Origin: Chloroflexi bacterium HGW-Chloroflexi-9
GTDB lineage: Bacteria; Chloroflexota; Dehalococcoidia; UBA2979
Reading direction: 5' to 3'
Assembly: GCA_002840675.1 (NCBI GenBank)
Contig: PHBR01000005.1
Coordinates: 1 to 56,469, forward strand
DNA: 56,469 nt
Every line of letters starts with the position of its first letter. Position 1 is the first letter of the stretch. A program made the position numbers and the translations under genes. Below the pieces are notes generated by a model. It was not told where the DNA came from. It made no database searches and was given only the letters and a program-made list of their open reading frames with translations. Shown here one piece after another: positions 1-56,469 of this stretch.

Positions 1-228
1 CGTGTCGGCGTTCGCCTCTGTCTCAGGAAGGCGAAATCGGCGACGGAGGTCGGCGACCGGGATCACCCGACCGCGGAGGTTGATGACACCCCGCACGTAT
101 TCGGGCGAGTCGGGCACGGAGGTGATCGCCTGCATGCGGATGATCTCGCGCACGGCGTTGATGTTGATCCCGTACGCCTCGTTGCCAAGTTCGAAGACGA
201 CCAGTTGCCGCTCGAGCTGTTCAGCCAC
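1..228 (-). CDS. cheW: Chemotaxis coupling protein CheW (3' end runs off window)
   Basis: Manual translation from GTG at 228: MAEQLERQLVVFELGNEAYGINI..VREIIRMQAITSVPDSPEYVRGVINLRGRVIPVADLRRRF, the CheW signature; GGGAGAG RBS upstream. Not in the ORF track because there is no stop in the window. Confidence 0.95.
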   Translation of the reverse strand, partial: MAEQLERQLVVFELGNEAYGININAVREIIRMQAITSVPDSPEYVRGVINLRGRVIPVADLRRRFRLPETEANADT

Positions 229-603
229 GGGGTCTCTCCCAATCTCCGCCGGGCAAACGGCCGGCCTGTTGTTCGTTTGGTTGCCGCCCGTTTGCGGTGC
301 TGGTGTGAAGATTCGGTCGTGGCCCAGCCCTCGGGCAGCGGGTTTCCCCGCGGCCAACCGCCCGGGCGCGCAGGTGGCATGATCCCGACAGGTTCACCGG
401 GCTCACTGGTCTGGGGGCGGGCCAGTGCGGTGAGGTTGAGCACCGCACTGGCCCTGCCTGTGGTCCGTCGGTCGGACCTCAGGCCGTCACGACGAGCGCA
501 TCGCGTACCGCATCTTCCAGTGCTGAGCGCCGGTACGTCTTCGCGAGGAAGGCGACGGCACCCCGCTGAAGCGCCTCGTCTTCGTAGTGCTCGTCGCTGA
601 TCA

Positions 604-843
604 TCAGCACCGGAAGTCCGGGCGCGGGACTACGGACCTGCTCCAGGATCGACCAGCCGGTGGCGCCACCTCGAAGCGGGCGCGCGCCCGTGCCAGCGTC
701 CCGGCCAGGTCCACCTCGAACCCGTCCATCGCCAGCACCTGCTGGATGGCGGGCCCCGTGAGCGGGTGGTCTTCGACCACGAAGATGCGAGCGCGCGGCG
801 GGACACTCTCCGTGGTGGTGACACCTGCGGCGGTTGGATCCAT
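604..843 (-). pseudogene. Truncated response-regulator receiver domain
   Basis: RIFVVEDHPLTGPAIQQVLAMDGFEVDLAG is a receiver N-terminus; similarity is lost just before the phospho-acceptor Asp strand. Confidence 0.6.
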
Positions 844-1135
844 GTGTGTTCCTACTTCACCTGTTGTCATTCTGTCGCCGGATCGTGCGCTCAGAAATCC
901 AATCCTGACAGTCGTCTGACAGATGCTGACCTCTGACCTTTGACCGCTGCCCGTGAGTCGAAGACTGCGATCGTGGTCGTGGGGGCAAACTCTGTCTACA
1001 TCCTGTTGTCCGGTCGTGCGGCCGCGCGGCCGGGTTACAGTCGCCGCGCGCCTCGCTATAACCGAGGCATACCGGGGGCGCGTTACGGTTGCCGCGCGAA
1101 CTGGTCGAGACATGGTTGGCGGCAGGAGGCACGGG

Positions 1136-1942
1136 ATGGACGATGCGCCGCCGGGGAGTGGAGTCCCGCTCGCGCCGCTGGTACGACTGGGGTCGGCCGC
1201 AGGACGCGGCCCTCAGGTCTTGCTGGTTGAGGACGACGCAGCCACAGCGGACGTGATCGCGGCAGGGCTGGCTCTATATGGCCACACGGTGGAGGTGGTG
1301 AGTACCCTCCGTCAGGCGCGCCGCTTCCTCAAGTCTTCTGATCCCATCGACCTCGTTCTGGTCGATGTTGGACTGCCGGACGGCTCCGGGCTGGATCTGT
1401 GCGTGGAGCTGTGTGCCCGGGATCAACTTCCGGTGATCGTCGTCTCCTCCGCGGGCACTGCAGAGGAGCGCATCCGGGGATTTGACGTCGGCGCCGACGA
1501 CTATGTGGTGAAGCCGGTGAACGTTCTGGAACTGGCCCGACGAGTCGAAGCGGTTCTCCGCCGAAGTGGCTTCCGCGCCGTCGACTCGCTCGTCGAGGAT
1601 CCCAGTGGGCTGGACCTGGACGTGCGTCGTGGCGAGGCGACCTTCCAGGGTCAGTTGGTCTCGCTGACCCGCTCAGAAACCGGCATCCTGCGCGTCCTGC
1701 TTGAGCAGCCCGGCCAGGCGGTGCCGTTGGATGAGATCTGCCAGCGTGTCTGGAACTACCAGGCGCTCGGCGACGCGAACTTCGTTCACCAGCACCTGTC
1801 GCGCCTTCGCCGGAAGCTCCGCCTCATCGGATTCTCCGATGAGGCGATCCGGACCATTTACGGCGTGGGCTACGCCTTCGAGTCGTCCCCACATGTGGCC
1901 GTCACGCCTCCCCCGACAGCCGAAACCATCCCGCCTCAGTAG
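1136..1942 (+). CDS. OmpR/PhoB-family response regulator
   Basis: VLLVEDD, LVLVDVGLPDGSG, GADDYVVKP and wHTH end IRTIYGVGYAF; AGGAGG RBS before ATG 1136. Confidence 0.93.
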   Translation: MDDAPPGSGVPLAPLVRLGSAAGRGPQVLLVEDDAATADVIAAGLALYGHTVEVVSTLRQARRFLKSSDPIDLVLVDVGLPDGSGLDLCVELCARDQLPVIVVSSAGTAEERIRGFDVGADDYVVKPVNVLELARRVEAVLRRSGFRAVDSLVEDPSGLDLDVRRGEATFQGQLVSLTRSETGILRVLLEQPGQAVPLDEICQRVWNYQALGDANFVHQHLSRLRRKLRLIGFSDEAIRTIYGVGYAFESSPHVAVTPPPTAETIPPQ

Positions 1943-2102
1943 TTCCGCCCCGAGATCGTGTTGGCATCATGTCAACCCTCGGGATCGGCCGCTTCGTGCG
2001 GGAAACCCCTGACGGCCATGAGCCCTCACCTGCGGATAGTCCTCCCACACGTGGTGGGTGCCCGGGGCGTGCCCCGGCGAAGGAACGGACCGACAGGTGA
2101 AG

Positions 2103-4145
2103 ATGACAATTCGAACGAAACTCCTCGGAGGCTTCGGGCTCGTGCTCGTGATGATGGCCGTGGTCGCCGTTGTCGGGATCACGCGCCTGAGTCAGGCCTC
2201 GGCGCGAACTGAGGCGATGTACCGAGAGAACGTGCTGGGAGTCCAGTACGCGCTCCTGACCAATCAAAACATGATTGCAAGTGCCCGTGAAGAGAAGCGA
2301 GCCTTCCTGGCGCCGGCTGGTGACACGCGTCAGGCTCTGATCGCAGAGGCGCAAGCGGAGATGGAGGCTGCCGAGCAGGCGATGGTCGACTACGAGCAGA
2401 CCTTCGCCTCGGAAGCCGACCGCGCGATGTGGGCGGAAGTGACTGACCCCGTTCACGCGGTGATTAAGAAGCGCCAGGGCGTTCTGGACCTCCTGGCCGC
2501 CGGCCGTGACACGGAGGCATCCGGTGCCGCCGCCGAGATGGCCGTGCTCATCGGCCCGATGAACCAGTCCCTGACGGAAGCCGGCGACTTCAACGCCGAG
2601 CTGGCGCAGCAGGCAGTAACTGCCGCGCAGGACAGCGCCAGCCAGGCGCGCACGATCCTCCTCCTGACGTCCGTGGTGGCGGTGCTCGCCGGCCTCGGGA
2701 TCGGCTACTGGCTCGCGCGCGGCATCTCCGCCGGCGTCGGCAAGATGCGCGCGGCGGCTGCCGGGATCGCGCAGGGCGACCTGGACCAGGACGTGAGCAT
2801 TACCAGCCGCGACGAGGTGGGCGACATGGCCCGCGCCTTCGAGGCGATGAAGGAGTATCTCTCCGGCATGGCCGACGCCGCGGCGCGGATCGCGGATGGC
2901 GACCTGACCGTGGAGGTCCTCCCGAAGTCGGAGCAAGACGCGCTGGGTAACGCGTTCGCGCGCATGGCCGACAGCCTGAATGACGTGATGCTGCGCGCCC
3001 GCAGCACCGCCGAGGAGCTGTCGCAGGCCCGCACCGAGTTGGAACTGGTGGCCGAGCAGGCGGCGAACGCCACCTCAGAGGTTGCCCGGTCCAGCACGCA
3101 GGTCGCCCAGGGCACGAGCCAGCAGGCGACTGCCGTGCAGGAAATCAACGAGAACGTCTCCGGCCTGAGCCGGAGCATTGACCAGGTCACATCCGGCGCG
3201 GCCCGTCAGTCGGACGCGGTGGAGGCCGCGGTCCAGATCGGCGAGCGCCTCGCCAGCGCCTCGGAACAGATGGCGGCGAGTGCCCAGGCGGCCAGCGTTG
3301 GCGCGCAGAGCACGTCCACGACCGCCCGGGACGGTGCGAGTCGGGTCCAGGCCACTGTCGAGGGTATCTCGAGGCTGCAGTCGCGTATGGACGCGGCAGC
3401 CCGGGAGATCAGCGCTTTGGGCAGCCGGTCCCAGGAGATCGGCAACATCATTGCTGTCATCCAGGACATCGCCGCACAGACGAACCTCCTGGCCCTCAAC
3501 GCAGCGATCGAGGCCGCCCGCGCCGGCGAGCAGGGCCGCGGCTTCGCGGTTGTGGCCGATGAGGTGCGCCAGTTGGCGGAACGTGTCGCGTCCGCCACAA
3601 AGGAGATCGCGACGCTGATTGAAGGCGTCCAGGGCGGCGTCGAGGCCTCTGTCCACGCGATGGAGGACGGCGTCACGGAGATGCGATTCAGCACGGAGGC
3701 GGCAGCGGAAGCGGGGACGGCACTCTCGCAGATCATGACCGCAGTGGACACCGTGGCCGGCCAGATCGCGGAGATCGCTACGGGGTCGGACGATGTCAAG
3801 TCCGCCGGTGCGGAACTGTCGCGCCGGATCGAGGACATCGAGAAGGTGGCGAAGGAGAACCACACGGCCGCAACGAGCATGGCTGAGCAGGCCGCGATTG
3901 TCGGCGAGTCGATCGAGTCAATCGCTGCCGTGGCCGAGGAAAACAGCGCTTCTACCGAGGAGGTGTCCGCGGCCGCAGAGCAGATGAGCGCACAGGTCGA
4001 GGAACTCTCCGCCTCGACGAGCGAACTCGGTCGGATGGCTGACGCCCTGCGGGAGCAGATCGCCGCGTTCCGCCTTCGGTCCGAACTCCGGGCGTTGCCC
4101 GGCGGGCGCGCCACGGACTCGCGCACCAGGCAGCGCGCGGCCTAG
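2103..4145 (+). CDS. Methyl-accepting chemotaxis protein (4HB sensor, 2 TM, HAMP, MA domain)
   Basis: [39 protein letters not shown] signalling tip; [15 protein letters not shown]; two hydrophobic helices. Confidence 0.97.
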
Positions 4146-4157
4146 GCGCGCTGGCGA

Positions 4158-4204
4158 CGCGAAGAGCCCATCCGGGATAACCCCCGCCGGGTGGGCTCTT
4201 CGCG
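4158..4204. terminator. Hairpin between convergent genes, probable bidirectional terminator
   Basis: CGCGAAGAGCCCATCCGG ... CCGGGTGGGCTCTTCGCG inverted repeat between the MCP stop and the 4207 ORF stop. Confidence 0.7.
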
Positions 4205-4206
4205 GA

Positions 4207-4623
4207 CTAGCCCGCGCGCGACAGGAGGGCGCGACAGGCGTCCGCCAGGCCGGGGAGCCCAGTCGCGCTCTTCTCGACGTGCACAACCCGGCCGCCGTCC
4301 GACAGACCACCTGGCAGCCAGGGGAGTTCCACAGAGAAGACGACGACGGTGAGCGCTGGATGGCGGGCCACGGTCTTCCCGATCCAATGCGAGACGTTCG
4401 CGCCGGACAGACGGACCTCCGTCACCAGCTGGTCGATCCCCCCCTGACCCAGCAGCGCCGTCGCCTCGTCGCGGCCCCCTGCCGGCCGGCAGCGGACACC
4501 CGGGATCGAATACTCAAGCAGGTCGCAGACCACGCCGCGCAGCAACGGCTCATCGTCCACGACCAGAAGTTGCCACTGCACCTCATCCGGCACCGGCAGC
4601 CCCCCACGTTTTCCCCGACGCAT
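4207..4623 (-). CDS. Single-domain atypical receiver protein (start uncertain)
   Basis: LLVVDDEPLLR receiver start; the phospho-acceptor position reads LVTEVRL (Glu instead of Asp). Confidence 0.75.
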   Translation of the reverse strand: MRRGKRGGLPVPDEVQWQLLVVDDEPLLRGVVCDLLEYSIPGVRCRPAGGRDEATALLGQGGIDQLVTEVRLSGANVSHWIGKTVARHPALTVVVFSVELPWLPGGLSDGGRVVHVEKSATGLPGLADACRALLSRAG

Positions 4624-4672
4624 CCGGCCCGAACGATCCGCCTTCGACCCCCGGTCACCGCCGTCCGTGCGG

Positions 4673-7158
4673 CTACATCGCTGGTTCGCGGTCCATGTGG
4701 GGGCCTTCCGCAGCCGGATGGCCGCCGAGGTGAGTGGTCACACTGGCGATCAGAGTGTCAATGGGGAATGGCTTTTGAATGACGCCGACCGCCCCGCGGC
4801 GGAGCGCATCAGCCGCCTGCACGGAACCGCTGACGATCACGACGGGCGGGCCGTCCGGGTGTGTCCGGATGCGTGAGAGCACGTCCCATCCGCTCAGCCC
4901 GGGCATATTGAGGTTCAACAGGACCAGTCTAATGTCGTCGCGCAGGCGCAGGATCTCGAGCGCCGCCTCACCCGCCGGCACCGCGATCACCGTATATCCC
5001 CGCTGCTCCAGTGCCGCCGATACCACATCGCGCACGCTCTCTTCGTCGTCGACGATCAGAACCTGAGGGCCCTGGCGATGCGCTGTCGCAGCGGACATCA
5101 GGTCGGGCTCTCCATCCGGGATCGTCGGGCAGTCGATCGTGATCGTGGTCCCCACGCCAAGTTCTGATTCCGCTTCGATGACCGCGTCAATCTCTCGGAC
5201 GATCTCGCGGACCATCGTCATCCCCAGGCCCGTACCCCGCCCGCTGCCCTTCGTCGTGAAGAAGGGATCGAAGAGATGCTGCTGCGTCTGGGTAGACATT
5301 CCGGCGCCGTTGTCGGAGACGACGATCCGGACGAATTGCCTGCCTTCCGGCCTCGTCGCGATCCCGGCGGCCACGCGGATCTCCGGGGCGTACCCCGGCC
5401 CGGCATCATTCGCGCGCTCCAGTGTGGCATCACGGGCATTAAGCAGCAGGTTGAGCAGCACCTGTTCAAGGCGAGACGGGTCCGCCAGGATCAGCGGCAG
5501 GTCGCCGGACCGGAACACGCTGATGCTCACGCGCCGGTCAAACGTCTCTCGTGCGAGTTCCACCGTCCCGCGGATCACCTCCCAGACATCCGTGGGCTGG
5601 AGTTCGGAGGCGAGCGGGCGAGCGGCGTGCAGGAGCCGGCGGACGACGGAGGTCGCGCGGCGGGCGGCCCCGGAGGCATGGTCGAGCCAGCGCGACGACT
5701 GGCCCCGAGCGCTGATCTCCAGATCGAGCGCGCCAATGATCGCAGTCAACAGGTTATTGAAATCGTGCGCTACCCCGGCCACCAGTGTGCCCACCGCAAC
5801 GTCCCGCTGGTCGTTTAGGATGCTCTCCAGCAGCCGAAGCCGCTCCGTCTCCTGATCTGACCGCAATGTGAGGTCATGGATCACCCCGGTAAAGATCCGG
5901 TGGCCGTCCGCCGTCCGCGACTCGGCGATCCTCAACGAGATCGGGAACTGATGCCCGTCACGATGGAGGGCGAATGCCGGGCGCTCGTGCCCGATGAACA
6001 GTCCCGCATCGGTGGATGCTTCTCCGGTCTGTAGATAGTGCCGCATGAAGCCATCGTGGTGGGACGCGAACGGCTCCGGCATCAACACCGTCACGCTGCG
6101 GCCGGTGAGATCTTCCGCCGCCCACCCGAACGTGTCGGTGACGGCTGGATTGGCTGCAACGACGATGCCGTCCTCTCCGATCACGATGATCGGGACGGGC
6201 GCGGCGTCCATGATGCTCTCGCCCTTCGCGACCTCATACCCGACCTGCTGTCGGAGGGCGACTTCCTGCGTGACGTTGCGGAACTCCGAGAGCGTCGCGA
6301 CGCAGCGCGCACCCTCGAAGATCGGCGTCACCGCCACGACCACGTCGACCAGCGTCCCGTCCGAATGCAGCCGCCTGGTGAGCGTCGGTGAGAGCACCTC
6401 ACCCTGCACCATCGCGCGGACGTGGTACTCCCGGAGTTCGTCCACGCGATCGGGGGGACCAGGCGGGCCCCGCTGGAGCCGATGATCTGTTCCGACTGAT
6501 AACCCAGCATGTCCGCCAGCGCCTGGTTGCAGTACAGGACCGTTCCCTGCTCGTCCATCACCAGGATGCCGTTCTGCATGGATGCCACGAGCGAGGCATA
6601 CCGGCGCGTAGCCGCAGCCTCCTGATCGGCGAGCACGCGGATCCTTCGCGCCGCGACCAGGCTGGCTCCAATGCCAATGAGCGTCCCGGTAAGGGTCAGG
6701 ACCACGCCGGCCGCAGCCAGCCGTCGCACGGCGTTCACGGACTCCGAGCGACGCTCTGCGACCACATCCAGCAGCGCATCGACTTCCAGGGCAATCGGCT
6801 CGGTCAGGGGTAGGAGGGGGGGCTGGGGCTGCTGGGCGGCGGCAGCCTCAAGTGCTTCGAACCCGGCTTCGATCCGGTCGAACGCCGCGCGGGTCGTGGC
6901 CGCGCCGGCCACGCGCGTGATGTCCGGCTCGAGCGCCTGCGCCCGCGCGACGCGTGCCTCGTGCAGTTGCACCAGCCGCGCCTCGTCGCCGGTGCTCGCA
7001 GCGCTGCCGATGCGCTCCGCGAACGCTCGCAACTCGCCCAGGTCCGCCGAGGCACGCGATGCGTCCTGGATGCTGCCCATCGTGAATGCGATGAAGCCCG
7101 CTGCGGTCAACGTTACGAGGGCTCCCGCCACCCAGCTCCATCGCAGAAACAGCCGCAT
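4673..7158 (-). pseudogene. Membrane PAS-PAS hybrid histidine kinase, frameshifted near 6452-6457
   Basis: ORF 6328-7158 (2 TM + PAS start) and ORF 4673-6445 (PAS, H-box VAHDFNNLL, N-box NLLLNARDA, DNGAGM, FDPFFTTK..GTGLG, receiver) join if one base is added to the G6 run (LVPPDRVDEL). Confidence 0.85.
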
Positions 7159-7355
7159 TCAAGCCTCCCTCTCGCCATACTTGCCTCGGGCCTTATACCA
7201 CCGCCCCGTTCCACCCGCCGTTACTCCAGTTGCTGCTTCCCGGGCACGGCCCAGGGACGCCCCGGAGGCTCGTCCCGACAAGGTTGCAGGCGCGGCGGCA
7301 GGGGAGACTCGGCAGGGCTCTCCGACCTCATCCAACATCAGAAGTCGGAGCCGGC

Positions 7356-7771
7356 CGAGGCGACCGCAGGCTCAGCATCGTTGGGGCGTCAGAGAAGGCG
7401 CATCTGTTCGCCGTCGCCGGAGCCGAAGCGGTCCGCGACGGGAGTCCAGCCGTCCTGCGATGCAGGACGAGCGCCCACGAGGACGGGGAGGGCTTCGGGA
7501 GCGAAGTCCCGAGCCTCGAAGGCTTCCTGCGCTGTGTTGGCGACGACACGCGCCTCGGCGAACAGCGCCTCGAACGATTCCTCGTTGACCTCACCGCCCC
7601 CCGCGAGTGACCGCGCGAGCTCAAGCGTGAGGTTGTCGCTCTCCGCTCCGTGTGCCGCTAGATCGCCGTCACCGATCTCGCCTTCGACGATCAACGGCGC
7701 CTGGAGATTGTGGGCGACCAGCAGCAGCGCTTGCGCCTGGAGCGTGGCGCGGTACGCGAAGTAGATGACGC
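7356..7771 (-). pseudogene. Diverged copy of the 3' end of the ICE helicase gene (matches 23155-23576)
   Basis: YFAYRATLQAQALLLVAH...GEQMRLL is nearly identical to the C-terminus of ORF 23188-25341, and the downstream intergenic sequence also matches. Confidence 0.9.
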
Positions 7772-7781
7772 CCTTCGCTAC

Positions 7782-7836
7782 TGGTGTCGGGGGAGGGGGT
7801 CGAACCCTCACGCTCTTTCGAGGCGCGGGGCTTAAG
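7782..7836 (-). mobile_element. att site: 3' half of tRNA-Leu (TAA-like anticodon)
   Basis: Minus strand CTTAAGCCCCGCGCCTCGAAAGAGCGTGAGGGTTCGACCCCCTCCCCCGACACCA has an anticodon loop, long variable arm, T-arm and CCA; no D-arm or 5' acceptor strand upstream. Confidence 0.85.
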
Positions 7837-7918
7837 AGCGAAGCAGGTAGTCCACTGACGTGTCGGGGGCGTCCGCGTGAAGCCACGCGGCGCCCCTGCT
7901 CGTCCACGTAAGGGTGCT

Positions 7919-7952
7919 GGGAGCCACGCGTGGCTCCCGGTGTGGCTCCCGG
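7919..7952. repeat. Three GTGGCTCCC copies (one inverted, two direct), putative tyrosine-integrase arm-type sites
   Basis: GGGAGCCAC-GC-GTGGCTCCCGG-T-GTGGCTCCCGG, about 85-115 bp inside the tRNA-Leu fragment. Confidence 0.6.
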
Positions 7953-8554
7953 ATTGGCCCTCAGCCGGGCGGCGGCACGCCGCAGTTCATGCATCACTAG
8001 AGGGGCGTTTAGGGGCGTCAACCGACGCCATTTCAGATTCGGAATCGCTGGCGCGTCTCCACGATCGGTCATGTCCGTTCACGGGAGTGGCCTCCTAGTG
8101 GCCTCCTGTTCTCGGGCGGTGCCGGAGTGGATGGGCCAGTGCCGACCACGTTCTCACACGTTCGTCGTCGTCCACCGCCGTCCGCGATCGTCCACTATTG
8201 GCCAGGGGTATCTCCCTTTTCGCGCAGCGCTTTGGTGCAGTTGTCCGTCTGGTTCGTCACTGCCCATTGCATGTGCGACGGCATCGAATGGCCTGCCACG
8301 GGTTCGCTCGCGAGTCGCCTGAGCAGAATCGGCACTCATCCTGTACGTCCAGGGCAGGATGAGGCTCCGTCGTCGTGAGTTGGACCATGGGCCGCATGGA
8401 TACAAGACACGCGCGGTGCGCCACGCGATATGTGATCGGGTGACGAGTTGCTCCGCAACGAAATGGATGCTGGGTAGATCGGACGCCGTTTCGATAGCAT
8501 CAGGGTGCCCAATGCCCAGAGTCCAAGTCGTCCTCGGGCTGTCGAGGGGACGAG

Positions 8555-9241
8555 GTGAACGAGATACCTCCCGAAGATCGCACTCAGTCCGCGAGAGACG
8601 CATACCGGTTCTTAGCAGCCCACGAAGGAGAGCTCGTCACGTATCAACAGGTATCTGACGCCACCGGCGGTGTGTGGTCGGTGGGCACGGTTGGGAACTA
8701 TCGCTCAAAAAAGTGGAAGAACCTGGTGATCCGAGAGGGTCGTGCCCACCGCGTTCGGGGTGTCGCGCTAATGACGGAGCACGAGTTCGTCGGACTCCAG
8801 AGCCAGGTTCGAGAGGCCGTCATCGACCCCCGTGTCCAGGTCATTCAGGACGCCGTCGCTGTCGGCGAAGGACAGCGGACTGAGTTCAAGGCTCAAATTC
8901 CGAGGACCGCGTCCGAGCTCGCAACCGAAGTCGCGTCGTTCGCCACATCGGGAGGCGGGGTGATTCTGATTGGGGTCGACGACGGCGGGGCAGTGATTGG
9001 CTACGAGGGCAACAAGGAACGGATCGAGGGGATCATCCAGAACGTCGCACCGGTGCCGACCGCGACGGTCGACCTAGTCCCCTACCGAGAGAAGCAGATC
9101 GCACTCGTTCGCGTGCTGGGAGGCCCCGAACCACTGTATTTTGCGAACGATCGACCGTACTTGCGTCAGGGAACTCTCTCGCGTCCGGCGACGCCGGCGG
9201 AGGTCATGACCATCTACCGACAGTATTTTCGACATGGATGA
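8555..9241 (+). CDS. AlbA_2 (Schlafen-like) domain protein with N-terminal putative wHTH
   Basis: GEGQRTEFK, EVASFATSGGGVILIGVDDGG and YLRQGTLSRPAT motifs. Confidence 0.85.
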   Translation: MNEIPPEDRTQSARDAYRFLAAHEGELVTYQQVSDATGGVWSVGTVGNYRSKKWKNLVIREGRAHRVRGVALMTEHEFVGLQSQVREAVIDPRVQVIQDAVAVGEGQRTEFKAQIPRTASELATEVASFATSGGGVILIGVDDGGAVIGYEGNKERIEGIIQNVAPVPTATVDLVPYREKQIALVRVLGGPEPLYFANDRPYLRQGTLSRPATPAEVMTIYRQYFRHG

Positions 9242-9341
9242 TGCATGGAGCCGTACGGGGAAGCGCGAAAAGTAATGCTGGCGAACGGCGACCCTCGCCG
9301 CGGTCATCGCCTGGTTACCGAACGAGGAGGGTTTCGCGAGC

Positions 9342-10946
9342 GTGGACATTCTGTCGTATAACCCCGGTCACGACGGTGCCGTCGCCCACCTTCGCGATGG
9401 TCGCCTCCTCTTCTCCGTTGAAGCGGAGAAGGACTCCAACTGGCGGTACAGCCCGATCGCCGGCCGTGACCTGCTCGACGCCTTTGGCCGGCTAGAGGAA
9501 GTGCCCGATGTCGTGTGCACTGGAGGCTGGTGGCCGCGCGAGGCGCGTCTGACCGGGTCGCCGTTCCATGTTGGGTATCGCGGCATCGCGAAGGACACAA
9601 TCACCGTGGACCGTGGAGCCTTTTTCGGAAAGTCGGTCCCTTTCTTCTCCTCCTCCCACGAAAGGTCGCACCTGCTTTGCGGATTCGGCATGTCGCCCTT
9701 TCCTCAAGGCTCTTCTTGCTATGCGCTGGTGTGGGAGGGGGCGATCGGCGCGTTCTACGAGATCGATCCAGATATGAACATCACACGGATCGGCGACGTG
9801 ATGAACGAACCGGGAAACCGGTATATGTCGATCTACGGATTGGCAGATCCAACTTTCCCGAAGAACGCACCGTTCTCCCGCTGGTCGGATGCGGGCAAGT
9901 TGATGGCACTCGCCTCTTTCGCTCGAAGGAGCACGCCCACCGCCGAGGAGGAGGAGTTGATGGCCTTCCTTCTATCCTCTCAACACGTTCGACTTGACCT
10001 CTACGACCGACTTGAGTCGTCCGTGTATTACAACGTGGGCACGGATGACACAGAATTTCGAAATTTTGCCGGCATCTTCAGCGACAGAATCTTCGAGACT
10101 TTCCACCGTTTTGCGAAGGCGAACTTGCGCAAAGGGTTGCCGTTGGTCATCGCGGGAGGTTGCGGCCTGAACTGCGACTGGAACACGAAGTGGAGGGAGA
10201 CCGGCATCTTTTCCGACGTCTTTGTGCCACCCGTTGCCAACGATTCCGGTTCAGCGATCGGGACGGCGATCGACGCTCAGCTCCATCTCACCGGCGATGC
10301 CAAGATCGAATGGGATGTCTATTCCGGACTACCGTTCAGGACGGATGCACCTGTCGTTCCCGGTCGCTACGACGTTCGAGACGCGAACTCCGAGGAGGTA
10401 GCTGACATGCTGAGTCAGGGCCTGATCCTCGGGTGGGTCAGCGGCCGGTATGAGATCGGTCCTCGAGCTCTCGGTAATAGGTCCATTCTCGCCGCGCCAT
10501 TCGATGACAGCACCAGGGTGCGCTTGAACGAGATCAAACAGCGCGAGCAGTTCCGACCCATCGCGCCTGTCTGTCTGGAGGCTGATGCAGCACGTTGGTT
10601 CGGCTGCGACCACGAGAGCCCGTTCATGATGTTCACCTACCAGGCCAACACGGACGCGCTGGCCGCGGTAACGCACGTGAACGGCACGGCCCGCCTTCAG
10701 ACGGTAAGCCAACACACGAACGCCCGACTCTACGACCTGCTCATCGCCTTCAAGGCGCGCACAGGATATGGAGTGCTGTGCAACACCTCCCTTAACTTCA
10801 GCGGGAAGGGGTTCATCAACAACCTGACGGACCTCGACACCTACACCGTGGAGCGTGAATTGGACGGATTCGTGGTTGAGGGGCGCGCGTATCTCCTCCG
10901 GAGTTCCGAACGCTACAGGGCGTATCGGAAGGACGGGGGTGAATGA
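9342..10946 (+). CDS. O-carbamoyltransferase, CmcH/NodU/TobZ family
   Basis: GHDGAVA, HERSH, AGKLMALA, AGGCGLNC, PVANDSGSAIG, EIGPRALGNRSILA, KQREQFRPIAP, HVNGTARLQTV, LCNTSLN; GAGGAGG RBS. Confidence 0.95.
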   Translation: MDILSYNPGHDGAVAHLRDGRLLFSVEAEKDSNWRYSPIAGRDLLDAFGRLEEVPDVVCTGGWWPREARLTGSPFHVGYRGIAKDTITVDRGAFFGKSVPFFSSSHERSHLLCGFGMSPFPQGSSCYALVWEGAIGAFYEIDPDMNITRIGDVMNEPGNRYMSIYGLADPTFPKNAPFSRWSDAGKLMALASFARRSTPTAEEEELMAFLLSSQHVRLDLYDRLESSVYYNVGTDDTEFRNFAGIFSDRIFETFHRFAKANLRKGLPLVIAGGCGLNCDWNTKWRETGIFSDVFVPPVANDSGSAIGTAIDAQLHLTGDAKIEWDVYSGLPFRTDAPVVPGRYDVRDANSEEVADMLSQGLILGWVSGRYEIGPRALGNRSILAAPFDDSTRVRLNEIKQREQFRPIAPVCLEADAARWFGCDHESPFMMFTYQANTDALAAVTHVNGTARLQTVSQHTNARLYDLLIAFKARTGYGVLCNTSLNFSGKGFINNLTDLDTYTVERELDGFVVEGRAYLLRSSERYRAYRKDGGE

Positions 10947-11875
10947 GCTCGATGAGAAACGATCCGGAGAAACCGCTGATCGCGCCGGCACCGGACGTCG
11001 CTCCTGTAACACAAGACGCTCGGCGAGAGATCTCGGCAACGGATGGGTACCCGCCAGGCTTCGAAGAGGACGACCGCCTGCGGTCCGACTTCATTCGGCA
11101 ACTAACGCTGCGGCAACTAGGACGCGATCGAGCATCGTCGACAGGGGAGCGCACAGATCAGACGGTGCTCATACCAAGAACGCTAGTGCGGTTTTGGAAC
11201 GACCCGTGCGATGTGCCGCAGGATGTCCGCGATTGCCTGAAGACTTGGGACGCGCTGCGCGATGAAGGATTCGCGTTCCGGATGTTCGGCGACGCATCGG
11301 CAGCCGCCTACATCGCTGAGCGGTATGGTCCCCGCGAGCTCGCCGCTTTTGCGCGATGCAGGCATCCCGCAATGCGCAGCGACTATCTACGCATGTGCTT
11401 CGTGTTCTCGGAGGGCGGCCTTTACGTCGACGCCGACGATGTGCTGCTGGGTGACGGCTGGAAGGACGTCTTCCGCGACGGCACGCTGAAGATCCAGCCG
11501 CTGTGTTACGACGTGACCGCCGGGGGCATGGTGTCGGCGTCTGAACTCCGGCGAACGGACTTGCCGACGGACGATCGCATCTTCTACGTCAACAATAACC
11601 CGATCGCCGCCCCAGCCGGTCATCCAGTCTTGCGGCGGGCGCTGGTCCGCGCGACCGACAGACTGCTCGGAGATGAGCCAGCCCCGGAGATTCAGTCGAC
11701 GACAGGCCCCGGAAACCTCACCGCCGCCTTAGCCGCGCACGCCCGCGAGTCGCAGGTTGGGGGCAACCCGCCGGACTTCGAGCTGCTTCTCGACTGGGAG
11801 GGGATCGCGGAGCCGTGCTGGGACCTCGCCTACCGCAACGACGCCCGCAACTGGCGCAACATGGACCTTCGCTGA
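10943..11875 (+). CDS. GT32-like DXD glycosyltransferase
   Basis: IPRTLVRFW, AMRSDYLR, GGLYVDADD, TTGPG; ATGA overlap with the carbamoyltransferase. Confidence 0.88.
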   Translation: MSSMRNDPEKPLIAPAPDVAPVTQDARREISATDGYPPGFEEDDRLRSDFIRQLTLRQLGRDRASSTGERTDQTVLIPRTLVRFWNDPCDVPQDVRDCLKTWDALRDEGFAFRMFGDASAAAYIAERYGPRELAAFARCRHPAMRSDYLRMCFVFSEGGLYVDADDVLLGDGWKDVFRDGTLKIQPLCYDVTAGGMVSASELRRTDLPTDDRIFYVNNNPIAAPAGHPVLRRALVRATDRLLGDEPAPEIQSTTGPGNLTAALAAHARESQVGGNPPDFELLLDWEGIAEPCWDLAYRNDARNWRNMDLR

Positions 11876-11900
11876 CGCGTAGGAACGGGGCCAGCCCTCG

Positions 11901-14015
11901 ATGAATCTCAACAAAGTGCTCAGTCCGATGCAAACACTCGCGTTCCGAACCTGGCGCTCACTGATCGTGTCTCTCCCAGGTGCCCGAATTCGGGCCTTCG
12001 GCGGAGACCCAGGCCAGATTGCAGCGGTCATAGTCATAAATCTAGACAGGCAGCCGAGGCGATGGCGGCGCGTGAAGAGAGAGCTACGCCGGTTCCGGAC
12101 GTACGAAGGCGTTCCGTTGACTTCGATCACGCGGCGGCTGGCAGCGGTCGATGCTCGGGACGGTCGGGCCGTCGCAGCGACCGTCGACGTGGACGCGATG
12201 TATCGAATCGGCGATCAGTTGTACGTGCAGCCAGACGCGCGGCTGGCGGAGTGCTTCCCCGAGGACGAGCCGGTGCGGATGACGCGGCAGGAAGTGGCGG
12301 TGGCCCGGTCACACGTGGAGGCCTGGAAAGCTATCGCGAACGGGATCGACGATTACGTTCTCGTGCTGGAAGACGACGTCTGGTTCACGCCCGGCGCCCC
12401 GGCCGCTATCGATCGCGGCTGGCGCGCAGCCCTCAGCCGGTGCGCACTCGAAGGCGGCCCGAAGCTGCTCTACTTTTCATACAGTGACGCTGGTGGATCC
12501 GCGGCGCGGGTCGATGTTTGCGACAGCCTATTTCGAGCTGTGCGCGGTCTGTGGCACCTCTCGGGATACGTGCTCTCGCGCGAGGGAGCAGCCGCGCTCC
12601 TTCGTGCAATGCCCGTCGTCGGGCCCGTCGACCTCTGGATGAACTACCGGTTTGCCGAACTCGGTGCGCTCGCGCTCACTTCGCCCGTGATCGCACAGAG
12701 GCGGGACGAAGCATCGGACAATGCTTATTCGGTCCTGCCATATCTGGCCAAAGCCGGCATCATCGATGCGGGGCACGGAGCTAAGCCCCCGAATCAGCTC
12801 CGCACCGGTCCAGTGCTGGCGTGGACCGGGGGCGCGAAGCGGGAAAGCCTCGCCATGGCGCTGTCGATGCTCGGGCTGCGCGTCCGTGCGTTCGACGGCG
12901 ACGAGGAGCCGATGCACGAGCGAGAACTGCACGAGGTATTGAAGACGTTCGACGCTCTCGTTAACGCTCCGCTCGTGCCCGCCGCGCTCTCCGCCGCGGC
13001 GGCGGACGGGCGCTCGGTGATCCTTTTGGAGGCCGACGCGCCGCCGCCAGCGGGTTTGGAGCCACACCGGCTGCCGCCGTTGCGGTCGGCCGTCCTGGCA
13101 CCCGGCGACTCCTGCGACGGATCGTGGGAAGTCCTCTGCGGCGCGTTGGGCCTTATCAAGCCAACTGAAGCCTTCCCGGCCGGAGCTCCGCGAGATCTTC
13201 GCGTATTCCGAGACGACCACCCGACCGGGCGGCTCGGATCTGCTGCGCGGGTACTGCGGGACGACCGCCAGATGGACGATTCGCCATGGATCCTGCCATC
13301 GTCGAAGGGCTGGCGGCCTGGACCTATCGCGGGCCGTTTGGTGTGCCCACCCGGCCTGCCCGTCGCCGAGGCCTCGATGACAGAGGCGTCGACATCATTC
13401 CCTGGCCTTGTTGGAACGTTTCCAGGCAACCTAGCGTCGTTTGCGCGGGAGAGTGTCCAGTACGGCGTCGAGGGCGCGCAACTAGTGCTCGATGCGGTCG
13501 AAGGCGGACGACGCCCCTACCGGTCGGGAGCCTTCGCGTCCGTGCGCTCATTCGGGCATGGGCGTTTTGAGGCCGAGATTCGGGCGGCGCCGGGCTCGGG
13601 GCTCATTACTGGTTTCTTTCTGCATCGGGACACGCCGCGGCAGGAGATCGACATCGAGTTCGCGGGGCATGATCCCCGGCGCATGTTGGCCAACGTCTTC
13701 TTCAATCCCGGCGACGATGGCACCGCGATGTCCTTCGGCTACCGCGGCTCGCCCTATTGGATCGATCTCGGCTTCGACGCCACCGCGGACTTCCATCTGT
13801 ACGCCATCGACTGGCAGCCGGACCGTGTGGCCTGGCTGGTAGACGGCGTGATTGTCCATGAGCGTGTCAGCTGGGATCCGACACCCATCCCTCACTTGGA
13901 CATGCGCCTCCATGCCAACCTTTGGGCACCCCGCTCCGAGGAACTCGCCAGACGGATAGACGAGAGCACACTGCCGGCGGCCGCTGCCTTCAGGAACGTA
14001 TCGGTCAGGGCCTGA
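11901..14015 (+). CDS. GT25 glycosyltransferase + degenerate sulfotransferase-like domain + GH16 hydrolase fusion
   Basis: GT25: VINLDRQPRRW, SHVEAWK, LVLEDD, GYVLSREGA, PVDLW. Middle: SLAMALSMLG...WEVLCGALG..P.EAFP. GH16: EIDIEF, DFHLYAIDW, WLVDG. Confidence 0.85.
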   Translation: MNLNKVLSPMQTLAFRTWRSLIVSLPGARIRAFGGDPGQIAAVIVINLDRQPRRWRRVKRELRRFRTYEGVPLTSITRRLAAVDARDGRAVAATVDVDAMYRIGDQLYVQPDARLAECFPEDEPVRMTRQEVAVARSHVEAWKAIANGIDDYVLVLEDDVWFTPGAPAAIDRGWRAALSRCALEGGPKLLYFSYSDAGGSAARVDVCDSLFRAVRGLWHLSGYVLSREGAAALLRAMPVVGPVDLWMNYRFAELGALALTSPVIAQRRDEASDNAYSVLPYLAKAGIIDAGHGAKPPNQLRTGPVLAWTGGAKRESLAMALSMLGLRVRAFDGDEEPMHERELHEVLKTFDALVNAPLVPAALSAAAADGRSVILLEADAPPPAGLEPHRLPPLRSAVLAPGDSCDGSWEVLCGALGLIKPTEAFPAGAPRDLRVFRDDHPTGRLGSAARVLRDDRQMDDSPWILPSSKGWRPGPIAGRLVCPPGLPVAEASMTEASTSFPGLVGTFPGNLASFARESVQYGVEGAQLVLDAVEGGRRPYRSGAFASVRSFGHGRFEAEIRAAPGSGLITGFFLHRDTPRQEIDIEFAGHDPRRMLANVFFNPGDDGTAMSFGYRGSPYWIDLGFDATADFHLYAIDWQPDRVAWLVDGVIVHERVSWDPTPIPHLDMRLHANLWAPRSEELARRIDESTLPAAAAFRNVSVRA

Positions 14016-14184
14016 GCGGTAGATCGCACAGGGGCCGGAGTAACAGAATCTGCCTGGTCTCGTGTGCGTGGCCCATCAGCGCCGCCGCCCACGCCAGTCC
14101 GCGAGATTGTCGAGATGACAGATGAAGAAGGAGTCGCTTCCTGGTCGGCGCGATGCGCGATGCGCGATCGGTAGGTCGGTTCAG

Positions 14185-14212
14185 TGGCACCCTCGGGAGG
14201 ATTCGAACTTCC
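14185..14212 (-). mobile_element. Degenerate tRNA 3' end (Arg-like), probable att remnant
   Basis: Minus strand GGAAGTTCGAATCCTCCCGAGGGTGCCA = T-arm, acceptor 3' strand, discriminator and CCA; the rest of the tRNA is absent. Confidence 0.65.
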
Positions 14213-14369
14213 GTCCCGCGGACCCGTGTCAGGAAGATCAACCGCTAGGCAGCGACGGAGGGATGCGACTCACAACTCCTGTCAACCTATAGGCGGAGCG
14301 CGACGGGACAAGCTACACGCCGAGTCGCTCGCAGACCCACTGCTACAGTTCGGGCGTGTGAAAACAAAG

Positions 14370-14381
14370 GAACGAGTGTTC
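14370..14381. promoter_or_regulatory. Possible LexA/SOS box (GAAC-N4-GTTC)
   Basis: GAACGAGTGTTC in an intergenic region; no clear target gene. Confidence 0.35.
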
Positions 14382-14473
14382 TCGCCGCGCACTGGAGCGC
14401 TCAGCGATCCACTTGATCGTCGAGGGCTGCATAACCGGGTTGGTTCACTTTCGTGTTCGAGCTTGAGGCGAAG

Positions 14474-16591
14474 CTATACGACCATCCGGATGGGCGCCGT
14501 GTCCGTGGAGACGGCCGTGGCCTTGATCTCGGGGCCTTGCCGACCCCACCCCTCTAGTTCGATCCATACAGTTCTTTGGTTGTCGCGGACTGGGCGTAGC
14601 TTCCTGGCTAGGAGTTGTGCGAATCGAGCATCGTGCGTCGATACGACTAACTGACGCTGGTCTCTCGCGCGCCGGAGTAGATCGATAAGCCCCAAGAGAT
14701 TCACGTCGTCGAGGCTCTGTAGCGGGTCGTCGAGGAGTGCTGCTTCGAGTCTGAGGGTGGGCATTCCCAAGTTAAACGCAAGGAAGATGGCAACTGCGAG
14801 CGCATTCACCTGGGAGCTTGAGAGGAACTTTTCTGGGGTTTGCGTAGAGAGAGGAGTAAGCGGGTCGTCGAGGACCGCAGAGAGCTGCCCGCGCCGGCGG
14901 AACATGCGGGTATCAAACCGAGCCCGTCTGAATATTGGGTGCGGATCCATTCTGCCGTAGATGCGGCCAAGCAATGGCTCGATGTCCTTCAGCGCCAAAT
15001 CGACCAGAGATTCGGTCGCATTCTGGAGGTCCTCGATGATCGTCCGGCTGAGATCGGCGGTTCGCCTCCGACCATTCAGCTGGTACAACTCTGCCGTCAA
15101 CTGTGTCTCTAACCTACGAATCGTCTCCTCGCGTTCTGTTCTCAGGCTGAACTCAGACACTCGGCTCAGCAAGAGCGCGAGTGATTCTCCCGATGCACGG
15201 AGGGCTGATAGGCCTTCAGTGACGCGTTCGAGGTTTGCGAGTTCGGTGGCGACAATCTCGGGAGTTGCAGACTCGGGCAGGTCGAGCGCCTGAAGCTGCC
15301 GCTTCAACGTCGCATCTCGCACTCGCGCTGTCCGTTCGGCTTCGGTGGCTGCAACCAATTGGGCAACGATCCGTCCCTGTTCGATCTCGAGGTTTCGAAG
15401 ATCGAGTGTGAGTGCAGGTAGCTGCTGCTCGTCTGTCGTCGTGGCAGGAGACACGCCCGAAGCAACTATGAGTTCGAGCCTTGCTCGCGTGTCAGCCACT
15501 ACATGGAGTTGATTGCATACGGGACAGATCTCGGTCAGATCCTGTAGCGCGAGGGCGGCGAGTGCCTTGAGTCGTTCCACCGACTCCGCTAGTTCCGTGA
15601 GCCTCCTCCTCTCTTCTGCAATGCGCTCACGCGAGCGGGCCAGTTCAGCTTGTACGGCGAGGATCCGGCCATTGACTTCTTCGGCGCTTACGCGAAGCCG
15701 CTCAGCATCAAGAGGCGCGACGTCTGCCGGTCTCGTTCGCAGGTCCGAAAGAATTGTTTGCATCTCGGCGGCCCGACGTACCATCGGGCGCATGCGCGCG
15801 TCTGCTTCGTTGACAATTGAATTGAGAGCCCTGGCTCGGTCTGCGCCTAGATCGGATATTGAAAGACCGAGCTGGGTTGCAGAATGGATCCAAGAATCCC
15901 ATTGAAGATCGACCTCAGCCGCTGCCGTTGTTTCAGGACTCAGCGCGCTCAGCTCCGCGCGCGCCGCATCCAGCAGTGAACGCGTGCGGGCACTGCCTTG
16001 TTCAGCATGAGTAGTAGCCGTGTTCCAACCGCGCTGCGACGATTCCAGCTGCCTCTGGAGCTCAACGACCTGGCCGACGCCGACCAACGTTTCAACTAGC
16101 TGGAAACGAGCCTCCGGGTCATCCTCGTCGACGAACGCTCGTACGACATCTTGCTGCAGGTACAGGCTGCGCGTGAAAACGTGGCGTAGCCGTGGAAGCG
16201 GCTCGGGCTCGGCGGAACCCTCTGGCCATAGCGCTTGGAGTAGGGCGGCTTCAGCCGACGGTCCTCGGAGCACTGCCGAACCGTCCATGGAGAGGGCGAT
16301 GCCCGATGAGTTGTTCTCGATGGAGCGAGTGACATTCAGCTCGCGTCCACCGTCCTCACGGAGACGGAGCGATACCGACGCGGTCGCTGTATCGGAGAAG
16401 AGCGACACGAGCTCACTGTCCGGGCCAATGCGCGGCACGGCTCCCGTTAGAGCCCACATGATTGCATCGAACAGCGACGTCTTCCCCTGGCCGTTTGGCG
16501 CCGAGACGATCACGACGTCGGCGTCGAGATCGATCGTTCGACGTTGCGGGAATCCGCGGAAGCCAGCGATATCGACGGACACGAGTCTCAT
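14474..16591 (-). CDS. lmuB: Rad50/SbcC-like ABC ATPase of Lamassu / ABC three-component system
   Basis: Walker A APNGQGKTS, YLQQ Q-loop, CPVC zinc hook in coiled coil, LSSSQ signature, LLDDPLQSLDD Walker B/D-loop, STHD; ATGA overlap with the middle component. Confidence 0.82.
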   Translation of the reverse strand: MRLVSVDIAGFRGFPQRRTIDLDADVVIVSAPNGQGKTSLFDAIMWALTGAVPRIGPDSELVSLFSDTATASVSLRLREDGGRELNVTRSIENNSSGIALSMDGSAVLRGPSAEAALLQALWPEGSAEPEPLPRLRHVFTRSLYLQQDVVRAFVDEDDPEARFQLVETLVGVGQVVELQRQLESSQRGWNTATTHAEQGSARTRSLLDAARAELSALSPETTAAAEVDLQWDSWIHSATQLGLSISDLGADRARALNSIVNEADARMRPMVRRAAEMQTILSDLRTRPADVAPLDAERLRVSAEEVNGRILAVQAELARSRERIAEERRRLTELAESVERLKALAALALQDLTEICPVCNQLHVVADTRARLELIVASGVSPATTTDEQQLPALTLDLRNLEIEQGRIVAQLVAATEAERTARVRDATLKRQLQALDLPESATPEIVATELANLERVTEGLSALRASGESLALLLSRVSEFSLRTEREETIRRLETQLTAELYQLNGRRRTADLSRTIIEDLQNATESLVDLALKDIEPLLGRIYGRMDPHPIFRRARFDTRMFRRRGQLSAVLDDPLTPLSTQTPEKFLSSSQVNALAVAIFLAFNLGMPTLRLEAALLDDPLQSLDDVNLLGLIDLLRRARDQRQLVVSTHDARFAQLLARKLRPVRDNQRTVWIELEGWGRQGPEIKATAVSTDTAPIRMVV

Positions 16592-17175
16592 GAGTTCGCG
16601 TCGTCTCTAAGCGCGTGAATGGCTTCGAGTAGAGGTTCGTCGTTCCGGAAGGCGTCAATCAGCGTGCGTACAACGTCTTCGTCGACACCAGCCGCGGCTA
16701 GAACGGGAGGTAGGAGCAACATGACGTCCGGGTGCTGGTTCGCTCCCGGTGTCATCTCAAGCGGAAGCAATGGTGACAAGAGTCGTTCGATGTCGCTGAT
16801 CGCCCGAATGTCCTCGCCAGATGCGACGAGTTTGCGTGCCCGCGTCGTGTCGTACCGGATCCTATCGCCTTGCTCGTATCGGTCCCTAGCTTCGTCAGTC
16901 GTAATCAGTACCAGGTAGCCGTCCCAAGTCTTCGGTTCGCCGCGACGCCAATAGTTGGAGATGATGTCGACAAAGCTGTCTTGCGCCCGTGGCCACTGGT
17001 CGATCAGGTCGCCCCATGTGTCGTAGATCACGAGACACACTACAGAGTATGGGTCTTCAAACAGGCGGCCAGGGTCGCCGTCGGAGACCGCGTTCACGCG
17101 AGTGAACCCGCCTTGCTCTAGAGCCTGTGAGGCGGCGGCAACCGCCGCTGCGGTCAACGGGATCGAGCTAGTCAT
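16588..17175 (-). CDS. lmuC: ABC-3C middle component (MC1-like)
   Basis: WDGYLVLI...IRYDTTRARKLV resembles the MC1 pattern; lies between effector and ATPase with overlapping stop/start codons. Confidence 0.7.
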   Translation of the reverse strand: MTSSIPLTAAAVAAASQALEQGGFTRVNAVSDGDPGRLFEDPYSVVCLVIYDTWGDLIDQWPRAQDSFVDIISNYWRRGEPKTWDGYLVLITTDEARDRYEQGDRIRYDTTRARKLVASGEDIRAISDIERLLSPLLPLEMTPGANQHPDVMLLLPPVLAAAGVDEDVVRTLIDAFRNDEPLLEAIHALRDDANS

Positions 17176-18553
17176 GCACGAACTCACGAATCCTCACCGG
17201 ATTCTGCCGGAGCGCCTGCAAGTCAACGAACTCGGGACCCAGTGCTGGCGCGAGGATGCTGTCGTGCTGCTCGTCCATCGCAATATCCATGGGCATTGCA
17301 GTGTCGGCAGCCACACCCGTCGCGCCCGAAACGATGGCCACGGTCGGGGCAGGCGAATGCTCTCGCCATCTATACGCATATCGAATGGCGTCATCTTCGA
17401 TGCCGTGCCAGGATCTCACGCCGCGACCCGTGAACAGAAGTATGGAGCCGGCGAAGCTCTCGCCACGCCAGAATTCAACAACGCCGTCGGAGGACACTCG
17501 CGCTATCGCTGTGGTCTCTTGCTCGATCCATCGGATCACTAAGAGGAACAGGCCAATCTGATCGAGATCGACAGTCCGATGTGGCTGGTAATCCGTGCGG
17601 GAAAGTATCCAGGTCGCCCGCAGGCGGCCAAGCCCTACGAGGCCGATGGAGACCCATCGCCGGGAGAGATCAGAAAGGCCGACGCTATCCCATGGGCCTT
17701 CCGGCGCGAGTTGCATGCATCGCGCCTCCAGAGCGGCTCGGTGCTCTTCAGCGACGCGTTCAGCGAGCTGACGCATCAGATCGCCCCAGCCGAGACGAAT
17801 GTAATTGGCTTCGGATATCTGGAGTTCGCCGAAGAATGCTGATGCGGCCGGCTCCTCAGGCCCGACTTGATAGATCTCGCCCGCGATAGCTACCGACCGA
17901 ACCTTCGAGAGGGTCGCGGCCAACAGCGTCGCGGCGGAGCCAAGACCAACGAAGAGGACGACCGAAGCTGCTAGGAAGCGAGCAGCGACGACCTGCTCCC
18001 ACGTTCCCTCCCATTCTGGCTCGAGTCGGGCTGGGCGGAGGATCCATTCAGCGGGCGGACGTTGCGCGCTTCGATGGAGGTAAACGAGATTCAGGAGCCC
18101 AAGGCTCGCACTGTCCCCGGGGCCCTCGATGATCGCAACGTCGTCTCGAGCGTCGAGTTCGACTAGGGCATGTGTGGCAGCGAGGTCATAGTTCAACGTT
18201 AGCAGGGAGCCGATGATCTGCTCGCGCATCAATGCTGCCGCGATCAGGTAGCCATCGTTTGGCTTCGCCATCTGAAACCGACGAACCGGCATCCGCTCGA
18301 CGAGCGCCTCCTGAGCGCCGGTCTTCTCGAAGACCTTGTCAGCCACTGACGCCAGGTCTCCCGGATCGCCGACATCGCCATCAACGAGAATATGGTCAAC
18401 GACGAGTCGCCGAAATGCGTCGGATGAGAGTGCCGCGGCAAGAGGCAGATCGGTCGGCGGTTCAAGTGAGCAGCCTGCACCAACTACCAGCACCACGTTT
18501 CCAGGTGCCGGATTGGCAACTGCATGAAGAAGGCTTGCGGGAATGTCTGGCAA
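17168..18553 (-). CDS. lmuA: SIR2-domain effector with C-terminal domain
   Basis: VVLVVGAGCS, LLTLNYD, LVYLH and VLFVGLG sirtuin motifs; TTG start at 18553 follows an AGGAG RBS. Confidence 0.78.
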   Translation of the reverse strand: MPDIPASLLHAVANPAPGNVVLVVGAGCSLEPPTDLPLAAALSSDAFRRLVVDHILVDGDVGDPGDLASVADKVFEKTGAQEALVERMPVRRFQMAKPNDGYLIAAALMREQIIGSLLTLNYDLAATHALVELDARDDVAIIEGPGDSASLGLLNLVYLHRSAQRPPAEWILRPARLEPEWEGTWEQVVAARFLAASVVLFVGLGSAATLLAATLSKVRSVAIAGEIYQVGPEEPAASAFFGELQISEANYIRLGWGDLMRQLAERVAEEHRAALEARCMQLAPEGPWDSVGLSDLSRRWVSIGLVGLGRLRATWILSRTDYQPHRTVDLDQIGLFLLVIRWIEQETTAIARVSSDGVVEFWRGESFAGSILLFTGRGVRSWHGIEDDAIRYAYRWREHSPAPTVAIVSGATGVAADTAMPMDIAMDEQHDSILAPALGPEFVDLQALRQNPVRIREFVHD

Positions 18554-18790
18554 TCGAGCTCCTGGGGCGGCGGCTAGGTATTGCGCGGTCAGCCTACGCG
18601 AATCTGATGACTTGGGGAGGCTGCGGATGCACCGGCAGGACGGATGGCGCGAGAGCCCCGGCTCTGGATACGTCACCTAGGCCGCCCATGTCCCATCGGT
18701 GGTAGGGATGAGGCCGGGTAGGGAAGCGCAATCTGATGCTGTTTAGGGACGGGACTGGTCGGTCTGCGTGCGGCTGGCAGCCCGCGCCGC

Positions 18791-19559
18791 TCACCACCAA
18801 TGCCATCCGGTTACCTGAGATACGGTGCCGACGACCGTGGCACTGCCCACCAGACCGCTCAAGGCGAGTGCCCACTTCGGCGCGTGACGCTGCGGTCGGG
18901 TGACGACCACCTCGCTCGGCCCCGAGGCTTGAACGGGAGCAACATGGACTCGGTTGCCTTTCCCGTGGATCACGACTTCGACCGCCTGATTTGCTACGTC
19001 CGCCGATGGAACAGCGGCGTGGTCGGGAGTCCCCGCGCGCATTTCCGCTACGAGCTCGACCAGGCGATTGCGAACCTGGTCGACGATTCCCGCGAATGCG
19101 GTGGGCGAGGCGTTCCAGTACACCTCGTGGACCACCGCGAAGGGGTTACGGAGTTCCATGGTCATCATCCGTGCAACGTCGGCACCGCCAGGGAACGAGA
19201 GCTTCAGCTCGGTCCGTTGCGCGAGTCGCTCAATTTCGTCGATGCCCGATGTGACAGTAACCTCCTCGCCGCAGCGTGCGGCAACAACGGCGGGCAGGTC
19301 TGAGCGGCTGATTCGCTCACGCTTGTATTGGAAGTTGCCGCGGATGCCGTCGATGCAGATCGGCGCGAATATTCGGCGCCGGAAGACCGTCTTCGCTTTC
19401 GTAGCCTCGCAGTTCTCGCCCGGCCCACTCCCGGAGTTCAGGGCTGCCCGCCCGGCCCCCGAGGGCGACACATGCACGCAGACCATCGGCAAGGGAATGC
19501 TTCCCCGACAGCGCTGCTTCCTCGATCTTCCGCAAGAGATCGGTCTCGTCTCGCCGCAT
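18791..19559 (-). pseudogene. AbiTii-domain protein, frameshifted near 19380
   Basis: Frame 1: LLRKIEEAALS..SLADGLRACVALGGRAGSPELREWAGRELRGY..DGLP; frame 2 continues RRIFAPICIDG...GIVDQVRNRLVELV; hydrophobic C-terminus. Confidence 0.75.
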
Positions 19560-19644
19560 CCTTGGCCTCCGCGCTCAGCCAGGTACGCTTTTCGGATGCG
19601 GCCTGGGTGCAATTCATCAACGTCCGTCGCTGGCTCTCTCGTCT

Positions 19645-20676
19645 CTAGGACTGAGCTGTACGTCCGAGCTGCCATCCCTGGGGGGTCTTTACGAATGCGC
19701 CGCTCAGAGTCAAGGCAGACTCGAGCGATGGGAGCTCGATGGATGGACCAAGTTCGTCAAGAAGGGCCGCGGCACCGATCGGCTCGAACGAGGTCGCGAG
19801 CCGGCGTCCCGCCATCTGGAGAAGCGTCAGTTCACCGCGGGGTAGATGAAGGACTTCGGCGATAGCGGAGGCTGACGAATATTCGTCGACACGTGACTCC
19901 ACGAACGCCCAGATCCCGGTCGTGATGTCCGTGACTTTTCGTCCGAGCTGTAGACGATCGTCGACCTTGTGCGCCAAGGTTGGTCGCAAGGCAAACGGGA
20001 TACTTCCAAGCGCAAGCAGGAGAACGAGAGCGACACCGAAGCGGCGGTCGATCTGCTTCAGCGCGTAGGCAAGCCCTTCGATTCCGGCCAATGCGAGTTC
20101 AACGCTAAGCATCCCAAGCATCTCGTTCGACGACTGAGTGCGCACGGCGAGCAAAGGGCCGAGCCATGCAAGCCCCGTTGCAACCTCGAAGGCAACAAGA
20201 TCGTTGTCCTCGGACAAGGCTTTTGTTCCTAGCAACAGTGCAAGCGTCGCTGTGCCGACGTCGTCGGCGTCGCGTGCGGCTATCTGGGCGAGCAGCTCAT
20301 TCGTGGCGGGTACGCCGCCGACGTTGACCCAGCTGATCGTGGGAAGGTAGTCGCCACGCCAGACGTCTAACGCGGCACCTGTGCCTAGCCCTAGTTGGTC
20401 GGCGCGGCGCGGCAGATGCTCAAGAACTTCTTCATGAACATGGTCGGCCGCGAACACGCGGATGGCGCCGAGCGTCGCGAGCTGCTGAAGGCACGTCGGC
20501 CTCCCCGTTCGAACCGTTCGGAGCACATCCTGAAGGAGCACGTTGGTGTCAACAACCATCGGTCTCGTGCGAAGCCAAGGCTGGACGTTCGCGGTTGTCC
20601 AGCGATCCCGCCAAAGCTGCATCGCCGGTAGTGCACGTGCGTCGGGCGAGGTTGTAATCGGCACGCCGGCAGCCAT
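19645..20676 (-). CDS. PIN-domain ribonuclease with C-terminal hydrophobic segment
   Basis: MVVDTNVLL, HVHEEV, DADDVG and LSEDNDL acidic PIN residues. Confidence 0.8.
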   Translation of the reverse strand: MAAGVPITTSPDARALPAMQLWRDRWTTANVQPWLRTRPMVVDTNVLLQDVLRTVRTGRPTCLQQLATLGAIRVFAADHVHEEVLEHLPRRADQLGLGTGAALDVWRGDYLPTISWVNVGGVPATNELLAQIAARDADDVGTATLALLLGTKALSEDNDLVAFEVATGLAWLGPLLAVRTQSSNEMLGMLSVELALAGIEGLAYALKQIDRRFGVALVLLLALGSIPFALRPTLAHKVDDRLQLGRKVTDITTGIWAFVESRVDEYSSASAIAEVLHLPRGELTLLQMAGRRLATSFEPIGAAALLDELGPSIELPSLESALTLSGAFVKTPQGWQLGRTAQS

Positions 20677-20712
20677 GTTCGAGATGAGCGGGAAGTTGAC
20701 GATATAAGCACA

Positions 20713-20742
20713 TATGTACGCCTGGGTGGGTGCACCTGTCAA
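20713..20742 (-). promoter_or_regulatory. Sigma70-type promoter for the PIN gene
   Basis: TTGACA-18 bp-TACATA on the minus strand upstream of ATG 20676. Confidence 0.5.
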
Positions 20743-21087
20743 GACTTCGATCGGCCGATCGAACGGATTAGCATTTCTTTGGAATGCTTAAGGAGCCTGG
20801 CAACGGAGCTCGCGAATCTCGTGGAGCACGAGGCTCGATACTTGGCGGGAGTGCGCGCTAGCCTCTCGCCTAGCCCAGGTACATTCATCGAGTCACGGTT
20901 CTCGAAGCAAAGACGTCTCGGCTCGCGTATTTGGCGATGTACGCCGCGACTGCGGCACACTTCACAGAAGGCGATGTCTGCTAGGTGCCGAGCGGCGACA
21001 CCTCGTGGTCGCTCATCTCTACGCGAAGGAAGAGCTGCTCGGGCCGTGCTCCGCTGCTAGGGCGGTGCAGCAGACCCGAGCTGTTCC

Positions 21088-23070
21088 TTACGCGGCTCTG
21101 TGGAGCCTGTTGTCGGCATCCCAGTCGGATGCGACGGGCGTCTTCAGCAGTGCGGGAAGCCACCCGGTGCCCGCCAGGAGCTCCTCGGCGGCCTTCGCCA
21201 TCGGCTGCTTCTTCAGGCCGGTGATGCGCTCGGCGGCCTCGTTGGAGACGCCTTCCTGCACCGCCTGCTGGATGTGTGCCTTCGTCACACGGCTGAGGTA
21301 GGCGTCTGCCGTCGGCTGCCAGTGCGCGGCCATGTCGAGCGACACGGCCGCGGCGAGCGTGTCCACCAGCGCGAGCGAGGGTCGCTTCGTATCCCACCGC
21401 TGCTGCACCGCGTACACGGTCCCCGCGACGCAGTGAGCGAGCAGGCCCATCCGACCCTCATCGTCGAGGGCGGCCACGAAGTCCCACAGGTCGTCCGAGT
21501 TCCTGGGGACTCGCTCCGCCCACGCCCGGTGGCGCTCCTCGAGTGCCTTCGCCGCCGCCGTTTCGCCGATCCCCTCAGCGTGATGCCCGAGCGGGGAGGC
21601 GGTCATGCGGACCTCTAGGCAATTGAGGTCTGCCGCCGAGCGGTAGAAGGTCTGGGCCGCGAGCGCGTGGGTGAGCGCGATCAACGCCACAACCGGCTGC
21701 TCGCCCAACACGAGGCGAAGGGCAAGCGTGCGGTGGGCGGTCAGATCCCGAACGAGCGCGTCAGACAGCGGCTTGCCGACGTCGCCGGCTTCGTCCTCGT
21801 CATCGTCAGCGCGCTGCTCGTCGTCGTGCACGCCTTCGCCCGTGTCGCCGCTGGCTGCGTCCTCGTCGCGCGAACGGCGATCGGGCTTCGCCTGCGGGAC
21901 GTCCTCCGCACGGACGAACCCGCGCTCGATCTGCGGGTCGCCATCTCGATCCAGCGAGACAAACACACCACTCCGCGCGATGACGTCGGGGTCGAACACG
22001 CGCTGTCGCTCGGAGAACTGCTCGATCGCGGCCTCGAGCTCGGTGAAGCGGGACTCCACGTCGTCCGGCACATCCTCATCGCCCTCGTACTGTTCGGCGC
22101 TGTCATCCCATTCGCGGCGCAGCGCCTCGTAGCGCTTCTGGTCCGCCTTGGAGAGCGGCACCTGCCGGGGATACTCGCGCCGCAGGCCGTGGCTGTAGGG
22201 GAAGTCTAGGTGCGCCTCGACCCACTTCCAGCCCTCCGCGCGCACCTCGTCGGCGAGGCCGTTGAGCCGCTCCAGTGCGAGGCGGTCGAGGAGCCCGGCA
22301 TCCTCGAAGAAGCCGCCGCCTTCCTCGCTGAATAGGTCACGCACCACCACACCGCCCGCCTGCTCGTAAGCGTCCACGCCGACGAAGATCGCCCGCCGGT
22401 CGGTGGGCGGGACGTGGGACTCCATCATGCGCGAGCGAATGACTCGCGGTTCCCGGTTCCAGCCGAGGTTCTCGTACACCTCCTCCTGCCGCGCGTGGTC
22501 GTCGCTGACGGCGAATGCCATCAGTTGTTCGAGCGTTACCTCGCCGTCCCGATAGAGCTGCATCAGGCGGGGGCTGACCGCTGCGAGCCGGAGCCGCTGA
22601 CGCACAGTGTTCGGCGAGACGCCGAACCGGGCCGCGATCTCTTCCGCGCCCCATCCGCGTTCCTCGCTCAACGCCCGAAACGCCTCGAATTGGTCGGCCG
22701 GGTGCATCTCGGTGCGGGTGACGTTCTCGTCGAGGCTGATCTCAAGCGCGTCGTGCGTCGCGTCCACGATGCAGCGGATCGGCTCCGTCCGCTTGATCTC
22801 TCGTCGCTTCGCGCGCAGCTCCAGCGCGAGCCGGCGGCCTTCGCCGGCGGTGACGAGGTAGTAGCCCGTGGCAGTTCCGTCGGCCTTCACCTCCGGCTGG
22901 ACGACGAGGTTCTGCAGCAGCCCCTTGTGCGCGATGCTCGCGGCGAGCGCCTGGATGGCCGCCTCCCCATGCGCCGTCTTGCGGGCGTTGTGGGGGGACT
23001 TCTTCAACTTGTTCAGCGGGATCAACACCTCGACGCCGTGAGTGGCGACGGGCTCAGTCTTCGTAGTCAT
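21088..23070 (-). CDS. Long ParB-family protein of plasmids/ICEs
   Basis: LAASIAHKGLLQNLVV, AGEGRRLAL, SLDENVTRTEMHPADQ, HTH IAARFGVS; AAGGAGGAG RBS. Confidence 0.92.
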   Translation of the reverse strand: MTTKTEPVATHGVEVLIPLNKLKKSPHNARKTAHGEAAIQALAASIAHKGLLQNLVVQPEVKADGTATGYYLVTAGEGRRLALELRAKRREIKRTEPIRCIVDATHDALEISLDENVTRTEMHPADQFEAFRALSEERGWGAEEIAARFGVSPNTVRQRLRLAAVSPRLMQLYRDGEVTLEQLMAFAVSDDHARQEEVYENLGWNREPRVIRSRMMESHVPPTDRRAIFVGVDAYEQAGGVVVRDLFSEEGGGFFEDAGLLDRLALERLNGLADEVRAEGWKWVEAHLDFPYSHGLRREYPRQVPLSKADQKRYEALRREWDDSAEQYEGDEDVPDDVESRFTELEAAIEQFSERQRVFDPDVIARSGVFVSLDRDGDPQIERGFVRAEDVPQAKPDRRSRDEDAASGDTGEGVHDDEQRADDDEDEAGDVGKPLSDALVRDLTAHRTLALRLVLGEQPVVALIALTHALAAQTFYRSAADLNCLEVRMTASPLGHHAEGIGETAAAKALEERHRAWAERVPRNSDDLWDFVAALDDEGRMGLLAHCVAGTVYAVQQRWDTKRPSLALVDTLAAAVSLDMAAHWQPTADAYLSRVTKAHIQQAVQEGVSNEAAERITGLKKQPMAKAAEELLAGTGWLPALLKTPVASDWDADNRLHRAA

Positions 23071-23187
23071 GCTGTCTCTCCTCCTTGGGATCAGAGTTGG
23101 CGGGCGCGCGTTGCGCCCGGTCGTCGAGAGCGCGGGAGCCAGCGGCGCATCGTTCGAGGCGACCGCCGGCTCCGCGTCGTTGGGGCG

Positions 23188-25341
23188 TCACAGGAGACGC
23201 ATTTGCTCGCCGTCTTCGGAACCGAACCGATCCGAGACGGGGATCCAGTCCTCGCGCGACGGCGGGCGAACGCCGGTGCCCGCGAGGACGGTCAGGGCTT
23301 CGGGCGCGAAGTCCCGCGCGTCGAGGGCCTCCTGCGCGCCGTCGGCAGTGAGGCGGGCTTCCGCGAATAGGGCTTCGAGCGACTCCTCGTTGACTTCGCC
23401 GCCGCCGGCGAGCGAACGGGCGAGCTCGAGCGTCAGGTTGTCGCCATCTGCGCCGTGTGCCGCGAGGCCGCCGTCGCCGATCTCGCCTTCGACGATCAGC
23501 GACGCCTGGAGCTTGTGGGCGACCAGCAACAGCGCCTGTGCCTGAAGCGTGGCGCGGTAGGCGAAGTAGACGACGCGCACCGGGCGGCGCTGGCCGATGC
23601 GCCATGACCGCCGGCTGGCCTGCCGCATCGTGTAGACCGAGTATTCGACCTCGTGCCAGACAATCGTCGGGAAGTCGATCAGATCCAGTCCCGTCTGGAC
23701 TAACCGGGGATGGACGAGCAGCACATCCACGCCCTCGCGGACGCGACGCGCTACCCACTCCTCGCGGCGGTCAGGCGCGACGGTGTCCGCCTTCAACACA
23801 GAGACACGGAGCCCGGCCTCGATGAGCACCCGCGCGAGTCGCGGAGTGAGGTCCCGCGTCTCCGTGTGCGTGACGTACACGAGCACGCGCCGGCCCTGTC
23901 GCCGCTCCTCCAAGGCGAGGTCCACGAGCGCCTGCTCCTTCGGGTAGAGCCGGTCGTCCGGCAGTGCCGTGGCGGAACCGATCACCTGCCCGGTCGAGCG
24001 GTCGATGACCTCCTCGCCTGCGGTGCAGGCATCGGGGTACGCGAGCAGCGCCTGGAGGTATGCACCGAGCAGGCGACGGGAGCCGGTGGCCAGCGCCGCC
24101 ATCACCGCCGCGTGCAGGTCCGCCGAGAGGTCTCGATACGCAGAGGCCTGTGACGGCCCGTCGCCGCTACCGCGGTCCATCCCAATCAGGCGGACTTCCT
24201 CGCGGTACTCGGGGAGGTCGGTCGCGACATCCGCGAGCCGGATGAAGACTGTGTTGCCGATCAGGTGGAACAGGATCGCGGGAGAGACGCCGGGCTTCTC
24301 CACGGTTCGCGTGCGATAGCCACGCCGCCGGCTCGAACGACCCTCATCGATCACATCGTCGCCACCGGTCTTGCGACTAATCCGTTCGACGATGCCGTAG
24401 CGAGAGACCCAGCGAGACTCCTCGCCATACGCGAACTCATTGCGCACCTCCGGCGAAAACCGCCAGAGCAGGTGGAAGAGCGTGGATGCGTAGCCGCCCA
24501 TGAGGGTGCCGGTGAGCGTGAGCGTCCGGCCGCAGGTCTCGGCGAGCGTGCCTGCGGCGATCCCCTGCGCCGAGCCCCGCGCCTTGTATTCGTGGGACTC
24601 GTCGGTGATCAGCAGGTCGAACGCGCCGGGCATCTGCCGATTGATGTAGTCGGCCAGCGGAACCCGTGCCGGCCCGTTGCGGTCGGCCTGCCAGAGCGGC
24701 GTGCCGCAGCGGTCGCAGGTGTGTCTCCGGCGCCCGAGTTCGGCGAGGTCGATCGGGATGCCCTCGTCGTCGAGGACCGTCTGCCAGCAGCCTGGACAGC
24801 AGTTGCGTCGCGCGACCTCGCCGCGTTCGTCGCGGGCAACACGTCCGGCATCGATGTCCGGCCGTCTGAGCACAGCAGGCTTCCAGTGGTACGAGAGCTT
24901 GGCCTTCTCGCGGGAGAGGATCACGAACAGCGGCCAGTGGCGGTCGAAGCGGAGCCGCCTGAGGTCGCTGATCGTGCTGACGATGACCGCCTCGGCAAGC
25001 GGCACCGTGTCTTCCACCTCGCGTTTCCACTTGCGGGTGAGGTGAGGCGGGCACAACACAAGCACGCGTCGGAACCCGGCGACGTACGCCGCCGACGCCC
25101 CGATCATCGTCTTGCCCGTGCCCATCTCGCCGACCACGTTGGTCCCGCGGTGGAGTTGGAGTGAGACCGCCGCCGCGCGGATGGCGTCGCCCTGGGCGCC
25201 CATCGGCCTACGTTTGAGGTTCGAGAGGTCGAAGCCCCAGTTGTCGCGAGTGCGTGCCGTGTAGACCGGCGGGTAAGCGCGCAGCACGGCGCGCGTGATC
25301 GCCTCGCCGTGTTCAGCGAGGAGTTCAGGAAGGGTCGTCAC
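23188..25341 (-). CDS. SF2 (SNF2-like) helicase with zinc-ribbon insert
   Basis: GEMGTGKT, DESH, LTGT, VQTGLDL, QASRRSWRIGQ; CPGC...CDRC insert. Confidence 0.9.
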   Translation of the reverse strand: MTTLPELLAEHGEAITRAVLRAYPPVYTARTRDNWGFDLSNLKRRPMGAQGDAIRAAAVSLQLHRGTNVVGEMGTGKTMIGASAAYVAGFRRVLVLCPPHLTRKWKREVEDTVPLAEAVIVSTISDLRRLRFDRHWPLFVILSREKAKLSYHWKPAVLRRPDIDAGRVARDERGEVARRNCCPGCWQTVLDDEGIPIDLAELGRRRHTCDRCGTPLWQADRNGPARVPLADYINRQMPGAFDLLITDESHEYKARGSAQGIAAGTLAETCGRTLTLTGTLMGGYASTLFHLLWRFSPEVRNEFAYGEESRWVSRYGIVERISRKTGGDDVIDEGRSSRRRGYRTRTVEKPGVSPAILFHLIGNTVFIRLADVATDLPEYREEVRLIGMDRGSGDGPSQASAYRDLSADLHAAVMAALATGSRRLLGAYLQALLAYPDACTAGEEVIDRSTGQVIGSATALPDDRLYPKEQALVDLALEERRQGRRVLVYVTHTETRDLTPRLARVLIEAGLRVSVLKADTVAPDRREEWVARRVREGVDVLLVHPRLVQTGLDLIDFPTIVWHEVEYSVYTMRQASRRSWRIGQRRPVRVVYFAYRATLQAQALLLVAHKLQASLIVEGEIGDGGLAAHGADGDNLTLELARSLAGGGEVNEESLEALFAEARLTADGAQEALDARDFAPEALTVLAGTGVRPPSREDWIPVSDRFGSEDGEQMRLL

Positions 25342-26384
25342 GACTTGGTACCGTCGGACGCGCCCGTATCGATCACTTCGATGTCGCCCGTGCGAAGGTT
25401 GAGCACCGTGACCGACGTCCGCATCACCTCGCGCTCCACCTCGACCTCCGGGTCAGGCGAGTAGACCGAGATGGACTCCTTGTAGGTGCGTCCCTTCACG
25501 AGCAGCCGCTGTTGCCCGGAATGGAGCACCACGCTGTCCAGGAACCCCGCGGCGACCATCACGGCGAGGTGCCCGCGCCGCAGCGGCATCAGCGGCCGGA
25601 CGCGACGCTCCTCCGGCGGCCAGAGCCGTTCCGTCAGGGCGACGTGCGCCCACACACCCGAGCGGCGCGCCTCAGCGGCGGCCTCGCCCGGATCGAAGTT
25701 GAACGACGTGAACAGCACGTCGCCGGCAGGGAGCACCGGCAACGCGCGCAACTGCTTCATCGCGCCTGCGGCTGGCAGCTCGGGCAGCGCACCCGACGCC
25801 CACGACTCGACGGTCGCGCGGCCGGAGGCGTCGGAGACCGGCGCTTCCCGCATCGTCCCGAAGAGGACGACTTGGTCGAACCGCTCGTGGAGCCCGCCAG
25901 GGAAGCGCCAGCAGGCCAGGTCGCGGTAGTGGCCGGCGAGATAGCGTGCCGAGGTCGCGAGCCGTCGCTGCGGCACGACGTAGATCAGCAGTCCGCCAGG
26001 GCGGAGCACCTTCGTCATCGCGGTGAGGAACGTGTGCTCCAACCGCCGTGCATTGAGGTCGATGTCATACGGCGGATTGAGAAAGAGGCAGGAGAATCCT
26101 GCTTCTTCAATCCGCGCGGTGAAGGCGCTCCCCGGGAGCGCGTGGTCGAGGACGCCGGCGGCTTCCTCGTAGCGGTCCGTCTCCAGCTCGATCCCGTATG
26201 TCTCGCCGCCGACGGTGGCGGCGAGCTGTTGCAGCGCCGCTCCCGTTCCGGCGCAGGGATCGACCAGGCGAACAGCGACACGGCCGCCGTGTGTGGCGGG
26301 CTGGATCATCGCGCCGATGCGGGCAACTACCTCGGGCGGTGTCGGGAAGTATCCCCCGACGGCAAGCGATTCAAGGCGTGGCAT
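25338..26384 (-). CDS. Amino-DNA methyltransferase (DUF6094-like)
   Basis: GYFPTP, DPCAGTG, YGIEL, LFLNPPY; ATGA overlap with the helicase. Confidence 0.88.
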   Translation of the reverse strand: MPRLESLAVGGYFPTPPEVVARIGAMIQPATHGGRVAVRLVDPCAGTGAALQQLAATVGGETYGIELETDRYEEAAGVLDHALPGSAFTARIEEAGFSCLFLNPPYDIDLNARRLEHTFLTAMTKVLRPGGLLIYVVPQRRLATSARYLAGHYRDLACWRFPGGLHERFDQVVLFGTMREAPVSDASGRATVESWASGALPELPAAGAMKQLRALPVLPAGDVLFTSFNFDPGEAAAEARRSGVWAHVALTERLWPPEERRVRPLMPLRRGHLAVMVAAGFLDSVVLHSGQQRLLVKGRTYKESISVYSPDPEVEVEREVMRTSVTVLNLRTGDIEVIDTGASDGTKS

Positions 26385-26420
26385 CGCACGCCTCGCGGTC
26401 GCGGACGAGCAGCTGTGCTG

Positions 26421-27014
26421 TCACGCGGCGTTCGCCAGCTCTTCCGCTGGCAGGGGAATCCGGTGTCCCCGGAGTGCGCGGCCAAGCGCCGTCTGCAACG
26501 CCTCAATGTCGGGCACGCAGCGCCAGGCGTGAATGCCGTGCGCGTCGAGCGGGCGGACGTCGCCGCTGTCCAGGCCGCGCTTCCAGAGCCACTCGCTCCA
26601 CGTTGGGTGGAGCGGGAGGTCGATCCGGCGGCTCAGGAACCGATAGTGCAGCGCCGGTGCTTCCGCCTCGGCGCGAGCGAGCAGGAGGAAGTCGGGGCCT
26701 TCGCCCGCGTAGAGCGCGGCTGACGGCACCAGCATCGCGTGTGTCGCGCCCGTGGCCGGCAACCGAGCCGTGTGGAAGCGGCAGTCGGCGCGCGCCTGCG
26801 GCGCGAGCGTGCAGTACCGGCCGCCCATGAGCGCGTCGTCGCTGATCACGGCGGGCTCGCCTTTGAGCAGACGCGCCCAGAGCGCGCGGATCGACTGCTG
26901 GTTCGAGATCATCGAGATGAACCACAGGTCGGCGCCGTCACGCGCGTAGGCGTCAACCGCGCCGGCGAACCCGGCGCAGCGGATGTGCATCGTCTCCATG
27001 GAGTCTCCTTTCAT
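26421..27014 (-). CDS. ICE backbone hypothetical protein
   Basis: Co-oriented ORF in the operon; LPLHPTWSEWLW motif recalled from genes preceding such MTases. Confidence 0.75.
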   Translation of the reverse strand: MKGDSMETMHIRCAGFAGAVDAYARDGADLWFISMISNQQSIRALWARLLKGEPAVISDDALMGGRYCTLAPQARADCRFHTARLPATGATHAMLVPSAALYAGEGPDFLLLARAEAEAPALHYRFLSRRIDLPLHPTWSEWLWKRGLDSGDVRPLDAHGIHAWRCVPDIEALQTALGRALRGHRIPLPAEELANAA

Positions 27015-27244
27015 GTGAGGCGTTGGAAGCGCCCATGTGCGTCGAGGTGTCCGACCTCGGAGCGGGTAATCGAACTGGCGTCCGCCCAGCGTCCGTCCTC
27101 GAAGGCCGCCGCGAGCGCCCCCTCGAACCAGGCGTCCCAGCCCGGACCGTCCTCTGCGAGGCCGGGCGGGACCGGGAGGTCGAGGACGCCGGCGAGGTGG
27201 AGCCGCAGGACGCGGGTGCCCGGCGGGAGTGAGGGCGCCGTCAT
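27011..27244 (-). CDS. Hypothetical protein
   Basis: MTAPSLPPGTRVLRLHLAGVLDL...; ATGA overlaps on both sides. Confidence 0.6.
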   Translation of the reverse strand: MTAPSLPPGTRVLRLHLAGVLDLPVPPGLAEDGPGWDAWFEGALAAAFEDGRWADASSITRSEVGHLDAHGRFQRLT

Positions 27245-27414
27245 CGCGGCGCTTCCGCGTCGGCGCGTGTCTGGCAGCGGGCGCAATACCGCGGGTCGGT
27301 TCGCGGCACGTTCGGCATCCGTCCGAAGGCGACGGTGCGGCCGCACAGCGTGCGGGCGAGGTGCCCGGGCAGGTCGTATCCGGACACCTGGATCACGTGG
27401 CGCAGGCGAGGCAT
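27241..27414 (-). CDS. Small putative zinc-binding protein (57 aa)
   Basis: Manual translation MPRLRHVIQV...RTLCGR...YCARCQTRADAEAPR; fills the operon gap; below the ORF-track cutoff. Confidence 0.6.
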   Translation of the reverse strand: MPRLRHVIQVSGYDLPGHLARTLCGRTVAFGRMPNVPRTDPRYCARCQTRADAEAPR

Positions 27415-27419
27415 GACGT

Positions 27420-27638
27420 TCAGGCGGCCGTGCGCTCGCCGGCGCCATGGAACACCCCGCGCACGACGTTGGCGGGCGGGACGTCGGATGGCTCGAGGTC
27501 ATCGAGCCACCCCTCCGCCGCGAGGTAGCGTTCCACCGCCTCGGCGACGAGGTGCGTCATCGGCCGGCCCTGTGCCTGGCCGAGCCGGTAGAGCGGCGGG
27601 ATCAACCGCTCGGGGATCCTGGGGCTATACATCTGCAT
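27420..27638 (-). CDS. Ribbon-helix-helix DNA-binding protein
   Basis: MQMYSPRIPERLIPPLYRLGQAQGRPMTHLVAEAVERYL; GAGGAG RBS. Confidence 0.7.
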   Translation of the reverse strand: MQMYSPRIPERLIPPLYRLGQAQGRPMTHLVAEAVERYLAAEGWLDDLEPSDVPPANVVRGVFHGAGERTAA

Positions 27639-28566
27639 GCTCCTCTTCAGGGACCGGGGTGATGGCCGCCTGTGGGTCACGGCCGAGGATGTGGTCGACG
27701 GCGCGCTGGGCCTGGCCGGCTGCCGCGACCGCGAGCCGGCGGTCGTCCTCGAGCGCCCGCAGCCATGAGGCGATGTAGGCGGCGGACTGGTCGAGGCGCG
27801 AGGCGTCGACCCCTGCCTCCTGGCAGAGGAACGCCGCCGCGAACTCCGCGACCAACTCCTCGCGTGAATAGACCGGCGAGCCGAACGGTGCCGACTCCTG
27901 GTAGCCCTCGCGGTACAGCCGTGACGGATGTCCGGTCGAATGGGCAAGCTCGTGGAAGAGCGTCGCGTGGTAGCCGTCGACGTCGCGGAACGCGCCGAGC
28001 GGCGGGAGGTGCACCTCATCGCGCGAGGGGATGTAGTAGGCGGACTCACCGTCATGGAAGACGTGAGGCCCGTCTGCATAGCCAGCGACGATCGCCTCGG
28101 CCCGTGTGAGCGGGTCGAACTCACCTCCGGATTCAGGATCCGGGAGCGTGAGCCCCTCGCACTGCGCGACGTTGAAGACGGTGTAGAGCCGCATCAACGG
28201 GAGGGCCGGGCTGCGGTCTGCATCCGGAGAGTCGCTGTTGCGGTCCTCGTCGCGCGGGGGCCACTTCCAGAAGACGACCCGTGTCCCGTGCTCGCCGCGG
28301 CGGACGTGCCCGCCGAGCTGCTCCGCCTGCCGAAACGTCAGCCAGCGGGCATCGTCGTAGCCCGCCTCCATCGAGGTGAGGCTGAGTACCAGCAGGTTGA
28401 TGCCGCGGTAGGGGCGGTGCGAGACCGCGTTGCGCAGTCCGCGTGCGCGCCAGGGGTGACGCCACGGGACGGTGCCGCGCTCCAGCGCGGCGACGATGCG
28501 GGCGGTGACTTCCGCGTACGGGTCGCGGCGGGCCGCGACTGGCCTACGCCGCGTGCGGGCCGTCAT
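27625..28566 (-). CDS. ardC: ArdC antirestriction protein (ssDNA-binding + zincin)
   Basis: VPWRHPW, YRGIN, WLTFRQA..LGGHVRRGE, VFNVAQ, HELAHSTGH, YSREELVAE, SAAYIASWL. Confidence 0.93.
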   Translation of the reverse strand: MTARTRRRPVAARRDPYAEVTARIVAALERGTVPWRHPWRARGLRNAVSHRPYRGINLLVLSLTSMEAGYDDARWLTFRQAEQLGGHVRRGEHGTRVVFWKWPPRDEDRNSDSPDADRSPALPLMRLYTVFNVAQCEGLTLPDPESGGEFDPLTRAEAIVAGYADGPHVFHDGESAYYIPSRDEVHLPPLGAFRDVDGYHATLFHELAHSTGHPSRLYREGYQESAPFGSPVYSREELVAEFAAAFLCQEAGVDASRLDQSAAYIASWLRALEDDRRLAVAAAGQAQRAVDHILGRDPQAAITPVPEEEHADV

Positions 28567-28771
28567 GGAATCCCACATGAGCGTCGCCGCCGGGCCTCCG
28601 GCGCTCGTAGACGGTGAGCCGCACGGTGTGCGTGGAGCCATCGGTGCGCACCGCCTGCACGGCGGTCGCGTGGAAGCCGGGGATCGGCGAATGCCACAGC
28701 GGGATCACCGCCACGGCGTACTGGCCTGAGCGCGTGGTCACCACGCGCCGGGCCGCTGGCTGCAGGACCAT
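28544..28771 (-). CDS. Hypothetical protein
   Basis: ATG directly after the Rad52 stop; fills the operon. Confidence 0.5.
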   Translation of the reverse strand: MVLQPAARRVVTTRSGQYAVAVIPLWHSPIPGFHATAVQAVRTDGSTHTVRLTVYERRRPGGDAHVGFHDGPHAA

Positions 28772-28773
28772 CG

Positions 28774-29448
28774 TCAGGCGGCCTGCGCGTGTCCATTGCG
28801 GCGGTTGAGGCCGCGTGCGAGGCGGGTGACGGCGTCCCGGAGCCGGCGTGCGTCGAGCTCGTCAAGCGGGCAGCCATACTTCTCGGCGACCCACTCGCGC
28901 GTGCGCGCTTCATCGGAGCCGGCGCGCTCGGCAATCGCGAGCACCTCGCGGCGGAGCGGTTCGGCATCCACCGGGCCGGTCGTATCCGTCCCGTCGAGGC
29001 GCACCGACAGCTCGTTTCCGAGCCCGGCGCCGTAGTGACGCAGTGCTCGCTTGAGGCCGTCGGTCACCGCGGTCTTGTAGGCAGTCGCATGCGCGTCCGC
29101 GGTTTGTTCGTCGACGACGCCCGTGCCAACATCGCTGTGTGCGCCGCAGCCGTCGACGGTGACACGCACCGTCGCCGTGTAGATGCCGAGCACCGGGGTG
29201 GCGCTGCGCCGTCCGGTCTGGGGGATCGGGCGGTAGGTGACCTCCCCGACGACCTCGGCGCCCCAGCGGTCCTCGCCGAAGATCGCGTTCGCGAGCTGGA
29301 TCGCCCGCCACCCTTCCAGGTAGCGGACCGGCCCGTCGTCACCCTCGCGTTCCGAGATGTGTTCGGGCGCGAGGGCCTGCCGGAGCTTCCGCTTCGTGGC
29401 GGTGCTCAGACGGCGCGGTTGAGGTGCGTTCGTTCGCTCTGCTGCCAT
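28774..29448 (-). CDS. Rad52/Rad22 (Sak-like) ssDNA annealing protein
   Basis: YLEGWRAIQLANAIFG..W, DVGTG, AYKTAVTDGLKRALRHYG..LGNEL. Confidence 0.92.
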   Translation of the reverse strand: MAAERTNAPQPRRLSTATKRKLRQALAPEHISEREGDDGPVRYLEGWRAIQLANAIFGEDRWGAEVVGEVTYRPIPQTGRRSATPVLGIYTATVRVTVDGCGAHSDVGTGVVDEQTADAHATAYKTAVTDGLKRALRHYGAGLGNELSVRLDGTDTTGPVDAEPLRREVLAIAERAGSDEARTREWVAEKYGCPLDELDARRLRDAVTRLARGLNRRNGHAQAA

Positions 29449-30476
29449 GACTCCTCCTGTCGTCTGCGGGCCTCGGCCAGCGCCGCGAGGAAGGCATCAC
29501 GCCCACCGCGCCGCTGTCCGAGTTCGTTGAGGTCGTGCGCTCCCTCCGGAAGCGCGACGGTGAGCGCCCGGCTACCGAGGGCGGACGCGAGTTGCGCCGA
29601 GGCGCGACGGCCGGGGCCATCGGCATCGAGTGCGAGGTAGACCGTGCGGAAGCTGCGCAGGGCGGCGAGGGCAAGCCGCGAGGCGTGCGTGCCGACCAGC
29701 GCGACGGCCGGGAGTTCCCATTCGCAGGCCGTGAGCCAGTCGAAGGGGCCCTCCACGACGACCACCGCGTGCGGCCCCACGAGCCGTGCCCCGGCGAGGC
29801 CGAGGAGCGGCGACTGCGCGCGGAGGTTCAGGTAGCGCGGGCCGCAGGCGGCGAGCGCCCGGCCCGTGAGCCAGGTCGCTCGCCCCTGCACGTCGAGGTC
29901 GGGGACCACGACCCGCCCCGTGAAGGGCTCGCGGTTGCCCGCGGTCAGCCCGAGCCGCTCCGCTGCTTCGAGACGCAGGCCGGATGAGCGCAGCTGCCGG
30001 GCGAGACCGCCCGCGGCGTAGCCGAGGCGGAGGCGGCGTGCCGTCTCCACGGAGATGCCGCGTCGCACGAGGTAGGAGCGCACGTCCCGGTACTTCACGA
30101 GCGCGCGCTCGTAGTGCGCGACGGTTGCTTCCACCACCGCGGACGACGCGGCATCGAGTCGTGCCGCCGGCGGGCGCGCCGGGAGCCGGACGACGTTCGA
30201 CGGGAGTGCCGGGAGCCCCTGTGAGAGCTGCGCGGCGGTCTCCCGGAACGATGTGCCGCTGATCCGGGCAACGAAGTCGATCACGTCGCCGCCGGCATGG
30301 CAGCCGTAGCAGAACCACGACGCCGTCTCCGGGTAGACGACGAAGCTCGGGTCGCGGTCGCGGTGGAACGGGCAGAGCCCGACCAGCCGTCTCCCGGACG
30401 GCCTGAGCTCGACGCCGGCCGTGGCGACCGTCGCCGCGATCGGGTGCGCGGCGCGGATCGCGGCGACGTCATGCAT
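29406..30476 (-). CDS. DnaG-like primase (CHC2 zinc finger + Toprim)
   Basis: CPFHRDRDPSF...CYGC..GGDVIDF, YLVRRGI, VVEGPFD, LALDADGPG, HDLNE. Confidence 0.92.
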   Translation of the reverse strand: MHDVAAIRAAHPIAATVATAGVELRPSGRRLVGLCPFHRDRDPSFVVYPETASWFCYGCHAGGDVIDFVARISGTSFRETAAQLSQGLPALPSNVVRLPARPPAARLDAASSAVVEATVAHYERALVKYRDVRSYLVRRGISVETARRLRLGYAAGGLARQLRSSGLRLEAAERLGLTAGNREPFTGRVVVPDLDVQGRATWLTGRALAACGPRYLNLRAQSPLLGLAGARLVGPHAVVVVEGPFDWLTACEWELPAVALVGTHASRLALAALRSFRTVYLALDADGPGRRASAQLASALGSRALTVALPEGAHDLNELGQRRGGRDAFLAALAEARRRQEESWQQSERTHLNRAV

Positions 30477-30804
30477 CCGGAGCGTCCGCTTCGAGCTCCG
30501 TGATGCGGCGCCAGAAGCACTCCTCCTGCACGGTGAGCGCCGCCTCGGGGCCGATCCCCGCGGGCAGGTGCGGCCTCAGGACCTCGCCGGGTGGATCGCC
30601 AAGTTCCCAGTAGCGGGCGGTCAGTTCGCCTTCGCTCCCGGCATCGGCGAGCCATTCGAGCAGCGCTTGGACGGCGGGCTCCACCGCCGCGCGCTGTGCA
30701 TCGCACCACTGGACATAATCTTTGTGGCTGTGTTCCCACACGCCGCGCACGGCGCGCAGGAAGCGGTCGTTCCTGGACACGTCTGGATTCCCTTCATTGG
30801 ACAC
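30469..30804 (-). CDS. Hypothetical protein
   Basis: Co-oriented ORF overlapping the primase start. Confidence 0.65.
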   Translation of the reverse strand: MSNEGNPDVSRNDRFLRAVRGVWEHSHKDYVQWCDAQRAAVEPAVQALLEWLADAGSEGELTARYWELGDPPGEVLRPHLPAGIGPEAALTVQEECFWRRITELEADAPDA

Positions 30805-30866
30805 GGGCTGGCCTCATTCCTCATCCGACCTGCGGGTGCACTGCTCACGCGGTCGGGCACAAGGAA

Positions 30867-30892
30867 TCGGGGCCGCCCGAAGGCGGCCCCGA
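30867..30892 (-). terminator. Intrinsic terminator/attenuator inside the backbone operon
   Basis: TCGGGGCCGCC-TTCG-GGCGGCCCCGA followed by TTCCTT on the minus strand. Confidence 0.65.
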
Positions 30893-30920
30893 AGGAGGTG
30901 GTTCGCTGTGGTTCAGCGGG

Positions 30921-31916
30921 TCAGGCGAGCGGGCGGGCGCCTCGCAGCGCCTGCGGCGCGAACCGCCGTCCGCGCTCCCAGCGGTGCAGGCCGATCGCCG
31001 AGACGACCTCCCAGCGGCCGTCGTCCGCGGGGATCAGCACCGCGCCGCGACCGTGCGCCGCGCGGTAGTGGACGGCGGCGAGCAGCCCGATCCGCCGGCA
31101 GGCGGTGAGCCAGAGCCCGTAGAGGTGCCGCGCGAGTTCCTCCGGCAGCCCGTCGAGGTCGAGCGGCTCCAGCAGGTCGAGCGCCGCCACCGGTTCGCGT
31201 CGGTGCAGCCGCCGCCCCTCGCGGAGCGCCTGCTCTGCCACCTCGACCTTGACGGCCTCGGCGCGCTTCCGTAGCGTTTCAAACGTTCGATGCAGGTCCG
31301 GCGTGCTGCTGATCGACTGTTCCAGGGACGTCAGCAGTTGCCGGGCCTCTTCGTATCTCCCGCTGTCGAGGTGCTCCCCGACCAGCGCCAGCATCTCTCG
31401 CATCTCCATCTCCTGCTCCTTGCTGTGCTCCTCGTCGAGGAGCTGCCTGATGTCGTGGCACGCCCCGAGCCGCTCCGCCTCGCGGCGCAGCGCCGTGGCA
31501 TGTGCGTCGGCCTGTGTGCCAAGACGCGCCGTGTGGTCGGCGACGCTGTGTGCCTGCGTCCGCGCCGCCGGTTCGAAGGCGCCCTCGGCGAGGGCACGGG
31601 CACGCTCGGACGCCCGGCGCATCTCCCCGGCGATGCCGGACACCCGGTCCGCCTCCGCCTGGAGCTGTCGCCAGCGGTCGAGTCCGCGCACCGCCTCGTC
31701 CCGGCGGTCGCGGTCGCGGGCCGCCAGGCCTTCGAGTTCGTCGAGCGCCCTGCGCGCACTCGCCGCGAGCGCGGCGATGCTCGCCGGATCGCCGTCCCCG
31801 GCCATCGGGACCAGCGCCATCGCGTCCGGCACACGGTCATCGACCGCGAACCGGTCTCGGACCCGGGCGAGGTCGCCCAGGCTGTTCAGCACGATCTCGT
31901 GCGTCTCCGTCGTCAT
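30921..31916 (-). CDS. Hypothetical coiled-coil protein
   Basis: 331-aa ORF, GGGAG RBS, helical A/E/R-rich composition. Confidence 0.75.
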   Translation of the reverse strand: MTTETHEIVLNSLGDLARVRDRFAVDDRVPDAMALVPMAGDGDPASIAALAASARRALDELEGLAARDRDRRDEAVRGLDRWRQLQAEADRVSGIAGEMRRASERARALAEGAFEPAARTQAHSVADHTARLGTQADAHATALRREAERLGACHDIRQLLDEEHSKEQEMEMREMLALVGEHLDSGRYEEARQLLTSLEQSISSTPDLHRTFETLRKRAEAVKVEVAEQALREGRRLHRREPVAALDLLEPLDLDGLPEELARHLYGLWLTACRRIGLLAAVHYRAAHGRGAVLIPADDGRWEVVSAIGLHRWERGRRFAPQALRGARPLA

Positions 31917-31925
31917 CTGACTCCC

Positions 31926-32540
31926 TTACCTCTCTGCGCCGACCGCGTAGCGTCCGTCGTCGACGGGCGCCCAGCGGTCGTCCGGCGGCGGTGCATCCTC
32001 GAAGGGGATCGCCGCCTCGTCCTGGTGACGGAGCGGCACGACCACGGCCGGCCGCCGCTCCGGTCGGGCCCCGCACGTCACGGTGTAGACCAGCGGGCCG
32101 AGCGCCTCACCGACCACCTCGTGCAGTTGCTGCCGGAGCACGGCCACGACTGCGCCGTCGCTCATCGACTCCTCCCCGACGCTGAGCGCCAGGAAGAGGA
32201 CGTGGCGGCGGGTGCCGTCGCCGTGCTCGAACACCTGCAGCAGTGACGCCAGCGGCTGTTCCTGCTGCACCGAGCGCTGCACGACGACCAACAGGTGCTC
32301 GGGCGGTGAGACGCCGAGCGCCCGGAACTGCGTCCGGGTCGCGCGGGTGAGCATCCGTCGTAGCCGCCGGGCGCGACTGCGACGGGCGTCGACCAGCACG
32401 ACCGGCTTCCACGGGCGCAGCCGCCTACCGGCCATGCACCAGGCGGCCCGCACGCCGCCGCCACACCAGCGGGCGACGCGACGGGCGCGGTCCGTCCACC
32501 GGGCGGCCAGCCCCGGCCGCCGCTTCCTCTTCCGTTCCAT
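31926..32540 (-). CDS. Hypothetical protein
   Basis: 204-aa ORF with RBS, co-oriented. Confidence 0.65.
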   Translation of the reverse strand: MERKRKRRPGLAARWTDRARRVARWCGGGVRAAWCMAGRRLRPWKPVVLVDARRSRARRLRRMLTRATRTQFRALGVSPPEHLLVVVQRSVQQEQPLASLLQVFEHGDGTRRHVLFLALSVGEESMSDGAVVAVLRQQLHEVVGEALGPLVYTVTCGARPERRPAVVVPLRHQDEAAIPFEDAPPPDDRWAPVDDGRYAVGAER

Positions 32541-32573
32541 CGATCGGTCCCTTCTCTCGCCATCGGGCGAGGG

Positions 32574-32720
32574 CTACACGTCGGCCGCTTTCGCGACGAC
32601 GGCCATCACTGAACTGACGACCGCCGTGAGGACGGCCGCCCACTTCCACACGAGGTACCCGGCGCCACGAGGGCGCCGCCGTTCCTGCCACTGGTCCATC
32701 TCGACCGCTTCCTCTCCATG
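32574..32720 (-). CDS. Small protein with hydrophobic C-terminus (start uncertain)
   Basis: MDQWQERRRPRGAGYLVWKWAAVLTAVVSSVMAVVAKAADV after a GAGGAAG RBS. Confidence 0.4.
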   Translation of the reverse strand, partial: HGEEAVEMDQWQERRRPRGAGYLVWKWAAVLTAVVSSVMAVVAKAADV

Positions 32721-33154
32721 CCAGGAAGCCCTGCGGACTGCTCCGGGGGCTGAATGCGGTGTCGGCCGGGAGCGAGTGGACTCGGACGCGCGTGTCTCCA
32801 CCCGCATCCGTTCTGTCCGCCCGGCCCGGAACTGCCCTGGTGCGCCCTCTGCGGACGCGTCTGGTCGACTGACTCGGCTGGCTGCTCCGTTCCCTGGGAC
32901 CACGGGCCCCGCGGTTGATCTCACCGGCCTGCTTCGTCTCTGCTCGTGGTCACCTCCTCGTCTGCACTGCATGCCTCGCGGCTATCGAGTGGGTTGGCCT
33001 GTTCAGCGCCTGCGGACGGAGAGCTCTGCTCGTTTCCCCTGCGGGTTGATCCGGCGTTCGGCGTTCCGGGAGGCCATCCGGGCCAGCTTGTCTGCCCTCT
33101 GGGCGGCGATGCTGGCGAAAACGCACTTCACATGGCGAGGACGGTAGGGGGCGA

Positions 33155-33203
33155 CGTTCCGGAGACGTTCCGGAGGGGTTCCGTCCGTGTGCTGGGCGTT
33201 CCG
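33155..33203. repeat. (C/G)GTTCCG direct repeats with 11-bp period
   Basis: GTTCCG at 33156, 33167, 33178 and 33198; a further copy near 33063. Confidence 0.7.
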
Positions 33204-33713
33204 AAATCGGGCGGAGTCGAGCCCGGCGTCGGGCGGGCAGCTGACGAGCCGGCGGGGCGGACGTCCGCCGGGCGACGCGAAGCGGGACGACCGACCGCCC
33301 GATATGCCCCGGTTCGGAACGAGATCGGTACGGATTGCCCGCGGATCTATATGTCTCCACATACGCACGACTGATCTGCATCGCTCAGCTGGTGTTGCTC
33401 GCTGCCAACGCTCTGGGCTGCCCGGGACGGCCGGGCTCCCCGGCGTATCGGCACCTCTCCCCTCAGGCGGGTGGTGACTCTCCTGCATCCGAGCGATCGA
33501 GCCGTCACCTGAAGCCGTGCGCGAGTCGATCGACGCGCCTGAGGGCGCGCGACCTCGCCCACGCGTCCAGGGCAGTCCGTCCGGGCGGTACGGCTTCACC
33601 GTCGTCAGGAACCTCGCGCGCGACAACGTCGTCTGGTGTGTGGGAATGTCGACCGACCGAACGTCACCGGGCTGGATGTCCGACCGCGCCGGTGGCACCG
33701 AGGGAGGAACCCC

Positions 33714-35027
33714 GTGAACCTATCGCACCTGTATCTCCGGAACGCGCGACCGTTCCTCGTCGCCGTATCGGCGCTGGCCGCCGTGATCGCGCTCGCCTGC
33801 ACCGGGGACACGTCACGCAGCCCCGCGGCAACCGGCCTCGTGCAGTCGGATGCGCCTCGCCTGGCGGTGGAGCCCGCGGACCTCGAGGACGCAGGCGCGG
33901 CCGTCGAGGCGTTCGGACTCGACCTCTACCGCTACCTGGCTGCGGAGGAGGGCAACATCGTCTTCTCGCCGTACAGCGCCGCCGTGGCCCTCGCGATGAC
34001 GCGCGCCGGGGCGACCGGTGAGACCGAGCGGCAGATGAGCGACGTGCTCCACGCCGACCTGGTTGCCGACCTCGACGCGGCGGTCAACGCCCTCGACCAG
34101 GCGCTGGCCGCGCGCCCCGGCCGTTACCCCGTGGGCGACCAGCACGTCGAACTGGAACTCTCGACCGCGAACCAGATCTGGGCACAGGAGGGGTTTGCGC
34201 TCGAGCAGGCGTTCCTCGACCGGCTCGCGACGCATTACGGCGCCGGCGTGCGCACCGTGGATTTCGAGACGGCCGTCGCCGCGGCGCGCGAGACGATCAA
34301 CGCCTGGGTCGCGGAGCAGACGCGTGACCGCATCCCGGAACTCATCCCCGACGGCGTGCTCAACGAGCTCACCCGGCTGGTGCTGACGAGCGCGATCTAT
34401 CTCAACGCGCCATGGCAGTACCCGTTCCCGGAAGGCGCGACCTCCACGGCCCCGTTCCACCGGCTGGACGGCTCCACGGTGGACGTGCCGATGATGGGCG
34501 CGAACGAGTCGTTCCGGTACGCACGCGGCGACGGCCACCAAGCGATCGAGCTCCCGTACGTCGGCGGGGCACTGGCGATGGTGCTGCTGGTGCCTGACGA
34601 GGGCGCGTTCGTGGAGTTCGAGGGCGGCCTCGACCGAGACCGGCTCGGCGCCATCCTCGACAGCCTCCGCTCAGGCCGGGTCACCCTCGGCCTCCCGCGG
34701 TTCGAGTTCCGCACGCAGGTGCGCCTCAAGGAAGCGCTGTCGGCGATCGGGATGCCCGTGCCGTTCACGGACGACGCGGACTTCACCGGGATCAGCCGCG
34801 AGGTCGGCGAGGACCTCGTGATCCAGGAGGTGGTGCACGAGGCGTTCATCTCGGTGGACGAGGACGGCACGGAGGCGGCCGCGGCGACGGCCGTGATCGT
34901 CGGCGAGACGTCCGTGCCGATGGATCCCGTCACCCTGACCGTCGACCGGCCGTTCATCTTCCTCGTGCGGGATGTCGAGACGGGCGCGCTGCTGTTCATG
35001 GGCCGCGTGGTCGACCCCGCCGGGTAG
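33714..35027 (+). CDS. Lipoprotein serpin (serine protease inhibitor)
   Basis: Lipobox IALAC; NIVFSPYS, INAWVAEQTRDRI, hinge EDGTEAAAAT, DRPFIFLVRD..TGALLFMGRV; GGAGG RBS. Confidence 0.96.
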   Translation: MNLSHLYLRNARPFLVAVSALAAVIALACTGDTSRSPAATGLVQSDAPRLAVEPADLEDAGAAVEAFGLDLYRYLAAEEGNIVFSPYSAAVALAMTRAGATGETERQMSDVLHADLVADLDAAVNALDQALAARPGRYPVGDQHVELELSTANQIWAQEGFALEQAFLDRLATHYGAGVRTVDFETAVAAARETINAWVAEQTRDRIPELIPDGVLNELTRLVLTSAIYLNAPWQYPFPEGATSTAPFHRLDGSTVDVPMMGANESFRYARGDGHQAIELPYVGGALAMVLLVPDEGAFVEFEGGLDRDRLGAILDSLRSGRVTLGLPRFEFRTQVRLKEALSAIGMPVPFTDDADFTGISREVGEDLVIQEVVHEAFISVDEDGTEAAAATAVIVGETSVPMDPVTLTVDRPFIFLVRDVETGALLFMGRVVDPAG

Positions 35028-35391
35028 GCGTCGGCTCAGGCCCGGCATCCCGTCGCCCCGGAGCCCGCAGGGGAGGCGCAGACGATGGCCGTGGCGATCA
35101 GGCGCGTCCGGCGCCTTCGGGCGCACCCGCGCAGCGCTCGGGACACGGCATGCGGGGCCGGACGGCTCGACGTTCCTGAACCACGCGCGAGAAGCCGCCG
35201 GCGGTGCCGGGTTGTCGACGTCCCGCCGTGGCCCGCGCGCTTGTCGGAAGCGACGGGGTTCGATTAGGACTCGACTTTTCGGGCGAGAACCGGCACGATG
35301 CCCGCGGGGAAGGCTCATCATGTGCGCTACTTACGGTGCGCTTTTTCGAACAATCTGGGCTGGCGGCTTCATTGCTCGGAGGCGCTGAGCC

Positions 35392-35901
35392 GTGCCTCGC
35401 CTGTGGGTCTCGTATCTCCTGTTTCTCAGCTCCTATGCACCGCTGCTGCTCCTACTCGCACTCCGAACCTATGAGCGGCCTTCGCTTGCCTTGGTCTTCG
35501 CTACGGCAGGACTGCTCTCAATCGCGGTTCTTGCTATCTACCTACATGTGATTCGAAGGGCGGCATCGATTCCTCTCCCGATCGAGCGCATGACCGATCG
35601 AACCGGAGACATTGCCGGGTACCTCACGGCCTACCTATTTCAGTTCTTGCTTGTAAGCGGGAACCTTGACGACATTGACCTACTCTCGCTGCTCCTCATG
35701 TTTGTCTTGCTAGCGGTCATATCCGTTCGGGCTCATTTTCTGTATGTGAACCCAATCCTCTCCGTCCTTGGGTATCGGCTCTTCGAAGTTGAATCAGGAG
35801 GGGGATTACCCCTGTTGCTCATCTCAAGGCGGGAGCCTTCGGCCGGGACGGTGCTGGTACACGACTTCGGGCATCGGATCTTTCTTGAGGCAGAGGTATG
35901 A
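35392..35901 (+). CDS. kwaA: Kiwa membrane component KwaA
   Basis: Four hydrophobic helices; FLSSYAPL, YLTAYL.., YVNPILSVLGYRLF motifs; ATGA overlap with the next gene. Confidence 0.8.
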   Translation: MPRLWVSYLLFLSSYAPLLLLLALRTYERPSLALVFATAGLLSIAVLAIYLHVIRRAASIPLPIERMTDRTGDIAGYLTAYLFQFLLVSGNLDDIDLLSLLLMFVLLAVISVRAHFLYVNPILSVLGYRLFEVESGGGLPLLLISRREPSAGTVLVHDFGHRIFLEAEV

Positions 35902-36845
35902 CTACAGACGCAGATTGGATCGCTTTACGACGGACTGCGTTGGAGGATCAGCTCTCCCTATCCATGTTCTTCGGGCGAGATCTCCTAACGCCGAACCTCA
36001 GGATTGAGCGAGTAACAGCATCCATCCCATTGATGGAGCGGTTGAGGGGGGATGCTGTCAGTTCTTTCGGGGAACGCTATCAGTACGGACTGACACCTTA
36101 TGAGGTTGGTGGAGCTCCGGATGACGAAATGATGACCTTGGCCGGGCAAGAGCTAGAAGCTGGTGAGAAGTTACTTCGGCTCTGCGAACAACCTGCTCGC
36201 GCTCAAGTCTTCGATCCTTCGCCCGAACGGCTGCGGCAGGTGGAGTTTCAGGTTCTCCGAATGACTTCGCTTGGCGGGGGGGCTGCAGTGACGTTGGTTC
36301 GTAGAACCACCACCGGACGATTTCTGATCGGTGAACGTAAAGGGATCCCATCGTTGTTCCAGGGCAATGTGCTCTCCGAGGTCGAAGGCGACGTGGTCCA
36401 CATGGATGGAGACTTCCACGGAGCGCACTGCGGAGACACGTGGTTCCTCTTGCACTCAACTCAGTTCGAGGCTCTGTTTGGTTTCGCCCACCTCTATGAA
36501 GCTCGGACTCGCGATTCGCTACGCGAGATCGCAGCGGGCCTTCCGTTCGACGATGAAGATCAGCTCGTCGAGGGGATGAGTGGTTACGTCCGATTGCGAC
36601 GAGGGATAGAGGAGGCTCGACGCGGCGGCCTGTTCCGTCGGGTGAACGCGACTCAGCTTAAGGGCTTTGCGGAGGACGAAGGCCTCCCTGTCGCATTCAA
36701 AAAGGTTGGGAGGGGGTGGCAGATCGTCGTGCCGACTGACAGCCAAGGCCGCGCTGCCCTCGTTCGACTCCTCCGGGATGCATTCGTCGAGTCGAAGCTC
36801 TCGCAGATTAAGTACGTAGCCGACTCGAAGCGACTGAGGGACTAA
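35898..36845 (+). CDS. kwaB: Kiwa KwaB (DUF4868-like)
   Basis: 315 aa, FEALFGF..Y and LLRDAFVES.LS..KY C-terminal pattern; coupled to kwaA. Confidence 0.78.
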   Translation: MTTDADWIALRRTALEDQLSLSMFFGRDLLTPNLRIERVTASIPLMERLRGDAVSSFGERYQYGLTPYEVGGAPDDEMMTLAGQELEAGEKLLRLCEQPARAQVFDPSPERLRQVEFQVLRMTSLGGGAAVTLVRRTTTGRFLIGERKGIPSLFQGNVLSEVEGDVVHMDGDFHGAHCGDTWFLLHSTQFEALFGFAHLYEARTRDSLREIAAGLPFDDEDQLVEGMSGYVRLRRGIEEARRGGLFRRVNATQLKGFAEDEGLPVAFKKVGRGWQIVVPTDSQGRAALVRLLRDAFVESKLSQIKYVADSKRLRD

Positions 36846-36876
36846 GGCCGGTGCGAGCCCAGAAGGAAAGGGGTCT

Positions 36877-37145
36877 TGACCCTATTCTCTGGACACCTCG
36901 ACTGCGGCGATGTCGTCGCCCGGAAAGAGTCCGAGCGGCCCCGAGGAGTTCCGCGGGCGAGCCGTAGAACTCGCCGGCGACGTGAGCAGCCGGTGAGCCA
37001 GGTCGCCGTGGCGTTGGGCATCGCCCAGTCCGCCCCGCATCGTTGGGTCCGTCACGCCGACCTCGACTAGGGCCGACGCGACGATGGCCTGAAGACCGAG
37101 GAGCGGGCCGATCTCGTGCGTCTGCGCCGGGCTAACCGCTAGTTC
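36877..37145 (+). mobile_element. Degraded IS3-family remnant (left end + orfA)
   Basis: Across frames: PEEFRGRAVELA..EQPVSQVAVALGIAQS..HRWVRHADLD*..EERADLVRLRRANR, an HTH_Tnp_1 pattern with a stop and frameshifts. Confidence 0.75.
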
Positions 37146-37337
37146 TGTCCGAGCGCCCGCACGCTGTGGTGCGCTGCTCACGCAGGACGAGGCGTCTCTG
37201 TAGCGAACCGTGGTCGTCCAAGAATGGGAGCCTAGCCGGGCGGGCCATTTGTCCAATCTGGCCGTGGATCGGCGTTTGGTGGCACGGCGTGGAGACTATC
37301 CTTGAGATCCACGTGTTTGAGGAGCCACGCAGCGTCC

Positions 37338-37763
37338 ATGGTCGACACTTTCGAACCCGAGATCCGCAGTCGAATCATGTCGGCTGTCCGATCCAGCAAC
37401 ACGTGCCCTGAACTCGCTGTGAGACGCGAGCTCCATCAACGCGGGTTGCGATTCGTGCTGCACCGCAAGGATCTGCCAGGTACGCCGGATATCGTGCTGC
37501 CAAAGCATCGAGCGATCGTCTTCGTGCAAGGTTGCTTCTGGCATGGGCACGGATGTTCTCGCTCAAAGACGCCAGTGACGAACCGTCAGTACTGGGAGAC
37601 GAAGATCGCTCGCAACCGCGCCAGGGATCGCCGTGCTCAGCGGCGGCTGCGCGACGGTGGCTGGCATGTGTTCAATGTGTGGACCTGTGATTCACGGCGC
37701 GGCGTTGCCCGTGTGTGCCGAGCGCTCCTCGATGTTGAAGGCCGACCTGGACACCCTTCGTGA
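37338..37763 (+). CDS. vsr: Very short patch repair endonuclease
   Basis: MVDTFEPEIRSRIMSAVRSSNTCPE, LPGTPDIV, FVQGCFWHGH, YWETKIARNRARD. Confidence 0.95.
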   Translation: MVDTFEPEIRSRIMSAVRSSNTCPELAVRRELHQRGLRFVLHRKDLPGTPDIVLPKHRAIVFVQGCFWHGHGCSRSKTPVTNRQYWETKIARNRARDRRAQRRLRDGGWHVFNVWTCDSRRGVARVCRALLDVEGRPGHPS

Positions 37764-38679
37764 GGCGGAGCGACACACGATGATCGATGGAGTTACCGAT
37801 GCGGCAGTGAAGCTGATCGCTGAATGGTACGAGCGCGAGCCTGAAGCGCATCGCTCTCGGATCGGCATCCCGAACACGGGACTCCATGTCCTGGAAGTGT
37901 TCCGCGTCTACTGGCCGCTTCGCGAGAGCCAGTATCTGACGGCCGGCGGCGGGCAGGTCTCAGGTCTAAGCGGGCCCTCTGGAGACGCCATTGCGGGGCG
38001 ATACGTGGCCTCGCTGCCGTCGATGGGCACGGAGGCGGGGCGGACGAGTCGCTCAACGCCCTCAGCAGCTCGCCGACTCGCGGAACGCCTGAATCACCTT
38101 CCCCCGGGTCTCGGGCAGGGGCCCGAGACCCGGGCGGCCATGGCAGATGTGATGCAGAGATGGATTGTCGAACACGTCCTTGTCCCGGAGTTCCGTCGAG
38201 CGCGACCCACGTTGCGCTGGGGGGAGCGGGAGGGTCTGGGATCTGCGCTCCGGCGCTACGTGGCGGCCGCCGCCGAGGATGAACCATGGACTCATGTCGC
38301 CCTTCGGCTCACCGCTGCGGTCCTGTCCAACCTATCCGACGAATTTCGACCGCAGATCCGCACGACGGTCGGACGCCGCTCCGACGATGGCGATCTGTGG
38401 ATCGGCGACGTGGTCGTGCTCATCTCTGCGTTGCCTGCCTACGAGGACATGGCCTTGTGTCGACAGGCCCTCTCAGGCGGTCGAGGATGCTTGTTGCTCG
38501 TTCCGGCGGATCGGGTTGCGGCGTCCGCTCAGCTCCTGGCAGCCGCCGGAATCGACGACACGGAAGTTCAGGCGCTGGACGCCTTCTTAGGAGGTCTGGT
38601 CGCGGTTGCTGCCCGCTTCGACGATCGTCAGGCACGGGAACTGATCGCCAACGTTGCCGCCAGCCTCAACCAGGCCTAG
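37732..38679 (+). CDS. Diverged DUF4928-like protein, paralog of 42936-43895
   Basis: Shares IGIPNTGL.VLE.FR..PL, T.GGGQV, GTE.GRTSR and MQ.WIV with the other copy. Confidence 0.8.
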   Translation: MLKADLDTLREAERHTMIDGVTDAAVKLIAEWYEREPEAHRSRIGIPNTGLHVLEVFRVYWPLRESQYLTAGGGQVSGLSGPSGDAIAGRYVASLPSMGTEAGRTSRSTPSAARRLAERLNHLPPGLGQGPETRAAMADVMQRWIVEHVLVPEFRRARPTLRWGEREGLGSALRRYVAAAAEDEPWTHVALRLTAAVLSNLSDEFRPQIRTTVGRRSDDGDLWIGDVVVLISALPAYEDMALCRQALSGGRGCLLLVPADRVAASAQLLAAAGIDDTEVQALDAFLGGLVAVAARFDDRQARELIANVAASLNQA

Positions 38680-39569
38680 GCGCCAACGGATCCAATAGGT
38701 ACGCCCGCACGAAGGTCGGCATCGGTCAGCCGGATTCGCGAGACCTCCCAGCTCCCATCGGGGGAGCGGTCGTCGGGGACGCGTCCTTCAAGGGCCGCCA
38801 CCGTCGTCCAACCGAGTACCGAGATCTCACCGCCCGGCACGCGGCGACAGAGAACCAGGTACCACTGAGGCAGCCGGCGGCCGACATTGAACTCGTTCCG
38901 CGTAAGGTGCAGGGCGGGATGCGGCCCCGAGAAGGTCTTCACTTCCAACCTCAACGATGAGCCGTCGACATCGGGGGATACGACGTCGTAACCGAGGGCA
39001 TCCGAGATCTCGCTCACGCGCCTGACCTGCGCGACCAAATCCGATCGACCGCAGGCGCGAAGCGCGTCGCGGCAAGCTGCCGCAACGGCGAGTTCACCGT
39101 TCACTCCGATCTCGGCCAGGCGAGTCTCGTCGTACTTCTGCGCGGCGGCGAGGAGCAATGCCTCGCGCTCGCTCGCGTCGGGGAACATCTGGGCAAGGGT
39201 CTCGTCCGCTTCGGTAGGCAGGAGCTCGTGCCGAACTGCGCCGCTCGCTGTGGCTGCCGTGACCCAAATCGGAGGGGCGTGAAGGAGCAGCCCACGCATC
39301 AGATCCCTCGCGATCTCGTCGGGGTCGCCCGCCAGACCTGCGCATCGACTTGCTTGCCTCACGAGTCCGCTGTGATGTTCCAGCCATCCCTGTTCGGTCA
39401 GCCACCTCTGGGCACGTCGCAGGCTTCCGACGGACTGGAGTCCACCCGTCGCGGTCGAGGAGTACGACGTTGCTAACTGCGTCTCGGCGACCGTCTCGCT
39501 TCCCACGATTCGGAGCACGAGCGCAGCCGCTGCGAGCTCGTGGCGGCTGGGGAGGCGGGGCTCACTCAC
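38676..39569 (-). CDS. DUF3883 (NOV-C, PD-(D/E)XK) putative nuclease
   Basis: GVNGELAV, VSEISDALGYDVVS, RLEVKT, HLTRNE; GTG start overlaps the helicase stop. Confidence 0.85.
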   Translation of the reverse strand: MSEPRLPSRHELAAAALVLRIVGSETVAETQLATSYSSTATGGLQSVGSLRRAQRWLTEQGWLEHHSGLVRQASRCAGLAGDPDEIARDLMRGLLLHAPPIWVTAATASGAVRHELLPTEADETLAQMFPDASEREALLLAAAQKYDETRLAEIGVNGELAVAAACRDALRACGRSDLVAQVRRVSEISDALGYDVVSPDVDGSSLRLEVKTFSGPHPALHLTRNEFNVGRRLPQWYLVLCRRVPGGEISVLGWTTVAALEGRVPDDRSPDGSWEVSRIRLTDADLRAGVPIGSVGA

Positions 39570-41403
39570 CAGCGAGATGCCGCGCGAGGGCTGCGAGGTC
39601 GAGATTGTCAACATCGAGCCCCTCCTCTCCCTCGAGGCCATCTTCGGGTGCCGCCGGAAGTGCCATGACATTGAGCCCGGGGTCCTGCATCAACGTGGCG
39701 AGGCGGTCCGTCTTCTGCCGAAGCCTCGTATCGACGATGTCGTCGATCGTCTCGCGACTGCTGAGCACCGTCACTCGCGTTTCCTGATCGGCGGGGAGTC
39801 CGAGGCGGTGGATTCGATCCATGCTCTGGAGGTACTGTCCGGCGTTGAAGGTCCGTTCGATGTAGATCGCGTCGTGACAGACCTCGTGAAGGCTTGTCCC
39901 CTCTCCGAGCGCGGCGGGATTCGCGAGGAGCACGGCGCAGTCCGGATCCTCGCGGAACCGTCGCAGCTGCTCACTGCGATCGGCGACCCCGCCATGAACG
40001 ATCGCCGGGTGGAGTGGTTCAAGTTCGTAGTGGCGAAGTGTCTCAAGGTTCCGAACGAAGTTGGACCAGATGAGCGTCTTTCTACCCAGGCGGGCGTTGG
40101 TCTCGCTCAACTCCTTGACGAGCCGGAACTTCCAGGGCGTTTCGTAGTCGGGGTAGGCCCGCAGCAGCTCATCGACCTCCGAATCTGGTGGGATGTCGAG
40201 CGGAGGATGGCGGAACTCGATCGCGTCGTGACGGTGGCTGCCGGCCGTTAGCAACGCGGGGTTCGTGGCAGCCTCCAAGAGATACATGACCACGCGCCCG
40301 AGGGCGCGGAGGTCGTACTCAGCTCGGCGCGACGCCGCGAACACGCCTCGATACCTGCCCACGAGCGCCGCATAGATGTCGCTGTGAAGCGAGTCAAGGG
40401 GGCGTTCGATGAGCCTCACCCGAGGTTCAGGCAGATCAAGTTCCGACTTGGTGGTCCGGACGAATAACGGCGCGATACGGTCGGCGACTCGTGCTGTCGC
40501 GGTCGGGTCCTGCCCGTCGGAGGGGATCAGGCGGCGAGCCTCACCAGGCCACAGAAAGTCGAAGAGCGCCACCAAGTCGAAGACTGACTGCGGCGCCGGA
40601 GTGCCGGTCAAGATGTCCCGCCGCGAGGCGAAGTGGGCGAGGCTCAAGCAGTTGCGTCCCCACTCTCCCCCCCAGCCACGCTTCATTCGGTGGGCTTCGT
40701 CCAGGATCATGTGTGTTCGCCCACTTGCGACCCAAGTGGCGAGTTCAGCGAAGCCCGACTGCAGTCGTTGGTAGTTGATGAGCAGGACTTCGGTTCCCGG
40801 TTCGATGCGGCCATCGAACCGGCGGATCGTCGGTACCGTTGCGAAGCAGCGCTTCGCTTCCTCTTCCCACGATTCGAACGCGGAGATTGGCGCGACGACC
40901 AGAAGGCGGTCTACCCGCTTCAGTGCGCGTTCATACTCGTACACCGCGTAGGCGACGCTGGTCTTGCCCGCTCCCGGTACGGAGAAGTTGGCACCGTTCG
41001 CGATCGCCACCAATTGGAGTAGGTCGCGGCGCTGGAAGCTCCGCAGCTCGCGTTGGAACCTGCTCGCCCGAAGGGCTTGTTCGACTTCTTCGGGTTCCGT
41101 CTCCACGCCGCCCGCGAGCGCTTCCTGCAGGAGTCGATGCTCGGCCACTCGGCGCATCACGAGCTTTCGTGAGTCGCCTCGCCACTCAGCCGAGATCCCA
41201 TGTTGACGACAGTACGGCGCCACCCAGTCCAATCGTGAGAGGAAGGTGCTCACTGGGATGTCGACCGCTCGGGCGGGATGCCGCCCACGCGCACCCCATT
41301 CAGACTGGACCTTCAACCAGACGACGTTCGGAATACCCTGTCCCCTCGACACCACGACCGTGATGTTGCCGTCCGTGTAGTCGAAGGAGAGGGTCTTAGC
41401 CAT
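39562..41403 (-). CDS. SNF2-family helicase/ATPase
   Basis: FSVPGAGKT, LVVAP, ILDEAHRMK, LTGTP, LGEGTSLH, QSMDRIHRLG. Confidence 0.92.
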   Translation of the reverse strand: MAKTLSFDYTDGNITVVVSRGQGIPNVVWLKVQSEWGARGRHPARAVDIPVSTFLSRLDWVAPYCRQHGISAEWRGDSRKLVMRRVAEHRLLQEALAGGVETEPEEVEQALRASRFQRELRSFQRRDLLQLVAIANGANFSVPGAGKTSVAYAVYEYERALKRVDRLLVVAPISAFESWEEEAKRCFATVPTIRRFDGRIEPGTEVLLINYQRLQSGFAELATWVASGRTHMILDEAHRMKRGWGGEWGRNCLSLAHFASRRDILTGTPAPQSVFDLVALFDFLWPGEARRLIPSDGQDPTATARVADRIAPLFVRTTKSELDLPEPRVRLIERPLDSLHSDIYAALVGRYRGVFAASRRAEYDLRALGRVVMYLLEAATNPALLTAGSHRHDAIEFRHPPLDIPPDSEVDELLRAYPDYETPWKFRLVKELSETNARLGRKTLIWSNFVRNLETLRHYELEPLHPAIVHGGVADRSEQLRRFREDPDCAVLLANPAALGEGTSLHEVCHDAIYIERTFNAGQYLQSMDRIHRLGLPADQETRVTVLSSRETIDDIVDTRLRQKTDRLATLMQDPGLNVMALPAAPEDGLEGEEGLDVDNLDLAALARHLAGE

Positions 41404-42727
41404 CTAGCCCGCCGGCCTCCGCAAGGGAGTCGAGTTCCTTCCGGAGCCTTCGGATCTCATAGCCGAACTTGCCTCGATCGAAACCTCGTTCCGTTTGCGC
41501 GTTCTTGAGGGCCTCGCGCGCTCGGCTGACCTTCTTCCTCGCGTCAACGACGAGGTCGATTGGGCGCAGCTTTCGCCGCTCGTCGCGGAGATCGAGCCCC
41601 TTCTCCTCAGCCGCCTGTGTGAACCGCTCGTGCAGGCCGTCGAAGAGCTCTCTCTTGGTGATCCCACCCACAGTCGCTTCGTCGTCGGCACCGTAGCGCT
41701 GAGCCGCTGCCGCAAGCATGCGGCTGGGGTCCACCGGCCTGTCTTCCTGTCCGGTTTCCTCGAAGATGTCGAGGCCGTCCCCGGCGTCTTGACCGTCTCC
41801 AGCAATGGAGGAGCTGTCGATCGCAGTGAGAAGGTCGCCGTGGTCGAATTGCGGCTCGACGTAATCGCGCAGGAAGTGGTCCGAATCCCAGTTCCGGAGG
41901 TTTCGATAGGTAACACCGACGAGCACGCCAGCCATCCGTCCGTCCCGAACCCGCCGGGCTTGTGCGGGGTCTTGCTCGCGGAGTGCCTGATAGGCGCTAT
42001 CGGCTTCCACGAGGGCTGACTGGTGGGGATCGAAGAAGGTGAGCTTGATCGCCTTGCCGCTCATCTCCTGCACCTCGCGGATGTGCTGGAGGATCCGCAG
42101 GCTCTGCTCGATGTCTGCGACACCCTTGCGGAGATGAGCTGGTCTGCGCGACTGGGCCTTCCCGAGCAGGATCGCAAGGTCCTCGTAGCTCATGCCGGCG
42201 TCGATCTGCTCCTGAATGAACAGCAGCTCGTTGGTGAACGTGTAATCCTGCTTGTAGTCCTTCGCGAGCTGAAGACGGGCCTCAAGTTCGGTGATTTCTT
42301 GAGTCGTTGCTTCTTCAGGCAGGACCCCGACTCGAATGTACTTCTCGTTGAGATCTCGCAGAGCTACGGCGCGATTATTGGCGTTGATCAGCACGCCTTC
42401 GGCAGTGATGATTCCCGGCTCCAGTTGACTGCTCTCGTGAAGGCTATCAACGAGCGATTGGAATCCATCGAACTCGCGCAGGATGTCTGCGATGAAATCC
42501 TGCGCGGACTCAGAGAATGGTTCACGCTGCAGCTGGTCGGCGTTTACGTGCGACTCGACCTGTGATCGGATCCTGTGACTGTTCGGGTTGAGCAGGACGT
42601 TGTCCAGGGAGACGTTGATCACGTGGAGCGTTCTTCGACCGTTCTGCCACGGAATCGAGAGCGTCTCGGTTGCCGCGGCTGCCTTAGCGGCGATATCCGC
42701 TCTTCTCGCTTCCTCGGTGCTGGTCAT
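41396..42727 (-). CDS. ParB/Srx-like N-terminal domain protein
   Basis: LLNPNSHRI, QLEPGIITAEGVLINANNRAVAL (ParB box II-like), ELEARLQ..DY; acidic helical C-terminus; overlaps the helicase start. Confidence 0.72.
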   Translation of the reverse strand: MTSTEEARRADIAAKAAAATETLSIPWQNGRRTLHVINVSLDNVLLNPNSHRIRSQVESHVNADQLQREPFSESAQDFIADILREFDGFQSLVDSLHESSQLEPGIITAEGVLINANNRAVALRDLNEKYIRVGVLPEEATTQEITELEARLQLAKDYKQDYTFTNELLFIQEQIDAGMSYEDLAILLGKAQSRRPAHLRKGVADIEQSLRILQHIREVQEMSGKAIKLTFFDPHQSALVEADSAYQALREQDPAQARRVRDGRMAGVLVGVTYRNLRNWDSDHFLRDYVEPQFDHGDLLTAIDSSSIAGDGQDAGDGLDIFEETGQEDRPVDPSRMLAAAAQRYGADDEATVGGITKRELFDGLHERFTQAAEEKGLDLRDERRKLRPIDLVVDARKKVSRAREALKNAQTERGFDRGKFGYEIRRLRKELDSLAEAGGLDG

Positions 42728-42935
42728 GGTGCTCGTCTCCGTCCCTATCGATCGATCGGGGCGACTGTAACCGAGTGCTGTACGGGGTGCCCAGCAGTCC
42801 GGAAGCGTGGTCGCCTCCCCTCAAGCACCGGCCAGTCCAATTCACCACGGAGCCTGGGTATTGCCTAGGTGGCCGCGCTGTTGCTGGCCGGGCCGAGTCG
42901 CGACCGCGTCGAGCGGTCGGGCATCGCCGCTCTGA

Positions 42936-43895
42936 CTAGAGGTTCTCGGGAATCTCGATCTGCAGCGATTGGTCGGGTTCCACTGCCTCCACACGGGCGT
43001 TGTACGCCTCGAACAATTGCCGCAGCTTGGTGCGGTAGTTCGCGGCCGCGAATCCGGCCATCTCCTCCACGTTCTGGGCGACGAACGCTTCCAGTGAGAA
43101 CACGTCCACACGGTCGCCGATGCCTTGTACCTCGAGCAGTTGTTGCGCGGCCGCGCGCGCACTCTCGGGCACCACCACCACGACCCGGAACCCATCGAGG
43201 AGATTCGCCGCGCATTTCTCCATCAGGATCTGCATGGGGGACACGGTCACGTGGAACACCGCGTCCCCCACCATGAAGTCGCCCCCCCGACCGGTCTGGA
43301 CATCGGCAGTGCTGTAACTGTGGTTCGGGATCTCCAATTCGGGAAAGCGGAGCTGCAGCTTGGCGCCCACTAGGTGCTGCGCGAGCGGCCCGGCCTGCCC
43401 TCGCTCCCGCGCGGCGTCGAGCGTCCGAGAGACGTTGCGGATCGATCCGAGGTTCAGCCCCAACTCTGGCTTCAGACGCTGACGCGCGTAGTAGTCGGAA
43501 ATAGGATTGCCAACGATCCAGTGCTGCATCGCGTCGGCCAGCTCGTTCCGAGCGTCCCCGTCGGCGAGGTCGATGCCCTGAATGGCGTTCAACCGAACGG
43601 CCAGCGCCCGCGCGGCCTCACTGGTGCCCCGGCTCGTCCGCCCCGACTCGGTGCCGAGTTCCCGAGCGTCCGGAAGGAATCGCCTGATGATCTCATTAGC
43701 GCGGCGTCCCCCCAGCAACCTCACCTGCCCGCCGCCAGGAGTGATGACGTCGCTCTCATCGAGCGGATACGCGGTGCGGAAGATCTCGAGGACGACGAGT
43801 CCGGTGTTGGGAATGCCGACCTGGCTCCTGCCTCGGTACTCCTCGTACCAGTCAGCAATGAGTCGCTCGGCGGCGGCGCGCAGTTCGTCGTTCAT
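42936..43895 (-). CDS. DUF4928-like protein, candidate restriction endonuclease
   Basis: ESGRTSRG, GPLAQHLVGAKLQLRFP, ADVQTGRGGDF.VGDAVFHVTVSP, YNARVEAVEPDQSLQI; ATGA overlap with dcm. Confidence 0.82.
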   Translation of the reverse strand: MNDELRAAAERLIADWYEEYRGRSQVGIPNTGLVVLEIFRTAYPLDESDVITPGGGQVRLLGGRRANEIIRRFLPDARELGTESGRTSRGTSEAARALAVRLNAIQGIDLADGDARNELADAMQHWIVGNPISDYYARQRLKPELGLNLGSIRNVSRTLDAARERGQAGPLAQHLVGAKLQLRFPELEIPNHSYSTADVQTGRGGDFMVGDAVFHVTVSPMQILMEKCAANLLDGFRVVVVVPESARAAAQQLLEVQGIGDRVDVFSLEAFVAQNVEEMAGFAAANYRTKLRQLFEAYNARVEAVEPDQSLQIEIPENL

Positions 43896-45070
43896 CGACG
43901 CTTCGCCGGCGCCCCCGCTTTCGCCGCGCGGATTGACGGGACGATGCACTGTTCGATCACCCACCGCACGGCGGGCACGCACACTGCATCCCCGAAGCCG
44001 AAGAGCGCCTGGTTCTCGGTCACAGCGGGAGGAATACAGTAGTTCGGGGCACCCTGGAGACTGGCGTACTCCCTGGACGTCATCCAGCGCACTCGGAGCC
44101 GATCCCGCCCTGCTTCCACGAGGGCTTGCTTGCTCGACCCGCCCCGCGCCGTACGGAGGCATCCGGCGCGAGAGTCCGCGCGGATTTCCCACGTTGCCTT
44201 GCCTCGGCGCGTACGACGATATGCGGTCGCCCACGACACCTCGCGGCCCTTGACGCGCCGATAGAGGCGCGTTTCCTGCAGATCGCTCAGCGAGCTGCGG
44301 AAACGGTCGACTCGCGCGTCGTCCCACCAAAGCTCGTCCCGAGCATCGAGCCGCTCGACGACATCGTCGAGCGCGACCTCGGCGGGCGGCGGCGGCTCGA
44401 TGTCCGCAAAGCGGAGATCCAGGTCAGGGTTCCGATCTGCGAATGATCGAATCGAGTCCGGGCGGAGCGGCGACGGTTTGTGAGGCGAGATCTGCGAATC
44501 CGAATACGGACCGCCAATGATGAACAGGCGAAGACGGCTCTGCGGGACGAAGAGCGCAGCGTCCAGCAATATGAGGTCGCACGCGTACCCGAGCTCGTTG
44601 AGCCGCGCGACTGCGGCCCTCAAGTCCTCTCCCGCGTGCGAGGTCAGCAGCCCTGGTACGTTCTCGACGAGCACGTGCGACGGACGCCGCTCCGCCATCT
44701 CCTCTAGGACGCGGGTGAACTCCCAAAACAATCCCGACTCGGCCCCGGCGAGTCCACGACGCGCACCCGCGAGCGAGAGGTCGGTGCATGGGAACGATGC
44801 GGTCGCCAAGTCGACGTGCGGCACATCGTCGCCGCGGACGTTGCGGATGTCATCGAGGACGAAGTCCTGCTCGCCGAAGTTGGCTTGGTAGAGGTTCCGC
44901 TTGAAGCGCTCGATGTCGTTGGCGAATCGGACGTTGAATCCGGCCTGCTCCAGCGCCTGACGCACCAGCCCGATTCCGGCAAAGAACTCAGCGGCCGTCA
45001 GGGGGTGCGGGTGGGCTACGGCGGTTCGAGGGCGGGATGGAACGGCAACTGTCACCATGGCCGGCATCAT
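43892..45070 (-). CDS. dcm: C5-cytosine DNA methyltransferase
   Basis: EFFAGIG (I), SFPCTDLS (IV), VENVPG (VI), PQSRLR (VIII), REYASLQG (IX), FGDAV (X). Confidence 0.97.
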   Translation of the reverse strand: MMPAMVTVAVPSRPRTAVAHPHPLTAAEFFAGIGLVRQALEQAGFNVRFANDIERFKRNLYQANFGEQDFVLDDIRNVRGDDVPHVDLATASFPCTDLSLAGARRGLAGAESGLFWEFTRVLEEMAERRPSHVLVENVPGLLTSHAGEDLRAAVARLNELGYACDLILLDAALFVPQSRLRLFIIGGPYSDSQISPHKPSPLRPDSIRSFADRNPDLDLRFADIEPPPPAEVALDDVVERLDARDELWWDDARVDRFRSSLSDLQETRLYRRVKGREVSWATAYRRTRRGKATWEIRADSRAGCLRTARGGSSKQALVEAGRDRLRVRWMTSREYASLQGAPNYCIPPAVTENQALFGFGDAVCVPAVRWVIEQCIVPSIRAAKAGAPAKRR

Positions 45071-45256
45071 ACCTCAATGAACTGATGATCGGGGTGATCG
45101 GTTTACTGGTTGTTCAGCACCGCCTGGATCCGCGACCCAAGGTCCCGCCGAACGTCCGCGTGCCCGTGCGCCTCCTGCCATCTGCGCGGCAGCGGGTGCT
45201 CTCTCATCTGTGGATGCCGACCGAACGAGGGGGAGGGGATAGCCCCCTCGACCTGG

Positions 45257-45484
45257 TCAAGTTATCTCCTGAGGGGCAGGAAGCACTTCCAGGAAGGCAT
45301 CGGTAACCGAGTCGAACGTCTCAAGTGCATCGTACGGCGTGTTCGCCTGCTCCCAGGCCTGCTCGGATGCGAATAACCCCGCCCCCTCCCCGGTTGTATC
45401 AGTCACGATCACTCGACCGTCAGGTAGCTCAAGGATCGTCGCAACGAAGTCGCCGCGTGCCTTCTGACGTACTTGAACAAGCAT
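45257..45484 (-). CDS. Small acidic hypothetical protein
   Basis: 75 aa, GGAGG RBS before ATG. Confidence 0.6.
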   Translation of the reverse strand: MLVQVRQKARGDFVATILELPDGRVIVTDTTGEGAGLFASEQAWEQANTPYDALETFDSVTDAFLEVLPAPQEIT

Positions 45485-45665
45485 GGCACAGCCTCCAGGC
45501 TCAGAGATTCACTTAGGTTACGCACTCGTACCCGCGTACTCCAAGGAGGAGGTGACATTCTAGAGATCCTGGGCGGTTCGAGTAGTGCCCCGGAGGCCGC
45601 GGCTCTCGGAATCCACCGCGTAGCCGAATGTTCCTGCCGAGGGGATAAGTGGTAGAAGAAGCGGC

Positions 45666-46940
45666 ATGGGTGACATTCATTCCGGCATGCGGATCGAGAC
45701 GCTCTCCACTGGGGCGGGCGGGGGCGTCGAATTCACACTCGCCCGTGTCGTCAACGGGAAAGCGGACGTTTCCTACGGGCTCCATGGAGCCCAACGCACT
45801 CACTCCCTAAGCGGGGGTGTCGATCGCGACGACCTGCTGCAATGGCTCGGATTCCGAAACCTCGGGTGCGGCATCACGCGGGACCGCGAGACCTTCTGTA
45901 TCGCCGTCGACGAAGAGTTCGACCTAGACGGTTTCGTCAGCGCCTTCACAGAGGCTCAGGGGCTTATAAGCACTTCCGACCAACTACTTCAACGCTGCGG
46001 CTTCTTCCTCGAGAGTCGCGAGTTCCCCGCCAAACAATGGGCGCGCACCCGGGGAGACGGACATTCTGGATCAGACCAAGAGCGTCTAAAGGAGTCGGGG
46101 GATGCGAACTTCGAGTACCGCCTCACCTTCCTGAACCAGAATGGTCAGAAGGGATGGACGACCCACGTCCGCCCGAAGGAAGCCCCGATCTCATCCGAGA
46201 TATCCCGCCTCTTCGCAAGGCTCGGCCTGCGCGACCTCGAGGAGTGCATCGAGTTCGCCTTCGAGTCCTGCTACTGGCGGAACATCTCGTATGAGAAGGC
46301 AGGCGACTCGTTCTTCGATGCGAACACCAACACGGTTCACGGATGGTACGACCATCTCAGTTCGGATTTCTCCCCGGCGATTGAGGCTTTCCTCGCTGCT
46401 GAAGCGCGGCTAAGCGAGTTCGGCTTCAGCATCCTTCCTCGGTCGGACGAGCGACGGGCCGTGCGGCGTCCTGTCGCGACACGCTCTGCCTCGCCGGCGC
46501 GCCTTTCGGCTGATCCGAGCGATGAGGACGACGAGTTCGATGTCGCGATCTCCTTCGCGGGGTCAGACCGGAAGCACGCCGAAGCCCTCGCCACGATCCT
46601 TCGGGATCGCCGCATCAAGGTCTTCTATGACGCCTTCTATGGGAGCCGACTGTGGGGCAAGCGGCTCACCGAGTTCTTCGATCGCATCTACCGGAAGCAA
46701 GCGCGCTTCTGCGTGATGTTCGTGTCGTCGGAGTACCGCGATCGGCAGTGGACGACGCACGAGCGTCGAAGCGCCCTTAGTCGCGCTGTCGAGGACAAGG
46801 GGCGCGAGTACATACTCCCGATCATGGTTGAGCCCGTTGACCTAGACGGACTTCCCCCTGACGTTGCGTACGTCGCTCTTGAAGAGCATTCGATGGAGGC
46901 GATCGCGGAGATGCTTATCGAGAAGATTCGCGAGGGATGA
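45666..46940 (+). CDS. Protein with unknown N-terminal region and C-terminal TIR domain
   Basis: FDVAISFAGSDR, VFYD, LWGK, FVSSEY, WTTHER (catalytic Glu), YILPI. Confidence 0.9.
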   Translation: MGDIHSGMRIETLSTGAGGGVEFTLARVVNGKADVSYGLHGAQRTHSLSGGVDRDDLLQWLGFRNLGCGITRDRETFCIAVDEEFDLDGFVSAFTEAQGLISTSDQLLQRCGFFLESREFPAKQWARTRGDGHSGSDQERLKESGDANFEYRLTFLNQNGQKGWTTHVRPKEAPISSEISRLFARLGLRDLEECIEFAFESCYWRNISYEKAGDSFFDANTNTVHGWYDHLSSDFSPAIEAFLAAEARLSEFGFSILPRSDERRAVRRPVATRSASPARLSADPSDEDDEFDVAISFAGSDRKHAEALATILRDRRIKVFYDAFYGSRLWGKRLTEFFDRIYRKQARFCVMFVSSEYRDRQWTTHERRSALSRAVEDKGREYILPIMVEPVDLDGLPPDVAYVALEEHSMEAIAEMLIEKIREG

Positions 46941-47143
46941 GCGTCCTGTAGGCCTTGCCGCGCCGACGCACCCGCTCTCCTTCTTTTGGGTTTTACGGTG
47001 CTACCAGCCCGCACTATCGGCTGATCTCCCCGCTCTTGAGTTGCCGTCCGAGACGTACCGTTGCCTCCGCCGCGAGAGCGCGTGCGGGAGAACCCCTACG
47101 AATCCGCTACTCAGTCGGCCTGCATTCGCGGTCAGCTCGACCC

Positions 47144-47266
47144 CTGCCCGTTCCCCGACCGAACCAGCCCCGCTACGAGTTCCTGCAACTCTCCCGATGG
47201 CTCGATCCCCAGCGCGCTGAGCAGCCGCCCCCGGAACTCCAGGTAACAGCGTGCGGCCTGGGCGCG
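47144..47266 (-). pseudogene. Diverged copy of the 3' end of the BTAD gene (matches 53605-53727)
   Basis: RAQAARCYLEFRGRL.SALGIEPSG.L..LVAGL in both places; 123 bp colinear. Confidence 0.9.
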
Positions 47267-47898
47267 TACCTGTCGTGGAGGCGCGACGCGCCGTTGCGCG
47301 CGGTAGACGCCGTCGAGGTGATCGTCGAATCGGTGCGGGGGATGGATGGGGCGGAACTGGTCGGCGTGTCGGCGGCAGACATCGTGGCGAAGCAAAGGGT
47401 CAGGCTCGGGCAGTGGTTGGATCGAGGAGGGGGACTGCCTCGGCAGAGCTGCGAGGGCGGAGGACATAGGGCAAGTGATTCTCTGGGCGAGAGGGCGCTC
47501 AGGGGCGGATCAGCTCGTGTTGAAGTACCGCCAGATGTGGGATGAACAGGAGACGAGGGCGGAAGACGCGGAACGAGCCAGGCTCGCACTGCTCGAGACG
47601 TTGAGGCGGTGGATCGACCCAGCGACCCGGCCCGAGTTACCAGTGAACGCAGCATGACCCGACCCGGCCGCTGGCTCCCCACCGCCACCTGTGGCATCGC
47701 GAGGGCGTCGTGTACCTCGCGACGATCCAACTCACGGACCTCAGCCGCCTCGACACCCCGACCCTCGCCGGCGTCGGCGTCGTGACGGGCAGTATCGGCG
47801 GCCTGGCTGCAGCGCCCGAGGCCCCCACGCCGCCGCCACGCGAGGACCCGCGCCGTCCGCTAGTCTCGCCCCACGCAAGACGAGCCCCAGGAGGGACG

Positions 47899-48726
47899 AT
47901 GCCAGGCCGGAACGACGCATGCCCGTGCGCGAGTGGAGCGAAGTACAAGAAGTGCTGCCTGCCACTGGAGCGCTACTTCGTACCGACGACACCGCCGATC
48001 GCGGAGCATTCGTTCCTAGCAGAGGTACTCGAAGAGTCGCCAGAACTCCGGAGCTTCATGGGGGAGGAGCGAGGCAGGCTCAGCCTCCCGGTGCGATGGT
48101 TCGTCGACCCGACTATCGCCGCGGACACCCGAGCCCGGATTACCTCGATACCGGGCGTCGTCCACCAGGTGAGGTTCCACGAAAGCCCGACAGACCCCGT
48201 GGACGTCGCTCACGAACTCGCCCATGCGCTCGTCGAGGTCGACGGCGTCGCCTTGGTGGGTGCGCTGCGAGCGGACCTCGATGACTTCAGCGCGGCGCTC
48301 TCCGGGATCCCCGCACACCCGCGGGTGCACGCCTACCTCCACAAGCACGGATTCGACCTGAGCAGGGTCTATGAGCAAGAGGTGGAGGGAGACCTGGCGA
48401 AGTTACGCCGGGTGGCTTCCGAGCCCTCTGACCACTTCACCGTCGCCATCTGGACGCTCAACTACGCCAAGATGAGGTTGATGCACCGGCAGGTCGCAGA
48501 GCTCACAGCCCACGACGGCGTGGATCGCTATGACGACTTCTTCGCCGCGCGATTCCCGAATGTCCATCGGGAAGCAGTCGAGACGCTGGCCGAGATTGAC
48601 CGCTACGACCTGACGGATATCGATGAGCAGGCGCGGCTGCTCAAAGCGCTAAAGGAGCGCTGCAAGCTGCCCGAGGACGGACTGGTGGTGCTTCGAACAC
48701 CGGTGGTCTGGCCGCTCAACGGGTGA
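47899..48726 (+). CDS. SEC-C motif protein with HEXXH zincin-like domain
   Basis: PGRNDACPCASGAKYKKCC; VAHELAHAL; AGGAGG RBS before ATG 47899. Confidence 0.8.
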   Translation: MPGRNDACPCASGAKYKKCCLPLERYFVPTTPPIAEHSFLAEVLEESPELRSFMGEERGRLSLPVRWFVDPTIAADTRARITSIPGVVHQVRFHESPTDPVDVAHELAHALVEVDGVALVGALRADLDDFSAALSGIPAHPRVHAYLHKHGFDLSRVYEQEVEGDLAKLRRVASEPSDHFTVAIWTLNYAKMRLMHRQVAELTAHDGVDRYDDFFAARFPNVHREAVETLAEIDRYDLTDIDEQARLLKALKERCKLPEDGLVVLRTPVVWPLNG

Positions 48727-48759
48727 CGTCGGCGCGTGCGCGCGACCGCGCTAGCCTGG

Positions 48760-48888
48760 CAGGGTGCTGAAAAGGCCCGGAGACCGCGATCTGGGTGCCG
48801 TAGAACCACAAGATGTTGTGGTCGACGACGGCCACAACTGCAGGATATGGGGCCTGAAATCGCGTCCGCTGCTTTTTTCAGCACCCTG
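48760..48888. mobile_element. MITE with IS5/IS1182-like terminal inverted repeats
   Basis: CAGGGTGCTGAAAA ... TTTTCAGCACCCTG, 129 bp, flanked by CTGG/CTAG; no transposase. Confidence 0.8.
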
Positions 48889-48990
48889 CTAGCGACCGGG
48901 AACGCGGCCCATCCGCAGGTCCGTACGTCCGGTGGGTAGCCACATAGCGGCGCATCGACTCTCGGTTGTGCTGCAGGCAACCTAGCGGGG

Positions 48991-51900
48991 CTAATTGTTC
49001 GAACGAGAGATCATCAGCTGGACCGCTGCGGTACTGCCGCGCTGCACGGAGGTGGCCTTCGCCTCGAACTGGACACCGCTGTCGAGACTGGGTGCGATTA
49101 GCCGTGCGAGAGGACGAGGGAGGAAGCCCAATTGGGCGCCCTGGTGTTCGACCCAGATCGCGTTCGGGTCGTATGGATTGTCGTAGTCGCGTAGCAGCCG
49201 CAAGGGCATTCCGGGCTCCAATTCCGACAGATGCGCGCGGCGATTCTCGTACTGCAAACCCGCTACACGCGCCTCGTACGCAGACGGTTCGTCTCGGAGC
49301 AGTTCGGTGGTTCGTTGTCCGTCGCGAACCAAGGCCATCGCGCGCGGAACCAAGAGTCTGGCTTCGTCCGCAGTTGCATTCATGCCTAGGATAAAATCCT
49401 CCTCGGTGAGTTCGCTGAACCATTCGGCAAAAGCTGCATACGTGGAGGCTGCGCTCGTGGCTATGAATGTGTCCGCGATCGCGACAGACAGGTCTCGAGT
49501 TGGGCAGCCGAGAGTCATGGCCCAGGTCGCTTTCGGTGTTGCAACTCCGTACCGCACCATTGGCGCCAGCCAACGCGCCGTGTCCGAAAGGTCGTCCTTC
49601 ACGTCCAGGACGTGCCCAGCGATACGCATGTAAGCGGACGTCGCCCAGGGCAATTTGTAACCGAAGTAGTCGGTGATTACGTCTTTCTGAAATCGGCGCT
49701 CGTCTGCGTCCGCCGGCAGGTATTGATCTACCAGCTCCCGCATGGGCGCTTGTTGGACCCAATCAACGAGCAGTCCCGCCATATCGGCCGCAATTTCGAA
49801 CTTGGGAATGAATCGAGGAAGGTCGGCGATCGCGGTGTGGATTGTCGGAAGAAGCTCATCAACACCAACGTCAGCCTGAGTGAGGAGCCGCTTCACTTCG
49901 GTCGGGTTTGCGAGGATGCGCTCCTCGATCCGTAGACAGGTCGCTACGTCGAGTCCAGTCAAGGCGAAGGTTTGTCTCCGCTGGTCCTCACCAACTTCGG
50001 TTCGAATCGTCTGGAGCACACTCTTCGCGCGTTCCGTGAGAGGGGCTGTAGTACCGTCCGTCTGCTTCCTTACCTGAATTGAGACGAACGAATCACCGAT
50101 CAGCGATTCAAATCGAGACTCGGCGTCGGATCCAACACTCTCTTCCACTAGCTCTGCTAGTAGGTCCGAGTCGAGTTGCAGACGGAACTCGTCGTTCGAG
50201 AGTCGGTCGCTCACAAGTTCCTGAAGCAGTTGGAAGAGTCGACCTCGCAGCGACTCGGGCTCCCCGCGTAGATAGCGCGTGGCCTGACGAGCCTCGTAAT
50301 CATTGAGCGCTACGACGATGATGTGTCCTTCAGTTTCGGCCCCAGCTCGTCCCGCGCGGCCAGCGGTGTTCCAAAAGTCGCGCAATGTCACTCGACTGTC
50401 ATCGTCCTCGGCGGCATCCACCTCGTATTGATGAAGCGTATGGATGAGGACAGTCTTGACCGGAAGATTGACTCCCTGCGCGAGCGTGCCGGTCGCAACC
50501 AGCACCGGAAGCAAGCCGTTCCGGAAGTCGTCCTCTGCTGTTCGTCGCAGCGCATCGGGAAGTCCTGCATGGTGTACACCGATTCCCTGCCGAAGGAGGC
50601 CCACTATCGAAGACTCGCGTCCGAGCCACGCTTCAGCTACCGCGACGGATGTGGGCGGAAACGGACGGTCGAGAACTCTTCGGAAGGCACCCGGAATGCC
50701 GACACCTTCTGTCTGCCTACGGAGTTGTAGGCCCCGAGCTACGACCTGGGCGGTGGACTCAGCCCAGCGTGGCTGCGTGGTGAAGATCAGTACGGGCCCC
50801 TCGTCAGCAAACTTGAGTGCCAGTTCCGCGGTCAGGTCACCCTTTGAATTCGTTGGGAAGGGCACTTGCTTCGGGCGCCGTTGCTTTGGCGTGAAGTCGG
50901 TGTATTGGGAGACGGAGATTGGACGAGGTACGAAGGGCGCTTGGACCCCCTCGGTCGCACGCTCCAACGGATAGTCGATGCGATTCAGCTGCGCGTTAAA
51001 GACCCCTACGAGCTGGCGCGCCGGACGCCAATCGGTTGCCGCGACTGCAGAACGATCGCCGCACAGCCACTCCGCGAAATCGGCGGCGTTTTCATCGGAT
51101 ATCACCGCGGAGAGGAACAGGATCCGGGCATCTTGAAGCAATCGGGATTGCAGGCGTGTGAGCAGGAGTTCGTAGCCGACGCCTCTATCACGGGAGTCGA
51201 TGATGTGACCTTCGTCCAGAACAAGTAGGCCGACAGACTGAAAATGTGTCGGACGCGATCGGAGAAGCAGCGTCAATTTCTCTGGAGTCGTTATGAGGAG
51301 ATCAGCTGTGCTGAGCAGATCAGCCTCAAGTTCATCGAGGTCGTAGTTACCGAGGACTGACGTGACCCGGTAGCCGAGATTCGCGAACAGAGACGACATC
51401 GAGCTTTCGACTTCGTCGGCAAGCGCGTTGAATGGCGCGACATACACAACCTGACGCCGCGTTGGCTTGGTCAGTTCGCTCAGAATCGCCATTTCTGCGA
51501 TGCGCGTCTTGCCCGCGCTGGTCGGCATACGGATCGCGAGTCCGCTGGAGTCTGTGTTGAGGAGCCCGCTGTCGACAGCGCGCAACTGGGACTCCCAGAG
51601 CTCCACCCCGCTGCGTGCGTCTAGGGGACTCGATCCTCTGCCTCGAGCAGTCAACATGGCATACCGAGCCCAAATGCCGTCCCTCGCAATTGCCTCGTCC
51701 AGGACGGCCCAGACACTCGTGCGCTGCAGGCGCTGAGCGGTTGCCTCCATGGCGTCGACTTCGAGGAGCCACGACGGGTCTCCAACTGCCAGGATCAGGC
51801 CTCTCAGTTCTCGCCACGGCTCGACGAATTCTGAGAACGGCTGTCCTCGCAGCACGAAACGAGCCAGCGCGGCAAAGGCCGAGGCCGCGAGCAGCGCGAT

Positions 51901-52497
51901 CGGTAGACCCGCTGCGGCCTCGGCCGGCGCATCCTCCGCCTCGAGCTCACCTAGGAACTGGGCTTCGGAGCTCGGCAGCCAAAGGTTGAGTGCTGAGGCC
52001 TCCCGTTGCAGTCGAACAAAACGCCGTTGGAGAGCAAGCGCTATCCCTCTGCGCAAGACTGCATCGGCGGTTTCCAGATTCATCGAGTCCGGGAGTGGCG
52101 GCAGAGCGAGGGCACGCGCAAGGCAGGCTGAGTTCGCCGCGTAACCGGCTACTTGGTACAAGGTCGATGCGATGAGGGCGCTCGTGTGTTCGCTTGGGCC
52201 CTCATCGAGGCCCGACAGATACTCGAAGATTTCCGCGGCGCGACGAAGGTCGGGATTAGGATCGCGGCCGATCAAGTCGGCCTCCGACAAACGCAATGCA
52301 CTCTGAAGGATCGAGGTGCTCCGACGGACCAGCTGCTCTGTGGAGTACGTGTAGTTCACGCCCGCTACCGAGTCGGGCGCGACAGCGGAGAGAAGATGCT
52401 TCGATCGGAGTTGCGCCCAGTTATTGAGGAACCCAGGTTCCGTTGCAGTCTGCGTGAGTCGTTCGGCGAGCCCCTCCAGGTACGATTGCCGAGTCAT
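48991..52497 (-). CDS. hamB: Hachiman HamB-like Ski2/DEAH helicase with C-terminal HIRAN domain
   Basis: MPTSAGKT, TPEK, DEGH, LSAV, HHAGL, TLAQGVNLP, AGRAGR; C-terminal VAGLQYE..RDYDNPYDPNAI..LGFLPR. Confidence 0.85.
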   Translation of the reverse strand: MTRQSYLEGLAERLTQTATEPGFLNNWAQLRSKHLLSAVAPDSVAGVNYTYSTEQLVRRSTSILQSALRLSEADLIGRDPNPDLRRAAEIFEYLSGLDEGPSEHTSALIASTLYQVAGYAANSACLARALALPPLPDSMNLETADAVLRRGIALALQRRFVRLQREASALNLWLPSSEAQFLGELEAEDAPAEAAAGLPIALLAASAFAALARFVLRGQPFSEFVEPWRELRGLILAVGDPSWLLEVDAMEATAQRLQRTSVWAVLDEAIARDGIWARYAMLTARGRGSSPLDARSGVELWESQLRAVDSGLLNTDSSGLAIRMPTSAGKTRIAEMAILSELTKPTRRQVVYVAPFNALADEVESSMSSLFANLGYRVTSVLGNYDLDELEADLLSTADLLITTPEKLTLLLRSRPTHFQSVGLLVLDEGHIIDSRDRGVGYELLLTRLQSRLLQDARILFLSAVISDENAADFAEWLCGDRSAVAATDWRPARQLVGVFNAQLNRIDYPLERATEGVQAPFVPRPISVSQYTDFTPKQRRPKQVPFPTNSKGDLTAELALKFADEGPVLIFTTQPRWAESTAQVVARGLQLRRQTEGVGIPGAFRRVLDRPFPPTSVAVAEAWLGRESSIVGLLRQGIGVHHAGLPDALRRTAEDDFRNGLLPVLVATGTLAQGVNLPVKTVLIHTLHQYEVDAAEDDDSRVTLRDFWNTAGRAGRAGAETEGHIIVVALNDYEARQATRYLRGEPESLRGRLFQLLQELVSDRLSNDEFRLQLDSDLLAELVEESVGSDAESRFESLIGDSFVSIQVRKQTDGTTAPLTERAKSVLQTIRTEVGEDQRRQTFALTGLDVATCLRIEERILANPTEVKRLLTQADVGVDELLPTIHTAIADLPRFIPKFEIAADMAGLLVDWVQQAPMRELVDQYLPADADERRFQKDVITDYFGYKLPWATSAYMRIAGHVLDVKDDLSDTARWLAPMVRYGVATPKATWAMTLGCPTRDLSVAIADTFIATSAASTYAAFAEWFSELTEEDFILGMNATADEARLLVPRAMALVRDGQRTTELLRDEPSAYEARVAGLQYENRRAHLSELEPGMPLRLLRDYDNPYDPNAIWVEHQGAQLGFLPRPLARLIAPSLDSGVQFEAKATSVQRGSTAAVQLMISRSNN

Positions 52498-53264
52498 CGG
52501 GCTTGAGCCTGCACGGCCATCTGCGCGTAGGCGGCTTCAATGAGCGGCCGAAGCTCGAACCGTCGCACCAGATAGCAGCGAAAAGTCCCTGTAGGCGTCG
52601 CCTCCTCCTCTAAGGCCTCCTTGAGGGCATCGAACTCATCGTCGGACCAGTGCAATTCGTCGAAGACTAGAACGAGTCGCAGGAGCTGGGGCATCGTTCC
52701 CGCACTGGAGATCGCGCGCCCCAGCCGTTCGTACTCGTCTTGCCTGTTTGCGTCCCACAATCTTTCAGAAGTGAAATGCAAGATCTCAGGCACCTTCTCG
52801 TGCCACGCTTTGACGAGTGCTCGGTAGCCGTCCGCCGCAACGCCGCTTGCAGGAGGCGTCGTGCCAGCCTTGACCTCGCAATACGCGAACGCCGAAATCT
52901 CGTCCGCGTCCAGACGCACCGCAAACACGTCGGTCAGGTGGGGAGACCAGTCGTGATTGAACTTGTAGCGCAGCTTCTCGATGGGGCGAGATAGGCCCTC
53001 TTCAGCCTCGATCAAGCGCCCAGCGGTGATCTCGCCAAAATCGGCCACGCGAATGCTGAGCTTCGAGGAGATACGTCGCTTAGCGATGTACTCAACGAGG
53101 GAGTCGTGGCCCTGCTTCTGAAGAACTGAGGTGAGGTAGGCGGGATCAGAGAGGCCTTCGAGCAGGAACGATCCCAAAGTTGGAGCATCAGCTATCAGGA
53201 TCGCCCGAAGCAACTCGAAACCCGACAGATCGCCCTCTTGGATTTCGTACCAGTCTGAGGTCAC
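52494..53264 (-). CDS. hamA: Hachiman HamA-like (DUF1837/Cap4-type) nuclease
   Basis: DFGEI, KLRYK, TDVFAV, CEVKA PD-(D/E)XK pattern; ATGA overlap with the helicase; start could be 53294. Confidence 0.78.
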   Translation of the reverse strand: MTSDWYEIQEGDLSGFELLRAILIADAPTLGSFLLEGLSDPAYLTSVLQKQGHDSLVEYIAKRRISSKLSIRVADFGEITAGRLIEAEEGLSRPIEKLRYKFNHDWSPHLTDVFAVRLDADEISAFAYCEVKAGTTPPASGVAADGYRALVKAWHEKVPEILHFTSERLWDANRQDEYERLGRAISSAGTMPQLLRLVLVFDELHWSDDEFDALKEALEEEATPTGTFRCYLVRRFELRPLIEAAYAQMAVQAQAR

Positions 53265-53494
53265 GCTGCGACGCCCATGAGAGCCACCTGCCACGCGGGA
53301 ACTGTAACGCGGCTAATTCCGACCTAGCGTTTTCGCCGGGCTAGCTGTCCACTAGCCTCGGTCATCGCGGGGGTATCTCTGCTCGGTAAGCAGAGGGTCG
53401 GCCCACACTTCAACACTTTACGGGAAAGCAGGGGGTTACGAAGCCGGCGCCCCTTCACGGCAAGAGCAGAGGGTCACGGAACCGCGACGAAACA

Positions 53495-53510
53495 CCCGCC
53501 ATCAGGCGGG
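53495..53510 (-). terminator. Hairpin downstream of the tRNA-Gly 3' end
   Basis: CCCGCC-TGAT-GGCGGG followed by TGTTT on the minus strand. Confidence 0.5.
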
Positions 53511-53531
53511 CTTCTCGTTGAGTGCGAAGTC

Positions 53532-53591
53532 TGGAGCGGCAGACCGGATTCGAACCGGTGACCCTCTGCTTGGGAAGCAGATGCTCTGCCA
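53532..53591 (-). pseudogene. tRNA-Gly(CCC) with defective 5' end, probable att remnant
   Basis: TGGCAGAGCATCTGCTTCCCAAGCAGAGGGTCACCGGTTCGAATCCGGTCTGCCGCTCCA is canonical from D-loop to CCA; upstream bases cannot form the D-stem. Confidence 0.85.
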
Positions 53592-53601
53592 TCTACCTCG
53601 G

Positions 53602-54381
53602 TTACTGTCCGCTCCCCGTCCGGAGCAGCCCCGCAACCAGCTTTCGCAAGTCTCCCGATGGCTCGATCCCCAGAGCAGCGTGTAGCCGCCCCCGGAACTC
53701 CAGGTAACAGCGCGCGGCCTGGGCGCGGTTCCCCTCGGCGAGGTGGGCGCTGACCAGCAGCTGCGCCGCGCTCTCCCGCAGCGGGTCCACCCGCAGCACC
53801 TCATAGACCGCGGCCACCGCCAGGGCGAACTCTCCCCGCCTCAAGAGCCGGGCCGCCTGCGCCTCGTGTGCGTAGAGCAGGAGTTCCTGGAGCCGCAGAC
53901 GCTCCACCGCCACCCACTCCTCTTCCCAGGCTGGCAGCAGCAGTGGCATCCCCTCGAACGGCTCCTCGGCACGCGGATCGCCGCCGTCCCTCTGGAGCAC
54001 GCGCAGCGCCTGCGCCTCCCGCTGCCAGATGTCGACGTCGACCGTATCGGCGAGCCGCACGGTGCTGGCGTCGGCCGCGATCAGTCCCGGGCAGGCCGCC
54101 TGCAGACCGGAGATGGCGTTGCGGAGACTGCCGCGGGCGCTCACGGACGGCAGGTGCGGCCAGAGCCGCGACGCGGCGAGGTGGCGCGGGAGCGGAGCGC
54201 CGTGGAGCGCAGTCAGTGCGACGAGTCGCTGGCCGGCAAGCGGGAGCCGGACCGGAGATCCCGTGCCGTCGCAGACAGTGAAGTCTCCGAGCAGCACCAG
54301 CGAGGTGCGCCGCGAGTGCCCGAGCTGGGGACTCTGCGGGCGCGGACGGGCATGCCCCCGTCCGTTCCGTCGCGCGGCCAT
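53602..54381 (-). CDS. SARP/AfsR-like regulator (wHTH + BTAD)
   Basis: LVLLGDFTV, LAASRLWP..ARGSLRNAISGL, EEWVAVER, DPLRESA, ALGIEPS. Confidence 0.9.
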   Translation of the reverse strand: MAARRNGRGHARPRPQSPQLGHSRRTSLVLLGDFTVCDGTGSPVRLPLAGQRLVALTALHGAPLPRHLAASRLWPHLPSVSARGSLRNAISGLQAACPGLIAADASTVRLADTVDVDIWQREAQALRVLQRDGGDPRAEEPFEGMPLLLPAWEEEWVAVERLRLQELLLYAHEAQAARLLRRGEFALAVAAVYEVLRVDPLRESAAQLLVSAHLAEGNRAQAARCYLEFRGRLHAALGIEPSGDLRKLVAGLLRTGSGQ

Positions 54382-54639
54382 CCGATCCAGTTCCTCACTG
54401 GCCGTCGATGCCGGGCCGCAACCGGCATCACGCCCCACCTTCAGTCGCTTCGTGAGCCGCCCGCGAGACGATGTCATCGAAACCGAGCGCAATAACAGCG
54501 TACCAAATCTCGTCAGCCCTGAACCCCACGTCGTTGAGCCAGATTCGATGGTTCGGAGGGGCGTAAAACACGCCCAAACAGGCCGATCGTACGCACTTCT
54601 CGACGCTGGTTGTTACGGGGTGCCCGTAGCGTCCCGCGC

Positions 54640-54927
54640 ATGTTCGAACCGCACCGCTCACTGACCGACTTCCTCCTCGTCCGGGCACGGGTAGAGCCCG
54701 GGCACGAGCACCCGCTGCGCGTGCTGATCCACCGTCGCGGCATGGACCGCGCGGACGTGGGCACGGAGGAGGGATTCGCCGACGCGGACAGCGCCGCCGC
54801 TTGCGTGCGGTCCTGGCTGAACGGCGTCGTACGCCGCTGGGAGGGCGGGGAGCGGTCACTGCCTCCGCCCCCAGAGGAATACTCCCGCTCAGCCGCTGAC
54901 GCTGCAGACGCGGACAGAGAGGAGTAG
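54640..54927 (+). CDS. Hypothetical protein
   Basis: Divergent from the BTAD gene; first gene of the rightward operon. Confidence 0.6.
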   Translation: MFEPHRSLTDFLLVRARVEPGHEHPLRVLIHRRGMDRADVGTEEGFADADSAAACVRSWLNGVVRRWEGGERSLPPPPEEYSRSAADAADADREE

Positions 54928-54932
54928 ACGAG

Positions 54933-55616
54933 GTGGCCTCTGGTACCACCGCCGGCCGTGCCCGCAGCTGGGCAGTCCCGCGGGTCGACCTCCGCATCCT
55001 GATCGGCATCGGCCTGGTCGCGGTCGCCCTGGCCGGCGGCCTGACCCTCGCGAATTCGCTCCGCATCACAGACCCCTTCGTCGTTGCCGCACGGACGATC
55101 CCGGCGGGACACGTCATCGAGGCGGCGGACCTCGCGGTCGGGGAGGCCCGCCTCGAAGGCAGCCTCGGAGCGCTGGCGTTCGCGGGGAGCGACCTCGCGA
55201 GCATCGTCGGTCAGACGGCAGGCAGGCCGATCCACGAGGGAGCCTTGGTGCTGCGCCCCGACCTGGGCGCCGGCCCGGTGCTCGGTCCGGACGACGTGGC
55301 CGTGACGGTGGCGATGAGCGCCGACGCGGTCTTCGGCAACCTGCGGCGCGGAGACCAGGTCGCCGTGATGGCCACCTCCGAGCCCGGCCGCCCGCAGAGT
55401 CAGACGGGGACGCTGCTGGAGCGCGCGACCGTCTACCACGTGGCCTTCGACGCCAGCCGCGTGAGCATCGGCGGCGGTGGCGGGAGCGAGGAGGATGGGC
55501 GGATCACGAACGTGACGCTGGTCGTGCCTCGCGCGGAAGCGGAGGCGGTCACGCACGCGCTCGTCAATGGACGGCTCACGCTGCTGCCGGTGGCGCCGGC
55601 GGAGGTCGCGCGATGA
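54933..55616 (+). CDS. cpaB: SAF-domain Flp/Tad pilus assembly protein CpaB/RcpC
   Basis: N-terminal TM, VVAARTIPAGHVIEAADL SAF motif, LRRGDQVAV, VTLVV. Confidence 0.8.
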   Translation: MASGTTAGRARSWAVPRVDLRILIGIGLVAVALAGGLTLANSLRITDPFVVAARTIPAGHVIEAADLAVGEARLEGSLGALAFAGSDLASIVGQTAGRPIHEGALVLRPDLGAGPVLGPDDVAVTVAMSADAVFGNLRRGDQVAVMATSEPGRPQSQTGTLLERATVYHVAFDASRVSIGGGGGSEEDGRITNVTLVVPRAEAEAVTHALVNGRLTLLPVAPAEVAR

Positions 55617-56237
55617 GCCGCCTCGCCGGCAGCACTCCGATGCGGGTGATCCTCGCTGCGGGCGACCGCGCGCTGGAGCGGCGGCTCGTCGACGAACTGC
55701 CTCACGAAGGTGTGACGGTCGTCGCTCGCTGCCTGGACGGGGCCAGCCTCGTCGAGGAGTGCTCCCTGACGCCGGCCGACGCCGTCCTCGTGTCGGCCGG
55801 CCTGCACGGCCTCGGCGACGCGACGCTCCTGGCGATCCGCCAGCAGCGGCTGCCGGTCGTGCTGATGGCGTCGGACGAGCGCCAGACGGACCGGTTCGCG
55901 ACCTCCGCCGCGGTCATCCCGGCGTCCGCGCAGACCTCCACGATCGCCGCCGCACTCGTCGCCGAAGCATCGGATGGGCTGCAGGCTGCGCCTCCCGCGG
56001 CGGCCCCGGGACGCCCTGACCCGGGGCCGGTCTCGACCGGTGCGCCCGAGCATCGCGGTCACGTGACCGCGGTCACGAGCGGCAAGGCCGCCCCCGGTAA
56101 GACCACGCTCGCCATCGCGGTCGCGGCCGAGCTCGCCGCACAGGGATACGTGACCGTCCTCGTCGACGCCGACCTGCGCGGCGGCAACGTCGCTCCCTAC
56201 CTCGGCCTCGACCCCCGTCGCGGCCTCGTCGGCCTGG
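55613..56237 (+). CDS. cpaE: CpaE/TadZ-like receiver + MinD/ParA ATPase (similarity lost near 56237)
   Basis: Manual translation from ATG 55613: atypical receiver, then VTAVTSGKAAPGKTTLAIAVA..VLVDADLRGGNVAPYLGL; frame stays open to the window end. Confidence 0.8.
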
Positions 56238-56469
56238 GTAATGTCCACGAACGTAAATATGAACCGGTCGGCTATGAGCGCGGCTTCCCCGATGCAGGTA
56301 CGGAACGACCCGTCCTTGCAGCGGAGGCTTCCCTTGAGCGGGCCTTCCGGCCGTTCGCCCTTGCGCAGCTTGTCGGTATAGGTCGCCCAGAATTGCATAG
56401 CCTCCTGCCGGCTCGCCTCTTCCGGATACACGGCCAGCAACCAGTCGGCCTCGGTCCCTATCTCGGGCC
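56230..56469 (-). other. Fragment of a PAS/PAC-domain coding sequence
   Basis: DWLLAVYPE...LRCKDGSFRT..FIFTFVDITQ is a PAC motif, antisense to and abutting cpaE. Confidence 0.7.

Follow-up and report, generated by a model that had tools for sequence, protein, structure and literature searches.

A self-contained, horizontally mobile cassette of three genes was identified in the window, the 56,469-nucleotide stretch of contig PHBR01000005.1 of Chloroflexi bacterium HGW-Chloroflexi-9 that was analysed. The genes encode an O-carbamoyltransferase (CT), a GT32-like glycosyltransferase and a GT25-linker-GH16 fusion protein, respectively (Table 1). The invariant core consists of the GT32-like gene and the fusion gene, with the CT outside it, and the cassette is the cargo of plasmids, ICEs and genomic islands among defence genes. 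Overall, the cassette may build or edit glycans in the cytoplasm for use in phage or mobile-element conflict, an explanation to which a probability of about 45% is assigned.

Table 1. Features of the cassette and its surroundings (positions in the window)
Feature	Position	Strand	Basis
tRNA-like 3' remnant, long variable arm, CCA	7785..7860	-	by eye only; GGTTCGACCCC match
Larger shared block, AlbA_2 gene and cassette	7978..14222	.	blastn against metagenome contig L037
SLFN_AlbA_2 (Schlafen-type) gene	8555..9241	+	PF04326 2.4e-13
Conserved 64-nt leader	9278..9341	+	blastn homology with relatives starts there
O-carbamoyltransferase (CT), TobZ/NodU/CmcH type, 534 aa	9342..10946	+	Pfam, PDB sequence matches
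GT32-like GT-A glycosyltransferase, 310 aa	10943..11875	+	PF04488, model, Foldseek
GT25-linker-GH16 fusion, 704 aa, N-terminal cationic amphipathic helix	11901..14015	+	Pfam, alignment, model
GT25 domain, aa 39-278, invariant E157-D158-D159	12015..12734	+	PF01755 31.7 bits against cut-off 24
Linker, aa about 295-480, beta-alpha-beta pattern	12783..13340	+	secondary structure in model
GH16 lichenase-like domain, aa 481-704, invariant catalytic E582-I-D584-I-E586	13341..14012	+	PF00722 5e-28
Degenerate tRNA-like remnant: T-arm, acceptor, CCA	14184..14259	-	by eye; ARAGORN at 85%
Lamassu-type SMC ATPase LmuB	14474..16591	-	PADLOC LmuB 1.7e-44; AAA_23, SMC_N

The three open reading frames called in the window are genuine, and their coordinates and Pfam matches agree with the tight linkage and the domains named in a preliminary description of this DNA. 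The first two genes overlap by 4 nt, the ATG start of the GT32-like gene overlapping the CT stop (ATGA), and the third follows after a gap of 25 nt. The leader contains a GGAGGG ribosome-binding site 8-13 nt upstream of the GTG start and a GGCGACCCTCGCC hairpin-like repeat. By blastn, DNA homology is confined to 9278-14029, from about 64 nt 5' of the first start to about 14 nt 3' of the last stop, and begins at 9278-9284 in seven loci (L015, L030, L032, L034, L035, L038 and L039). No membrane segment was found in any of the three proteins (top Kyte-Doolittle 19-residue mean, 1.44), and by this scale no hydrophobic stretch is long enough for a membrane helix or a classical signal peptide, which bears out the earlier remark that obvious signal peptides are lacking. 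The proteins have pI values of 4.7-6.3, and all three are predicted to be soluble and cytoplasmic.

The CT matches Carbam_trans_C (PF16861, 5.5e-54) and Carbam_trans_N (PF02543, 1.9e-24). Its N-domain is Kae1-like with the motifs GHDG, HxxxH and NDSG, its C-domain is YrdC-like with GPRALGNRS, and the residues H10, H106, H110 and D301 are invariant in 16 orthologues. Sequence matches in the PDB include 7xb6, GdmN, NovN and TobZ. Assignment of the CT as NodU was rejected, as its NF041651 score of 251 bits falls short of the cut-off of 1000. The nearest CT outside the cassette (48% identity) lies on contig L108, flanked by genes for a nitroreductase-family protein and for an MFS transporter. This neighbourhood, together with the fact that GdmN, NovN and TobZ, the best solved relatives, tailor small molecules, is consistent with a pathway that starts from universal precursors and yields a free carbamoylated oligosaccharide or glycoside, which might serve as a signal, as an inhibitor or as a storage or stress solute. 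A xenobiotic could alternatively be the substrate for glycosylation and carbamoylation. Location in islands would then reflect accessory status only. Sugar hydroxyls or glycosidic bonds are the target of all four activities of the cassette, and cyclic glucan synthases are known glycosyltransferase-glycanase fusions that make and release oligosaccharides. Such a pathway is nevertheless considered unlikely: the cassette travels without an exporter, regulator or precursor gene, several lineages do without the CT, the recurrent neighbours belong to defence and mobility rather than metabolism, and the GT32-like enzyme is nearer to protein- or glycan-directed enzymes than to the mainly GT1 enzymes that glycosylate natural products. 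The characterised relatives of the CT mostly tailor small-molecule antibiotics, an observation that speaks against a conflict role and suits a secondary-metabolite pathway equally.

The GT32-like protein of the window is barely over the threshold of Gly_transf_sug (3.9e-5; 24.7 bits against a cut-off of 23), and PF04488 was found in all 48 family members scanned. A DxD motif is present at D163/D165. The best Foldseek match of its model (pLDDT 89.9) is Och1 (9n3s, 4.5e-10), followed by YeGT, PaTox, SetA and Lgt1.

The fusion protein matches Glyco_transf_25 (1.7e-7) in its N-terminal part and Glyco_hydro_16 (5e-28) in its C-terminal part. Among the 119 matches listed, fusion homologues are 69-94% identical, 65 are exactly 704 aa long and 116 carry the motif E[IV]D[IV]E. 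The model of the fusion is mediocre (mean pLDDT 65.9); by VIA, its residues 39-278 match Mimivirus R655 (9crz_B) with a Z-score of 16.2, and its GH16 domain matches the lichenase 3i4i with a Z-score of 29.1 and an rmsd of 1.9 over 205 residues. The linker has few invariant polar residues and matched no known family, giving no Pfam match and no usable ESM Atlas match. The cytoplasmic GH16 has no obvious partner substrate, which counts against a conflict role.

The N-terminal helix of the fusion has a hydrophobic moment of 0.45-0.75 and a net charge of +2 to +4 in 19 of 20 sequences. Conserved cationic amphipathic helices of this kind are frequent in peripheral membrane glycosyltransferases, and the helix is compatible with envelope remodelling at the inner membrane face, where a lipid-linked precursor common to all bacteria, for instance lipid II or an undecaprenyl-linked glycan, would be decorated and the altered surface would mask phage receptors, exclude conjugation partners or resist lytic enzymes. 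Six of the 48 relatives of the GT32-like protein also match Caps_synth, LOS cores are the substrate of characterised GT25 enzymes, which work at the cytoplasmic face, and mobile elements carrying cassettes that modify surface glycans are known. Envelope remodelling is, however, quite unlikely, because a flippase, a membrane glycosyltransferase and an export gene are all absent in or beside the cassette at the loci examined, the same cassette is carried by Actinomycetota, Chloroflexota and Proteobacteria despite their differing envelopes, and a lipid-linked pathway is ill suited to a cytoplasmic GH16.

The CT, GT32-like and fusion genes occur in the same order at 54 of 59 assessable metagenome loci (48 of 52 without near-duplicates) and at 11 of 13 assessable loci on genome contigs, three of these 11 having frame breaks or truncation. 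The hosts belong to Actinomycetota, Chloroflexota and Alphaproteobacteria and, from record titles, include Solirubrobacterales, Acidimicrobiia, Nanopelagicales, Chloroflexota, Allosphingosinicella, Rhodobacteraceae and Micromonospora. Decayed copies at three loci (L012, L016 and L006) indicate that selection is not universal. No flank gene is common to all loci and no flank family occurs in more than nine; with homology limited to the cassette, the description of the operon as discrete cargo holds, as does retention of the CT beside the glycosyltransferase genes at most loci. Membership of the CT in the operon, by contrast, applies to most relatives and not to all. The core pair occurs without the CT in basal lineages, at five loci (L010, L078, L081, L103 and L021) and on Klebsiella and Aliarcobacter plasmids and an E. 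coli ICE, and on Citrobacter and Rhizorhabdus plasmids the CT is downstream instead of upstream. The Citrobacter CT is far closer to that of the window than the fusion is to its counterpart (tree paths of about 0.7 and 3.1, respectively). A dedicated TobZ/NodU-type CT clade has joined the core pair in most lineages, upstream here and downstream elsewhere.

The fusion is rare: a relative was found in none of 40 relatives, none of 400 other genomes of the same phylum, 9 of 72,556 plasmids and 5 of 5426 complete E. coli genomes. Another 134 partial plasmid matches cover the GH16 part only and are of the ordinary lichenase/ExoK kind; Sinorhizobium accounts for 80 of the 143 matching plasmid records.

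The flanks of the cassette contain genes for Gabija, Lamassu LmuB, DUF262, Shedu, Lit, Abi, toxin-antitoxin systems, integrases, IS elements and conjugation, so that the defence-island setting first described for the window recurs among its relatives. Counted by locus, GajA was found at 8, GajB at 4, PDC-S06 at 4, tyrosine integrases at 7 and serine recombinases at 4, and annotated records list DUF262, RES-Xre, VapC, Fic, Lit, Shedu, Abi, ArdC, ABC-3C and T4SS/MobC. Housekeeping genes are found in some flanks (those for G6PD, LysR, Ppx, SDR and ABC transporters) and count against a conflict role. Full-length homologues do not lie in ordinary EPS/LPS clusters: none of the 40 nearest flank proteins matches a glycosyltransferase, polysaccharide-export or nucleotide-sugar family, and the annotation around the 8 annotated loci examined lists no such gene. 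As originally observed, genes for an exporter, a polymerase or nucleotide sugars are absent next to the cassette, in the window and in the relatives examined. The element is the cargo of plasmids and ICEs as much as of defence islands. PADLOC-DB 2.0 lacks models for all three proteins, and the literature searched yielded no description of the cassette. Its spread as a unit among widely differing bacteria and its repeated landing next to antiviral and mobile-DNA genes make the cassette a good candidate for a novel type of microbial conflict system. It has neither the sensor nor the nuclease-type effector usual in defence systems, an observation against a conflict role.

The AlbA_2 and Lamassu flanks reported for the window were both recovered (Table 1). 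The two genes upstream of LmuB in its operon have no PADLOC or Pfam match, and the window also carries AbiTii and PIN_2. The AlbA_2 gene lies outside the homology shared with all relatives but L037 and is a neighbour rather than a part of the cassette. Contig L037 is 94.4-94.5% identical over 7978-9330 and 9313-14222, with an IS481-type transposase between the two homologous pieces and otherwise different surroundings; the block shared with it is probably an island unit of the lineage of the window. The proposed bracket of two tRNA remnants survives in part. T-arm/acceptor/CCA-like strings are visible by eye on the minus strand at about 14184-14225 and about 7785-7860, and the L037 homology, which ends inside the right remnant, lends the bracket independent support. 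However, ARAGORN with default settings called no tRNA in the window and Rfam had no match with E <= 1 between 7000 and 22000; when its thresholds were lowered to 85%, ARAGORN called c[14185,14259] among 50 mostly spurious calls and did not call the left remnant. The left remnant lies 5' of the AlbA_2 gene, which puts four genes rather than three between the remnants.

The cassette might also serve conjugative elements in establishment or counter-defence. Its enzymes would then be expressed early after transfer and disarm a defence of the recipient, with a host protein or the DNA of the element itself as possible targets of glycosylation. The core pair lies between psiB/psiA and hok, in the leading region, on the Klebsiella IncFII plasmid and between ArdC and MobC/T4CP on the E. 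coli ICE, and the window has ParB-like, helicase and DUF6094 methyltransferase genes 7-12 kb from the cassette. Anti-defence genes are enriched in leading regions (PMC11541004), although the main text of that paper names no glycosyl- or carbamoyl-transferase. This function is very unlikely, as many of the loci are islands in chromosomes, next to Gabija or restriction-modification genes, and show no conjugation genes within the 10 kb covered, and the cassette and parB of the window are on opposite strands.

Use of cytoplasmic glycan chemistry in conflict remains the preferred explanation. The core combines a retaining-type GT-A enzyme (GT32-like) with an inverting GT25 glycosyltransferase fused to a GH16 beta-glycanase/transglycosylase predicted to be catalytically intact. 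A four-step enzymology is fairly probable. The GT32-like enzyme would transfer the first sugar to an acceptor, the GT25 domain would add beta-linked sugar(s), the fused GH16 would trim, release or transfer the beta-glycan, and the CT, where present, would cap a sugar hydroxyl using carbamoyl phosphate and ATP. Since the hosts are both monoderm and diderm and no sensor, exporter or sugar-nucleotide gene is present, the acceptor would have to be common to all bacteria or supplied by an invader. The recurring defence and mobile-element neighbours suggest, through guilt by association, a role in phage or mobile-element conflict rather than ordinary envelope polysaccharide synthesis; the odds of this role are put at about even.

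The CT shares with TobZ, NodU and CmcH the two-domain architecture of a metal-binding GHD/HxxxH/NDSG domain and a YrdC-like GPRALGNRS domain, whereas its N-domain is divergent, it forms its own clade in the tree, tied to the GT32/GT25-GH16 pair, and no antibiotic or Nod-factor pathway surrounds it. By fold, the 310-aa protein is closest to Och1/GT32 mannosyltransferases and to protein-glycosylating GT-A toxin domains (YeGT, PaTox, SetA, Lgt1 and TcdA/B), with which it shares the DxD motif; Foldseek gives E-values of 4.5e-10 to 1e-3 and probabilities of 0.97-1.0, but TM-scores of only 0.3-0.5 and identities of 8-19%. Distant members of the GT32-like family have N-terminal TPR repeats, as in O-GlcNAc transferase. 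Unlike the toxin glycosyltransferases, the protein has no delivery, membrane-targeting or receptor domain and gives no hint of action on eukaryotic targets. Bacterial GH16 lichenases and ExoK-type glycanases of EPS clusters have the fold and the E-I-D-I-E motif in common with the fusion but are secreted single-domain enzymes, whereas the GH16 of the cassette has no signal peptide and is fused behind GT25.

The gtrABC-type cassettes of temperate phages also consist of few mobile glycosyltransferase genes and alter the outcome of phage encounters. They encode membrane proteins including a flippase and target the O-antigen, whereas the present cassette encodes no membrane protein and has hosts beyond LPS bearers. 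The earlier statement that phage homologues act on 5hmC is in print: in the portion available, Yang et al. (2021, eLife, PMC8670742) describe phage enzymes of the CT family that carbamoylate 5hmC, co-occur with a thymidylate-synthase-like hydroxymethylase and show the family to be able to carbamoylate a hydroxymethyl group on DNA, RNA or dNTPs in phage-host conflict. The closest verified-phage carbamoyltransferases are only 26-31% identical to the CT, which resides on cellular mobile elements without a hydroxymethylase partner. The Brig3-BapA defence operon (Mejia-Pitta et al. 2026, bioRxiv 10.64898/2026.02.25.707755), in which the sugars that decorate phage DNA are edited by an enzyme of the host, provides a precedent for glycan chemistry as immunity. 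BapA has an ASCH fold, not GH16, and works with a DNA glycosylase, whereas the present cassette has no glycosylase or nuclease.

The cassette consists of three plus-strand genes, which encode an O-carbamoyltransferase (CT), a GT32-like glycosyltransferase and a fusion of a GT25 domain, a linker and a GH16 domain, respectively. It is read here, with a probability of roughly 0.45, as a cytoplasmic module that builds or edits glycans and has a role in phage or mobile-element conflict. The window spans the whole of a 56.5-kb contig, which comes from a metagenome-assembled genome of 2.5 Mb and 82% completeness. The CT and GT32-like genes overlap by 4 nt, and 25 nt separate the GT32-like gene from the fusion gene. 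The open reading frames and their Pfam matches bear out a preliminary description of three tightly linked genes with these domains. The flanks are also as described, the upstream gene encoding an AlbA_2 protein (Pfam) and the downstream gene encoding the Lamassu protein LmuB (1.7e-44); AbiTii-like and PIN_2 genes follow farther out. The G+C content is 0.59-0.66 across 8-21 kb and 0.68-0.70 to either side. A scan of positions 8000-14600 returned no promoter-like sites and six terminator-like sites, with 3.8 +/- 2.2 expected.

Features of the window discussed in the text
Feature	Position	Strand	Description
tRNA-like string, left	about 7785-7860	-	T-arm/acceptor/CCA-like
CT gene	9342-10946	+	534 aa; Pfam Carbam_trans_C 5.5e-54, Carbam_trans_N 1.9e-24
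GT32-like gene	10943-11875	+	310 aa; Pfam Gly_transf_sug 3.9e-5, 24.7 bits (cut-off 23)
Fusion gene	11901-14015	+	704 aa; Glyco_transf_25 1.7e-7 (N-terminal), Glyco_hydro_16 5e-28 (C-terminal)
tRNA-like string, right	about 14184-14225	-	T-arm/acceptor/CCA-like
Two genes upstream of LmuB	16588-18676	-	199 and 502 aa; same operon as LmuB
AbiTii-like and PIN_2 genes	18791-20742	-	PADLOC 1.2e-12 (AbiTii-like); overlapping 365-aa PIN_2-domain protein
ParB-like, helicase and methyltransferase genes	21088-26384	-	consecutive; TIGR03734 PRTRC_parB 4e-19, ResIII/Helicase_C, DUF6094
Third tRNA remnant	53536-53610	-	3' two-thirds of a tRNA-Gly(CCC)-like sequence; GGTTCGAATCC T-loop

The two proteins encoded upstream of LmuB matched nothing in Pfam or PADLOC, and could be the LmuC and LmuA of a Lamassu variant in divergent form. 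The AbiTii-like and PIN_2 genes may form a two-gene abortive-infection pair. The trio of ParB-like, helicase and DUF6094 methyltransferase genes is typical of plasmids and integrative conjugative elements (ICEs), and the contig may therefore be, or hold, a conjugative element.

The CT scores 87.2 bits (cut-off 24) against Carbam_trans_N and 182.7 bits (cut-off 27) against Carbam_trans_C. Sixteen orthologues all retain H10 (GHDG), H106 and H110 (HxxxH), D301 (NDSG) and the YrdC-like nucleotide-binding motif GPRALGNRS (G373-S381), and the protein aligns with the solved enzymes 7xb6, NovN, GdmN and TobZ, including the GHD and GPRALGNRS motifs. The His/His/Asp residues of its Kae1-like domain are presumably metal-binding, as in TobZ. 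The CT is thus a member of the TobZ/NodU/CmcH family of O-carbamoyltransferases. A NodU equivalog was ruled out by a score of 251.1 bits against NF041651, for which the curated cut-off is 1000. The small-molecule relatives of the CT favor an alternative in which the cassette makes a free carbamoylated glycoside or modifies a xenobiotic, although we consider this unlikely.

The GT32-like protein belongs to a family in which all 48 aligned relatives match PF04488 (best 2.6e-16). D163 of its DxD motif never varies and D165 hardly does, and the E. coli homologue is named ‘glycosyltransferase family 32 protein’ by PGAP. The top Foldseek match of the predicted model (pLDDT 89.9) is Och1 (9n3s, E 4.5e-10, TM 0.46-0.49), followed by the protein-glycosylating GT-A domains of YeGT, PaTox, SetA, Lgt1 and TcdA/B; across these matches the E-values extend from 4.5e-10 up to about 3e-3, and the TM-scores reach no more than 0.3-0.5. 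The profile match and the model place the protein in GT32, with an Och1-like GT-A fold. Two distant members of the family (P0222 and P0268, 540-745 aa) carry N-terminal TPR repeats before the glycosyltransferase domain; these were both of the relatives looked at among 21 of at least 400 aa. This architecture resembles that of O-GlcNAc transferase and hints, by analogy, that the GT32-like family may act on proteins.

The model of the fusion protein is mediocre (mean pLDDT 65.9). The GT25 domain scores 31.7 bits against PF01755 (cut-off 24) and matches Mimivirus R655 with Z 16.2; E157, D158 and D159 do not vary among 20 sequences, and the [LIV]EDD motif is present in 118 of the 119 listed homologues. 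The GH16 domain (PF00722, 98.2 bits) has the beta-jelly-roll fold and matches the lichenase 3i4i with Z 29.1; in its catalytic E-x-D-x-E motif, E582, D584 and E586 show no variation. The linker (about residues 295-480) shows a beta-alpha-beta pattern in the model; it matched no Pfam family, and an ESM Atlas search with residues 295-500 returned no usable match. In a VIA search with the 704-aa model the list was filled by GH16 chains, with the GT25 domain in two rows and the linker in none. At its N-terminus the fusion has a conserved helix, cationic and amphipathic, which would suit a reading in which the enzymes decorate a lipid-linked envelope precursor. There is, however, no membrane partner at all, and this reading is improbable. 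The CT, GT32-like and fusion proteins are all devoid of membrane segments, and all are acidic to neutral, a charge that does not favor DNA binding but is compatible with it.

Conservation of the cassette was assessed among genome and metagenome contigs. The 119 listed fusion homologues are 69-94% identical; 65 of them are exactly 704 aa long, 118 contain both Pfam domains, and Micromonospora, Acidimicrobiia and Candidatus Poriferisodalis are among their sources. When species-representative genomes were scanned, 14 loci with a true fusion relative were identified. Their hosts, by record title, are Solirubrobacterales, Acidimicrobiia, Nanopelagicales, Nocardioides, Chloroflexota, Allosphingosinicella, Dongia, Rhodobacteraceae and Roseovarius. 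The proposal that the CT is conserved beside the glycosyltransferases is upheld: all three genes occur in the window order at 11 of 13 assessable genome loci (with frame breaks or truncation in three of the 11) and at 54 of 59 assessable metagenome loci, from 80 contigs taken, 21 of which are cut by contig ends. The five metagenome exceptions comprise three loci without the CT and two, duplicates of each other, with only a remnant; after removal of near-duplicates (seven pairs) the window order is found in 48/52.

The cassette behaves as a unit. Seven relatives align with the window at the DNA level from 9278-9284 as far as 13999-14029, except that in relative L015 the alignment stops at the contig end, and clustering of all 852 flank open reading frames yielded no family common to more than nine loci. 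One relative, L037, shares a longer block (7978-14222) of AlbA_2 gene plus cassette at 94.5% DNA identity, with an IS481-type transposase inserted in the L037 copy; this homology stops inside the right-hand tRNA-like string. In the tree of the fusion protein the window lies within an Actinomycetota-dominated clade, which, in a Chloroflexota host, indicates inter-phylum transfer. Decayed copies are present in Roseovarius (fusion gene truncated at residue 208, adjoining Mu-type and IS21-type transposase genes), in a member of the Chloroflexia (several frame breaks) and in a member of the Solirubrobacterales (GT32-like gene reduced to its last 28 residues), and the cassette has therefore evidently been lost as well as gained. 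The cassette is self-contained and mobile. A repeat search of 7000-22000 found no direct or inverted repeats around it, and a transposon-like structure was ruled out, as no terminal repeats bracket the cassette.

The preliminary description also placed the operon between two tRNA remnants. Strings resembling the T-arm, acceptor and CCA end can be recognized by eye on both sides, but neither ARAGORN at default settings nor Rfam called a tRNA at these sites, and the left-hand string precedes AlbA_2, so that four genes are bracketed rather than three. Relaxed ARAGORN thresholds gave 13 and 50 calls, mostly spurious; the right-hand string was called only at 85% of thresholds, among the 50. The tRNA-Gly(CCC)-like remnant near the far end of the contig was called only at the 90% threshold. 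The occurrence of several tRNA 3' remnants on one contig suggests repeated insertion of integrative elements.

The fusion tree contains two deep clades. In that of the window, lineages without the CT (Dongia L010 and loci L103, L078 and L081) are basal under midpoint rooting; the second comprises plasmid and ICE forms at 35-38% identity. Only the GT32-like and fusion genes are present in the Klebsiella IncFII plasmid, Aliarcobacter, the IMG/VR locus and the E. coli ICE, whereas the CT gene lies downstream in the Citrobacter IncC plasmid and Rhizorhabdus pSWIT02. Since the CT is absent or downstream in some lineages, the GT32-like and fusion genes form the invariant core, and the CT is not indispensable. 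Between Citrobacter and the window the CT is 63.5% identical and the fusion only 38%, with tree paths of about 0.7 and about 3.1, respectively. A dedicated CT clade has thus been joined to the core pair in two gene orders, which is good evidence for functional coupling with it. The nearest CT outside the cassette has 48% identity and a different context: it belongs to an unverified ‘Bacteriophage sp.’ scaffold (MT837218.1, 3104-6996), where a nitroreductase-family gene flanks it on one side and an MFS transporter gene on the other, a setting that looks like small-molecule tailoring and export rather than a phage function.

The cassette is rare. Fusion relatives were found in none of the 40 relatives' genomes and in none of 400 other genomes of the same phylum; full-length relatives occur in nine of 72,556 plasmid records, and relatives in five of 5426 complete E. 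coli genomes. Neither the fusion nor the GT32-like protein had a match in 50,697 phage records, and IMG/VR holds one locus with a fusion relative, itself flanked by Gabija genes. A phage origin was rejected on these two results.

The neighbors of the cassette are defense and counter-defense genes on mobile elements, an association that is qualitative. Genes of EPS, LPS or capsule type (flippase, polymerase, export, priming-transferase and nucleotide-sugar genes) account for none of the 40 nearest flank proteins, and none is annotated within 9-12 kb in eight annotated records; the operon does lack exporter, polymerase and sugar-nucleotide genes, as first described, and its homologs at the loci examined lie outside EPS/LPS clusters. 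The flanks of genome loci encode DNA methylases, HNH, IrrE/HTH, HTH_17, MerR, RHS, DUF6602, DUF4238, Endonuclease_NS-trypsin, MqsA and ParA-like proteins, transposases and some housekeeping proteins. The commonest flank clusters of metagenome loci are GajA (8 loci), tyrosine integrases (7), GajB, PDC-S06 and serine recombinases (4 each) and ThiF/E1 (3), and IS110, IS21 and IS481 transposases recur. Among annotated plasmids, the neighbors are a DUF262 protein and an adenylate/guanylate cyclase (Rhizobium), RES-Xre, ThiF/multiubiquitin, VapC, Fic and TraG (Sphingobium), IS21 and DUF262 (Citrobacter IncC), Lit, Shedu and a patatin-like protein (Aliarcobacter), ParB, PsiB, PsiA, two small integrases, HNH and Hok (Klebsiella IncFII) and IS elements and Abi (Rhizorhabdus); those in the E. 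coli ICE are an ABC-three-component system, ArdC, MobC and T4SS. The recurrent defense neighbors of relatives are Gabija, PDC-S06, DUF262, Shedu, Lit, Abi and LmuB. A PADLOC scan of 127 nearest-neighbor proteins detected GajA in four (188 families matched in all, with redundant GajA models dominant), and PADLOC-DB 2.0.0 contained no family matching the CT, GT32-like or fusion proteins at E <= 1e-3.

Leading-region placement in two enterobacterial elements favors a counter-defense or establishment function of conjugative elements, a reading that we hold to be quite improbable. In the Klebsiella michiganensis IncFII plasmid (6687-11948) the two-gene form lies in the leading region between psiA and hok, between two small (about 200 aa) tyrosine-recombinase genes, and may be a recombinase-mobilized mini-cassette. 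In the E. coli ICE, a distance of 8 kb separates the two-gene cassette from the ABC-three-component system (1-4180; three genes, one of which encodes a 1045-aa SMC/AAA ATPase).

For the favored glycan-building or -editing module, one glycan would be a parsimonious product, because each of the four catalytic activities is directed at sugar hydroxyls or beta-glycosidic bonds. The GT32-like enzyme would prime the glycan, the GT25 domain would extend it with a beta-linked sugar, the fused GH16 domain would trim, release or transfer it, and the CT, where present, would cap it. Because the cassette has no sensor, exporter or precursor gene and occurs in monoderm and diderm hosts, the acceptor should be universal or supplied by the invader. 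On a bolder and unlikely reading, the cassette would be a novel kind of immunity or counter-immunity, operating through glycan chemistry, not nucleases or NTP depletion, by editing the invader's own molecules. Sugars or hydroxymethyl groups on these molecules would be added, removed or carbamoylated, candidate targets being hydroxymethylated or glycosylated phage DNA and phage or plasmid proteins, and the invader's protective modifications would be disarmed or its replication blocked. The GT32-like, GT25, GH16 and CT activities would then be a tool-kit for different decorations, which would account both for the patchy presence of the CT and for the cassette not needing a host-specific acceptor.

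The enzyme families are known, but the fusion, the conserved combination and the mobile, defense-associated setting appear to be undescribed. Literature searches returned no paper describing the cassette, which might be listed in defense-survey supplementary tables outside the search; the main text of a leading-region survey (PMC11541004) does not mention such enzymes. Public annotation, including RefSeq, names the fusion only ‘family 16 glycosylhydrolase’. The cassette is easy to test, being compact (3-4.7 kb) and strongly conserved, and ranges from groundwater Chloroflexota to soil Actinomycetota; because IncC and IncFII plasmids and E. coli ICEs carry it as well, a tractable host offers natural versions. 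If the role is metabolic, the GT25-GH16 fusion is still an uncharacterized enzyme architecture with hundreds of near-full-length relatives, and of interest for its dedicated CT clade.

Two precedents exist for editing invader molecules, a phage 5hmC carbamoyltransferase (PMC8670742) and the BapA deglucosylase (bioRxiv 10.64898/2026.02.25.707755); neither is homologous in architecture to the cassette. In PMC8670742, the carbamoyltransferase, with activity on 5hmC in DNA or dNTP, is phage-borne beside a thymidylate-synthase-like dCMP hydroxymethylase, and TobZ positions W408, G421 and R423 are singled out. The cassette differs in that no such hydroxymethylase is found among the nearest flanking genes of the loci examined and in the absence of its fusion and GT32-like genes from the phage records. 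Carbohydrate-active chemistry in immunity has so far consisted of isolated cases, such as BapA; if the cassette is a conflict system, two GT-A transferases, a GH16 enzyme and an O-carbamoyltransferase would join the means by which bacteria achieve immunity or plasmids become established.
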